Shown here: positions 1 through 64,000 of the stretch, in pieces
How positions within the stretch are numbered: position 1 is the stretch's first letter
How the letters are laid out: every line of letters starts with the position of its first letter
NCBI GenBank assembly: GCA_951406725.2
Contig: OX597822.1
Span: 63,674,001-63,738,000 of the forward strand
DNA length: 64,000 bases
Reading direction: 5' to 3'
Origin: Octopus vulgaris
Lineage: Eukaryota
Notes under the pieces: generated by a model
What the model was told of the DNA's origin: nothing
Database searches by the model: none
What the model saw: the letters and a program-made list of their open reading frames with translations, nothing else
Translations under genes and position numbers: made by a program

Positions 1-2267
1 TAAAGCGACGAGCTTGGCTAAATCGTTAGCATGCCAAACAAAAATGCCCAGTGGCATTTCTTCCGGTTCTTTTCGTTCTGAGTTCAAATTCCTCCGAGGT
101 CCACTTTGCCTTGCACCTGTTCGGGGTCGATAAAATATGTATCCTTTCTACTCTTGGCACAAAGTCCGAAATTTTTGGAGAGTGGGGAGGCAGTCAATTG
201 GATCTGGTACTTAATTTATCGACCCCGAAAGGATGAAAGGCAAAGTCGACCTCGGCGGGATTTGAACTCAGAACGTAGCGGCAGATGAAATACGGCTACG
301 CATTTCGCCCAGCGTACTAACTTTTCTTATTTCTTTACTGCCTACAGGGGGCGGAAACACACCAGCATTGGTTGTCAAGCGATGTTGGGGGGACAACCAC
401 AAACATACACATATATACACGGCGGGCTTCTTTCAGTTTCCATCTACCAAATCCACTCACAAGGCTTTGGTCGGTCCGAGGCTATAGTAGAAGACACTTG
501 CCCAAGGTGCCACGCAGTGGGACTGAACCTGGTTTGTAAGCAAGCTGTGGATCTTGTTAAATTTCTTCCCTCGGCATACAAAACTACAAAAATAATCTAG
601 TTTAAATTTGAAATACTTGTAGTGGTCACAAGAAATCTAAGAAGATCCCAAATGTGTTCGTCCCCACTTTTTTTAAAGATAGTGGTAATGTGATTTGAGG
701 GAGATGTGGTATTATATCTAGCAAATCAAGTGAGCGTGTAGAGGGAGACAATGGTGGCTCTCATATAATGTCGATATGGAAACCAACAGCCGTTTAAATT
801 CTGTCACCATAACACCAGAAGTATATTCGTTTCATGCTTTGGATCTTCCTAATAAAGGGAAGCCTGGTTGCCTTTGACATGTTCCATTTTACTACTACAT
901 TTTCCCCGATAATTAAATACAAACGCTATCTTCCAACGCCCACCTCCTCCTGCTTCCAAAATCGGTCCCATGCCGCCGGGAACCCTCTCTTCCCCTCAGC
1001 CTGGAGGTGGGTGAATAAAAGAAGATTCGCAGTCCACAAATCAACTTGCTATTTGCTTCAAGAAAGAAGAAACTTCGGTGAAAAAGAAAAAAAGAAAGAA
1101 AAACAGTTCATTTGTGAAAGATGATTAAAAAAAAAATTTTGTATGTCTGTCTTCCATATGAACACGATTGGTACATTCTTCTCATATTGTATGGTATTCT
1201 TCGAATTTTATCACTGAAACTCCATTCGCTGAGTTAGCTGGGTAACACTACTTCCTCGTTTAGCAATCGTTTTTATTTTGTCATACTCCAGTAATAACAA
1301 AAATAAATAACGATTCCGATTGTATGTTTAAACTTTCTGTTCGCTGAAAAGCGTAATGTGACCTGGAGGAAGTGAAGGAAAAATAGCCAACATAAACGAA
1401 AACTTAAGAGAAGTAGCGGGGAGAGGAGGGAAAGAGAGACTGAGAGAGAAAGTGGAGGCGGGGGCAGAATCTAGTGAAATTATGTGGCACCAACGAATTT
1501 ACAGAGAGGAACTTCCTACGTGGTCGCTCGACCAGACAGAAATAGCTACAAAACCTCCCTCAAATAACTCTATTGTCTTAAAAATCACCAATTCTTTCTT
1601 TTCACCAATAGGCGTATTGTGACCTAGAGGAATTGCAAAAAATAAAAGCTTACACAGAGAAAACTTAGAGAGAGTGCGGGAGATAATGAGCGAAATTCTG
1701 AGGCATCAACGAATTTAAAGAGAGGGAAGGGTATTTGCGTAGTCGTTCGGCATGCTAGAAATAGCTACCAAATCTCTCACAAAGCACACCGTATTGTCTT
1801 TAAAAAAAATAAATATAGTATACATAGAATGATGTAGTCCTAGACATATTGTTTCTGATAACAATCCGTCGTTGTCACAACTGGAAAATTTTTGATCATA
1901 GGGTCTGCTCTGCTCAACTAGGGCCTGACCGCTGGATTAAACAAATTCCAGTCTTTTATGATGTGGCGGTATTTCAGCGGATCTTTTTCCTTTTGATGGA
2001 CGGAATTTCTAGTTAACTAAACAATTACAGTTAATAATAATTACAGCTAAACATTATAGCTAATAATAATTCATAATTCTTTCTAATACAGACACAAGGC
2101 TTGAAATTTTTTGGGGGGCGGGGGGATGTGTTAAGTCGATTGTATCAACTCCAGTACTTGACTGGTATTTAATTTATTCTATCGAGCCCGAAAGGATGGA
2201 AGGCAAAGTCAACCTCGGCGGGATTTGAACTCAGAACTAATAGCCGAGAGAAACGCCGTTATGTATT

Positions 2268-2465
2268 CCCCGCCATATCGCGGTTTATTAAGTCTATGTC
2301 GATTCCTCCGTGGTGTTTTTGTTTTGCGTTTATAATAAAAAAAATATAGATACAAATTATAGAAATAATAATAAAAATATACAGTACTGTTTCTACTTCG
2401 CGGATTCTCACGTATCTCGGAGACTTTTGGAACGTAACACCCGCGATAGTCGAGGGATTACTGTA
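2268..2465. mobile_element. Tigger/pogo-like MITE fragment
   Basis: Ends CGCGATAGTCGAGGGATTACTG-TA, with a partial inverted match CCCCGCCATATCGCG at the left. Confidence 0.45.
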
Positions 2466-2738
2466 ATAATTTGTTAATAGAAGTATGTGTGTGTGTGTGT
2501 GTAATCACTTTATATATGATTATGGGTTCGCACTGGGGTGGGTTGCAATGGAGAAACAAAAACGAAAAAATAAAAAAATCCTCAATCATATTGAGTGGGG
2601 GGTAATATCATGAGTTTTTGCGAGTTAGTACTCAGATATTCTGAGTTATCCGATGAACGAGAACAAAAAGCTCAGCTTTAAATAAGTGTATATAAATAGC
2701 ATTATATATTATAAATAGATACTTGAAAGCCGAGTGAG

Positions 2739-2795
<57 letters not shown>

Positions 2796-3061
2796 CTGGG
2801 GGCGGTGTTGGTGGAGGTAGGTAACATTCTAAGGGTGTACCAAAGAGACAGGAAAGAGTGGGTGGGAGGGAATGGCTGTTGCGCGCACGCGCGTATGGAA
2901 AACTGATGGGTTTCGAAAATACTTTTACGATTCTTTGGTTTCTTGTTCTCTTTTCACGTAGCAGTTTGTTATACGTACATCTGTCTGTCTGTCTATATAT
3001 ATATATCTGTCTATCTATCTATATATCTATCTATCTATCTATCTATCTGTCTGTCTATCTG

Positions 3062-3162
<101 letters not shown>

Positions 3163-3469
3163 GTATCTATCTGTCTGTCCGTCAATCTATCTGTCTGTCT
3201 GTCTTATACAGGCATACCTCAATTAACGTGTTTTCGACTTCACGGTTTTTAAAAATTAATAGGAAAAAGAAACCTCAATTAGAGTTAATTGATCCGACTT
3301 TACGTCGGTCTTAGCGAATATATTTAAAATCATAAACATTGAAAAGAAAAAAAAAAAACATCACCATAAAACCCGTACTAAAGTGGAAAAATCAAATAAA
3401 ATACACGTAAAAAATATGTACAAACAATTTATTAAAACAGGTGCAAGGTAAATAACTTTTTTCAAACGT

Positions 3470-3560
3470 TTTTTCTTCTCTTCCGTGTTACGTCGCTTTT
3501 TGAGTTGAGTCGAGTCGCACGTCCTTGGAACAAAATACCGATGTAAGTTGAGGTATGCCT
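3470..3560 (+). promoter_or_regulatory. Candidate promoter / non-coding first exon of the FAM214 gene
   Basis: Locally CpG-rich unique sequence (TTCCGTGTTACGTCG...GTCGAGTCGCACGTCC) followed by donor-like GTAAGT (3543) and GTATGC (3553). The exon at 18503 has an acceptor, so an upstream exon is required. Not proven. Confidence 0.3.
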
Positions 3561-3696
3561 TTGTGTACACACACACACGCACACATCAGCCTGTGGTTGT
3601 TATCTTTCTTGCCCCACCGCCCCACGCTCACACACGCTTACCCTTGCGCATAAACCCTTTCCCCATCGCATCACCCCCTCGTCATCCGTCCGTTAC

Positions 3697-3733
<37 letters not shown>

Positions 3734-4179
3734 CCTTTCACACTAATGTCTTCCTTCCTTCATTTTTATTACCACTCTATCCCCGCCCTTATTCAACCAC
3801 TACCACCACCACCACCACCACTACTACCACTACAATCAGGCACTGCATTTACTTACTGTAGTGGTTATTAAGTATTGCGTTTCTGTCGGCGGTGCAGTTT
3901 CTGGGAATAGCAGCAACGAAAATTCACCCGTAGTAGTAGTGGTGGTAGTGGTAGTAGCAGCAGCAGCAGCATAGCTTAACAGGTCTTTCCCCTGACGGGT
4001 TTTCTTCCTCTTTATTTGTCCTCCTCCAGTGCGTGGTGGCGGTGGAGTTGACGTTGTTGGAAATTGAAGAGACGAGATACAAAGAAAATTGCCAACATTA
4101 TTATATAAATTTCTTTCCAGTTTAAAAAATGTGAATAATTAAAAAAAATAGTCTTCCACCCTTGCATCTGCTGCTGCTG

Positions 4180-4212
<33 letters not shown>

Positions 4213-6472
4213 TAGCCCCCCATCCACCCACCCACTTGTAACACCCTCACCACCATCAGGTTGTGCCTCTGTCGCCGCTGCTCCCGACGCCAGTACGAGC
4301 ACTTCAGTCAATTCCACCACCACCAACAACAACAGCAACACTAATAATAATATTACGACTGCTATTCTATCAACGTCGTTACCACCACCACCACCACCAC
4401 CACCACCACCACCATCATCTTAGCCTCTTCCACCAGATTCCACCCCTACCATCATCAATATCCCCACCATCATTATCTTAGCCACTTTCATCACATACCA
4501 TCACCACCACCACCACCTCTGTACTCATGATCCAGTCTTGCTAAATAAAATGGTTATAAGGGATCTGAATTTATGCGAAAAGTTAAAAGTTATTAAATGG
4601 GCGAAATATAGAAGAATATTTTTTAACATCAACTTAAACCATTGTAAATATCAGAGATATTTTTATAAATAGTTTCTAAATATGTCTGATATGCATTTAA
4701 AAAAAAATTGCCCTAATTCGTTTGTTATTGGTATGTGGAATTATAACAAACAAAAACTAAATCTTGTTTCGTTTCATATATCTTGTAATATCTATATATT
4801 TCTTTTGCGAATTATTTATAACTTTGAATAAAGCAAGTACATACATTATAAACCACATCTCAGTATTTGTATGATGTAAAGAAAATTGAGATCTTGGTGT
4901 TGTTCTTTCGTTATTGGTACGTGTAATTATATAACAACGAAAACTAAATCGTGTTTCGTTTTATGATTTCGGTTTTTGTATATTTCTTTCGCGTATTATT
5001 TACAACTTTGAATAAACACTAATTATACAATACAAATCGTATTCCAGTCTTTACACGATTTATAAAAAATTGAGATCATGGTAATTTTAAAAATAATTTC
5101 TGGTAATTTTTAAATAATCTTAACAACGTAAATCACAATATACACAAATTTTTAATATTGTAATCCAGAAAATTATATCAAAGAATAAGCAGTTGTGCAT
5201 TTGTCGCAAAAAAGCGAAACAAAATAAGGAACCACCCCACAAAAAAAAAACCCCCTTTGCAGAATCCTAATTTTTTAAATGAAGCAAATTACCAATAAAT
5301 TGCAAGGTTATTTCCCAATTTCAATTAATGAAGTTAGATTATATACATAATTTTCTTTCTCTTTGCTTATACTACAGAAACAAACATTTGTGCTTGGCTA
5401 GTTTGACGAAGTGAAACTGGTACATTAAAAACGTGAAATCGGGACATTAAAAATAATACTACAAACGCAAAGTGAACATGTTCGCTCTGAGTTCAAATCT
5501 CACCGAAGTCAACTTTGCTTTTTTTCACTTTCTTTCAAGGGTCGATAGAAAAAAAGCACGTACGAGGTTTCCAGCTTGAGCATACCATTCCTCTTATCCT
5601 CTTCTCCTTCACACTAATCTGTGCGGCTCCGTAATGGGTGATGGCCACTAAATTCACCTACTGACAGTACCATCTTAAGGCATGGACACACTGGGCAATT
5701 TATCCAGGAGCCTCTCGGGTCTAGGGGCTCAATTTGGATGGATCTATATATGCTGTGGCTTGCTGTCAATAAATAAATGATATCGGGCCCAGTGCATAGA
5801 TTCTCCCGTGGGTGGGTCTTATAATACTGTTCAGAGATAAGGAAAACTTTCAAAGCCCCTGATACTAACATATTCACGTGCATTTGTGTAATATGCTTTG
5901 CATAAATGGGGCAAAATTTCAATAAAAGGGCCAAGATAATTAAAATTAGATCTGAATAAGGTGTTGTTAGGTTATATAAGAAAAACACTAGTATGATCAT
6001 AAAATGTCCACCACAATCATCATCATTACCATCAGCGCTACAACAACCACAACCACCGTCGTCACCACCACCGCCGCCGCCACCACCACCACCACCACCA
6101 CCACCACCACCACCACAGTTATGTGTTTGTGATTAAAAGTCCTTTAAATTTTGGAGTTTCTGTAATCTAAATTCTCCCTCCATCCGAACGACCTTCTCTC
6201 CAGTGCGCACCCCCCCCACCTCACCAATCTGTTATACCCCGCCCCTTTCATCGAACTTCCTTCAATCTCCCCCCCATTCTTTCTCCCTCCCTCCTTCTCA
6301 TTCTTTCTTTCTTTCTTTCTCTTTCTTCTCTTTCAGTAAAAGCTTGCCTCCAATAGTTTTCTATTTTCTTATCTCCACCACCTCATATCGTTACATCGAG
6401 TTCCTGTTATCGATATTTCTCAAACCTTCATTGATCTCTATCTCTCCCCGCCCTACCCCACCCCCACCTCGC

Positions 6473-6503
<31 letters not shown>

Positions 6504-8749
6504 CATCTCCCAATATTTTCTACATGAACCGCAGCAACACTTTCTTTCCTTCACGGCAACCACCTCATGGATTCTATTATTTTTGTCGAGCAAACTGTGT
6601 GACTCTTCTCACTTATCTTTGCTCAATCATCACCACCAACATCATCATCTTTCTCCTCCTCCTCCTCATCATCATCATCATCAGCAGCAGCAGTAGTAGC
6701 AGCAGCAGCAGTAGCAGGAGGAGGAGGAGGAGGAGGAGGAGTGGTAGCACAACGTAAACAGCAACAGCGATATATCAACACTGTCAACAACAACAATTTA
6801 TCAACACTATCAACAACAACACCACTAACAACAAAGCCAATGACATCAACAGTTAACAATAACAACAACAACAATATATTAACTCTGGCAACACCTACAG
6901 CTATACATCAACACTGTCAGTAACAACATGAACCTGCTCAGTCAAGCATGGCCTGGGGTTAAATAGCAATAATAACAACAAAAACAACAAGCACTCTGCT
7001 GTTTTCTGTTCGTGTCAATGTTTCCAAATTGTCAATTAATCAAATTGTTTTGACCGCAACAGCCTGAACCACCAAAGACATTTGTCAACAGATGACCATA
7101 CGATCATGAGATACACGTGTCCTACTCATTTTTCAACTGTCATTGCAGGTATGTTTGTCATCTGTTTCTGTCAGCGTCAATTTTTTTCGCCCCCATTGTT
7201 GTGTTTGACACGTATGACAGGTGTCAGCAAATGCATACCACCTGCATCACCAGAAGTAAATATTTTGTTTGTGAAGGTGCACCTGACGTGTTGTCGTCAA
7301 ACGGATGTGTTGCCGAAGGTGTGTGTTGAATGTACGTAAAGGTGAAGGTACATGTGTGTCAAGCGTACGGTTATTTGTCAAAGACAAATGTGCTGTCAAA
7401 ATATCATCATCATCATCATCATCTTCATCATCGTTTAACGTCCGCATTCCATGCTTGCATGGGTTGGACGGTTTGACTGAAGGCTGGCGAACCAGAAGGC
7501 TGCGCCAGTCTCCGATCTGATCTGATCTGGCAAAGTTTCTACAGCTGGATGCCCTTCCTAACGCCAACCACTCCGAGAGTGTAGTGGGTGCTTTTGCGTG
7601 CCACCAGCACGAGGGTCAGTCAGGCGGTACTGGCATCGGTCACGCTCATATTCACAATTATAAACGATGAAGGTACACGTGTTGTGAAAGGTGTATCTAT
7701 TGACGAAGGTAACTTGCGTTGTCAGAGATATGTATATTATTGAAGGAACATGTTTTGATGAAGGAAAATGTGTTGTCAAAGGCACATATGTTGATGACAG
7801 TATATGTTGACAAAGATAGCTATGCTGTCAAAGGTAAATATGTTGTCAAAAGTGCATCTATTTACAATTATACATGTTTTGAAAGTTATACGTATTGATG
7901 AGAGTACATATAATCGTGTAAATTGTGTTACATCCAAGTTACATTTATCAAAGGTAAAACTATATCGTCACAATTACATTTGAAAGGACAGTAGGTCTAT
8001 GCTTCGACTGATACATGTCCTCTCTTAGGAACAAGTCTCCAGAGTTACATATATGTCAGCATAGGTTCATAAGTGTTTCCATAGGTACGTATGTGTCCCA
8101 TAAGTCCATCTGTATCACCATAGGTAGATCTGTATCATCATAAATACATGTGTGTCCTATAGGTATATTTCTGTCAACATATGTGCCTCACCATAGACAT
8201 AAGTTTTACTATGGGTGTCCTTGTTGGTACATGTTTCTCTAACGATATACCTGTGTCACAGTAAGGACTTAAATACCTCTGTATGTACCTCTGTGTACCA
8301 TAAGTACATTTGTATCACACGAGGTACATCTGTGTTATCCTAGGCATATTTGTGTTCTTAGGTGTTTATCTGTCATCATGTTACATTTAGGTGCATTTGT
8401 GTCATCATAAATGTATAAATTTCTTCATATGTACATCTGTAACTCATAGGTGTCTCATAGAGACGTAAGTTCCCCAGAGGTACATGTTCCTGTAGGTACA
8501 TCTGTCATTAGAGATTATACCTGCGTTGCTATAGCTACACATGTATCTTCAGAAGCATATGCGTTTCAGCAGTACATTTGTATCACCAGATGAAAGTCTG
8601 TTACATTAGAAGTATATGCATACCGTTAGAAATACAACTATGTCAGTGCAAGTCTGTTATTAGATGTACATTTGTAGCATGAGATGTACAACTGTATCAG
8701 TTGATGTGCATCTATTTTACAACAGTTACAACTGTGTCACCAGAATTAT

Positions 8750-9435
8750 TACAAGTATAACTGTGTCTCGGCAGATACAAATTTCAGTGGAGGGAGGGGG
8801 CATCTATTTGACAAATGTAACTGTCACAGCAGGAACAACTGTTATCAGGGGTTGTATATATGTCACAAACATAACTGTTTCAGTGGATACAACTGTCACC
8901 AGTGGGAGGGGGAATCTAAAACACAAACATAACCGTGTCAAAGCAGATAGAACTGTCACTTGGGAATGCATCTGTATCACAAACATAATTGTGTCACAAC
9001 AGATACAGCTTTCACTAGGGGCTGCATTTGTATCACAAACATAACTGTGTCACAGTAAATACAGCTGTCACTAGAGGTTGCATCTATATCATAAACATAA
9101 CTGTGTCACAACAGATACAGCTGTCACTAGAGGTTGCATCTATATCATAAACATAACTGTGTCACAACAGATACAGCTGTCACTAGGGGCTGCATTTGTA
9201 TCACAAACATAACTGTGTCACAACAGATACAGCTGTCTCTAGGGGCTGCATCTAGATCACAAACATAACTGTGTCACAACAGATACACCTGTCTCTAGGG
9301 GCTGCATCTATATCACAAACATAACTGTGTTGCAGCAGATAAAACCGTCACTGGGGGTTGCATCTAAAACAGAAACATAACTGTGTCACAGTAGATTGAA
9401 CTGTCACAAGGGGAGTGCCTTTATGTCACAACAGC
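8750..9435. repeat. 56-bp minisatellite (about 12 copies)
   Basis: Unit CA(C/T)AAACATAACTGTGTCACAACAGATACAGCTGTCACTAG(A/G)GG(C/T)TGCATCTATAT. The 56-bp period was verified between 9090 and 9146. Confidence 0.9.
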
Positions 9436-11039
9436 TGAAACTGAAACCAAATCTTCTTAAAATCATACACTACGTTTTTGAAAAAAATTGAAGGATATGT
9501 TTACATAATATGGTTCCTAGATGCACTATTTTATGCTTAAAAAGAAGATAGACGGAACATGGCTGGAAAATACATTTGATCGTATCTCTTTTCTTATTGT
9601 TAACTGTTAACCCTTTACTTCGTCAAAGCATATTCATAAGTCTCTCCTAAACGTCCAGGCTTGTTTTCAGAATTTTAGTTAGTCGTTCTGAGTAATATAA
9701 AGCTTTCCTTTCATAAGTCTCGACTTACTCCGGTGGTTGAAAGAACAAAATGGTATTGTGTATCATATATGATGCATAGACGCCAGGGGAAAATATCCTG
9801 AGTGTTATATATATTACACAGGAGAGCCAGAGCGTTAAGATGGCCAGGGCAAACACCGAGCGGAATTTGAACTCACAACCTTTTAATAAGCATGCCACTC
9901 ATTTATCCACTCCGATACTGCGACACCTTACATTCTCCATTGTCACCTCCTCTCCCTCTTCTTTTTCTCTCACATACGCACTCATGCTCACACTCACGCT
10001 TACTCTTTCTCTATCTCTTTACGTCGTTCACTCCACTCATCTGTTACTTCTTCACTGTGTATACTTCTATTATTCTTTGCACCCCTCTGTATACATCCCT
10101 CTCTCCTTGTTATCTGTCTGTCTCTCTGTCTCTCTTTCTGTCTGTCTCTCTCTCTCCATACTACACTTCTATATTTTTTACTTGACTTCTCTTTGTTCAC
10201 ACTATGTAAATAACTCGTATTCATACATACGAACAGAAAGCCTCTTACTAAATCATTCGACCTGCTACAATTAGCAGCCAAATCTCCTTCAAATAATACC
10301 TTATTTTCTTGAGAAAGAAGGACATATTCTGACAAAAAAGACGGGATGGTCATAAATGGAACGTTTTTTTTTTTTTTTTTGCTAACCTGGGCTAAACTGC
10401 ATAACCCTAAATCCTTTCTGCAATCTCTCTCATACCCATTCTCTATAATATATATTTATATATGTATGTGTATGTGTGTGTATCTTTCTCTCAACATTTA
10501 TACCTCTCTGTTACGTCATTTCTTACTCCCCCTCAGTCTACATCTCTCTACTTCTCTGACTCCCTCCCCTTCCTCTTCCTTTTCCTCGCTATCAGCTGGG
10601 TGTTTTCTCTGCATATTTTATATTTCCCCTCACAACATTTGCATATGCCCCGCCTTTATCTGTGCTGCTACCTCGCTCCTCCTAATTCGTTTCTACTTCT
10701 ATAAAAGTAGGTGTGTCCATCTGGAGTTTACGTTTTTTTTCTGGAGTGAAAGTAGCAATAATTGTTGTTATTGTTTTTTAATCCAGTTTAGCCCTGATCC
10801 CGAGCTAATTTACAATCAAGAGTGTTTCAACCATGACCATCCCGTCTCTTTTCTTTCTCTCAAATATATTGTACTTCTGGTTACATTATATAATGCGTCC
10901 TTTTTTCAAAAACGGTTTCATGTGATTTTGGAAAGAGCTGATTGCTATTTCTAGCTTCTCGTGCGACCACATAGCGGTTGCCTTGTGATGGGTGTGGTTG
11001 ATAGAAAGAGATAGGTTCTCCCCATTCCTGGCAGACGTA

Positions 11040-11830
11040 CGTACATATATATATATATATCGCACACACAAATATATATGTGCATATATTTATACATACG
11101 CACAAAATAACAAAACAAAACAAATACACGTGTACACATCCATGCTAGCATCACCGCACGCGTACACAATACGTACACGCATACATGCGAAACGCGCATC
11201 AATTATACATGCAAAAATACATAAGCGCACACACGCATACATACGCATATGAAAGCACGCACCCACATAGACAAAAAAACGCATACTCATATATGAAAAG
11301 CTTGCACGCACACACACACGTATAAAAACGCAGACGCACGCACATAAAAATCGCACACACACGCATATAAAAGCGCATACATATACAAATAAACGCATAC
11401 ATGCACGCATATAGAAACGCACACCCACACATATAAAATCGCACACGCACGCATATAAAGGCGATTACGCGTACATAAAAGTACACACGCTCTCATAGAA
11501 AAGGGTGCACATGCACTTGTACAAAAACGTGCACACACACACACCCACTCACACACACACATATACATTAACGCACACATATGCAAAAGGCGCGCACGCA
11601 CGCACGCACGAATCAATATACGTTCACACAAAACGAGTCACGCGCACACGCACATATAAATGCTCACACATAGTAGTGCGCGCGCGCGCACACGCAGAAA
11701 TGCGTGCGCACACATATACTAAAAAGAGTCCACGCCCATCCACACATAAACGAACGGCACACATGAAAAAAATGCGCGCATCCACATTAAAGACACGCAC
11801 GCTTCACACATACAAACTTGTACAGGTCCA
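11040..11830. repeat. Degenerate (CA)/(CG)-rich low-complexity tract
   Basis: Repeating ACGCAC/ACACAT/ATAAAA motifs. Confidence 0.8.
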
Positions 11831-12321
11831 TATAAGCACTCCTTCCCCTATAAACGCACCCACACGTGCCACAACTATTCCAGACCTAGTTTTGAGGTCG
11901 TTGCCTCCAAAACTCCTCCAGTTCCGCCCCTCCTCCACTGCACCGTATTCTTCTTTTCTAGCCTAATTTCTTCTGTCTCTTCTTGCAACCGTTATGATGC
12001 AACAGCAAGCCGTATCTGCTGCTGATGTGTGTTATCATTATTATTATTATGACTTGTTATTTGTTAGGACGATGACGGTGGTGGCGTTGTTGTTGTTGTT
12101 ATTGTTGGCGGCGGCGGCGGCTGTGGTGGCGTTCATCTTCTACCACCCGTGTTTCACGCTATTTCATGCCAGTTATTTATCATATTTACCTTTATTTATC
12201 TATCTAGTTCGATGTTTAAAGCTTTGAGAAGGGTTCCATTCTTTGAGTGTGACGAAGTGAATTAGGGCAGCCAGGGCTTTCAAACTGTCAAATACCAGCA
12301 CAACACTCACTATTCGCCCTC

Positions 12322-12377
<56 letters not shown>

Positions 12378-12822
12378 CTGCAATATTTTGGTTCTCTCTC
12401 TCTCTCGTCGCTGTTTCATAAATGAGAAGAGAAAACGGGCTTTGTATCAATGTGTATATATTCTCCTTTCTTCGCCATGGTGTCGACTAGTTTTAGAATA
12501 TTTTCAGACCATCTTCAATATTTTCTTTTTACTTTTCTTTCTCTCTTTCTTTCTAGCTTTCTCTCTTTTTATTAAAAATAGCAATGTGTTCGCACCCTTT
12601 TCAATCACCTTTGAGAAAAAAACACTGGCTCAGGTTGCATAATGCGTGTATGTGTGCGCGCACACACACATATAATAATAAAAATAATAATGATAATAAT
12701 AATAATAATAATATTAGCAGAAGTAACAGAGTGACTCAAGGTCTGAGAGTTTCTGTTACTCATTAATAAAAATATACATATACTCATATTTTGTGTATGT
12801 TTTTCCTGCTTGCATCAACATA

Positions 12823-12825
<3 letters not shown>

Positions 12826-12870
<45 letters not shown>

Positions 12871-12884
12871 CCCAAATAAGGAAG

Positions 12885-12937
<53 letters not shown>

Positions 12938-13134
12938 TGAAGAATGGGTGTATAGATAAGACTTTTAAGAGAGAACAATACTTTTAGAGAAGAAATTTGA
13001 TTCAGGGTATTGAAAAGTTCAGTGTGTGTGTGTAATATCTATTGGTAGATATAAAACAATTAAAATGCTACTTTACTAATGGCTATAATAATAGATTCAT
13101 TAGAAATGTGAAATGTATATCTTTGTATGTGTGT

Positions 13135-13206
<72 letters not shown>

Positions 13207-13297
13207 ATATAGATAGATTGATATATAGATATATCTATCTATATATCTATCTATGTAGATAGATATATCTATCTATATATCTATCTATCTATCTATG

Positions 13298-13328
<31 letters not shown>

Positions 13329-13857
13329 CATTTAACATATATGGGTATATGTATTCCAGTGAATAAACATTATCTTGTTTTTAGAATGCGATACAAATTA
13401 GTATATGCATAAATATACTTACACACACACACACACACATAATAAACGGTGGTGGTAAGAAAAGCACAAGGTGAAACTTAATAACTTTCACCTTTTGTGA
13501 TGTGTGTGAGGCAAAGATATATGTGTGTGTGTGTGTATGTATATATGTGTATGTGTGTATATGTATGTATATGTGTGTGTGTATATATATATGTACGTAT
13601 ATATATTTGTGTGTATGTGTGTATATGTATGTATATATATGTGTGTGTGTGTATGTGTGTATATATGTAACTATGCTTGTATGTATAGCTATATATTGTC
13701 TATATATGTGTTGTCTCTATATATGTACACACACACATATATATGTGTGTATATATATGTGTATGTGTATATATATGTGTGTATATATATATATATATAT
13801 GTATGTATATATGTATGTATATATGGATGTATATATGTATATGTGTATGTATATATG

Positions 13858-13895
<38 letters not shown>

Positions 13896-14026
13896 TATAT
13901 GTATATGTATATATATGTACATGTATATATATGTATATGTATATGTATATGTATATATATATGTATATATATATATGTATATATATATATATGTATATGT
14001 ATATATATATATTATATATACATGTG

Positions 14027-14067
<41 letters not shown>

Positions 14068-14208
14068 ATATATATATATATGTATATATATATATGTGTA
14101 TATATATATATGTGTATATATATATATATATATGTATGTATATATATGTATATATATTATATATGTGTGTGTGTGTGTATGTGTATATATATATATATAT
14201 ATATTATG

Positions 14209-14239
<31 letters not shown>

Positions 14240-14240
14240 G
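12826..14240. repeat. Compound (TA)n/(TG)n/(TAGA)n microsatellite field
   Basis: Read directly from the sequence; source of several spurious Y/I/C/V/M-rich ORFs. Confidence 0.95.
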
Positions 14241-14496
14241 TATTTGTGTCAGTGCACTAAATTTGAATATCTGTGTCAATGTATGCGAATTTATGCATCT
14301 CGGACGGCAGAAATATACACGTCAGTGCGTAAACACGATAATGTATTCGCGTGTATTTGTTGTGTGTCTGAAACACATGTAAAAACATTATAAGTGCTCG
14401 TGCACCTCAAGCCTCTTCCTACCACTTGATCTAGTTACATACAGTATTACTGCTGCTGTTAATTATCTGCTCCCCTGTGTGTGTTTGTTGTGTTTG

Positions 14497-14528
<32 letters not shown>

Positions 14529-15208
14529 GGTCCCAGATCTGTGATCAAAGTGGTTCCAACCATGACCACTCCACCCCTTTCTTCGACATCATGCATCCAC
14601 TACACCTGTCCGATACTGCTCTCCCACCCTGATTCTACGGTACAAAACTTCCTGTTTTAAAGAGATTTAAATTAAGACATTTCATTAAAAAATCTCGTGC
14701 TAATTTATGCTCGAAAACCCAGTTTAATAATTTAGTTATTTTACCAAATTTCTTCATTAATTTTAAAATTAATAAACAAAGAACATTGTATCTCTGCAGG
14801 AATTTGTAATGAAAATGTTAACGAGATTTGGCTGTTATTTCTAGCAAATCGATCGACTATATAGAGACTTACTGTTCTTATAGATGTTGGTTCCTGTATT
14901 GCGCTAATCGATAAATCTTATTTAGAAGAGATTTATCTGCTATTTCTAGCAGGGTTAATGACCACGCACAGGTTCCTTTATTGGTCCCCACCTCCTCCTT
15001 GTTGATATTGCTACTGTTGTTGAAATCTTTATCACCAACGACGACGACCACCACCACCACCACCACCGCCACCGTCATCATCATCATCATCATAGTATTA
15101 TTTTCCATGAGTATGTATGCTAGAAAACACCCAGCTTGTTGCTATGGATATGGTATCCCCCCATTCCTCTTCCACAAACAGTCAGAAGAAGCATGACTAT
15201 TTGTATAC

Positions 15209-15247
<39 letters not shown>

Positions 15248-15751
15248 TGTGTGTGTGTATATACACATACACACACATATTTGTGTATATGTCTGTATAT
15301 GCATGTGCATGTATATATGTGTATGCATCATCATCATCATCCAGTGTTTTAAATCTGGGTTTTGTCCCCCCCCGTTCCGGGTGGGGGAGGAGGGAGGATC
15401 TACCTCAATGGGGCGTCCTCCTTTTTCAAACCAGCCCTTCTAATCTCCTCCCCCACCTGTCCCCTCCACTTGTCCCCTCCACCTCGCTGGCATGACTTTA
15501 GGTTCAGTGTGTTTTACTTCCACTATAACCCTGGGCTGACCACTTATAAGTGGATTTGGTAGATGAAAACTGAAAGAATTCCAATGTGTGTGTATATATA
15601 AGCTGTGTGGTAAGTAGCCTACTTAACAATCATGTGGTTCTGGGTTCAGTCCCACTACGTAGCACCCTGGACAAGTGTCTTCTACTATAGCCTTGGGCTA
15701 ACCAAAGCCCTATGAGTGGATTTGGTAGACAGAAACTGAAAGAAGCCTGTC

Positions 15752-15787
<36 letters not shown>

Positions 15788-16391
15788 TAAGCAATAAAGG
15801 GTTCAGCAACGAATTGCCTTACCACATACCGAATTTAGAAATAGCAGTCAAAGAGTTATAGCTATTTCTCTACTAAAAAGGGAGATCTCAGTAAAAACAG
15901 CAATTGGAAGGCAGACACAAACAGGTAAGAGAGAATGAATTGACGGCAATCTATCATACAATTTTAAGTTATCTACGGACGTACGTTTCGAAATCAAGTT
16001 TTTAGGAAAGCATAAGAATTAAATATTAAATAATTCTATCTTACCGAAAACTTCTTTCTCTTCAGCGTAGAATACTATAATCATAAATGATTATATATTG
16101 AATTTTGAGATACTAGAAGGCATCAACTCAACTCAGTATCAGAGCGAGCTAGAATCCGCAACTAGTATCACCAAATTCAATGTGTGAATGAAAAGATTGT
16201 GTCACCAGCCCCTTCCCACCCGCGTGTAGCCAAAACAAGATGCTGTGGTCATCTACTGAGATAAAATATGGTTATCCGTGATAATGAAGGGTGAAATTAA
16301 TTAATTTGGAATAATTATCAATTACACCAAGTAGTCAATACTTGGTGTAATTGATAATTATTCCAAATTAATTAATTTCACCCTTCATTAT
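15788..16391 (-). mobile_element. Penelope-like (pLTR-type) fragment carrying a hammerhead and a terminal foldback, inserted in the (TA)n of a SINE
   Basis: Unique sequence bounded on both sides by (TA)n. It contains the hammerhead at 15972-16071 and a 53-bp perfect inverted repeat, and splits a SINE-A copy (15603-15752 and about 16430-16643). Confidence 0.55.
15972..16071 (-). ncRNA. Type I hammerhead ribozyme with intact core and long stem II
   Basis: Minus strand reads TCTACG-CTGAAGA-GAAA..(long hairpin)..TTTC-GAAAC-GTAC-GTC-CGTAGA. Perfect 6-bp stem I, complete CUGANGA/GAAA core, palindromic stem III loop and a GUC cleavage triplet. Confidence 0.8.
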
Positions 16392-16647
16392 ATATATATA
16401 TATATAGATAGATAGATATGTGTATGTGTGTGTGTGTGTTTGTTCTCCCCCCAACCCCAACATCACTTGACAAGTGATGCTGCTGTGTTTACATCGCTGT
16501 AACTTAGCGGTGTGGCAAAAGAGACCGATAGAATAAGTACTAGGCTTACAAAGAAAAAGTCCTGAGGTCGACTTGTTCTACTAAAGGCAGTACTCCAGCA
16601 TGGCCACAGTCAAATGACTTAAACAAGTAAAAGAATAAAAGAATATA

Positions 16648-16701
<54 letters not shown>

Positions 16702-16728
16702 TAGAAAAAGATAGTTATGGCCAGTTTA

Positions 16729-16792
16729 TAGGGTTACTCTGGGTTTCGTGTCAGGAAAGCACTTAGCTTTAAATACGTCTTGTCAGACCCTA
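16729..16792 (-). ncRNA. Hammerhead ribozyme motif with a core mutation (CTGACAA)
   Basis: Minus strand reads TAGGGT-CTGACAA-G...C-GAAAC-CCAGA-GTA-ACCCTA. Perfect 6-bp stem I, but G8 is replaced by A. Confidence 0.6.
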
Positions 16793-17154
16793 ATGGCCCT
16801 GGGTAACCCCATGAAGCGGCCATAGCTATCTTTATCTACGTACTCTTTTGCTGTATAACTTAAACAGTTTGCTTCTGTTTCAAATTTACGATTTACTGAT
16901 AATAAAACAGATATGAATGTGTGTGTGTTTTGACATCGAATAATAACAAGCTGCGTTGTTTCTTTCCAAACTTGCAAAGAAATATGTCCGGCCACCTGCT
17001 GGGAAACAGGTGAGGGTTAACAGCAGAAAGAGCTACTTGGCATAGAAAATCTGCCTCAGTGGATTCCTTCTGACTCATGGTAGCATAAAATGGTAAATGT
17101 CAAAGCAATAATGATGATGATAATACATGTGTGTCTATATATACAAATCCATAC

Positions 17155-17189
<35 letters not shown>

Positions 17190-17215
17190 CATATACACCC
17201 ATTTATTTATATTTA

Positions 17216-17274
<59 letters not shown>

Positions 17275-17376
17275 TTACATATATTCATTCATATATATAT
17301 GTATATATATTTATATATATATACTTATATACTTGTATAATTATATGTATGTACCTATACATACACACACGCGATG

Positions 17377-17411
<35 letters not shown>

Positions 17412-17735
17412 CACACACACATAACTATATGTACACACACACATATTATCCATTTATATATATATACATACCCATATATATGTGTGTATATATGTGTGTG
17501 TGTGTGCATACATACATACACATACCTGTATGTATATATATATATATAATTTAGATTGAGTTGAATAAGGTACTTCAATTAGGTACTTTGTTACTCATTT
17601 ATATGTATGTATGTGTGTGTGTATATATATACATATATATGTATGTGTGTGTGTATATATATATATACATACATCATACACATACCTGTATGTATATATG
17701 TGTGTGTGTGTATGTGTATGTGTGTGTGTTGTGTG

Positions 17736-17770
<35 letters not shown>

Positions 17771-18502
17771 GTGTGTATGTCATTTCGTTTATATATTATG
17801 AAGCATTTCCTTTTATATAATGAAACCACATCGTAACTGAAATGTTAGTTAGTGCTAATTAATTAAGCTATCCTTAAAAGTCTATAATTACAAAAATTAC
17901 TCATTGGCTCATGGTTTTTCTGGTTCAAATTTATTTCAATGTTTGCACTGATTATCAATGCCATGGAAATGTCTTCTGATACTAATGCATCATAAGTAAC
18001 AGAAGGAGCACATGAGAATTGAGTGTATAAGTACTAGGTGGACATATACATCTTACAGCAGTAAGGTAGAAGAGTGTAAAGTAGTTTGTGCTGCTCTGTG
18101 TTGTTTGGATATGATTTTATTCCTTTCGGTGACTCCCTCATGCCATAATCTCTTCGTTGCCTTTGCTTTGGCGATGTTGGTGTCATTGCTGAAGGTATTT
18201 ATACAGGTTGCTGTTGTTGCTGTTACTGAGGAAGGGTTTGTTTAAGAGTATTACTCCTCCTCCTCCTCATCTCCCTTCCTCCCTCCATGTCAGCCACATC
18301 CCAAACCCAAGTATCAAACATATATGTGCATCATCAGCTGCCGATCAGATATCATTATAGTTTCAACACCACATAGTAAATGAAATACAGTTTTATAAAT
18401 GCTTGTCGTTTTCAGAGATTTCTTCTTCTCTTACAAAACTCAGCCCTCTACCATTCCGATATTATAAAGATTTTTATAATGGTTCTTCTCTTTGTGTTGC
18501 AG

Positions 18503-18681
18503 ATCTCCAGCAGAATATGGAGGATGAAGACTGGGATCCTCGAGAGCTGTTTGTTACAATAGGGATGCTAATTGTTGAGGCTCGTCTACCTGAGCTGTCA
18601 GCAAAAGGAAGAACTGAGGGCCCACACTGTCCTCAGTTCCCGAAGGTCAATAAGCATGTCTGTGATTACCAGGACATCAGG
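18503..18681 (+). CDS. FAM214A: ATOS/FAM214 homologue, first recognisable coding exon (probable ATG at 18517)
   Basis: Acceptor ttgcag at 18501-18502 and donor gtgagt at 18682. Encodes MEDEDWDPRELFVTIGMLIVEARLPELSAKGRTEGPHCP...KHVCDYQDIR, resembling the FAM214A N-terminus as recalled (EEFLVSLALLITEGRTPECSVKGRTESFHCP). Ends in phase 0. Confidence 0.9.
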
Positions 18682-18834
18682 GTGAGTAGAACTTTACAAC
18701 ATGCAAATACATGCATGCACACGCATATGCAAACATATACACATCATCATCGTCATCATCATTTAACATCCGTTGTCCATGCTGGCATGGGTTGGAAGGC
18801 AAGCTGGGGGCTGTGCCAGACTCCAGTCTACTTT

Positions 18835-18874
<40 letters not shown>

Positions 18875-19850
18875 GTTTCTTTCATATATAATATATACAT
18901 ATGTATACACACTCACACATGGTTGATGTTGTCTTGGATAATATATGGTCCAATAAGGTGCAGGCATGGCTGTGTGGTAAGAAGCTTGTTTACCATCCAC
19001 TAAGTTTCAGGTTCAGTCCCACTGTGTGGTGCTTTGGGCAAGTGTTTTCTATGCAAGTGTCTTCATATGCATCTGCACACTTACTCAGATATTGATGTAA
19101 ATGCACATGCACACACAAATATATATATGTAAGAGCATGCACACATACACACACACACACATATATAAATGCAAGAACGCATATATATAGATATGTATAC
19201 TCACACCGCATCATTCAGTCACGTACCTACATACACATAGAAATACAAGCATACATACACATGAGTGTATGCATGTGCACACACATACATGCAAGTGCAT
19301 ATGCACACATATACGTGTATGTACACAAATGCATTTACCTACCTGCAAACACACTTATGTACATATGTACACACTCATACACACACACATCTGTCTATAA
19401 CGTACATACATCTTATTTATATGTAAACTCTCACACATACACACACACATATCTATATACAAACACATTTGCATGTATGTATGTATTTTATTTGCTTCAG
19501 TCATTTGATTGTGGTCATACTGGAGCACCGCCTTTAGTCAAAGAATTTGACTCCAGGACTTATCCTTTGTAAGCCTAGTACTTATTCTATTGGTCTCTTT
19601 TGCCGAACCGCTAAGTTACGGGATGTAAACACACCAACATCAGTTGTGGGGGGACAAACACAGACACACAAACATATACATATATATATATATTGGAAGG
19701 GCATCCAGCTGTAAAAACTCTGCCAGATCAGATTGGAGCCTGGTGCAGCCATCTGGTTTGCCAGTCCTCAGTCAAATCATCCAACTCATGCTAGCATGGA
19801 AAGCAGACGTTAAACGATGATGATGATGATGATGATGATGATTGATATTT

Positions 19851-19887
<37 letters not shown>

Positions 19888-20659
19888 GTTTCTTTCAGTT
19901 GCTGTCTATCAAATCCATTCACAAAGCTTCAGTCAGCCCGGGGCTATAGTAAAAAACACTTGCTCAAGAAGCCACGCAGTGGGACTGAACTCAGAACCAT
20001 GTAGCTGGTAAGCAAGCTACTTACCACACAGCCACTCTTGTGCCTATGTATTTATTTATTTATTTATTTATTTGATGGTCTATTATTTAGAAGGTATTAC
20101 AAGTGAGATGTTGAAATAATCTTATGGATTAACCATATCTAATTATAGTGACATTATCATTGTTTCAGAGAGGATATTGTGAATACATATAACTGAGTTG
20201 AAAATAATTTGTGTTGTCTGAGATAATTATAAGGTATAATAAGATGCAGGCATAGCTGTATGGTACGAATGTTTTGATTCCCAACCACTTGGTTCTGGGT
20301 TCAGTCCCACTGTGTGGCACCTTGGGCAATTGTTTACTAATATAGCCTTGGGCTGAACAAGGCCTTATGAGTGGATTTGGTAGATGGAAACTGAAAGAAG
20401 CCCATTATACATATATTTATGTGTGTGTCATTGTGTCTGTGTTTGTTCCCTGCCACCACTTGACAACCAATGTTGGTTTCTTGACATCCCTGTGACTTAG
20501 CAGCTTGGCAAAAAGAGACCAATAGAATATGTACCAGGCTTAAAAAAAAAAACAAAAAAAAAGTACTGGGGTTGTTGATTCATTCAGCTAAAAGCTCTTC
20601 AGTGTGATGCCCCAGCATGGCCTCAGTCTAAAGGCTGAAACATGTAAAAGATGAATGAT

Positions 20660-21160
20660 AATATAAAAAGGATTTTACTGTTTGCAATGGTGTGTGAGAG
20701 ATTATAAAGCACAGTGGATATTTTAAAGAAATTTAGCATTTCTAATGTTATATTGAAGAGTATATGTGGTCTGGTGAGTATTATAAAGAGATCATATAAC
20801 CATTTTTGTTGTCTCAGAGAATATAAGGAAAAGTGATTATAGAAATGGAATTTACCGTTTCTGATATTGTCTTGATGAGTCTAATCGTCTAATGTATCGT
20901 GAATATTATAAAGAGATTGTAACACCTTATATGTCTTAGGGAATATAAGGTTAAGTGATTATATAAAATGGAGCTACCGTTTCATATGTGGTCTTGAAGA
21001 GTATAAAATATGATTAACATAAGGTATGGTGAATATTATAAAAGGATTATAACATTTATAATATTCTCTTAGAGAATGTAAGGTAAAGTGATTATATTAA
21101 GAATTTACCATTTCTGATGATTCCTTGAACACTTTAAATTATAGTGAATATTGTAACAAG
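20660..21160. repeat. Old degenerate tandem repeat, unit about 120-130 bp
   Basis: GTGA(G/A)TATT(A/G)TAA recurs at about 20775, 20899, 21029 and 21144 with shared downstream motifs. Confidence 0.7.
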
Positions 21161-21236
21161 TTTGAAATCGCTACATTGGCGTATCTTCTCTCCGTAGTTC
21201 TTTATCTCTTTGCAATCTGTGTAAATCTTCTCTGTA

Positions 21237-21620
21237 GGCGTAGGAGTGGCTGTGTGGTAAGTAGCTTGCTAACGAACCACATGATTCCGGGTTCAGTCCC
21301 ACTGCCTGGCACCTTGGGCAAGTGTCTTCTACTATAGCCGCGGGCTGACCAAAGCCTTGTGAGTGGATTCAGTAGATGGAAACTGAAAGAAGCCCGTCGT
21401 ATATATATGCGTGTGTGTGTGTGTGTGTCTGTGTTTGTCCCCCTAACATCACGTGACAACCGATGCTGGTGTGTTTGCGTCCCTGTAACTTAGCGGTTCG
21501 GCAAAAGAGACCAATAGAATAAGTGCTAGGCTCACAAAGATTAAGTCCTGGGGTTGATTTGCTCGATCGACTAAAGGCGGTGCTCCAGCATGGCCACAGT
21601 CAAATGACTGAAACAAGTAA
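21237..21620 (+). mobile_element. tRNA-derived CORE-like SINE family A (representative copy)
   Basis: Box A TGGCTGTGTGG, box B GGTTCAGTCCC, CORE-like GGCACCTTGGGCAAGTGTCTT, an internal (TA)/(TG) microsatellite and an A-rich tail. Other approximate copies: 358-546(-), 15603-16643(+), 19485-20045(-), 20246-20652(+), 22680-23070(-), 23155-23715(-), 27215-27575(-), 33098-33250(+), 52525-53035(+). Confidence 0.85.
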
Positions 21621-22514
21621 CAAAATATATATATATATATATATATAACTAAAATATCTGAGGCAAATTTGTTGGCATGGCTGTTTGATATGCTACATGC
21701 CTTAGAATATACCCACATGAACCCTGTTATTTCTAGCACAGTAAACGACTAGGTAGAGGATGGACTACCTTTTGAATTTGTTTTGTTGCATGGGTAATGT
21801 TGTTGCTGCTGCTGTTTGAGTCAAAGAATGCAAATTTATTTGTGGGGGGGCTGCGCAAAGAAGTAACTGAACAACATCTGCAAACATTTAACAGAAGATT
21901 TTATTATTTGCACATAATGACAAAGCTGAATTGGCCTTTTACAGATAACAACGGCAATAATTACATACTGGGGGAGAGATACTGCTTGGAGTGTACGGCA
22001 AGCTGTTGATACGGTAACATTTGGCTCCTCGAACATAACTGGAAACAATTGTAATACATTCATGGCAACAGAGGTTCCTGTCATTTATCTCTGTCATCTG
22101 TCTTAGCTGCCTTCCTGTGTTGTGTGGTTGGTAAAAATGTGTATTGAACGGCTTTTATTGGAGACCAGAAGTCAAATCTTAGAATGCTTGAGAAAACCTG
22201 TCCACACCATTGCTTGACTTTGATTGGTTGATTAATGGACCAATCGCATGAAACTGTGGTGGTTAAACTCATGATGTCTGACTGACTGCATATCTAGGAT
22301 TCAATTTCAAATTACTGCTACAGTTTTGAAAGAGAGATTAAGATCGTAGTAAAATAACCACAGAAACATTTTCTGATTGATTGAGTACTATTAGATGAAT
22401 GAAGGATGCAAAGACAAATCAGATGTGGCATAACAGAAAAATTATACAAATTGGGAATCAAATTTGTATATATCAGTTAGGGATTAGCAGAAAACTGTTC
22501 ACAGGTGGTCTCTC

Positions 22515-22645
22515 CACTAGCGTTGCTGGGTGGGTGGCAGGGTAGGCACTTTTGGGTCTGTTGTAGGCAATATGTTTTTTGTGGGGTCTGGGGGTGGAAA
22601 ATGGAAGAGCTGCCCCTTGTGGCACACACCCTAGCTACGCTAGTG
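22515..22645. mobile_element. hAT-like MITE (131 bp)
   Basis: TIRs CACTAGCGTTGCT / AGCTACGCTAGTG with an 8-bp TSD GGTCTCTC/GGTCTTTC. A related inverted copy lies at about 41567-41700. Confidence 0.7.
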
Positions 22646-23478
22646 GGTCTTTCTGCTAGTTATCTTTTTATTTTATATCTTTTGATTTGTTTCAGTCATT
22701 AAGCAATAGCCATGCTGGGGCACTGCCTTGACATTTTAGTTGAAGGAATCAACACCAGGAGGTTTTTTTTTTATAAGTCTGGTGCTTATTCCATTGGTCT
22801 CATTTGCCAAACCATTAGGTTATGGGGATGTAAACATACCAACACCAGTTGTAAATCGATGGTGAAGGACAGATACAGAGAGAAGAATATGCATGCACAC
22901 ACACACACACACACACATGATGGGCTTCATTCAGTTTCAGTCTACCAGATACACTCATGAGGTTTGGGTCAGCTTCAGGCTCTAGTAGAAGACACTTCCC
23001 CATGTAGTGGGATTGAACCCACAACCATGTGGTTGGAAAGCAAGCTTCTTACCATACAGCCACACCTGCACCAATAAAACACATTCAGGTGCCTGTGGTC
23101 GGAATGGAACCCATTCCTTCAAACTTCACATCAGATGTGCTACCATTATACTATTCTTTTTCTTTTTACTTGTTTCAGTCATTTGACTCTTGTCATGCTG
23201 GAGCACCGCTTTTAGTCGAGCAAATCGACCCCGGGACCTATTCTTTGTAAGCCTAGTACTTATTCTATTGGTCCCTTTTGCCAAACCACTAATTTATGGG
23301 GACGTAAACACACCAGCATCGGTTGTCAAGTGATGTAGGAGTGGGGGCAAATACAAACACACAAACATGTACACATACACACACATACATACATACATAT
23401 GTATATATATCTATATCTATATATATATATATGTGTATATATCTATATATCTATATCTATATATATACATATGTATAG

Positions 23479-23560
<82 letters not shown>

Positions 23561-24512
23561 CTCTCTCTCTATATATATATGACAGGCTTCTTTCAGTTTC
23601 TGTCTACCAAATCCACTCACAAGGCTTTGGTCGGCTCAAGGCTATAGTAGAAGACACTGAACCCAGAATCATGTGGTTGGTAAGCAAGCTGCTTACTACA
23701 CAGCTGCTCCTGTGCCTACAACCACTCCTGTGTATATATAAATAGTTAGAATTTTTACTCTGATTACTGTTGTCATGCAAAAAATATAATCTATATTAAT
23801 GAATATTATAGGGCAATCAGAATTTGAAATGACTTAGTGAGGAATCAAACTTGTAAACTGGGAAGTATGCAGCTTGGATCTCTTCCATCTGCACCACATC
23901 TATCTATCACTCTTGTACAACCACCTCTGCTAGTCTTTACAGTAGTTATTAGTTCCCACCCTTTTTCATTGCAGTTACCTCTCAGTAATATTTTGAGAAT
24001 ATATTTTGTTGTTATTAATAATTTGAACTTAATAACCTCTATAAAGAGTATATTCAATTTCCTGTTTGCTGGTCGTGTCATCATGGTAGGAGCGTAAACC
24101 CAGAAAATCAAAATCAAAATCGAAATCAATCAACATCAATGGAAATTGTAGCTGTGATACCAGTGCCGGTGGTACATAAGAGAACCATCTGAACATGGCC
24201 ATTGCCAGCACCACTCTGACTGGCCTCCGTGCCGGTGGCATGTAAAAAACCACCATCCGATCATGGCCGTTGCCAGGCTCGCCTGGCCTCCATGCTGGTG
24301 GCACGTAAAAAGCACCATCCAATTGTGGCCGTATGCCAGCCTCGTCTGGCACGTAAAAAGCACCCACTACACTCATGGAGTGGTTGGCATTAGGAAGGGC
24401 ATCCAGCCGTAGAAACATTGCCAGATCAGACTGGGCCTGGTGCAGCCTTCTGGCTTCCCAGACCCCAGTTGAACCGTCCAACCCATGCTAGCATGGAAAG
24501 CGGATGCTAAAC

Positions 24513-24544
<32 letters not shown>

Positions 24545-24790
24545 ATCCTGGGGTTTTGTTTTGTTTAGTAATCTGGGTGTACACTCCTACCATGATGACA
24601 CAACCAGCAAATAGGAAATTGAATATACTCTTTATAGAGGTTATTAAGTTCAAATTATTAATAACAACAAAAATAGCATGTAACAATGTTATTTCACTTA
24701 CAGTTCTATATTTAAGAGATGAGGAATTATGTGCATTATTTACATTATTATTACATTTGACGGATATTTGTCCTCATCTTGTTTGTTGTT

Positions 24791-24836
24791 AATACAACGT
24801 TTCGGCTAATATACCCTCCAGCCTTCATCAGGTGTC
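24791..24836 (-). ncRNA. Minimal type I hammerhead ribozyme in a tRNA-headed element
   Basis: Minus strand reads GACAC-CTGATGA-A-GGCTG..TAGCC-GAAACGT-T-GTATT. Stem III is the palindrome ACGT; stem I has one mismatch. Confidence 0.65.
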
Positions 24837-24895
24837 TTGAGGAAATTTCGAACCTGGGTTCTCATTCCTAAGGTATTTTTAGATGTTACTATTAA

Positions 24896-24933
<38 letters not shown>

Positions 24934-25063
24934 TCACTGCTTGGAATCACACTCGGAATCTTGGGGTTAGTAACCCGCGCTCTTAACCACTATGCCATAT
25001 GCCTGTAGGTTAAGAGCATGGGCTACTAACACCAAGATACCGAGTTTGATTTCAGGCAGTGAT

Positions 25064-25113
<50 letters not shown>

Positions 25114-25165
25114 CAACATCAAAAAATATCTTAGGAATGGGAACCCAGGTTCGAAATTTCCCCAA

Positions 25166-25210
25166 GACACCTGATGAAGGCTGAAGGTATATCAGCCGAA
25201 ACGTATTAAC
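25166..25210 (+). ncRNA. Hammerhead motif of the same family, with the stem I 3' arm damaged
   Basis: GACAC-CTGATGA-A-GGCTG..CAGCC-GAAACGTA-TTAAC. A 3-nt deletion relative to the 24.8 kb copy removes stem I pairing. Confidence 0.6.
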
Positions 25211-26012
25211 AACAACAAACACGATGAGGACGAACGTCCGTCAAATGTAAATAATGTAAATAATGTCCAAGTACGATAATGACAACTTACTGTTTGTTCT
25301 AAATTGTAACATATATATGTATGTATGTGTGTATGTATGTATGTATTTGTGTGTTTGTTGATGTTTGTCCCCGTAACCTAGCGGTTCGGCAAAAGAGATT
25401 GATAGAGTAAGTACTAGGCTTACAAAGAATAAGTCCTGGGGGCCGATTTGGTTGACTGTAACCCTTTAAGTTACAGCATGGCCGCATTCAAATAACTGAA
25501 ACTAGTAAACGAAAAATAACAGAACAAAACATAGTCTTTGGAATTAAGTTTCTCCATTAGCAACACAATAATTGAGAAATATATACAGTACAGATCATTA
25601 AGTCCAAAGTGCTCAGGCATGGCTGTGTGGTTAAGAAGGCTCACTTTGGAACAACACGGCTTTGGGTTCAATCCCACTGTGTAGTACATTGAGCAAGTGT
25701 CTTCTACTGGCCAACCAATGCCTTGTGAGTGAATTTGTGAGATGGAAGTTTGTTAGATGTGTAGATGCCTGTCATGTGTGTGACTGAGTTGCCCACCCCT
25801 GCCAGTTGAGAGCCTGTGTTGGTTTGTGTATGTCTCCATAACTTAGTGGTTCTGCAAAAGAACCTGATAAAATAAATACCAAATTAAAGACAATTAGCTC
25901 TGTAATTCATGGTAAAACTTTTTTCTTTGGTTTATAATCACATATACATGCATACATATGTATTTGTACATATATATACATACATTTATGTATATATGTG
26001 TGTGTGTGTGTG

Positions 26013-26093
<81 letters not shown>

Positions 26094-26245
26094 TATATAT
26101 TTGTTTACAAAATATAAATATAAAATTCATATATTTATATGTAATCATGTGCACATGATCAACCAGACTATCGGATGTTGTTACACATCGCTGCTCACAG
26201 TGTGCTTTGTATCGTTTTAACTTTCATATTCATATGTATGTATAC

Positions 26246-26289
<44 letters not shown>

Positions 26290-26605
26290 ATATGTGTATA
26301 CACATACGGCTACATATATATTATGACACATATACACACACACACACATACTCTCTCTTTTTCTGTCTGTCTGTCACTTTATACACACACACACATACAT
26401 ATATACATACATGCATATATATACATATATACATACATAACAACCATGTACGTATATAAACAAACATTTGTTTTACAGTGAGAGAGAGAGAAAAAAGAGA
26501 GTATGTATGTGTTTCACTTTACACACACACACACACAATATGCATGTGTCTGTGTGAGCTAGCTGTAACTTGACTGATTTTTTTTTTTTTTTAAATTCCA
26601 TTTAG

Positions 26606-26805
26606 TGTTGTGAAGCAAAGAAATTCAAGATGTATATGGAAACACTCTGGAAGAACAGTATTCCTATGTGTATAGAGCTACTTCTGTTTCCAAAATGCAG
26701 ACATAACCAGCAACAGACCGATATCATGTTCGTTGACAGTAATGCTGAACATGGTGGTGAACAATTCCTTTTGGAACGGTGGGATGTTAATATGACACCA
26801 AAAAG
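26606..26805 (+). CDS. FAM214A: ATOS/FAM214 homologue, coding exon 2 (200 bp, not in the ORF track)
   Basis: Poly-T tract plus tttag acceptor, gtaaat donor. Encodes CCEAKKFKMYMETLWKNSIPMCIELLLFPKC...EQFLLERWDVNMTPK, matching the recalled LWKNNLPIMVEVMLLP and LLLERW motifs. Phase 0 to 2. Confidence 0.9.
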
Positions 26806-27586
26806 GTAAATTTTCAATTCCAATTTTTTATTTCAAAAATGAATGATATAATTGCTGTTGTTGTTACTATTATTTTTATTTTCATCTTTCAATTTTGTTT
26901 CCATTTCTTGCTGGGTATCTTCCTGACACTTAGGGCAAAGAAACTCATTGTTTGCTTTGATAGGTCATTAGAATAAACACACCAGATTATTATTGTTGTT
27001 GTTGTTGTTGCTGTTGTTGTTTTTGCTATAAAAGGTGGCACGGTGGTAGTATTGTTAGCATGCTGGGCAAAATGCTTAGCAATATTTCGTCTATCTTTAC
27101 ATTCAGAGTTCAAATTCTGCTGAAGGCGACTTGACTTTTCATCCTTGCAGGCTCAGTGAAATAAATATCAGTAGAACACTGGGGTTGATGTAATCAACTT
27201 ACTCCTCCCTCAAAGACCCCAGGTCTTATTCTTTGTAAGCCTAGTACTTATTCTTTCGGTCTCTCTTTTGCCGAATCGCTAAGTTACGGGGACGTAAACA
27301 CACCACCATCGGTTGTCAAGCGATATTGGGGGGGACAAACACAGACACACAAACATACACATACACGTACATATATACGTACATATATACGTACATATAT
27401 ACGTACATATATATACATATATACGCCAGGCTTCTTTCAGTTTCTGTCTACCAAATCTGCTCACAAGGCTTTGGTCAGCCTGAGGCTATAGTAGAAAACA
27501 CTTGCCACGCAGTGGGACTGAACCCGGAACCTTGTGGTTGGTAAGCAAGCTACTTACCACACAGCCACTCCTACACCTATGAAATG

Positions 27587-27620
<34 letters not shown>

Positions 27621-27856
27621 ATGGCTTTCCACAGTTTCTCTTTACCTCGTTCACTCTAAATGCTTTGTTCAACCCGTGGCTCTAGTACAAGACATCTGTT
27701 CAAAGTGCTACACAGTAGAACTGAACTCAAAACCATGTGCTTGGGAAGCAAACTTCTTAACCACACATCTACTCCCCGTACCAGTTGATGAGTGTAGAAT
27801 GTTGTAGAAGCCTGATCACAGTGCTACGTTATTTTAAAATTATTTATTACCATTAT

Positions 27857-28252
27857 AGGTGCAGAGTGGCTTTGTGGTAAGTAACTTGCTTACCAACCAC
27901 ATGGTCCTGGGCTCAGTCCCTCCACATGGTACCTTGAGCAAGTGTCTTCTACTATAGCCTCGGGCCGACCAAAGCCTTGTGAGTGGATTTGGTAGACGGA
28001 AACTGAAAGAAGCCCGTCGTATATATGTATAGGTGCATGTGTGTGTATATGTTTGTGTCTGGTGTTTGTCCCTCCAACATTGCTTGACAACCAATGCTGT
28101 TGCGTCTACATCCCCATAACTTAGTGGTTCGGCAAAAGAGACTGATAGAATAAGTACTAGGCTTACAAAGAACAAGTCCTGGGGTCGATTTGCGCTCCAG
28201 CATGGCTGCAGTCAAATGTCTGAAACAAGTAAAAGAGTAAAAGAGTAAAGAG
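27857..28252 (+). mobile_element. SINE family A copy
   Basis: Full-length match to the family A pattern with a (GTAAAAGA)n tail; flanked by a direct repeat of about 240 bp. Confidence 0.85.
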
Positions 28253-28737
28253 TACACAATGGGTTTCCACACAGTTTCTCTCTACCACATTCACTCAAAA
28301 TGCTTTGTTCAACCCGTGGCTCTAGTACAAGACATCTGTTCAAAGTGCTACACAGTAGAACTGAACTCAAAACCATGTGCTTGGGAAGCAAACTTCTTAA
28401 CCACACATCTACTCCCCGTACCAGTTGATGAGTGTAGAATGTTGTAGAAGCCTGGTTACAGTGCTACATTATTTTAAAATTATTTATTACCATTGTCTAT
28501 AGAGACATGGATGAAATAGCTTCAGGGGGAATGTAGGACATTTGTACATTGTAAGTGCCATTGATTGTTTTTACAGCTGAATGCTGCCATTGTCTCTGTC
28601 ATCACTAGGAGAGTCATTTGAGGTCAACTAAAGCTAAATAAGCAAGCAGCAGAATAAATGTTATAATGCTTTAGGTGCAAGACAACAATTGCGTTCCAGT
28701 TAATGTAGTAACTTCTAGGTCGTCACCAGAAATTCTG

Positions 28738-28985
28738 TGGAGGCGCGTGGCTTAGTGGTTAGGGTGTCAGCATCATGATGGTAAGATTGTGGTTTCGATT
28801 CCTTGACCAGGTGACGCATTGTGTTTTTGAGCAAAACACTTCATTTCACATTGCTCCAGTCCACTCAGCTGGCAAAAATGAGTAATGCTGTGATGGACTG
28901 GCGTCCCGTCCAGCTGGGGAACACATACGCCATTGAAACTGGGAAACCGGGCCCGTGAGCCTGGCTAGGCTTTAAAAGGGCGCAT
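28738..28985 (+). mobile_element. tRNA-derived SINE family F
   Basis: TGGCTTAGTGGTTAGG...GGTTTCGATTCC head, then TTGAGCAAAACACTTCATTTCACATTGCTCCAGTCCACTCAGCTG. Relatives lie at about 38923-39150, 47300-47610(-), 53647-53930 (two in tandem), 56076-56410 and 58540-59015(-). Confidence 0.75.
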
Positions 28986-28997
28986 TTATTATTTGTG

Positions 28998-29285
28998 GAG
29001 GCACATGGCCTAGTGGTTAGAGCAGCGGACTCGTGTCGAGGGATCGCGAGTTCGAATCTCAGACCGGGCGATGTGTGTGTTTATGAGCGAAACACCTAAG
29101 CTCCACGTGCCTCCGGCAGAAGGTAATGGCAAACTTCTGCTCACTCTTTTGCCGCAACTTTCTCTCACTCTTTCCTCCTGCATCTTGCCGCTCACCTGCG
29201 ATGGACCGGCGTCCCATCCAGGTGGGGAACCTATACACCAACGAAACCAGGAAACCGGCCCTTATGAGCCAGGCATGGCTGAAGA
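28998..29285 (+). mobile_element. tRNA-derived SINE family E
   Basis: TGGCCTAGTGGTTAGAGC...GAGTTCGAATCTC head. Inverted copies lie at about 34335-34625 and 51905-52090. Confidence 0.8.
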
Positions 29286-30828
29286 AGGAACTAGAAATTG
29301 TTCAACATAACATTTAATATTCTCTAATGGCTACAGTAGTGTTTTCCAGTGTTTATGTTCTATACACTCATCACTCTTTTGATACTAACCCTTCTCAGGT
29401 TGCCCTTGGTTCTGTGGTACAAACTTCTTTTTCTTTTAAAGTGGTCTGAGTTAACAACCTTGGAAGCAATGTGGCCAATGCCAGTGTTGTGCGAGTGGCA
29501 AGTAATAAGCACCTTTCAAGCATTGGCTTTCATGGCAGCAATGGCAAATAACTGAGACCTTTGGCAATATACTGTGCTTGAGTAGAAGACCGATCAAGCC
29601 AAGTGAAATTGTTGTTGTGACATATACTGGTGTCACGCAACTGGCACCTGTGCCAGTGGCACGTAAAAGCACCCATTACATTCTTGGAGTGGTTGGCATT
29701 AGGAAGGGCATCAAGCCAAGTGAAATTGTTGTTGTGACGTATACTGGTGTCACACAACTGGCACCCGTGCCAGTGGCACGTAAAAGCACCCATTACATTC
29801 TTGGAGTGGTTGGCATTAGGAAGGGCATCAAGCCAAGTGAAATTGTTGTTGTGACGTATACTGGTGTCACGCAACTGGCACCCTTGCCAGTGGCACGTAA
29901 AAACACCCAATACACTCTTGGAGTGGTTGGTATTAGGAAGGGCATCCAGCAATAGAAACCATGCCAAATCAGATTTGAATTTGGTGCAGCCCCTCAGCTT
30001 ACCAGCCCTTGGTCAAACCTTCCAACCCATACCAGCATGGACAATAGATGTTAGATGATGATGCTGATGCTGTGGTGGCAGCGAGAGAAAGAGAGATATG
30101 TATATATGTGTGTGTGTCTTTGTGTCTGTGTTTGTCCCCCCCCCACCACCACCACCATTGCTTGACAACCGATGTTGGTGTATTTACGTCCCCATTGCTT
30201 AGTGGTTTGGCAAAAGAGACCATCAGATTAAGTACTAGGCTTACAAAGCATAAGTCCTGGGGTCGATTTCTTTTTTAAGTGACTGAAACAAGTAAAAGAA
30301 TAAAAGAATAAAAGAATATGCCCTAGACATTGTGCAATGCTAACAGGAATCTACAAAATGTGAACTGCTTGTCTGATAACCCGACATCATGTCAACTCAG
30401 CTATTGGCTGGTATAATCACATCTTATCCAATGATATTATTACTTAACTTACAAGTGACAAGAATTCCGGTTGATTCTCATATTTCTAAAATCAATACAA
30501 AAAAAAAGAAGATTTTGCAGATTTCACAGCTTGATAACAACAAGCTCCAAAGGTAATATTAGCAGCTTGATATGACTCAATCGATACAGCCAAGAATTAG
30601 ATATTGTGTCGATATCTGCTGTTGAGGCTTTTCCCATTGGCGGAAATGAATTAACTTGAAGCACTGCTGACTAACATGGCACGGCACAGCTGCGGATTCA
30701 GTCTCATTCACTTCAGCTTCTTATTATTAGTTTCCGCATCATCACCTAGAGCACTTTTCTGAGAAGGATAATGACCCTCAGTAACAACAACAACAACATA
30801 AAAGCTTTGAAATTTATTTGAATATGCG

Positions 30829-31211
30829 CTGGAGTGGCTGCATGGTAAGTAGCTTGCTTACCAACCACATGGTTCTGGGTTCAGTCCCACTGCGTGGCAC
30901 CTTGGGCAAGTGTCTTCTACTATAGCCTTGGGCCGACCAAAGCTTTGTGAGTGGATTTGGTAGACGGAAACTGAAAGAAGCCCGTCGTATATATGTATAT
31001 ATATATGTATGTGTGTGTCTTTGTTTGTCCCCCAACATCACTTGACAACCAAGGCTGGTGTGTTTACGTCCCCGTAACTTAGCGGTTCGGCAAAAGAGAC
31101 CGATAGAATAAGTACTAGGCTTACAAAGAATAAGTCCTGGGATCAATTTGCTCGACTAAAGACGGTGCTCCAGCATGGTCGCAGTCAAATGACTGAAACA
31201 AGTAAAAGAGT
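30829..31211 (+). mobile_element. SINE family A copy
   Basis: Near-consensus family A copy. Confidence 0.85.
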
Positions 31212-31660
31212 AGGCATCGCCATTGTTCATCTTTTTTTTAATGTCCACTTTTGGTAGATGGAAAGAAGCCTGGCATAATGTAAATAGCACTGGTGCCAGT
31301 GCTACATAAGAATCACCCAGTACATTCTGTAAAGTGGCTGCTTTACAGAGCATCCAACAGTTGAAACCATGCCAAAACAGAAAATGAAACCTGGTGCAGC
31401 TTCTGGCTTTGCTAGCTCCTCTCAAATTGTTCAACCCATGCCAACATGGAAAATGGATGTTAAATGATGATAATGATGATGATGATGTTATAGGTTTGGT
31501 AGTGCAAACAGGAAAATAGAACTCAAATCATGAGCATATGTGTATTTTTTTTTATTAATAATTGGCAGAAGTTAGAGAGTGACTCAAGGGCTGAGAATAT
31601 ATATATAAAAGAAAAAAAGGGATGACAAAGGAATAAATGTTTATCTTATGAACTTCATTA

Positions 31661-31739
31661 GCTCACAGCTGTTTCTGCTATAAGATGTAATGGGCTCATA
31701 TTTGAGTGCCTGGGTAACACCTTACAGCTTCACCAGAGC
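31661..31739 (-). ncRNA. Degenerate hammerhead motif
   Basis: Minus strand reads GCT-CTGGTGA-A-GCTGTAAGGTGT...ACATCTTATAGC-A-GAAAC-AGCT-GTG-AGC. It has a 12-bp stem II and palindromic stem III, but the core and cleavage site are mutated. Confidence 0.45.
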
Positions 31740-31843
31740 ATCAAAGATGAAGTGCAAATGTTGAACAAGGTTGGGAAAATAGTACTCGAATACTGGAGGC
31801 AGAGTAATATGCTTTATTATTAAAGCTGCAAAAACATCACAAA

Positions 31844-31885
31844 AACTGCTACTCAGAGTTTCACATTCCAGTTCATCAGGCAGTT
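31844..31885 (-). ncRNA. Minimal type I hammerhead ribozyme with intact core
   Basis: Minus strand reads AACTGC-CTGATGA-ACTGGAATGT-GAAAC-TCTGA-GTA-GCAGTT. Perfect 6-bp stem I, a short weak stem II and a GUA triplet. A decayed inverted copy lies at 31907-31949 (+). Confidence 0.65.
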
Positions 31886-31988
31886 GTGATCAAGATCTTT
31901 GATCACAATTGCTCAATGAATGGGAATATGAAACTCTTGAGTAGCAGTTTTTGTGATATTTTTGTGATGATGTTTTTGCAGCTTTGAT

Positions 31989-32045
<57 letters not shown>

Positions 32046-32779
32046 CATCATCATCATCATCTAATGTCTGCTTTCCATGCTAGCATAGGTTGGACAATTT
32101 GACTGAGGACTGGCAAACTAGATGGCTGCACCAGGCTCCAATCTGATCTGGCAGAGTTTCTACAGCTGGATGCCCTTCCTAATGCCAACCACTCTGAGAG
32201 TGTAGTGGGTGCTTTTACATGCCACCGGCATGAGGGCCAGTCAGGCGGTACTGGCAACGGTCACACTCAAGTGGGGTATTTTACATGCCACCTGCACAGG
32301 AGCCAGTCCAGCGGCACATATATGTATATGTTTATATATATATATATTTGTGTGTGTGTGTGTGCTGTTGTCTCCTTGTCTCATCATCTGTTATAGTTGT
32401 AAATGACCCACTGTCTTGCATGTGATATCCTTCATTTTTAATTTTCTATGAAAATGTGTCATGTCATGAGGAAATATTACCACATTTGGGAATAGATGAG
32501 GGTTGGCCGCAGACAGGGCATCCAGCTGTAGAAAATCCATTTCAACAAATTCCTTCTATCCCATGCACGCATGAAAATGTGGATGTTAAAATGATGTGGA
32601 TGAAATGCTTTATTTACAAGAATCTAAAAAAAATTGGTTATTGCCATTTTTCCATCTCCTTAAATTAAGAAATTATTTTGTGTTTGACTCCAAAAAATGT
32701 TATTCAGTTAGAATCACATGATACCCAGAAAAAGATCTGTAATAAACTACAAACAAAATTTTTCCTCTTATTTTAATAG

Positions 32780-32914
32780 GTGGACAGATAAATCGGAGAA
32801 ATTTGTTACAGGAATGTTCCTTGTTCAAGCCATGAGGTCTTACTTATTTTTTTCTCAGCTAAGTTCTTGGTTGAATTCAACAGGTGGATTACTGCCACTA
32901 ACAATAGCTTATCG
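32780..32914 (+). CDS. FAM214A: ATOS/FAM214 homologue, coding exon 3 (135 bp)
   Basis: aatag acceptor and gtaagt donor. Encodes WTDKSEKFVTGMFLVQAMRSYLFFSQLSSWLNSTGGLLPLTIAY, containing the family motif AxRSxxFFSQLSxWL. Phase 2 to 2. Confidence 0.92.
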
Positions 32915-33321
32915 GTAAGTCCTGTTTCTCATACTTTAACAATTTTCTCTTATTTGCTTGGTTCCATATTTTCGATGGCATAAAAAATGCAGAGCATATT
33001 AAACACACCATAGATTCAGCTGTGCATGTTGAGGAAAAAAGGTTTTCAGTGCATTAAAGCTTACAGGATTCCCAACTTTGCATATAAGCTCAGGGCTCAG
33101 GTGTGGCAGTGTAGTAGGAAGCTTGCTTTGAAACTACATGGTTCTGGGTTCAGTCTCACTGTGTGGCACCTTGAGCAAGTGTCTTCTACTAAATCCTTGG
33201 GTTGACCAAAGCTTTGTGAGAGGATTTGGTTGATGGAAACTGAAAGAAGCCCATCACATATATATATGTATGTGTGTGTATATATGTGTGTGTATATATA
33301 TATATGTATCTATATGTATAT

Positions 33322-33355
<34 letters not shown>

Positions 33356-33614
33356 TGATTGATTGATTGATTCCAGTTTCAGCTTATGAGCTGTGGCCAT
33401 GCTGGGGCACCGCCATTTATATATATATAATTTTTGTGGTTATAGAACCTAGCTGTTCTTTCTAGCGTGTTGAATCCCACGAGTGGCTGCCTTATTTGTT
33501 TAAATGTACACTGTATTTTATGACTAATACATAGTCTTTGGACTAAATTTTTACACGTTAGACCACTGGAAATGAAAATTTCGCTAAATTTCCATTTCCC
33601 TTTGATATGATTAA

Positions 33615-33671
<57 letters not shown>

Positions 33672-34023
33672 TATATGGCTTGAACTATTGAAGGGGATCT
33701 TCACCCTTTTTTTCGTTCAAAACAATGTGAATAAATAAGCATTAGCTTTGACAAAATAATCTGAGTGCTGAAGGGTTAAAGGTTGAACTCGAAGCAAATA
33801 GTACTTGAAATGAGAGCATATAAATATCAAGCTAAAAAACAACACTTTTGTGAGAAAAAGCAGAAGGCTTTAATTGTATTTAATCTATACTTCACATTGA
33901 ATAAGAACATGAAATATGCATTAAGATCACGATGCACTGACAAGGACAACTGTTGAAAGTCAACTATTATGTACTTAAATAAATGTATACATACTTTAAC
34001 AGCTTTATTTCCTTTTATGCATA

Positions 34024-34245
34024 TATGAGGGGGTGGGTACTGAAAAGTTCTTGGCTTTGAGAGTATCGTGAAAGGCCTGGTTGGGGGCCCAACCTTCCGA
34101 GTTCTTTTAGAGGGCTTAGAAAAACTGAAGGACCACTGCACTAAGTGTGTGAATCAGAGAAAGGAATATATTGAATAAGATCATTATTAACTGATCCTCT
34201 TGTGTTTTCTTTTACCCCAAACCAGGAACTTCCCAGCACCCGCCA
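34024..34245 (+). mobile_element. Mariner-derived MITE or internal-deletion derivative
   Basis: Imperfect TIRs GGGTACTGAAAAGTTCTTGG / CCAGGAACTTCCCAGCACCC. Internal remnant LEGLEKLKDHCTKCVNQRKEYIE* resembles a mariner transposase C-terminus. Confidence 0.7.
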
Positions 34246-34625
34246 TATGTGTGTGTGTATCTTTTATCTTTTACTTGTTTCAGTCATTACACTGTGGTCA
34301 TGCTGGGGCACCATATATCGTTGTTTGTTCCGTCTCAAGCCATGCCTGGCCCATAAGGGCCGGTTTCCTGGTTTCCTTGGCGTATAGGTTCCCCACATGC
34401 ACGGGACGCCGGTCCATTGCAGGTGAGCTGCAAGATGCAGGAGGAAATAGTGACAGAAAGTTGTGGCAAAAGAGTCAGCATAAGTTCCTCATTACCTTCT
34501 GCCGGAGCTGCGTGGAGTTTAGGTGTTTCGCTCATAAACACACACATTGCCTGGTCGGAGATTCGAACCCGTGATCCCTCAACTGTGAGTCCACTGCTCT
34601 AACCGCAAGGCCATGTGCCCCCACA

Positions 34626-34662
<37 letters not shown>

Positions 34663-34668
34663 CACACC

Positions 34669-34699
<31 letters not shown>

Positions 34700-34985
34700 C
34701 CGCCTGGCATTGCCAGCCCCGCCTGGCACCTGTGCAGGTGGCACGTAAAAAGCACCCACTACACTCACGGAGTGGTTGGCGTTAGGAAGGGCATCCAGCT
34801 GTAGAAACATTGCCAGATCAGACTGGAGCCTGGTGCAGCCTTCTGGCTTCCCAGATCCCTGGTCGAACCGTCCAACCCATGCTAGCATGGAGAACGGACG
34901 TTAAACGATGATGATGATGATGATGATGTTCGCCCAACCCATGCTAGCATGGAAAACGGATGTTAAACGATGCTGTTGATGATGA

Positions 34986-35035
<50 letters not shown>

Positions 35036-35110
35036 GGGAAGTATATCTTTGGTTATGCCACATAGGCAGTCAGAAAGTTGTCGTGCATTACTCTACATAT
35101 ATGTGTATAC

Positions 35111-35153
<43 letters not shown>

Positions 35154-36484
35154 GAGAGAGATTGCTGAAGAAATATTGTAAAGTAGGTTGGGTTTTTTTT
35201 TTTTTTTGCTGGAGAAACTGAACATTGTTTCAATCCCATTTTGTGTCTTGTTATTCAAAGAATGACATTTAATCAATTAAAATCAATGCTCATATGATGA
35301 AAGGTAAAAAAAAAAACGAACGAAATAAAAAAATAGATGTGTAGTAAGTCTGTTAAATGTTTGTTATATCTTCTGCTGTTGGTAAATTTTTATCAATTTA
35401 TTTATAGATACACGTGTTGTTTATTTAACTGTTCATGCAATATGCTTGCAAAATAAAAATCTCTCTTGAAATTTTGTCTTTGCCATTTGCATTTTGTTTT
35501 TAGTAGACATTTTCTGAATGTTTTTATGAAATTAAAGCATGAAAAAAATTTTCTAAATAATCACAAATTTATATGTATGTATGTGTGTACATATATACAT
35601 GCATACGCACATGCTTCCATATATACATATGTATATATATTAAAGCAATGATATTAAAAGCTACTTTTTAAGAATATTATTAAAAAAACAATTTTTTTTT
35701 TTTCTGAATACTTGTCTGAAAATATTTCTATAAAGTGTTAAAAGAAAAGTTTTTTTTGCTGTTTCTTTTAGAGTAAACAATATTTTGTTGCTAAGAAATA
35801 TATGGTCTGCTATGGTATACTGTTTAATATTGCGCCTGTCTGGCTCAGGAAATTTAAGCCTACCAAGACAAAATCTCATTTGTGGTATTTTTTTACAGCT
35901 GACAAGCAAAAAGCCTCTAAAAGCTGATTCATTTATAAAAAGATGCATTTGAAGGGTTTTTTCAAAATTAATGTTCTTTTAATACTTACCAAATCTATAT
36001 TTAACTTGGTTGGCTGTCTTTCACTCAATAGCCTCATTCAGTGACTAATTCCAATTTTGCATGGAATTCTAGAAATTAATGACGTTATATGTGGAAGTTT
36101 TTTAGGACAAGAAACCATTTTCTTTTTTCCTTCCAATAAGCATTTAATTTTTCTGTTATTATCAATGATAAGTTCCTGTTTATTTACCATGTAGGTACAA
36201 GCTTGGCTGTGTGGTTAAGAAGCTTGTTTTGCAACCTTGTGGATTTGGTTTCAATCCCACTGCACATATATATATTTCTTTGTTGCCCACAGGGGGCTAA
36301 ACATAGAGGGGACAAACAAGGACAGATAAAGAGATTAAGTCGATTACATCGACCCCAGTGCGTAAATGGTACTTATTTAATCGAACCTGAATCGACCTCG
36401 GCATAATTTGAACTCAGAACGTAATGGCAGATGAAATACTGCTAAGCATTTTGCCTGGCATGCTAATGATTCTACCAGCTTGCC

Positions 36485-36521
<37 letters not shown>

Positions 36522-37213
36522 TGTTGATTTGTCTGCCTAAACCCTTGGTGGCATTTGAACTTGGAACATAAAGGTAGACAAAATGCCACTGAGAATGTTG
36601 GGAATGCTAACGATTCTGCCGGCTTGCCACTTTGAGATATAGCTGATGCTAGTGCCACCTATCTGGCTCCCATGCCAATGGCATGCAAAAAGCACCATTT
36701 GAGCATGGTTGATGCCAGTGCTGCCTGACCGGCCCCTGTGCCAGTGGAATGTAAAAAGCACAGCTTCTACACTCTCAGAGTGGTTGGCATTAGGAAGGGC
36801 ATCCAGCTGTAGAAACCTTGTCAGATCAGATTGGAGCCTGGCGCAGACTCCTGGCTTGCCAGTCGTCAGTCAAACCGTCCAACCCACTCCAGCATGGAAA
36901 GCAGACGTTAGACAATGATGATGATGATGATGAACAGAATCTAAAAACTAGGTTAAACTCCCTTTTGGATTGGAAAAGTTGAAAGCCTTTGATTATTTTT
37001 CTGCCCAAAATATTTTTTTAACCTAACATTTGGATACTGTCATCAATAGCTTTATCTACTTTGAGTTCTATAGTAAAATAAAAACAAAACAAATAATTGT
37101 CGAGACTCTGTTTGCCAATAACTTAACCAGTCATCTAATCTGTTGCCATTTCAGACAATAACACTTTCTTAAACTTCCACAAATTTTTGATTCTGTTTAA
37201 TCTCTAATTTCAG

Positions 37214-38837
37214 GTTGTATGCTCCAGGAGAATCTAGACCCTATTTGTTCGAAGGAGATTCTACAGTTCATCATTTTCCAGTAGCAAACTTGTCGCACAG
37301 CACAGTGAGAGTGAGTGTGACGGCTTCTCAAAGAATGAAGAACATACCTATTCTTCTGTGTCAAAATCCGATGAGTAGTGTACTAACTAGTTCTACAATC
37401 ATTACAGATCAGCTTCACAAAAGCAAACCGTCTAAATTTCCACCTGACAATTCAGAACCGTCTCGAAGAAAAAAGACTTTGACAACTGCTGCAATTTGTG
37501 ATAAAAGTAATAATAGCGACGTAAAAAAATTTAATCCAAAGAAAATATCATCAACAACAACAACAATTTCGAACAGACTCAATAATTTAACACAATCCAA
37601 ATCAAAAACTAGTTCTATTAATAAGAAGGAACAACCACAGACTATAAGTGCGCCATCTAGTTCAGTTTCGCCAGCAGTGTCCTACAGTAAGATTCCTTCA
37701 CAGCAGAAGAACTTGTCTTTTTCTTCGACTCGCTCTGTAATGAGTGTTGAAGAGGATTCCTTAAAACTAGCATCAAAGTTTGCTAAACTAGAGGTGAAGT
37801 CCAGCAATAATTGTACATTTTCAACAGCATCGCGGAATATGTTCTCAGAAAAGCCTCTTGTCTTTCACACAAAGGATGATCTCGATAACGACCAGTCAGA
37901 AAACAAAACACCGGTACTTCACAGCCCTAAGGTTTTATTGACAAACTGTAAGTCTGGTGAACAGTCGTATTACACAAAACAGAAAAGAAACAATTCTGGC
38001 TCAGACGTCAAGTGGAATACAAAAACCGAGTGGTATCCAGAATTATTGTGTCAGCCTGGCATGCAGGAATTGACCAAACCTCTAACATCAGACCAAATAG
38101 AAGCGTATCTTGCGAGTCTACCAACCTGGGGTACGTCGTTACCCAAGGTTAGACGAACATGCCTTGAAAACATTCCAGTTACGAAATGCAAATTTCAAAT
38201 CGGTGATGAGCTATTTGATAAAGACACTGAGAAAAGTATTTCTTCCACAGTTAATCCATTATCTAAGACAGCGTTATCTTCATATGTAGGTTTCTCATCA
38301 GAAAATAAGTCAGAAATTACATCTAGTGTAACTTCAGCTAAAAAGAGAGGACTTGCCACCAAAGACAAATACGACACAAATAACATTTCCCGAAACCTAC
38401 ACGAAGATTTTAACCACAATAAAACAGGTATGAAAAGGTCAGCAGCTGTCTGGATGGATCTTTCTCAAGACATTAACGAAAACAGAACAGAGGCTACTTA
38501 TTCAGCCAATAACAATTCTTTGAAAGATTCTACCAGTTCAGTGGTTGATGAGACACGGTCACAAGATATCAGTGACCGTTCTAATAGAGTGGACTGTTGT
38601 GAAACAGCAATCAAAAAAGATGATGCAACAAAAACAGCCGAAGAGAAAAGTGATGTATTTCTCGAAGCTGACAATTGTAGCATTGTCAATGGTAGTAAAG
38701 ACTATGACAATAGCAAAGAAAATGAAAGTAAAGAACATTTCAACGACATAACCAAAGATCCAGTGAGTCCCAATCAAGGAAAGCGATCTCTTTATGCAAC
38801 TATTCTCAGGAAAGACTTCAATTCTGAATTTGAAAAG
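37214..38837 (+). CDS. FAM214A: ATOS/FAM214 homologue, large coding exon 4 (1624 bp)
   Basis: tttcag acceptor, then a 547-aa open frame starting LYAPGE...HHFPVANLSHSTVRVSV (cf. recalled HVFPVPNVSHNVALKVSV), followed by an S/T/K/N-rich low-complexity region. Donor AAG|gtttgt at 38838. Phase 2 to 0. Confidence 0.9.
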
Positions 38838-39166
38838 GTTTGTATAAAGATTGTATAAGGGTTCTCTTGTGTTGTGGTTTTGTTAGAAATTCTTCCAAGC
38901 TTATGTTTCAACAGTGAATGTGCATGGCATTGTGGTTAAGCTGTTGATCTCATAAACAATAGGTTGTGGGTTCAATTCTTGGACAGGGCAGCGTGTTGTG
39001 TCCTTGAGCAGGGTACTTCATTACATGCTACTCTACAACACCTGGGAGTTAATTCTGTGACAATCTAGCACCTAGTTCAGAGGAAGGGGTAAGTCTTGTA
39101 TTCAGTTTAAATGTCCATGGTAATCTGGATAAGCTCTGAGCAACAGGCTTGAGGGTTTTTTTCTTT

Positions 39167-39214
<48 letters not shown>

Positions 39215-39534
39215 TATGTTTCAACAGTAAATTCATTCCTTCAGCTCAATTAATGATGTTCATTTTTAAAAAAATTTAGTTGTATTGAACACAAAGAAAA
39301 TAATATCCCTCACTAAGATACATCAATACCTTCCTCTTCATGATAGACATAAATAATACTTTGTTGTTGTAAAATTTCACTGGAAATGCTTGTTTTTGTA
39401 AAACTAGTGAAGCCTTGCTTGGAGACATAAAAAGCCAAAGTTAAATATCTCTTGCTGAGTTATGGCAGACTTGTATTGAATTTAATATTTAATTTCTGAC
39501 ATCTTTATAACGCTAAGCAAATTTTCTTCGAGAG

Positions 39535-39915
39535 GCACCACCACCACCATTACCACCACTGCTGCCATCATCATCAAAACCATCATCATCATCATTAAAA
39601 CCATCACCACCACTACTTTTACGCCACCACCACCATTACTCTAACATCACCACTACCACCACCACCACCACCACCACCACCACCTGCTGCCATCTTCATC
39701 ATCATCATTAAAACCATCACCACCACTACTCTAACGCCACCACCATTACTCTTACACTACCACCACCATTACTCTAACTCCACCACCACCACCACCATTA
39801 CTCTAACGCCGCCACTACCACCACTACCACTACCTCCACTATAATGCCATCAACACAACCACCACCACCACCATCACCACCACCATCACCACCACCATCA
39901 CCATCACCATCATCA
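39535..39915. repeat. (CAC/CAT)n compound trinucleotide repeat
   Basis: Read directly from the sequence. Confidence 0.9.
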
Positions 39916-40236
39916 TATGAAAGTATGGATTGGATGGGTTGGATGTGTGTGTGCAAAATATCATATTTCCCATCATCTTTGATTCAACATTTTCAGAATT
40001 TCCTTTCACCATTTCTTTCAATGTCTTCCTTTCCACAACATCTTCCATACTTTCCTCTCCGGCATCAGCAGTCAAAAGTATTTAATTTCTAAATGAAATA
40101 CAACTACAATAGCATTAAGAGTAATAAGCACTCGTCTCAGATAGGACAAAAATTATCAACAAGCCTACTGAGAGAGTCTGGCAGTTATAATGTCTAGTAT
40201 TATTTTACATTGAAAAATATTATCAGTTAAGTATTT

Positions 40237-40670
40237 AGTTAGTTAGTTAGTTAATTTGGCTCAAAAGCAAATAGCAAGGCCATGTAGGGGGACATGGAGT
40301 TAAGTACAGGGTGGTGTTCATGTAAAGAGTTCAGGCCACTTGAGGTCAAGGGAGGCTTTGAACAAAGCGGTCGTCGGCATCTTCACCATCTCGTCTGGCA
40401 GCTTGTTCCACGGATCCGCAACCCGGACGGAGAAAGCTCCTCTCCTTCGATTGAGATGAAATCGTCGCAGGTAGAGCTTTTCGGAATGACCCCGCAGCCG
40501 ATGCTCTGGAGCAGGAGTGAAGAACAGCTCTTTCGAGAGGTTACACTTTCCGCTCATGATGTTGTGGGCGAGAATGAGATCACCACGGCAGCGGCGTTTT
40601 TCTAGAGAATAAAGGACGAGCGTCCTCAGCCTTTCTTCATAGGACAAATTTTTGAGACCATGAACCATGC
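40237..40670 (-). mobile_element. CR1-clade LINE 3' fragment (ORF2 C-terminus, 3' UTR and (TAAC)n tail)
   Basis: ORF 40318-40695 encodes GLKNLSYEERLRTLVLYSLEKRRCRGDLI...RLRGHSEKL...FSVRVADPWNKLP, a typical CR1 ORF2 tail. ttagttagttag repeat at about 40237-40253. Confidence 0.88.
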
Positions 40671-40781
40671 AGCATGGAAGGTGTTTATAAGCCATTTAAA
40701 AACGCAAAACCCGTTAGATTCACTTCAAAATATTTTCGTCGCTTTGAAACCGCGACCTGTTCATTGACAAAATTTTGTGCT

Positions 40782-40949
40782 AGGCACAGGAGTGGCTGTG
40801 TGGTAAGTAGCTTGCTTACCAACCACATAGATCCGGGTTCAGTCCCAGTGTGTGGCACGTTGGGCAAGTGTCTTCTACTATAGCCTCGGGCCGACCAAAG
40901 CCTTGTGAGTGGATTCGGTAGATGGAAACTGAAAGAAGCCTGTTGTGTG

Positions 40950-41002
<53 letters not shown>

Positions 41003-41209
41003 GTTTATGTGACTGTGTTTGTCTTCTCTCCATCTCTTGACAACCGATGATGGAGTGTTTGCATCCCTGTAACTTAGTGGTTCGGCAAACAAAGCCTGAT
41101 AGAATAAGTAAGGGCTTCCAAAGAATAAGTCCTGGGTTCGATTTGTTTGACTAAAGATGGTGCTCCAGCATGGCCACAATGAAATGACTGAAACAAATAA
41201 AAGAATAAA
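40782..41209 (+). mobile_element. SINE family A copy
   Basis: Full-length family A copy with internal (TA)n. Confidence 0.85.
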
Positions 41210-41761
41210 AATGAATCTAATGGTATATGTGCATTTTTAAATGGCTTCTAAAAACTTTCCACGCCACAATTGTTTTTGTTTCAGCACACCATCTCAGATT
41301 ACTTGCTATGCAAGTACATCTCTGTAATATATTATCAGTTAATTAAATCATAAATATGATGAATTCAACTGTAATAGTCATTTTAGATTTTTTGCACAAG
41401 GCCAGCAATTTCAAGGGAGGAGGTAAGTTGATTACATCAACCCCGGTATTCTTCTGGTACTTATTTTATTAACCCCCTGAAAGGATGAAAGGCGAAGTCG
41501 ACTTTGGCAGAATTGGAACTCAGAATTTAACGGCATGAAATGTCGTTAAGCATTTTGTCTGGTATGCACTAGTGTAGCCAGAGTGTGTGCTTCCCAGGGC
41601 AGCCCTTCAGTTTGCCACCCCCAGGCCCCCACAAAGAGTACAAATATCATACAGCAGACTCAAAACTGGTGCTGCCTAGGGTGGACTGCCCCCCACAGCT
41701 GTGCTTGTGCTGATGTGCTAACAATTCTGCCAGCATGCCACCTTTGAATTCAATATTGATA

Positions 41762-41910
41762 TTATTGGGTTGTCCGGAGAGTTCGTGCCGATTTATAGTA
41801 GCTTACCATTCGGCTTATTTTAGTGAATATCAGGTGAATATGGAGGGTGGGGTAACACATCCCAGCTAAGCTGCAGCAATTTTTGTATGGTTCTCAAAGC
41901 ATCAAGTGCC
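41762..41910 (+). mobile_element. Mariner-like transposon left-end fragment
   Basis: Begins TATTGGGTTGTCCGGAGAGTTCGTGCCGATTT, resembling mariner TIRs; no right end was seen. Confidence 0.45.
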
Positions 41911-43127
41911 GAAAATGAACTTTCTTATCTTCCATTTTAAAGGGTTACAAAAGAGTGAAATGCCTGAAACAAATAAAAGAGGAAAAGAGTATCACACCGA
42001 GTGTATCAATTCTGGGGTTTATGTGACCCTTTCATTACCACATTTCTGTAGAAATACACGGCTTTTGTCAACTTCACCTTTCATCCTTTTAGGGTTGCTA
42101 AAATAAGTACCAGCTAAGATTCCAAGTTCAATTCCAAGTAGTGACCTGAATAATAACAACAACAATAACAACAACAACATCGAAAAAAACCTTAGGTTCG
42201 AAATTTCCCCAAGATACCTGAAAAATATCCATCTAATGTAAATAATGAAAATAATGTAAATAATGAATGAATAACTTTGCTGAGAATGGTGTTCATTTAC
42301 TACCATCACATGATGTCTAGACAAGAGTAAACACACACACACACACACACACAACTTCTTTGGAGTTTCTGGCTACTAAACTCACTCACAAGATTTTGGT
42401 AATCCTGTTGTTTTTGTAGAAGAAATTTGCCCAGGGTGCCATGAAGAGGGACTGAACCCAAAAACACATGGTTGAGAAGTAAGCTTCATAACCACACAGC
42501 CATACCTGTGCATGACTATTATTATCAAATATTATTTCGAAAATAGATTAAGAAAATATTTCATAGTCAATGGGAAAATAACATTTCCGACTTCCATTTT
42601 GATAACCGATATAATTGGAGATCTTCCTGCAGTTAATAACAGTGTATTCCATATTTTGAGACTAATATTTCCCTTGATTATTACATTATTTCTGACTTTT
42701 ATTGGATAAAGCTTGACCAGATGTTTTTGGTAAACTGACCAAAAGCAAAAACAAAAAAAAAAGGTTAATATTCTCTGCAAGTCAAAACAAAATCAATATC
42801 TTATTACCGTATTGCTGAAGGTATTGAGATATTATTAGCTATTGTCATTGTGATATATTATTCGTGCAGGGATATAAGCTCTCTAACAGCAGGATAAATA
42901 TCGAATAGAATGGCTGGGGAAAAATACTCGTGGACACCTGCTGCATGGAAAACTAATAGCAAAATGGGTGCTAACATACTTATCATATTTGATGGCCTGT
43001 GAGATGCATGTGAGATGCTATACTGTGAGATGTGAGATGCTATACTGTGAGATGTGAGATGCTATACTTTTGTAAAATAAATTACCACTAAAATAAGGTT
43101 TTATTTCTTCCACTTACCTCTCTTTAC

Positions 43128-43505
43128 CCTTTTACTCTTTTACTTGTTTCAGTCATTTGACTGCGGCCATGCTGGAGCACCGCCTTTAGTCAAATCAGAT
43201 CGACCCCAGGACTTATTCTATCGGTCTCTTTTGCCGAACCGCTAAGTTATGGGGACATAAACACACCAGCATCAGTTGTCAAGCGATGTTGGGGGGGATA
43301 AACACAGATACACAACATATACACACATATACTATATATATACACATATATATGATGGGCTTGTTTCAGTTTCCGTCTACCAAATCCACTCACAAGGCTT
43401 TGGTCAGCCCGAGTCTATAGTAGAAGACATGCCATGCAGTGGGACTGGACCCGGAACCATGTGGTTCGTAAGCAAGCTACTTACCACACACCCACTCCTG
43501 TGCCT
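43128..43505 (-). mobile_element. SINE family A copy
   Basis: Reverse complement of family A. Confidence 0.85.
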
Positions 43506-45496
43506 GTATAACTTTATACTATTACCAGTATTTATAAGCAATTTATTGCATCCACATTCGATGTAAACACACCGTAGGCGATTGTTCACCAATAGATGGC
43601 AGCACATGTTTTGTAAACATACATACTGTTTTGAGCAAGTTTTGAGCCTATGTTGAGTGCATTGGATGTAGGGGGATTTTTAAAGCCATTTTTGGGTAAA
43701 AAAAGTGTTTTATGGGCCATCAAATATGGTAATTAGTGAAAGCAAGAGACTTTAATTAATAAAATAAATAATACCTGTAGTTGTCATCATTTAACTTCCA
43801 TGTTTCATACTTGTATCGGTTGGATGGTTTGACATGATACAATGGGTCCAAGGACTGAATCATGCTCTAGTGTCCATTTGGTATGGTTTCTATGGCTGGC
43901 TAGATGCCCTTCCCAACACCAACCACTTTACTGTTGTACTGCATGCTTTTTTTTTTCATACTACCAGCAAGACCATCATGCAGTTTGCAAGACAATGAAC
44001 CTAAATTGGTGATGGTGATGACTTTATACTGAGAGAATAAGAAGAAAGGGGTTAAATAGATGGGAAAAGGGTAAGAGAAAGCAGGTTTAGAGACAAAAAA
44101 AATCATTATGATAATGACTATTTCTGGTCAAAAAATGCAGAGGAGACAACTCAAGCATTTAAATTAATTAAAAATAAATTTTAGTGGGTCGAGAGAGTCA
44201 TTGATTTTTGTAAGTACACTGTCAATTCTAGACATGTTTTTGTCTTATTTGGTCTCCTCAGCAAGGCCATATAAATTTTTTTACTTTATTTCCAGATTTT
44301 TGAATGATTAGAGAAGATATAGGGGTCCTTTGGTGGGGTGGGGAGATTGAAGACTGAGTGGCTTAATAACATATGAAAATGATTCAAGTATGGTGCTAGG
44401 GAGTGGGGAGCTACTCAGTGGTGCCTTCTGCATGAAAAAGAAATAGATAAATGTTAATATACTTAATGTAGTGGGCCAATAATTAGTAATCGTTCAAGTT
44501 TCATGTCTAGTGCAGAGAGAAAGAATTCATTGGTGATGGTGGTGATTGGGAGAGGGGAAATAGTTTTACCTTAAAAGATAATCTTCATATTTGATAAAAT
44601 ATGTTCTACTTCATCGAGAATCTTTAGAGGTGAGATATTTACATTACCAAGTTCTCAGGTTCTTACTCTGAGTGCTATTGAACTAGAAACATGACTTGGA
44701 ACATCTCCAGTTTAGTCATTTCTTTCCTTGTCCCTCTTAAACCATTACAGCTGAGCCCAGCTTCTTGAGAAATTCTTACATGTTGCACACCTACGTAGCA
44801 CTATTTTTACCACCAGCTTTCCTGTTGCAAAACACCACAAATCATAGAAATAGCTTAGCATTCTGACATTTCCAGGTTTTAATGAAGCAGTATTTTTTTA
44901 ACCCTTTAACATTTAAACCGGCCGTAATCGGCTGAAATATTCGATCTATTTAATGCTGAACTCTCTATCGACAGAGTTGATACTACACTTAGTGCTCCTG
45001 TGGGAGCCCTTACATGGACTCACGAGAAGAGAGAGAGTAAGGATGACATATGTTGATGCACTAAGGACAGATGCTGATCTCTAGGAGACACAGGACATGG
45101 CAGTGATGATGAAGGACAAAGACCTCTAGAGAGAACTCGTCCATGGATCTTGGTAATTTTAGCTGCCCTAAATAGACAGACAGATAATATTGAAACTACC
45201 CAAATCCAGCCTCTCACACCTACCCAATAAAGTTATTCTTAAAATGAACATTCACTTCATCAAAATCTTGAAGATGCAAAATAATGCATGATTAATACAA
45301 GACAGTTTGAATTAATAAGATTTAATTTGACAGAATATTCCAAATGCTAAAGGATTAAACCCTTTTGTTACCAATCCACATGTGACCATCCCTGATTCCA
45401 GGATTCAAACAACCTGTTTTAAAGTAATCTAAATTAAAATCTTCTATCAACATTTCATGCTAATTTAGGTTCCATGCACCACCTTAATGGCAAAAA

Positions 45497-45716
45497 TGGC
45501 GTAGTGGTTAAGAGCGTGGGCTACTAACCTCAAGATTCCGAGTTCGATTCCAGGCAGTGACCTGAATAATAATAACAGTAATAATAATAATAATAATAAT
45601 AATAATAGTAATAATAATAATAACAACATCGAAATATACCTTAGGAATGAAAACCCAGGTTCGAAGTTTCCCCAAGACACCTGATGAAGGTTGGAGGATA
45701 TATCAGCCAAAACGTG
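45497..45716 (+). mobile_element. tRNA-head/(AAT)n/hammerhead element, 3'-truncated
   Basis: Box A TGGCGTAGTGG, box B GAGTTCGATTCC, (AAT)n, then GACAC-CTGATGA-AGGTTG..CAGCC-AAAACGTG with GAAA mutated. A further partial copy lies at about 42113-42262. Confidence 0.7.
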
Positions 45717-46659
45717 ATAGAGATTTGGCTGCTTTTTCTAGCAATTCAGGTAACTGTAAGGAGACTCCTTGATGATACACAGCTATTTCTTACTGTCCAC
45801 CTTGTGGCTGCTTGTATCTTTGTACTCCTACAGATATAATACTACTATATGAACATTGTGTTGTGATATATTATTAAAAGTATTTGACAAATCTACAGAG
45901 TAATCAATGCAAGTGGAAACCCAACAAAATAACTTAGAAGAATATGTTATTGCTTGGACCTAACTTATGAAGAGAAGGGGTCAACAAAGGGCTATGCCTG
46001 TTTGTATTAGATTTACTATATACTTCAACTATAAAATTACCTTTACGTATAAGATGTGAACCTTAAATCTTGTAGTGTAGAGTAAGTTGTTATAATGGGT
46101 GATGGTTGATGGTAGGCTAACCCAGACTTGGTAACTAGCAACATGTCTTAGACACAGATGTATTTGGTAGATGAAGAGTTGCCTTGCTCTACTCTTGTAA
46201 TACTTGTCAGAGTCACAGAGTCTTTGTCAGAACTGATGGCCTGCTTTGGACATTTTAAAATTTGGCTAAGCCCATTCCTTTTCAGGTCTGAGCACAGTCA
46301 ATTTCTTTCAGAAAAAATGAAAGGGAAATAGAAAGAAAGTAAAAGAAGATAATTTGACCCCAGTATTAGACTGGTAAATTATTTATTGGTTAGTACCAGC
46401 CCATACTGTAATGTGATTGGCATTTTGAAGGGCATCCAGCTGTAAAAACCATGCCAAAACCAACCTCGCCTGTGCTGGTGCTACATGAAAAGCGTTTAGC
46501 CCATTCTGTGGAGTGGTTGGTGTTAGGAAGGGCATCCAGCAGTAAAAACCATGTCAAACCTGACAGAAGCATGGTGCAGTCTTCTGCATGGCCAGCTCTT
46601 GTTAAACCATCCAACCCATAGGAAGAAGATCGTTAGATGATGATGATGATGATGATCTC

Positions 46660-47085
46660 ATGGGTGCTCTGGAATATATCATCAGTGATGTTTCTGGAGT
46701 CTTAGGTCCTTCAACATCAGACCCCTTCACCCTGTTGATCAAGCCAGGATCAGTCAAGCCCTAGCAATGAACCACCAGGCAGTCCTCTTTATCCAAAACC
46801 ACTAACCAGCTTTCTCTGCAGCTTCAACAATATGGCACCAGTAATTCCAAGCCTTGACAGAGCTTTACTGAGTGAACACCAAGCAAAACATTGGCAACTC
46901 CCTTCAGTTGCCTTGCAACATGCTTGCCAGTCTGGTTTTCTGCATGGCTGGTATTTTGGCAATCTTTCCTTCATTAGTCTCCTACATGTGTTATTCCTGA
47001 GTGCATTCTTTCAGAGTGCAGTCAGTTCCCACATAATTACGAAATCCAGTAAAGGTAGTGGTACTGTATTTATTAGTCCCTGTAC
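46660..47085 (-). mobile_element. Decayed RLE-type (HERO-like) non-LTR retrotransposon 3' fragment
   Basis: Minus-strand remnants VIMWELTAL* and ERLPKYQ...WQACC..EGSCQCFA..SLSKALSRLGITGA resemble the restriction-like endonuclease C-terminus (ELTVPWE...KY...W....EVGCRGF..S...LG.TG) as recalled. Confidence 0.55.
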
Positions 47086-48549
47086 TGGACTGATATCATC
47101 ATCATCATCATCATCATTGTTTAGCATCTGCCTTCCATGCTGGCATGGATGGGATGGTTTCACAAGAGCCAGCCAGGCTGAAGCCTGCACCAGACTTCTG
47201 CGACTGGTATATAAAGTCCAATATTTATTTACCAGTTCAGTAAATAAACTCTGGATTAGATTTATTTACTGTCCAGTAAATTAAACTGGCATTCCATTGG
47301 TTACAATATCGAAGGTTCCGGTTGATCTGATCAATGAAATAACCTGCTCATGAAATTAATGTGCATGTGGCTGAGTACTCCACAGACTGTGTCCCCTTAA
47401 TGTAGTTCTCAAGGAGATTTGGTGTGTCACAGAATGTGACAAGACTGGACCCTTTGAATTATATGTACAACCCATTTTTGCCAGCTAAGTGGATTGGAGA
47501 AATGTGAAATAAAGCATCTTGCTCAAGGACATAGCAAGCCAGCAAGAATTGAACTCACCACCTTACGATTGTGAACTAAATACCCTTAAACACTAAGCCA
47601 CATGCCTTCACTATCCAATAAATAAGCTGAAAGGATGAAAGGCAAAGTTGACCTTGGCAGGTATTGTACTCATGTGTGTAATGTTTCTATATAAAATACA
47701 CTAAGCAAACAAAGTTATATTAATTAAAATTATTTCAGGAAGAATTAATTAAAAAGAACTTAATAACCTGATTTACTTAACTCTAGAAAAGTAATCATAA
47801 AAGCAACTAATGATTATGATTTTCTGGGGTCTGTGAAGCCAGAAGGCTTCATCAGGCCCTGTCAAATCTGGCAGTGTTTCTACGGCTGGATGCCCCTGGC
47901 GTTAGGAAGGGCATCCAGCCGTAGAAACACTGCCAGATTTGACTGGGCCTGATGAAGCCTTCTGGCTTCACAGACCCCAGTAGAACCGTCCAACCCATGC
48001 TAGCATGGAAAACGGACGCTAAATGATAATGATGATGATGATGAAATCTTGAGGATTATGAGCTTCAAGGTTGAAAACATGGCATTTATTATTGATGCTG
48101 TAAATATGAACACCCCGCACCCAAAAAAACAAAACAAATGTTTATGAGTCTGTAAGCCAAAATAGTAAATAAATTCTTGTTTTGTTGCCATACACCAGCA
48201 TTATTAAGATTTCCATTCAGGCAGTGAGCTGGAGGAATTGTTAGCCTTTTGGACAAAATGCTCAGCAGTATTTCTTTTGGTTCTTTATTCTTTGAGTTCA
48301 AATCTCATCATAGTCAACTTGACCTTTCATCCTTTCAGGTTGGTAAAATTAATTACCGGTCAACTACTGGGGTTGATGTAAACAATTATTAAATTATTAT
48401 CCGCTCACCTTAAAATCACTGGCTTTGCATCAAACTTTGAAACAATTATTAAGATTTCCATTGCCATATATATATATATATATATTTGTTCCCCCCATAA
48501 GCATTAATCGACAACTGAAAATTGTTTCTTCGTTTTGTTTGTCTTGCAG

Positions 48550-48669
48550 AAGTGTATAAAAAAAAATGTCCCTTCCATTGAAGATATCACCAATTTCCAC
48601 AAAAACCTCAATAAAAGTACCAGTATGGTGTTCAACGCCTCCACTGGATTGCCAACTCAGTCTAGTCCT
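48550..48669 (+). CDS. FAM214A: ATOS/FAM214 homologue, coding exon 5 (120 bp)
   Basis: ttgcag acceptor and gtgagt donor. Encodes KCIKKNVPS...FNASTGLPTQSSP (cf. recalled FHPQTGLPLLSSP). Phase 0 to 0. Confidence 0.88.
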
Positions 48670-49069
48670 GTGAGTATTAAAATCTATGCAAGCGTGCTTT
48701 TGTGTGTTTGTACAGATATGTGTATTACATGCTTTGCAGTTTTCAGTTATGATATTATAAGTGACATAACATATTCTTATCTTTCAGTACTTTGAATTCA
48801 AATATTTTGCTTGATCAGATTCAGAATATGAATGTTGCTGATCACACAAAAAGCATATTCAACAGGTTTTTTTCCAACCATGGCTACTCAATCTTTATTG
48901 TGAAGTTATGTCATTCTGAAATTTAGGACCTTTAAAAACGTGATTTCTATTGTTGGTTGTTGTTGTTTAACCACAGGACAGCATTGTTTGTGGAGCCCCA
49001 TGTCTGCAAGCTCTATTTTATTTTTACAATTATGCATATATTTTGTGAAAATGTGTGTTGAAACAGATA

Positions 49070-49354
49070 TTGTTATGCTTGGGGATGGTCATATTTTGCC
49101 AATTAAACACATGCACTGTTTATTTTATCTTCACTCTTTACTCTTTTACTAGTTTTAGTAATTTGACTGCGGCCATGCTGGAGCACTGCCTTTAATCGAG
49201 CAACTCGACCCCAGGACTTATTCTTTTGTAAGCCCAGTACTTATTCTATTGGTCTCTTTTGCCGAACCACTAAGTAACGGGGACATAAACACACCAGCAT
49301 CGGTTATCAAGCAATGCTAGGGGGACAAACACAGACACACAAACATACACATGC

Positions 49355-49389
<35 letters not shown>

Positions 49390-50020
49390 TATACGACGGG
49401 CTTCTTTCAGTTTCCGTCTACCAAATCCACTCACAAGGCTTTGGTCGGCCCAAGGCTATAGTAGAAGACACTTGCCCAAGGTGCCACGCAGTGGGACTGA
49501 ACCCGGAACCATGTGGTTGGTAAACAAGCTACTTACCACACAGCCACTCCTGCGCCTTGATGAATTTGGACGAGACTTTCAGAGATATCTGGCCTTGTGA
49601 CTGGCATGAACTGATTAGATTTGGGGATTAATCCAGTACTGGACAAGGATTCTGGATTATTTTTCTGGCTTTTTTACTTAATTTTTGAGAGCGGTCAGGT
49701 TCATTTTTAGTATTCTTGTTTCTGAGAGCAGTCAAGTTTATTCCAGATACTCTCATTTTAAAAATCATCTCTGGCTAATCGTTGAGAGAATGTTGGTGTC
49801 GCCTTGGCAGAGGTTTGTGCTCTCTGAGTGCTCTTGTTATAATTATTTTTAGTTTATCTGTCTGTCAAAGTTCTTCTGTTACACACTCTGTGACCACTTC
49901 AACTATTCTCTGTTTGACAGACAAATAAACTAAAAATAATTATAATAAAACTGAAGTGATGATCAAACATGTAGGGCATGTGTTTAATTGGCAAAACTTG
50001 ACCATCCCCAAGTATAACAA
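49070..50020. mobile_element. Foldback MITE interrupted by nested insertions
   Basis: Outer inverted repeats TTGTTATGCTTGGGGATGGTCATATTTTGCCAATTAAACACATGC (about 49070-49114) and their reverse complement (about 49976-50020). Inner inverted repeats lie at about 49837-49869 and 49913-49945. Confidence 0.65.
49133..49557 (-). mobile_element. SINE family A copy nested in a MITE arm
   Basis: Near-consensus reverse-complement family A copy. Confidence 0.85.
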
Positions 50021-50930
50021 ACTTTATTTTGTTTTGTCATTAATAGGTGCAGGTGTGGCTGTGTGGTAAGAAGCTTGCTTCCCAACCACAGGGTTTTGGG
50101 TTCAGTCCTACTGTGTGACAACTTGGGCAAGTGTCTTCTACTATAGCCTCAGGCCAACCAAATCCTTGTGAATGGATTTGGTAGGCAGAAACTGAAGACC
50201 CCTGCATATATATGTATATATGTATATATATTTATGTGTGTGTGTGTAATAGGAGACACTTGCCCCAGGTGCTGCTATGCAGTGAGACTGAACCTGAAAC
50301 CAGAAGTGTTTATCAAACATTTTCGAAAACTAGATGTTGCTTATCATGTCGTTAATATATAGTATTTGAAATTGCCAATTCAGTCCAAAACAAGCGCTCC
50401 ACTTTGCAATCTCTACCTTACCCCCTGGCCCCCATACACCTTCTCTATCTCTACTTTACATATTAATCTGTTTTTTTTTTCTGTTTTTGTTTCTGTAATA
50501 GTCTAGGCTTCATTGTTTTATCTAATATAACTGATATCTGAATTCATATTATGTAATATGTAATCTCATTTAATTGCCTTCCCTCAAATCTCTAAGATAT
50601 TTATGGAACACTTCTGTTTTTGTTTTTATTTTTATTTCTTTTTTTTTCTTTACCCTTGGCCTTGCAGCTGGATTAAAATTAAGTCTGAGAAAGCTGTAAT
50701 ATAATTAAATGATTTGTTTCATTTGGTCTGCTTTGTCACCAACAAAAACATAAAAATTTTTTTGCCAATTTCATTTGGTGTCTTTTCTCCTTTTTAATCT
50801 TATTTTTTTAGTGTATGTATATACACATATATATATATACAAACACACACATTTCAATATGTGATTGCATGTATATCGTTGGCGATTTTCTTTCTCCGTT
50901 TTCCCTTCCTTGGACCTTTCCTTTTTTGAT

Positions 50931-50965
50931 GTTTCTGACGAAGAGCTCCACTCAAAACATTAAAT
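50931..50965 (+). ncRNA. Degenerate hammerhead motif
   Basis: GTTT-CTGACGA-A-GAG ctcca CTC-AAAACATT-AAA. The expected CGAAACGTT has decayed at both CpGs. Confidence 0.4.
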
Positions 50966-50989
50966 CCTGCTTCTTTCTTTCCTTTCCTG

Positions 50990-51646
50990 GTGCGTGAGAA
51001 GACCCGGCAAGACTAGTGAAGCCATAATCCGTGGCCCCTACCTGGGACGTAGTCAGTCCACCTGTGCATACCTTCCTTCTTGTGACACTTGTGAAGACCT
51101 GTTGATTCAAGTGAGAATCGAATCGAATCAAATCAAATCAAATCGAACCAAATCAAAATAGATGAACATCAATGGAATTTGTATCCTTGTGGTACCAGTG
51201 CCAGTGGCACATAAGAAAACCATCCGAACGTGATCGTAGCCAGTACCGCAACGACTGGCCTCCGTGCTGAGGGCACGTAACAAACACCATCCGAGCGTGG
51301 CCGTCCGCCAGCCCCGTCTGGCACCTGTGTCGGTGACACATAAGAAAACACCATCCGAGCGTGGCCGTCAGCCAGCCTCGTCTGGCACCTGTGTCGGTGG
51401 CACATAAAAAACACCATCCGAGCGTGGCCGTCTGCCAGCCTCGTCTGGCACCTGTGTCGGTGGCACATAAAATCACCCACTACACTCTCGGAGTGGTTGG
51501 CGTTAGGAAGGGCATCCAGCTGTAGAAACACTGCCAGATCTGACTGGCCTGGTGCAGCCTTCGGGCTTGCCAGACCCCAGTTGAACCGTCCAACCCATGC
51601 TAGCATGGAAAGCGGACGTTAAACGATGATGATGATGATGATGATG
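50990..51646 (+). mobile_element. RTE-clade LINE 3' end (family C) with internal tandem repeats and (GAT)n tail
   Basis: Ends GGTTGGCGTTAGGAAGGGCATCCAG...GGACGTTAAAC(GAT)n. The copy at 29.5 kb retains a decayed ORF end (..D-L-W-Q-Y-T-V-L-E) like RTE ORF2 C-termini. Other approximate copies: 7405-7650(-), 24110-24540(+), 29440-30070(+), 32045-32315(-), 34698-34985(+), 36640-36931(+), 46390-46655(+), 47824-48042, 54948-55195(-), 63758-64000(-). Confidence 0.7.
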
Positions 51647-52700
51647 TTCCACGTCCTCATGTTGACGTGTTTTCTCTTTGTTTATGTTTGGATTAACTAT
51701 ATATATATATATATATAGTCGCGGGCACTTCTTCGGTTACAATGACGAGGGTTCCAGTTGATCTGATCAACGGAACAGCCTACTTGTGAAATTAACATGC
51801 AAGTGGCTGAGCACTCCACGGACACGTGTACCCTTAATATAGTTCTCAGGGAAATTTAACATGATACAGAGTGTGATAAGGTTGGCCCTTTGAAATACAG
51901 GTGCAACAGAAAGAGGAAGAAAGAGTGAGAGAAAATTGTGGTGAAAGAGTACAGCAGTGTTCACCACCCTGCTGGAGCCTCTTGGAGTTTTAGGTGTTTT
52001 CGCTCAATAAGCACTCACAATGCCTGGTCTGGGAATCGAACCCACGATCCCTCCACCACAAGTCTGCTGCCCTAACCACTGGGCCATTGTACCCCCCCCC
52101 CATATATATACACATGATGGACTCTCCCGTTGAAGGTGACATGAGCGTTCAGCTTTTGCTGAATGATCTGCACAAATGTTTTGCATATAGGGATCAAATG
52201 CTCGTGTCACACATTAGCTTACTGTCTCCATCAAATCGACATTGTTTGAACAGGTACACTGTGTGCCACAGGTGTCAAACTGATTGTAGAGCAATGCGAG
52301 TGTAAAATTGAACACAGGAGGAAAGTGAAACAAAGTGTCTTGCTAAAGGACAAAATGCACCACCAAGTATTGAACCCACGATTTTGCAAGCGTGAGCTGA
52401 ATACCCTAACCATGTGGCCACGTACCTTCACAGAAATAGCTACTAAGTCTCCCTCAAATCATACCCTGCTATCATGAAAGACTGGACACATTGGATTGGA
52501 TACAGTATAGTTATTAGATGTTGTGGCAGGTGTGGCTGTATGGTAAGAAGCTTGCTTCCCCAACCACATAGTTCTGGGTTCAGTCCCACTGTGTTGTACC
52601 TCGGGCAAGTGTTTTCCACTATAGCCTTGGGCCGACTAAAGCTTTGTGAGTGGATTTGATAGACAGAAACTGAAAGAAGCCTACCATATATATATATTTC

Positions 52701-52746
<46 letters not shown>

Positions 52747-52761
52747 CACATCTATATACAT

Positions 52762-52821
<60 letters not shown>

Positions 52822-54701
52822 GTGTGTGTGTATCTGTTTGTTACCCACCACTGCTTGACAACAGGTGTTGGTGTGTTTATGTCCTCATAACAAAGCAGTT
52901 CAGCAAAAGAGACCGATAGAATAAGTACCAGGGTTGGCAAAAAGTTTAAGTCCTGGGGTCGATTCATTCGACTAAAAATTCTTCAATGTGTTGCCCCAGC
53001 ATGGCCACGGTCTAATGACTGCAACAAAGTTAAAGATAGCACACAAGTGGAACACCTTTGATCCTTTGACTGATCCCAGGGTTAAACAGCTGCCACAACA
53101 ACAACACCAACAACAACAGGGACACCCAAGAAATGTCTTTTGTTTAACACTTTAGTCAAAGTTCAGCTGGGTTCTTCTAAAAAATTTTCTCTTCCAGCTT
53201 TGTTTATTCAACAGAGACCCCCACTATCCAAAGTTGACATCAAGGCAACCAAACAACCAAACAACCATCCTGCCGGCTAACCAGCCACTTTGATTGTTGA
53301 TTTTATATAGTTTCTCATGTTTTGTACCCTTTGACATCTTTTCAAGATGGCTTAGGCACAAACAGTTTACTCTGAGTGTGTAAATGTGGATTAGAAAGTT
53401 AACGACCTCTTACCTGAAAATCAGTATGCTTTACTGATAAAGTACAAACACATACAAGCTTGCGTTTATACACACACTCATATATGAATTCACATACACA
53501 TGCATCACGAGTACACACATGTACAAGTCAATAGGGGAGCCTCTACATGATCACTTGAGCCACTAGAAATAGCAGTCAAATCTCTCTCAGATCACACCCT
53601 CCTGTTTTAAATGAGGATAAGATACATTATATACATTAAACTAGTTGAGGTGCATGGCTTAGTGGTTAGGGTGTTAGACTAATCATCGTAAGATTGTGGT
53701 TTCGATTCCCTGACTGGGCAATGTGTTGTGTTCTTGAGCAAAGCACTTTACTTCATGTTGCTCCAGTCCACTCAGCTGTAGAAATGAGTACCACTAGTGC
53801 TTAGTGTCAGGGTGTTGAATTCACAACTGTAAGATTGTGGTTTCAATCCCTGGACTTGGCAATCCATTGTGTTCTTGAGCAGAACACTTCATTTCATGTT
53901 GCTCCAGTCCAATCAACTGTAGAAATGAATTTATCCTGGAAAGGGATGGACTCTGTCATGCTTTCTCAACCTAGATATGCTGCGTAGCTGCAGCACCCCA
54001 AGGGGTTAAGGTACTTGTCCATTTAAACTGGCCATATCAGGCCCAAATAATTCTACCAGTTGTATGTTCAAACCAGCCAGATCTGGTCTGTCACACATAT
54101 TCTACAATGTCATTTTAAAAATAAACAACCACATCTTCAAAATCTTGCATTAGGAAGGGCATCCGTCTTCAAAAACCTTGTCAAAGCAGACACTGAAGCC
54201 TAGTGCAGTCTTCTGCTTAGCCAGTTCCTGTTAAGCCGTCCAACCCATGCCAGCATGGAAAGCAGATGTTAAATGATAATGATGATGATGATGATGGGAG
54301 AATAGTCTGAATGGTAAAGGGTTACAAAGACAGAATAACTGCTGCTACTGGAATGCCTTTGATCACAGGCTTCTTAGATCTGTGGTGACCTAGAACTAAA
54401 CAATTGCACTCCCTACATGTGCATATGCATGTGTGTACACATGTTTGCATACACGTGCATGCATATATGTGCACACACCTAACATAATTATCACACGTTC
54501 CTCACTTCTAACATACAACCTTAATCGCACTTTTGTTGTGCACACGTGTACACCACATATGCACTTCACCCATGCATACATGTGTTTACACACACACACA
54601 CATGAAAAAACACATACACATATATATGCAAGTAAACACAATGTGCACAATGCACATCCCCTGCCTGTAGCATACAATCTCAGTTTACATGCACAAACAC
54701 T

Positions 54702-54733
<32 letters not shown>

Positions 54734-54875
54734 TGCTTACTCATGCACATGTTTGCATACACATGTGCACACATGCACAAACACACTTCCCAGCAATGAT
54801 GTATAATGCAATGTCACTTTACATGCACACACACATACACATGCATATACACTCCGTCACACATACGCATGTATG

Positions 54876-54950
<75 letters not shown>

Positions 54951-55500
54951 TCATCATCATCATCATCATCATCGTTTAACGTCCGTTTTCCGCGCTAGCA
55001 CGGGTTGGACGGTTTCGACCGGGGTCTGGGGAGCTCGGGACTGCCCCAGGCTCCAGTCTAGTCTGGCAGTGTTTCTACAGCTGGATGCCCTTCCTAACGC
55101 CAACCACTCCGCGAGTGTAGTGGGTGTTTTTTTACGTGCCACCTGCACAGGTGCCAGAGGGGTCTGGCATCGGCCACGTTCGGATGGTGCTTTTATGTGG
55201 GGGGGGGGGCAGAAATATATAGGGGAGCACCAGTGGGGAGGGGTGGTTCAGAGAAATGATGACAGGTTCTAGGCAAGTAGAACGTAGGATATCAAGAGAG
55301 GGGTAATGCATGGTGAAATAGCGTATTGAAGAGGGGGGTTCAAGAGTAGACACCTATAATGGTGGTGGGAGAAGCGACATCCGGTATAGATGGAGCAAAA
55401 ATATAGAGATATCCGGTATTGGTGGTGGGGGTGGGCAAGGGCGGGTGCACCGGGAATATACGAAGGTTGAACTGACGGGCTGGCTTAGAAATGCTCTTAG

Positions 55501-55553
<53 letters not shown>

Positions 55554-56457
55554 CATATACACACTCACATACACATTTTCTGCCAATGGCAAACAGTATG
55601 ATCCTACTTCGCAAGCACATGCACGCATACACACACACACACACACACACATGCAAATAGACACATGCTTGCACATATTCATATTTACACACATACACAC
55701 ACACACTCATACACGCACACATGTAAATAGACACATGCTTGCACATATTATCACATATTCATGTTTACATACACAAACATACACACTACATGCACACACA
55801 AGCTCACTCGCTAACATCTATGTTTGCATATACATATATACACATATCTAAACACAAATACGTACACATATATGCACACATGCACAGAAGCATTCACACA
55901 TTCACACCTATACGATGGACACTTCGATCATAGATGACAGGCGAGGGTTCTTCTATTTGTGCTGTACATCAATTCAAGATTGCCTGTACGTATACAAGAT
56001 GTGCCACATGTCATATGTTGAAGTGATTACAGAGCGAACACATAGACAGACTTACACACACACACACACACACACATGGCTCAGTGGTTAGAGTGTCGAG
56101 CTTGCAATCATGAGGCAGTGAGTTCAATTCCTGGATTGGGCTCTGTGTTGTGTTCTTGAGCAAGACACTTTATTTCACGTGGCTCCAGTTCACTCAGCTG
56201 TAGAAATGAGTTGCGACATCACTGATGCCAAGCTGTATCGACCTTTGCCTTTCCTTTGGATAACATCAGTGGCATGGGGAGGGGAGGCTGGTACGCATGG
56301 GAAACTGCTGGTCTTCCATAAACAACCTTGTCCAGACTTGTGTCTTGGAGGGTAACTTTCTAGGTGCAACATCCCATGATCATTTATGACCGAAGGCGGT
56401 CTTTACCCTTTTACACTCACACACTTACAAACGTGCCAAGTTCACAGAGAGAGACAG

Positions 56458-56526
<69 letters not shown>

Positions 56527-56853
56527 CAGACAGACAAATATATGTATATTGTCTGCAGAGTTGTTCATTGCATTAGTTTTGGTGTAGGAAGTGGTTATAT
56601 CCCCAAAGTTTGTACGTTGACTGAATACAACAATTATTTTCATTTGCTTAACCCTTTTACTGTGGAAATCAGGTATATCCATTGAAAATTTCATGACCCT
56701 TAAATGCAGAAAGCAGTTTTATATATAATCTATCTTTTATTGAGGAATGTCATGTTCTAAACATTTTTTTTTTTTTTGAGATATGTGAAGTTTGTCAAGA
56801 GAATGTGACTTGCAGAAACGACCAGTTCCAGTTTTTGGCAGATGTATACATAC

Positions 56854-56903
<50 letters not shown>

Positions 56904-57036
56904 CATCATTACTGGAATAACCATGAAATTTAATTTTGCAGTTAAAAGATGAAAAAAAGTAATCTTCAATTATGCTTTTTCTCTTTCTGTTTAATTAATT
57001 AATTAATGAAATAATTAATTCGTTTATTTTCATCAG

Positions 57037-57107
57037 GCTCCTGTGAAGAAAAAATCTGGCCGGTTTGATTATGACAGTTCATTAACATCTACAAAGGCAA
57101 TCAAAAA
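57037..57107 (+). CDS. FAM214A: ATOS/FAM214 homologue, coding exon 6 (71 bp, not in the ORF track)
   Basis: catcag acceptor and gtaagc donor. Encodes APVKKKSGRFDYDSSLTSTKAIK (cf. recalled VPQRKTQSGCFDLDSSL). Phase 0 to 2. Confidence 0.85.
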
Positions 57108-57244
57108 GTAAGCTTGCAATCTTATATTTATCTTAAGTCCCAGTTATTCACACCGTTTTATTTTCAGAATGTGAACAGTTAACTGGAACAAGGCTACTTG
57201 TCTGGTTTGCTTGTTTGTTATAGCAAAATAATGCTTAATACTTA

Positions 57245-58335
57245 TGGCAGTGAGTTGGCTGAGATGTTAGCACACCTGGCGAAATGCTTAGCAGTATTCC
57301 GTCTGCATTTACGTTCTGAGTTGAAATTCCGCTGAGGTCGACTTTGCCTTTCATCCTTTCAGGGTCGATAAATTAAGTACTAGTTGCACACTGGGGTTGA
57401 TCTAATTGACTGGCCCCCCTCCCCCCAAATTTCGAACCTTCTGCCTTGAGTAGAAAAGAATATACATATATCTTAAGGTGGTGAACTGGCAGAAACATTT
57501 GCATGCCAGGTGAAATGCTTAGCAGTATTTCTTCTGTCTTTACATTCTGAGTTCAAATTCTACCGAGGTTGACTTTGCTTTTCATCCTTTTGGGGTCGAT
57601 TAAATAAGTACCAGTTACGCACTGGGGTCGATATAATCGACTTAATCCGTTTATCTCTCCTTGTTTGTCCCCTCTATGTTTAGCCCCTTGTGGGCAGTAA
57701 AGAAATAAGAAACATTTGCATGCCAGGTGAAATGCTTAGCAGTATTTCTTCTGTCTTTACATTCTGAGTTCAAATTCTACCGAGGTTGACTTTGCTTTTC
57801 ATCCTTTTGGGGTCGATTAAATAAGTACCAGTTACGCACTGGGGTCGATATAATCGACTTAATCCGTTTATCTCTCCTTGTTTGTCCCCTCTATGTTTAG
57901 CCCCTTGTGGGCAGTAAAGAAATAAGAAACATTTGCATGCCAGGTGAAATGCTTAGCAGTATTTCTTCTGTCTTTACATTCTGAGTTCAAATTCTACCGA
58001 GGTTGACTTTGCTTTTCATCCTTTTGGGGTCGATTAAATAAGTACCAGTTACGCACTGGGGTCGATATAATCGACTTAATCCGTTTGTCACTCCTTGTTT
58101 GTCCCCTCTATGTTTAGCCCCTTGTGGGCAGTAAAGAAATAAGAAACGTTAGCATGCTGGGTGAAATGCTTAGTATTTCGTCTGTCTTTACATTCTGAGT
58201 TCAAATTCCACTGAGGTCGACTTTGCCTTTCATCCTTTTGGGGGTCAAAGTACCAGTTGCATACTGGGGTTGATCTAATTGACTGGCCCCCCCATCTCAA
58301 AAATTTTGGGCCTTGTGCCTAGAGTAGAAAAGAAT
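57245..58335 (+). mobile_element. Tandem array of SINE family B
   Basis: Five units sharing GAGTTCAAATTC (box B) and GC(C/T)TTTCATCCTTT.GGGGTCGAT..A.TAAGTAC, a central domain resembling the Meta/MESC domain as recalled. Other approximate copies: 1-130(+), 130-325(-), 2092-2245(-), 27033-27210(+), 36275-36485(-), 41393-41565(-), 48218-48445(+), 61353-61527(-), 62737-62870(-). Confidence 0.8.
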
Positions 58336-59983
58336 AATGTTTAATACTCTAACAACTTCAGATCTTTGTTGATGTTTTGGCCTCTGCTGTTGTTGTTGTT
58401 GTTACTGTTGTTGGTGGTGGTGTTAGTGTTTATTTATTCTATAATTTAGTTTAGGGAAGAAAGAGTTCTCTTCATACACTTTCCAAACTCTCACAAGGAT
58501 AAACTGGCACTGTGTCGATTATGACCATCAGTATTCCAATTGATCCGATCAATAAAACAATCTGGTTCGTGGAATTAATATGAAAGTGGCTGGGTACTCC
58601 ACATACATGCGTACCCTTAACATAAGTCTTGGAGATTCAGCATGACACAGAATATGAAAAGGCCAACCCTTTGAATTACAGATGTGGCTTATTTCTTGCC
58701 AGCCAAGTGGACTGGAGCAACAAAAAATAACTGGCACTCTGCTGGTTACGGCAATGAGTGTTCTGGTATAAGTGGCTGAGTACTCCACAGACATGTGTAC
58801 TTGTAACATAGTTCTCAGGGATATTCAACGTCACACGCAATGTGATAAGGCCAGCCCTTTGAATTACAGGTACAACTATTTTTTGCCTGCTTAGTGAACT
58901 GGAGCAATGTGAAATAAAGTGTCTTGCTCAAGGACACAACATGCAGTGGTTGGGAATTGAACTCACGACCTTACGACCATGAGCCAAATATCCTGATCAC
59001 TAAGCCATATGTCTTCATTCTCATAAGACGATGGTTTGATGAGTGCGGCAATATGAATGGTTAAGCTTTTATTTGATGTTGTTTTTGTTCTTCTTAAATA
59101 AAAGTTGCTGACAAGGTCAGGGGATGGTGGTGGTATGGAATGTATTCTCACATTATTGGGCAAAGTACGTTTGTGTGGGATGGGGTGTAGGAATAGGGAT
59201 ATAGAGGCAGACGAGAAGCAGAAGAAAAAAGGGAAGAAGAAAGGCAGGAGAAATAAGTGGCTTCAATTGGATGCAGTTAGCAAGTTCATAGGAGCAGTGA
59301 CCATTGTTGCAGTGTTAGAACAGATAGTGAGTGGACACAGATTGCTGATGAGCAAGAGATTGAAAAAGGATGCAGAAGATAGCTCTGGGAATAAAGAGTT
59401 TAATACATAGGTACAGACATAGCTGTGTGGTTAAGAAGCTCTCTTTGCAACTACAGGGTTTTAGGTTCAGTTCCATGATGTGATGCCTTGGGTAAGTGAA
59501 TTTGGAAGATGTAAACTGAAAGCCCATCGTGTGTGTATATGTGTTCGCCCACCACCACCACTTGACAACTGGTGTTGGTTTGTTTACATCCCTGTAATTC
59601 AGTGGTGTGGCAAAAGAGACCAGTAGAATAAGGAGCAGTATAGTCAATACAATGTGATGGATTCAGATGAGTCGTGTTGTGATATCTGTTCATGGCTTTT
59701 TGCATTCTGAGTTCAAATTCAGCCTCCTAACACTGGCATTATCAATATGAAAAAAACTAGTAGACTCTGTGCCGTACCATGATAAAAGTTATAACAGAAA
59801 AAAAAAAAAGAGGCCTGACAAACTTCACGTAGCTAATGACCATCCTGACATGCATATCAGGTTCCTTGCAGCCTAACGAGATTAATGTAGCTGACAACCA
59901 TCCTGACATACATGTCAGGATGAAGAGTGAGTTCTACTGAAGGCATCTAAAGGTATGGTGTGAAACTGTGTGATGTATTAGGC

Positions 59984-60211
59984 TTAAACCTTTAGTGCTT
60001 AAACCGGCCATATCCGGCCAAAATATTCTACCTATTTTATGTTCAAACTAGTCAGATATAGTCATTCATAGCTATCTTATAGTGTCATTTCAAAAATAAA
60101 CAATCACATCATTGAAATCTCAAAGCCATGAAATGATGCAAGATTAATTTTACATGGTGTGAATACATAAGCTTTACATTTTACAGAATAATCTGAATGC
60201 TAGAGGGTTAA
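59984..60211. mobile_element. piggyBac-like MITE (TTAA-flanked)
   Basis: TTAA-ACCTTTAG...GAATGCTAGAGGG-TTAA. Interrupted or partial copies lie at about 44897-45358, 54005-54322, 61183-61578 and 33700-33779. Confidence 0.65.
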
Positions 60212-60698
60212 ACCTTTTTTTCCTTCGCCCAATAAAATGAATCCACCATTAGGTGTCTAATTTGCAGAAAAGTGCAAAATTTAAATAAATGCTAGATGAT
60301 AATTTTATATTTTATGTGGGGCTGTAGACTGGGGTTTGTCGGAAACCTGCCAAACACCATTGTTTACATGTGAGAATGTAGTGGCAGAATAGACATCAGA
60401 TAGAACACAACTTAATGCTGCAAAGTATTTGAAAAATAATGATGAAATAGATATTTACTTGTTGATTACATTTGATATTTTATTTATTGCTGTTCTCTAA
60501 AATTTGTATCTGTACAGATTTTTAATTTGTTTTTTTTGTATTACTGTTGTTTGTATATATGAAAGATATTCATCATGTTGAGAAAAACATTTCTGTAGGG
60601 AAAAAAAAAACATTTTTGGTTACTAAATACTAGTGAACCACTGTACGGTTGAAATTACGTTTACCATCATTCTATCAGTATATTGTATTCCTTGGCGA

Positions 60699-60753
<55 letters not shown>

Positions 60754-61656
60754 ACCCAACTATCTAGCTTAATCAATCTAGCTGGAAAAAAATCAATAAC
60801 TACTTAAACTTCTTACTTGAATGTTTATTGATAGGAAAGTCTAACTATTGAAAGAGGACACACATACACACAGATACAATGCACACACCCACACACACTG
60901 ACACACACATCTCCAACAATTTCAACGCAGCACTTCATTTGAAATTTGAAACACTCTATTGATCAAAAGATGTTACCAAACTGAGCAATCTGTTTGATCA
61001 CAGTTATAGAACAGATAAATTGAGAACAGATAAATTGATAGCGTTGCCCCTCATCCAATACCATTACACATGCGTATAAGCACACGTACATTTCTAACAT
61101 TTAATATGTGAGATGTGAGTGCCCAAGTGGATGCACTTGTGGTGAAAGTGTCAAGAGATGAGTCATTATTTAAATATTAAATCTTAACCCTGCAGAATAA
61201 TTACACCTGTTACATGTGGCCTTAATCTACTACCAGTTTTATGTTCAAAATGGTCAGATCTGTCCTCTCACACTTACCTTACAATGTCATCCTAAAAATA
61301 AACAATCACGTCATCAAAATCTTAAAGCTACGAAATAATGGTTTCAAAGTTTGGCACAAGGCCAGCAATTTTGGGCGAAGGAGTGAGTCAATTACATTGG
61401 CTCCAGAGCTTTACTGCTTATTTATTTTATTGTTCCTGGAAAAAATGAAAAGCAAAGTCGACCTCAGTGGAATTTGAACTTGGAATGTAAAGATGGACGA
61501 AATGCTGCTAAGCATTTTGCTTGGCATGAATAAACAAGCATTACATTTAACAACGTAATTTGAATGCTAAGGGGTTAAGATGTGAGTGCAATATTTGCTG
61601 CAAGCTGCACATGCACACATGCATGTGTGCACAAACATAAAATGCATGTTTTAATT

Positions 61657-62062
61657 TACTCTTTTACTTGTTTCAGTCATTTGACTGTGGCCATGCTGGA
61701 GCACCGCCTTCAGTCGAGCAAATCGACCCCAGGACTTATTCTTTGTAAGCCTAGTACTTATTCTATCGGTCTCTTTTGCCAAACTGCTAAATTACTGGGA
61801 CGTAAACACACCAGCATCGGTTGTCAAGTGATGTTGGTGGGGACAAACACAGACACACAAACATATACACACACATACACATATATATACATATATATGA
61901 TGGGCTTCTTTCAGTTTCTGTCTACTGATTCCACTCGCAAGGCTTTGGTTGGCCTGAGGCTATAGTAGAAGACACTTGCCCAAGGTGCCACGCAGTGAGA
62001 CTGAACCAGGAACCATGTGGTTTGTAAGCAAGCTACTTACCACACAGCCACTTCTACGCCTC
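61657..62062 (-). mobile_element. SINE family A copy
   Basis: Reverse complement of family A. Confidence 0.85.
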
Positions 62063-62225
62063 CTAGAATTTGTAAAACTTACCGAATTACATACCTTTGA
62101 GTTCAGTCCCACTGTGTGGCAACTTTGCCGAGTGTCTTCTTCTACGGTAGATCCAGGTCAACCAAAGTCTTCAGAGTAGATTTGGTGGACAGAAACTGAA
62201 AGAAGCCCCTTGTATATGTATATAT

Positions 62226-62630
62226 AGGGAGAGAGAAAGAGAGAGAGGAGGAGGAAGAGGAAGAGAAGGGGAGAAAGAAAGAAGGATGGGGAGAAAGAGA
62301 GAGAGAAGAGGAGAAAAAAGGAGAGTAGGAGAGAGAGAAAGAGAGAGAAAGAAAGAGAGAAAGAGATAGAAGGGAAGAAAGAAAGATAAGAAGGGAGAGT
62401 GAGAGAGAAGGGGAGAAAGAGAGGAGGGGAGAGAAAGAGAAGGAGAGAAAGAAAGAGAGAAAGGGAGAGGAAGAGAAGAGGAGAAAGAGAGAGAAGGGGA
62501 GAAAGAAAGAGGAGAAAGAGTGAGAGAAGGAAAGAGAGAGAGAAGTGGAGAAAAAAAGAGAGGAAGGAAGAGTGAGAGAGAAGGGGAAAAAGAGAGGAGG
62601 GGATAGAGAAGAAGAGAAAGAGAGAGAGAG
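62226..62630. repeat. Polypurine (GA-rich) tract of about 400 bp
   Basis: Almost exclusively A/G on the + strand. Confidence 0.95.
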
Positions 62631-62894
62631 CAGCTTTAGGTACAAAATCCTGTTATTCCTTGATGTCTCTGGTTGAGACATGTGTACAACTTGTATAAAT
62701 TAAAGCAAAACCCAAAGCATAATAACTCTCTGCTATAGGCACAAGGCCTGAAATTTTGGGGAGATGGGGTTAGTCAATTACACCCACTTCATTACTTGAC
62801 TGGTACCTACTTTATTGACCCCCGAAAGGATGAAAGGCAAACTTGAACTTGGCAGAATTTGAACTCAGAACATAATGAGCCAAAAGAAATATTG

Positions 62895-63278
62895 GGTGCA
62901 GGAGTGGCTGTGTGGTAAGTAGCTCGCATACCAACCACATGGTCTCAGGTTCAGTCCCACTGTGTGGCACCTTGGGCAAGTGTCTTCTACTATAACTTTG
63001 GGCCGACCAAAGCCTTGAGAGTGGATTTGGCAGATGGAAACTGGAAGAAGCCCGTTGTATATGTATGTGTGTATATGTTTGTGTGTCTGTTTGTCCCCAC
63101 CAACATCACTTGAGAACTGATGGTGGTGTGTTTATGTCCCTGTAACTTAGCGGCTTGGTAAAAGAGACCAATAGAATAAGTACTAGGCTTACAAAGAATA
63201 AGTCCTGGGGTTGATTTGTTCGACTTAAGGTGGTGCTCCAGCATGGCCACAGTTAAATGACTGAAACAAGTAATAGAG
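62895..63278 (+). mobile_element. SINE family A copy
   Basis: Full-length family A copy about 170 bp upstream of exon 7. Confidence 0.85.
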
Positions 63279-63446
63279 TATGCATTTGTCCAACAAGCTA
63301 ATGACTCTGCTTGCTTGCCACCTTAAAACATAATAATAATGATATATAAATAAATTGAAAAATCTAAAAAATAATTAATCATAACATATATAGCACTGCT
63401 TTTTTATGTTTTTTATTAAATTTTTCTTTCTTTCTTTTTTTACCAG

Positions 63447-63576
63447 TGCCTTGTCTTGCTCCAAATTAGTGGTAAAGTCTAGCTCCTGTGATGAAATAGA
63501 TAATAAAGAAAACAACCAAAAAACATTCAGCACCAGTGCACCAGCATCAACTAACTGTCTCCTAGGCAACTTTGAA
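63447..63576 (+). CDS. FAM214A: ATOS/FAM214 homologue, coding exon 7 (130 bp); gene continues past the window end
   Basis: Long pyrimidine tract plus accag acceptor, gtaagt donor. Encodes ALSCSKL...FSTSAPASTNCLLGNFE, the start of the conserved S-x-SAP...LLGNFEES (DUF4210) motif. Phase 2 to 0. Confidence 0.9.
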
Positions 63577-64000
63577 GTAAGTTTCAATCTTTCTTAAATA
63601 TAGTCTTCATTATATTGGTATCTAATTTTATGAACTTGTGGAATTATATATATATAAAAAAAGGCAGATTGGCAGGATCAATAGTGTTGGATAGAATGCC
63701 TTGTATGTTGTTATATATATCTATATGCCTTGTATGTTGTTATATATATATATATATATCATCATCATCATCATCGTTTAGCGTCCGTTTTCCATGCTAG
63801 CATGGGTTGGACGGTTCTACTGGGGTCTGTGAAGCCAGAAGGCTTCATCAGGCCCAGTCAAATCTGGCAGTGTTTCTACGGCTGGATGCCCTTCCTAACG
63901 CCAACCACTCCGTGAGTGTAGTGGATGCTTTTTACGTGCCACCCGCACTGGTGCCAGACAGAGCTGGCAAACGGCCACGAACGGATGGTGCTTTTTATGT

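Follow-up and report, generated by a model that had tools for sequence, protein, structure and literature searches.

A predicted long-armed hammerhead ribozyme in a truncated copy of a young, non-coding retrozyme family of Octopus vulgaris

Introduction

Non-LTR retrozymes were described in metazoans by Cervera and de la Pena in 2020 (PMC7229834), and rolling copying over a circular RNA has been proposed for retrozymes (PMC7229834; PMC4209133). They have been argued to derive from Penelope-like elements (PLEs) (bioRxiv 10.64898/2026.07.22.740005; Li, Clavereau and Pollet 2026). The canonical metazoan hammerhead ribozyme has a 6-bp helix I, a 4-bp helix II and a palindromic helix III of 1-2 bp (PMC4209133). 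For an axolotl ribozyme whose helix III has 2 bp, cleavage was 22% as a monomer and much better as a dimer (PMC7229834), and 1/9 of the predicted Xenopus retrozyme dimers cleaved in vitro (bioRxiv 10.64898/2026.07.22.740005). Contact between U1.7 and an A of loop 2 raises hammerhead activity (PMC11875169).

PLE insertions are known in which only one of two inverted repeats carries a tail (PMC3846280, PMC8557442), and in vitro the PLE protein of an anole cuts both strands and extends them from two internal sites (PMC11167929). The minimal hammerhead of PLEs (min-HHR) has little or no helix III, a helix I of 4-5 bp, a loop 1 that is ill defined and an additional nucleotide lying between positions 9 and 10.1. 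A 2017 paper reportedly dealt with dimeric Penelope hammerheads.

Here we analysed a stretch of 64 kb of the Octopus vulgaris genome, referred to as the window. We are fairly confident that it holds a predicted self-cleaving hammerhead, located in one truncated copy from a young family of 594-bp non-coding retrozymes that was likely copied into (TA)n by a PLE enzyme and probably from circular RNA.

Results

A canonical hammerhead motif

A strict hammerhead descriptor gave a single match in the 64-kb window, at 15972..16071 on the minus strand, and no match in 200/200 block-wise dinucleotide shuffles. Read along that strand, the motif comprises the helix I 5' strand TCTACG (16071-16066), the cores CTGAAGA (16065-16059) and GAAA (15989-15986) and the helix I 3' strand CGTAGA (15977-15972). 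Cleavage is predicted directly after C17 at 15978, between 15978 and 15977. The motif thus has the type I arrangement of CUGANGA, GAAA and NUH with three helices, helix I being open. The original prediction had called it a textbook hammerhead with all catalytic nucleotides present, and every part it named was found on the minus strand; the core was also conserved among genomic paralogues.

The helices are 6 bp (I), 4 bp (II) and 2 bp (III, palindromic). Helix I extends across a 2x2 internal loop to a further pairing, AGT 16076-16074 with ACT 15969-15967, giving an extended helix I domain of 15967..16076. In the fold, the first 3' base of this internal loop is an unpaired U1.7 at 15971, which is kept in two sister families with units of 583 and 591 nt. 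The base of helix II pairs GAAA 16058-16055 with TTTC 15993-15990. Next come a small internal loop, in which the A at 15994 beside the helix is unpaired, and an interrupted hairpin of about 60 nt. Helix III and its loop are formed by the palindrome ACGTACGT (15979..15986). Its hairpin is weak (+2.4 kcal/mol) and its intermolecular duplex stable (-9.8 kcal/mol), so dimers are favoured, which bears out the earlier suggestion of a dimer-capable stem III.

This architecture resembles the canonical metazoan type I ribozyme (PMC4209133), including axolotl HHR_Amex2 (PMC7229834), in its 6/4/2-bp helices, palindromic tetraloop, G10.1-C11.1 pair and full core. It also shares the unpaired U1.7 and, beside helix II, an A, matching the U1.7-A(L2) contact (PMC11875169); by analogy, both bases appear to be placed for that contact here and in the two sister families. 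The motif had been compared with a minimal hammerhead, a comparison that did not hold. It has a 6-bp helix I with a defined loop, a 2-bp helix III and no extra nucleotide, and is instead the canonical 6-bp/4-bp form (PMC4209133) with an extension past loop 2. The isolated 116-nt ribozyme fold is ordinary in energy (z -0.97; 32/200 shuffles equal or better). In Rfam, 15780-16340 matched no hammerhead model at E≤10, nor was there a hammerhead among the 150 matches listed, of 196, for the window as a whole, probably because of the insertion of about 60 nt on loop 2. Since this hammerhead escapes Rfam, ribozyme censuses probably undercount such long-armed forms.

The arm on loop 2 is a family trait

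The helix II domain as a whole spans 69 nt (15990..16058, minus strand) by predicted pairing, and its length differs among relatives. In the predicted fold the arm is an appendage of loop 2 that leaves the canonical 6-bp/4-bp geometry intact: a long hairpin caps loop 2, which is internal here and terminal in canonical metazoan type I ribozymes. The original prediction of an unusually long stem II of about 70 nt was therefore correct as to a long arm, but what it took for stem II is a 4-bp helix II with an extra hairpin grafted onto loop 2. Nor is the arm peculiar to this site; it belongs to the family, and several other hammerhead families of the same genome have arms of 52-61 nt. The window copy lacks one A that the majority of copies have beside the base of helix II.

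Among relatives, arms measure about 30, 54, 60, 70 and 76 nt, the longest in a 601-nt subfamily of the 594-nt family. The shortest, of about 30 nt, occurs in a third relative with 70% identity in the 3' region and a U3-A8 core. Judged from these sequences, the arm is conserved in structure, variable in length and apparently dispensable in some relatives. Hammerheads with a 50-76-nt loop 2 arm are common in this genome, and the different lengths form a ready natural series for testing arm function. The published 'long helix II' is one of 6-8 bp (PMC13725137; PMC4209133), unlike the arm here. In the literature searched on octopus hammerheads and on extended helix II, including PMC3088659 and PMC13725137, no such arm is described; mollusc examples may appear in the supplements to the 2014 and 2020 papers.

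A truncated copy of a dispersed, non-coding family

The ribozyme lies in a 5'-truncated retrozyme unit at 15788..16336 (minus strand), the main arm, which comprises unit positions 234-593 and then 1-190, counted from the cut, and ends at a position that we call site A. A second, inverted arm of 53 nt follows on the plus strand (16339..16391; unit positions 237-289), is a perfect inverted repeat of 16281-16333 and ends at site B. Both ends lie in a target (TA)n microsatellite, found at 15753..15786 on the left and 16392..16406 on the right. A 21-nt ribozyme word had 245 exact matches in the 2.8-Gb genome (control, 0). The unit has a period of 593-594 nt (a 594-bp repeat) and a GC content of 34%. 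Its longest ATG-led frame is 36 aa and its longest stop-to-stop frame 66 aa, indicating that it is non-coding. Copies form tandem and inverted arrays of up to about 8-9 units, dispersed in (TA)n.

The family shows three features of a non-LTR retrozyme: a type I hammerhead in every tandem unit, no protein coding, and dispersed, recently mobile copies. The motif is a real, canonical hammerhead by prediction, with a long loop 2 arm, in a young retrozyme family of an already known element class. The family resembles metazoan non-LTR retrozymes (PMC7229834; bioRxiv 10.64898/2026.07.22.740005) in having tandem, non-coding units that each contain a single type I hammerhead, in low GC, in a ribozyme that is free to fold in the predicted circle and in co-occurring PLEs, which have been proposed as mobilisers. 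The 594-nt unit exceeds the approximately 170-400 nt of PMC7229834 and falls within the 51-972 bp of bioRxiv 10.64898/2026.07.22.740005. The present family differs from those described there in its loop 2 arm of about 60 nt and in the strict two-armed insertions described below.

The window copy is 98-99% identical to other genomic copies. It has one ribozyme and less than one unit, about 40 nt of the unit being missing, and so cannot release unit-length RNA. It is probably a dead passenger, the dead-end product of an insertion. The original prediction had taken this motif as the best candidate for a still-active ribozyme; activity is plausible for the family.

Genomic context and transcripts

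The neighbouring gene matches by 92-100% a protein named FAM214A of Octopus sinensis. This homologue runs on the plus strand from 18500 to 63585 and on into locus L189, with its first conserved coding exon at 18500..18681, outside the element, further exons near 26600-26806, 32778-32915 and 37200-38849, and later ones near 48547-48681, 57037-57105 and 63448-63585. The element had been placed antisense within the gene region, which is broadly right: on the opposite strand, some 2.1 kb separate it from the 18500-18681 exon, to which it is upstream. Peptide patterns revealed no upstream FAM214A exon in window positions 1-18500 or the 10 kb before. A PDB search with the exon peptide gave nothing significant, and Pfam gave no family for the 555-aa exon frame. 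mRNA-like contigs reach 679-775 nt further 5' than the 18500 exon, and that part is absent among the pieces listed in 14300-18499; the element is thus probably intronic, in a 5' intron. Being antisense to FAM214A, it would not cut the host transcript.

The position and orientation invite the reading that the ribozyme was recruited by the host to regulate FAM214A through an antisense transcript. We give this almost no credence: the copy is recent, 98-99% identical to dispersed copies, and the one contig end listed at 16336 continues into family sequence that the window copy lacks. The 594-nt unit is covered by contigs of 4/4 runs guessed to be RNA (3 studies), contigs that show neither strand, ends nor circles. 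Within 15842-15874, a single contig differs by six T>C changes, which read A>G along the ribozyme strand and are absent from about 165 genomic fragments; it may represent a hyper-edited transcript or an unsampled copy. We also considered A-to-I editing of helix I, as contigs taken as RNA have G at 1.6, and rejected it because the 549 genomic matches of the 583-nt sister carry G.

Constraint and the circular fold

Variants seen in at least two units spared the core and helices I and III (0/57, against 9/106 singletons; p=0.028) and broke predicted pairs less often (13/57 against 45/106; p=0.016), modest tests in which the singletons include assembly errors. Folded as a circle, the unit was more stable than 60/60 shuffles (z -5.6) and formed the ribozyme helices, with pair probabilities of 0.87-0.98 for helices I and II.

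The sister families were compared with this fold. The 583-nt sister (89% identical; 549 genomic word matches) had, across 164 pairs, 4 double-compensatory changes, including U-A to C-G in helix I, 9 one-sided changes and 4 broken pairs; 4/2000 shuffles reached as many double-compensatory pairs. In the 591-nt sister, 3/6 helix I pairs were changed compensatorily and 11/150 pairs overall (16/2000 shuffles), and the palindrome was altered yet still palindromic; its broken-pair count was borderline against the null (100/2000). Helix covariation was thus found among relatives, in two sister comparisons only. A 583-nt unit at L304 (minus strand) has a CCGATGA core, and the 3' half of its ribozyme folds differently in the predicted circle.

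Two-armed insertions pair one A end with one B end

We mapped 66 insertions, a non-random sample made up of the best genome matches to the element and the listed word matches on contigs C1-C7. Their 3' ends lay either at site A, 170-210 nt (about 190) after the cut, or at site B, 280-310 nt (about 290-300) after it, and by eye nearly always abutted (TA)n. Among the 33 two-armed insertions, 29 combined one A with one B end, 4 had one atypical end and none was A+A or B+B; 0/200,000 permutations reached 29. The 33 one-armed insertions had 23 A, 7 B and 3 other ends. These counts are uncorrected for L153, which was misclassed (its true end is A), and for short inverted B arms that were missed or classed as other at L111, L116 and L169. 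Two sister families behaved similarly: two B ends occurred in 0/32 rows (some of overlapping loci) in one and in 1/17 rows in the other, the loci of both having been retrieved with B-spanning queries. The strict pairing suggests that two priming events are coupled.

These insertions bear the Penelope signature of a 5'-truncated inverted arm and a tail at one end only. They resemble those of Poseidon PAc (PMC11167929), Adineta Penelope (PMC3846280) and Neptune/Naiad (PMC8557442) in that 3' starts occur at two internal sites downstream of the hammerhead, only one of the two inverted arms bears a tail, the 5' part is truncated and the targets are AT-rich or (TA)n. Here, in contrast, the tail measures about 100 nt rather than 30-40, there is no ORF and the ends coincide with short TA microhomology. 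PAc shows no strand preference for its start site in vitro (PMC11167929), whereas the two arms here use different sites. In the literature searched on twin priming by PLEs, strict A+B pairing is not described.

Units of one insertion mostly share a haplotype

Units of one arm diverged by 0.30% (180 pairs), those in different arms of an insertion by 0.53% (107) and those at different loci by 1.80% (17,189), and the units of one insertion mostly shared one haplotype. Sixteen variants were private to a locus and present in every unit covering them, in a sample of 66 loci from which donor arrays may be missing. Opposite arms shared private variants at L147, L156 and L174. Editing fixed into the genome was not supported as the source of the 16 private variants: A>G accounts for 4 of them and T>C for 6, with no bias by strand.

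Near-identical units within an array would also be expected of a satellite enlarged locally by unequal crossing-over after single insertions, a process discussed for vertebrate retrozymes (bioRxiv 10.64898/2026.07.22.740005). We regard this as very improbable, since the arrays are dispersed, their 3' ends are fixed and their 5' ends random, and private variants are shared by opposite arms. A private variant in all units instead calls for a step from monomer to multimer, most simply by rolling over a circle. Taken together, the A+B pairing and the shared haplotypes point to twin-primed, Penelope-type copying of one RNA, which was probably circular.

Circular or linear template

Arm 5' ends fell within 15 nt of the cut in 8/99 cases (expected 2.5; p=0.004), after two of 10 first counted at unit positions 1-15 (L023, L131) had been dropped as mapping artefacts; there were 148 intact passages across the cut site. 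The excess and the passages together fit a mixture of closed and opened templates.

The same excess suggests that some templates were probably open at the cut, in favour of a rival reading in which the same element and enzyme use no circle at all and copy linear RNA, either cleaved monomers with repeated end-to-end jumping or uncut multimeric transcripts of arrays. Template switching is indeed shown by internal slips in four arrays (L135, L144, L150, L153) and by the mixed haplotypes of L141, which a single circular monomer does not explain. Furthermore, the anole PLE inserts in vitro without a need for ribozyme cleavage, with unprocessed RNA as the main substrate (PMC11167929). Against a linear template stand the 148 intact passages; moreover, copying from uncut arrays only shortens them, leaving long arrays with private variants in every unit unexplained. 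DNA cannot separate a circle from end-to-end jumping on a linear monomer, and we hold a wholly linear template to be somewhat unlikely. L141 (G000:C5:14400500-14408000) is itself a two-armed array of 9-10 units, unlike other arrays in its mixed haplotypes, and reflects multiple templates or an assembly mosaic.

Search for an autonomous partner

The original prediction had proposed a parent element with RT and GIY-YIG domains. The Penelope connection was supported, but no such parent was found and the unit is non-coding: no RT plus GIY-YIG ORF between pseudo-LTRs (pLTRs) appeared in the sets examined. Ends shared with the family were sought at 30 GIY-YIG loci, at 20 ten-kb loci, of which 17 had near-full ORFs, and at 30 loci belonging to a second endonuclease family, and all three sets yielded separate nested fragments only; likewise, 30+30+20+30 loci of related or other hammerhead families showed separate nested insertions only. 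PLE protein matches lay beside 4/62 loci of the 594-nt family (L007, L150, L172, L175). Those at L007, L150 and L175 (L172 left out) were separate elements without shared ends.

These results bear on the idea that an autonomous Penelope-like element, yet to be found, has the unit as its pseudo-LTR, the copies being the 5'-truncated ends of that element. The PLE-type tail, inverted arms and hammerhead agree with it (PMC3846280, PMC8557442), Xenopus retrozymes are described as sisters of pLTRs (bioRxiv 10.64898/2026.07.22.740005), and our partner searches scored the best candidates only, 40-150 of them. Yet past site B the unit passes directly into its own 5' part in every array, and three of the four PLE matches and the endonuclease loci examined were separate. 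We therefore consider a pseudo-LTR origin improbable.

The same genome does contain a PLE family with intact RT-endonuclease frames of 781 aa and ends in (TA)n. A cysteine motif before its GIY-YIG domain fits the description of Neptune/Nematis (PMC8557442), and no DNA similarity to the 594-nt unit was detectable. A young Neptune-like PLE family (L072:1781-5481, L074, L064) has two overlapping frames, of 479 aa and then 781 aa (RT-GIY-YIG), where one ORF is usual, and carries near its 3' end a short variant hammerhead with a TTGATAA core.

Discussion

The preferred reading, copying from a probably circular RNA, would proceed as follows. Copies with at least two ribozymes would be transcribed and cut into 594-nt monomers, aided by dimer pairing through helix III, and the monomers would be ligated. 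A PLE RT-endonuclease, most plausibly of Neptune type, would cut both strands of (TA)n; site A of the RNA would serve to prime one strand and site B of that molecule the other, and the enzyme would copy round the unit, the two cDNAs being joined head to head. The one-A-one-B rule and the shared haplotypes provide a quantitative footprint of the Penelope insertion mechanism. The same footprint bears on the circle-templated copying proposed for retrozymes and is testable in the existing in vitro PLE system.

A more specific version seems unlikely as it stands: one circle would be engaged at the two fixed sites by a dimeric Penelope-type RT, with both enzymes rolling round it, and the 60-nt arm would be an exchangeable docking or switch domain that spares the catalytic geometry and through which a protein keeps the ribozyme off in the circle until copying. 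If true, this would explain structurally why the retrozyme circles of animals do not cut themselves, and would make these ribozymes the first natural hammerhead class regulated via a large loop 2 appendage.

Other features of the window

By eye, a second, degenerate type I hammerhead-like motif, probably inactive, lies 340 bp from the element at 16729-16792 (minus strand). It has a helix I of TAGGGT/ACCCTA and a CTGACAA core with G8 changed to A, and resembles a motif in L079. At 31844-31885 (minus strand) a short sequence with a helix II of 2 bp matches a hammerhead weakly, which may be due to chance. Tandem arrays with no hammerhead by descriptor occur at 57491-58243 (217-bp units), 29593-29950 (117) and 8800-9413 (56). 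A near-perfect 141-nt hairpin at 47832-47972 does not reach the threshold of microRNA models and resembles two pieces of a common repeat in inverted orientation.

What the first reader, a model, noticed from the sequence alone, without database searches (positions are those of the whole stretch)
45497..45716. SINE-like element made of a tRNA head, an (AAT)n spacer and a hammerhead ribozyme
Seen: four copies (24699-25003 -, 25008-25267 +, about 42113-42262 partial, 45497-45716 +) share one layout. Pol III box A (TGGCGTAGTGG) and box B (GAGTTCGATTCC) are followed by an (AAT)n tract and then GACAC-CTGATGA-A-GGCTG..CAGCC-GAAACGT. Known: minimal type I hammerheads with a palindromic stem III are typical of Penelope-like elements and retrozymes, and the schistosome Sm-alpha repeat also joins a tRNA-type promoter to a hammerhead. 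Inference: this is a non-autonomous, Pol III-driven, self-cleaving retroelement of octopus, possibly mobilised by Penelope-like machinery. I do not recall it being described in cephalopods, but cannot check.
Basis: partly seen in the sequence, partly recalled or inferred. Interest (0 to 1): 0.85.

Follow-up and report, generated by a model that had tools for sequence, protein, structure and literature searches.

The report
Penelope retrotransposon with tRNA-type promoter

Summary
The layout is real, but it is not a stand-alone SINE. The unit is the pseudo-LTR (pLTR) of an autonomous Penelope/Poseidon retroelement with tens of thousands of mostly short copies. In 27 of 30 loci picked by the GIY-YIG endonuclease, the tRNA-like head follows the stop codon (29-nt spacer in the majority sequence). 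In full-length tandems the same unit supplies the ATG, with the minimal hammerhead inside the reading frame, as in Anolis Poseidon. Copies show known Penelope marks: head-to-head pairs (50 of 58 neighbours), target duplications, and a ~32-bp tail on one arm only (41 of 47 pairs). The ribozyme at the given coordinates is dead, and Penelope hammerheads are known. The tRNA head is what looks new. 71 of 82 arms that reach it stop at -8..+1. Four of five template-jump junctions start at G(-6), 13 nt before a perfect box A, where Pol III would likely initiate. The 2.4-kb ORF majority has no TTTT (weak alone), and one distant Penelope repeats both traits. Pol III use is inferred; RNA-seq was uninformative.

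The parts
45497..45716 (+). Copy 4: pLTR of the Penelope family, 5'-truncated at box A, 3'-cut inside the ribozyme
45497..45507 (+). Pol III box A (tRNA position +8 onward), consensus-perfect
   Evidence: sequence; box score
45541..45551 (+). Pol III box B at tRNA-like spacing (43-44 nt start to start)
   Evidence: sequence
45566..45627 (+). (AAT/AAC)n tract between head and ATG; its length varies between copies
45647..45649 (+). ATG that opens the Penelope ORF in full-length copies (frame M-R-x-Q-V-R-N-F-P-K-T ...)
   Evidence: L212, L239; BLAST of the ORF onto the window
45676..45716 (+). Minimal hammerhead remnant: stem I 5' strand, CUGAUGA, extra A, stem II; G12 mutated at 45709; stem I 3' strand absent
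24699..25009 (-). Copy 1: long arm of an inverted pair; starts at about -5 of the tRNA head and carries the tail
24791..24836 (-). Near-intact minimal hammerhead of copy 1 (GUU cleavage triplet, one stem I mismatch)
24700..24731 (-). Optional ~32-bp Penelope tail (ORF +124 to +155) between the two 3' end sites
24998..25009 (.). Junction of the inverted pair at the palindromic 5' boundary of the pLTR
25008..25266 (+). Copy 2: short arm of the pair, box A missing, 3-nt in-frame deletion at the cleavage site, no tail
42116..42264 (+). Copy 3: decayed pLTR with internal deletions; ribozyme lost

Best explanation
The unit is the pseudo-LTR of an autonomous Penelope/Poseidon retrotransposon, and its captured tRNA(Arg)-like head likely acts as an internal RNA polymerase III promoter that sets the RNA 5' end at G(-6). 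Shown: the order is [head-(AAT)n-ATG-hammerhead-tail]-RT-GIY-YIG-stop-29 nt-[head ...]. Copies end at two sites (ATG+~125 and ATG+155), begin mostly at -7..+1, and come as inverted pairs inside one target duplication with one long and one short end. Inferred by analogy with Anolis Poseidon (PMC11167929): the protein nicks both strands of AT-rich DNA and starts reverse transcription inside the RNA at the two tail-bounding sites. When it does so in the 5' leader, the cDNA runs only about 300 nt to the RNA 5' end, which gives the SINE-looking copies. The two cDNA ends would then join at the GCCC/GGGC palindrome or jump to another RNA. The hammerhead is predicted to cut only as a dimer or with protein help and is not needed to make these ends. 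Whether Pol III also makes the full 2.6-kb coding RNA is open (about 40%).
For: ORF linkage: head within 150 nt after the endonuclease stop in 27 of 30 loci (one is the query's own locus), body or ribozyme downstream in 21 of 30. One natural copy has a 569-aa open frame with RT (RVT_1 E 2.7e-6, below gathering). It is 40% identical over 575 aa to a protein with a precomputed GIY-YIG family. Tandems with the unit upstream of the ORF: L212, L239, L357, L378, L382. The ribozyme is read in frame, and relative P0003 (55% identical) keeps the same peptide around it. Neighbouring arms: -/+ 50, -/- 4, +/+ 3, +/- 1. Direct repeats of at least 5 nt flank 27 of 46 pairs, against 5.5% of mismatched pairs. 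Tails: one long and one short in 41 of 47 pairs, both short in 6, both long in 0, P=1e-7. 5' ends: in the four sets not chosen for the ORF, 71 of 82 arms that reach the head start stop at -8..+1 and 11 run into the ORF (my count; matches out to -19 were counted as palindrome artefacts). In the same-strand jump class, 4 of 5 junctions start at G(-6) with A, not the master's T, at -7 (two of the four are arms of one locus). The A+B box score is 19-27 bits in 4 of our copies, against 11 or less in 22 of 23 control Penelope UTRs. There is no T4+ run in the 2,424-nt ORF majority or in the pLTR, against 3.2 per kb in 11 control ORFs of like T content. The only one of those 11 with none, L273 (38% identical, not sister in the tree), is also the one control with A/B boxes in its pLTR (20.9 bits, 0 of 100 shuffles reach it).
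Against: There is no direct RNA evidence. In two raw RNA-seq runs both strands were covered about equally, 79-83% of reads ran on into unlike sequence, and no start or end pile-up was listed. The lack of TTTT is significant only against a base shuffle (0 vs 4.2, P=0.008). It is not significant against Markov nulls (P=0.10, 0.20) or a synonymous-codon shuffle (0 vs 1.9, P=0.11), and G4 runs are absent too. Two of 29 intact control ORFs are T4-free, and one of them (L300) has no boxes. L273 has two T4 runs early in its ORF, and its tRNA likeness is weak by profile (E 1.4). The 5' boundary coincides with a small palindrome that could itself attract junctions. The jump class is only 3-4 independent events. 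Pol III RNA is uncapped and usually short (recalled; also argued in PMC10886601).
Confidence: 0.7

Rival explanations
1. Ordinary Penelope pLTR into which a tRNA-SINE head with its (AAT)n tail once inserted. The element is Pol II-driven or read through from hosts, the boxes are a passenger, and 5' ends pile up because the GCCC/GGGC palindrome favours fold-back or end joining.
For: Head plus (AAT)n looks like a simple SINE with a microsatellite tail. The modal boundary (-7) in the inverted class is the edge of the palindrome. T4 depletion fails the stricter nulls. The characterised Drosophila Penelope promoter has Inr/DPE-type elements (PMC2377424 passages). RNA-seq looks like passive transcription.
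Against: Arms joined to unrelated flank (25 of 26) or to same-strand ORF pieces (5 of 5) also start at -7..0, where no fold-back is involved. The boxes are consensus-perfect while the cloverleaf is lost. No upstream promoter sequence is retained in L239 or L378, which begin at -2 and -4 ahead of the ORF.
Confidence: 0.2
2. One reading: short copies are a true non-autonomous SINE. Solo pLTRs are transcribed by Pol III and re-mobilised in trans by the Penelope protein, forming their own lineage.
For: Short copies outnumber ORF-attached ones roughly 6 to 1 (71 vs 11). They keep the promoter boxes, and long-tailed ones keep one RT start site. They are slightly less diverged (median 4.8% vs 5.7%, P=0.03, but the short set was chosen by exact-match patterns).
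Against: No diagnostic variant separates 72 short or body-only copies from 28 ORF-attached copies (32 variants tested, best P=0.04). Anolis Poseidon needs ORF nt 1-172 as template (PMC11167929), while solos here end at +155 or earlier. All short copies can arise directly from the 5' leader of the autonomous RNA.
Confidence: 0.15
3. Retrozyme or Sm-alpha-like element: ribozyme cleavage releases monomers that circularise and are reverse-transcribed into tandem arrays.
For: The hammerhead core is intact in the family majority. Position 7, the free core position, is the only core site with a common variant (T 136, A 31 of 172).
Against: Only 7 of 58 neighbours are same-strand. Ends avoid the cut site (5 of 434 arm ends). 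No read pile-up at the cut site. Copies lacking the site (3-nt deletion) are about 10% of reads (396 of 4039, 337 of 3205).
Confidence: 0.04

Closest known systems
Poseidon of Anolis carolinensis (PAc), Penelope/Poseidon clade (PMC11167929; main text read)
   Same: Single RT + C-terminal GIY-YIG ORF; pLTR tandems; hammerhead overlapping the ORF start; two 3' end sites about 110-155 nt into the ORF bounding a tail; both strands extended; no ends at the ribozyme cut site.
   Different: No tRNA-derived segment is mentioned in the text I read; its promoter is only described as likely in the pLTR.
Minimal hammerheads of metazoan Penelope-like elements (PMC4209133; parts 1-2 of 4 read)
   Same: [quoted passage not shown]
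   Different: Nothing in the ribozyme itself; that paper does not report a tRNA head in the parts read.
Drosophila virilis Penelope (PMC2377424; passages)
   Same: Promoter lies inside the pLTR upstream of the ORF; partial tandems, inverted copies, 34-bp tail.
   Different: Its promoter has Inr/DPE elements and an intron (Pol II type). Here the start maps 13 nt before a box A; I saw no sign of an intron but did not test for one.
TRIMp3: Cassandra, Helenus, Ajax (PMC10886601; passages)
   Same: A small-RNA-derived Pol III promoter inside the terminal repeat of a retrotransposon, proposed to arise by SINE insertion.
   Different: Those are short non-autonomous LTR elements, and the author states that their autonomous partners must use Pol II. 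Here the repeat belongs to the autonomous, protein-coding element and is a pLTR.
Schistosome Sm-alpha/Sj-alpha repeats and metazoan retrozymes (PMC6765202, PMC7229834; passages)
   Same: Pol III-type promoter plus hammerhead (Sm-alpha); type I hammerhead in a 170-400-nt unit.
   Different: They use canonical hammerheads, occur as head-to-tail repeats processed by the ribozyme, and are not parts of an ORF-bearing element.
Octopus tRNA-SINEs OK, OR1, OR2 (Ohshima and Okada 1994; not held; known to me only by recall and by citation)
   Same: tRNA-like heads in an octopus-type repeat landscape; I recall them as tRNA-Arg-related with trinucleotide tracts.
   Different: Could not compare sequences. 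OR2 is listed as a CORE-SINE (PMC4758252 passage). This unit may be catalogued as OK, OR1 or an unclassified SINE without the Penelope link.

Membership tests
Penelope-like element, Penelope/Poseidon clade | Single ORF with RT and C-terminal GIY-YIG endonuclease carrying CCHH | tested here: met
   569-aa natural open frame L217; RVT_1 E 2.7e-6; aligned through the endonuclease to P0069, which carries PF01541. Pfam GIY-YIG did not hit our own sequence.
Penelope-like element, Penelope/Poseidon clade | Partial tandems forming pLTRs on both sides of the ORF | tested here: met
   L212, L239, L357, L382
Penelope-like element, Penelope/Poseidon clade | Inverted 5'-truncated partner and a 30-40-bp tail at one end only | tested here: met
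   50 of 58 neighbours -/+; 41 of 47 pairs with one tail
Penelope-like element, Penelope/Poseidon clade | Minimal hammerhead in the pLTR near the ORF start | tested here: met
   Predicted cut at ATG+70; same topology in 15 families tabulated
Penelope-like element, Penelope/Poseidon clade | No Zn-finger-like linker between RT and EN (unlike Neptune/Nematis) | tested here: met
   By eye on the translations and the pairwise alignment; no named reference elements in the tree
tRNA-derived SINE | tRNA-related head with box A and box B at the 5' end | tested here: met
tRNA-derived SINE | Transcribed by Pol III | not testable with these tools
   Inferred from boxes and the mapped 5' end; RNA-seq uninformative
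tRNA-derived SINE | A family separate from its autonomous partner, sharing at most a 3' part | tested here: not met
   The whole unit, head included, is part of the autonomous element; no separate variants
tRNA-derived SINE | 3' end in poly(A) or a simple repeat | tested here: not met
   3' ends at ATG+123-129 and +152-155; the microsatellite is internal
Retrozyme / Sm-alpha-like | Head-to-tail monomers whose RNA ends are set by the ribozyme | tested here: not met
Retrozyme / Sm-alpha-like | Abundant circular RNA | not testable with these tools
   Only standard RNA-seq and contigs were available
Hammerhead ribozyme (minimal type I) | Conserved core with paired stems I and II and an NUH triplet | tested here: met
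   Met in the family majority and in 36 of 172 copies; not met in the copy at 45497-45716. Stems covary across families (most controls were found by requiring pairing, so partly circular).
Hammerhead ribozyme (minimal type I) | Self-cleavage | not testable with these tools
   No assay possible; Rfam models do not score it

The most novel reading that the evidence does not exclude
An autonomous, protein-coding retrotransposon is transcribed end to end by RNA polymerase III from a captured tRNA promoter in its pLTR, and its 2.4-kb ORF has been purged of Pol III terminators. The same solution arose independently in at least one other Penelope lineage (L273). This would be a Pol III mRNA/template and a direct intermediate between LINE-like elements and SINEs.
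Probability: 0.35. Interest if true: 0.85.

Novelty: new variant of a known kind. Interest (0 to 1): 0.62.

Why it matters
It corrects a likely annotation trap: tens of thousands of 'tRNA-SINE' copies in this genome are Penelope pLTRs. The copies also act as a genomic record of Penelope integration. Inverted pairs inside one target duplication, with strictly one long and one short start site, fit twin priming at the two RT start sites found in vitro for Anolis Poseidon, and template-jump junctions map the RNA 5' end to a single base. If Pol III drives the element, it breaks the usual assumption that autonomous retroelements need Pol II, shows one route by which SINEs could be born from their partners, and is directly testable.

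Tried and rejected
Rfam and ARAGORN: no tRNA or hammerhead hit; minimal hammerheads and decayed heads fall below these models. Single-strand folds of the window copies are not better than shuffles (z -1.6 to +0.7), and the script's cofold did not give the stem III dimer, so folding energy is no evidence either way. Run search: no RNA holder listed among indexed runs; the lay gave no start or end pile-up. T4 depletion did not hold under Markov and codon nulls (the 'both' row is out of frame and was ignored). My first box regex could not match our own head and was replaced. Orientation errors were corrected. No relatives were found in viral contigs or with a single-protein metagenome query. No close solved structure exists. 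The tree is the quick version and only shows that L273 is not sister to this family. A separate short-copy subfamily was not found. No target duplication was evident around the window's own pair. Ohshima and Okada 1994 and Lunse 2017 are not held. Dfam, Repbase, SINEBase and the Zenodo library of PMC13282606 could not be consulted.

Full report
Observation. The four copies are present and align. The copy at 45497-45716 has perfect boxes A and B, an (AAT)n tract and a hammerhead remnant. Core G12 is A (45709) and the 3' strand of stem I is missing, so this copy cannot be an active ribozyme. Copy 1 is near intact, copy 2 has a 3-nt deletion at the cut site, and copy 3 lacks the ribozyme. Rfam and ARAGORN report nothing relevant. 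The family is large: 10,513 exact matches of one 23-mer against 0 for the control. Sixty evenly placed 10-kb stretches held 11 arms in 9 insertions, about 50,000 arms in 2.8 Gb with wide error. Copies are 3-11% from the majority, median about 5.5%. Contigs from runs with two species labels span endonuclease, spacer and head, and raw reads from a third cover the same stretch. I did not determine the species.

It is a Penelope pLTR. Two of the first 30 loci had the end of a GIY-YIG-type endonuclease directly upstream of the head. Searching with that peptide gave 4,340 candidates, 150 scored. Of the best 30, 27 have the head within 150 nt after the stop and 21 the body or ribozyme further on; the majority spacer is 29 nt. 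Walking upstream gave a natural 569-aa RT-endonuclease frame, 37-68% identical to many RT-endonuclease proteins and aligned through the C-x-C, H, H endonuclease region of one that carries PF01541. In tandems the same unit lies upstream and supplies the start codon. The frame runs from the ATG after the microsatellite through the hammerhead and the tail into the N-terminal domain (L212, L239), and a 55%-identical relative keeps the peptide encoded by the ribozyme. This is the architecture of Anolis Poseidon (PMC11167929, parts 1-2 of 4 read).

Insertion anatomy. Neighbouring arms are head-to-head in 50 of 58 cases. 27 of 46 pairs sit in a direct repeat of at least 5 nt (often 8-13), against 5.5% for mismatched flanks. 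3' ends fall at ATG+123-129 and ATG+152-155; 41 of 47 pairs have one of each and none has two long ends. Craig et al. describe inverted partners and a tail on one end as general Penelope features (PMC8557442, passages). With both strands extended and two RT start sites in vitro, I infer twin priming: one start site per strand, and cDNA ends joined at the palindrome around -7..+5.

Ribozyme. The majority has stem I GACAC/GUGUU, CUGANGA, one extra A, stem II GGCUG/CAGCC, GAAA, a CG palindrome and a GUU triplet. This is the minimal hammerhead defined for Penelope elements (PMC4209133, parts 1-2 of 4 read). Of 172 copies spanning it, 36 are intact; position 7 is the only core position with a common alternative. 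Fourteen other families, including a second one in this genome (779 pattern matches vs 76 control), keep the core and change the stems compensatorily (partly circular). Copy ends avoid the cut site (3 starts, 2 ends of 217 arms), in line with the Anolis result that cleavage is protein-assisted and dispensable for insertion in vitro. The ribozyme is real in form, known in kind, and not what shapes the copies.

The tRNA head. It matches this genome's tRNA-Arg best (z 7.6-8.0 among 26 distinct tRNA sequences, a partial set). The cloverleaf is lost and the boxes are kept. In the four sets not selected for the ORF, 71 of 82 arms that reach the head start stop at -8..+1 (my count), although ORF-attached copies share 330-1,600 bases upstream. 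One search sorted 133 such arms: 48 ORF-attached (the sets include ORF-selected loci), 54 joined to an inverted arm (mode -7), 26 with unrelated flank, and 5 preceded by a same-strand piece of the ORF's 5' part. The last are best read as template jumps from the RNA 5' end. Four start exactly at G(-6) with a non-master base at -7 (3 loci). A purine after a pyrimidine, 13 nt before box A, is where a type 2 Pol III promoter starts (recalled). Full-length L239 and ORF-leading L378 begin at -2 and -4.

Could Pol III make the whole RNA? The ORF majority and the pLTR have no run of four T. Twenty-nine intact control ORFs from metagenome and genome contigs have 236 against 144 expected, and 3.2 per kb at like T content. 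The statistical support is weak: P=0.008 by base shuffle, but 0.10-0.20 by Markov and 0.11 by codon shuffle. Of 23 control UTRs, only L273 has clear A/B boxes (20.9 bits, next 11.2). They are followed by a short AAT tract and a hammerhead in a tandem pLTR. Its RT-endonuclease region is T4-free but it has two T4 runs early in the ORF. It is not sister to our family, and closer relatives lack boxes, which suggests an independent capture. One case is suggestive only. The second hammerhead family of this genome has T-rich repeats and, by eye, no head. RNA-seq did not help: equal strands, mostly passenger reads, no pile-ups.

Is it also a SINE? Short and ORF-attached copies share variants at equal rates, and all short copies can come from the 5' leader of the autonomous RNA. 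It works like a SINE in having a tRNA head at the RNA 5' end and needing RT from a longer copy, but it fails membership on separateness and on the 3' end. Re-mobilisation of solo pLTRs is not excluded.

Literature. Nine searches found no paper describing a tRNA-derived segment or Pol III promoter in a Penelope pLTR, or this unit in cephalopods. The library lacks most subscription papers, Repbase and Dfam. The closest concept is TRIMp3 (PMC10886601, passages), restricted to non-autonomous LTR elements. PMC2377424, PMC6765202, PMC7229834, PMC4758252 and PMC8967140 were seen as passages only.

Verdict. Penelope pLTR: near certain (0.97). RNA 5' end set by a Pol III-type promoter: likely (0.7). 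Pol III making the coding RNA: possible (0.35-0.4). New variant of a known kind.

Noticed in passing
L273:1975-2230 and 4766-5022: A distant, intact tandem Penelope (2,791-bp unit) from a metagenome contig with box A, box B and a short AAT tract before its hammerhead, and a GC hairpin with a T4 loop just downstream; possibly an independent tRNA-headed Penelope.
   Followed up: partly
L241-L270 (own genome): A second minimal-hammerhead family group (4-bp stem II, T-rich repeats, often ending in (TA)n; 779 pattern matches vs 76 control), probably pLTRs of other Penelope families; stem I covaries between subgroups.
   Followed up: partly
L015, L018, L021, L190, L199, L205, L210: Many 5'-truncated copies start in the (AAT)n tract joined to the (AAT)n end of other repeats. 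The tract may serve as joining homology or as the ATT target that Poseidon endonuclease prefers, which would favour tandem formation.
   Followed up: no
window 25166-25207 and about 10% of reads: A 3-nt deletion removes the cleavage site but keeps the reading frame; it occurs in short and ORF-attached copies alike.
   Followed up: partly
L358, junction about 175 bases after the match: An A-run precedes the G(-6) template-jump junction, possibly a polyadenylated RNA 3' end.
   Followed up: no
window 37191-38858 +: A 555-codon stop-free frame of ordinary composition, probably a large exon of a host gene; copies 3 and 4 lie 3-7 kb downstream.
   Followed up: no
window 40318-40695 -: A 125-codon frame that reads like the C-terminus of a CR1-type LINE ORF2 (recalled likeness, not searched).
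   Followed up: no
L350-L353: Eukaryotic Penelope elements with hammerheads sit in contigs filed under bacterial and archaeal genome bins, probably host contamination.
   Followed up: no
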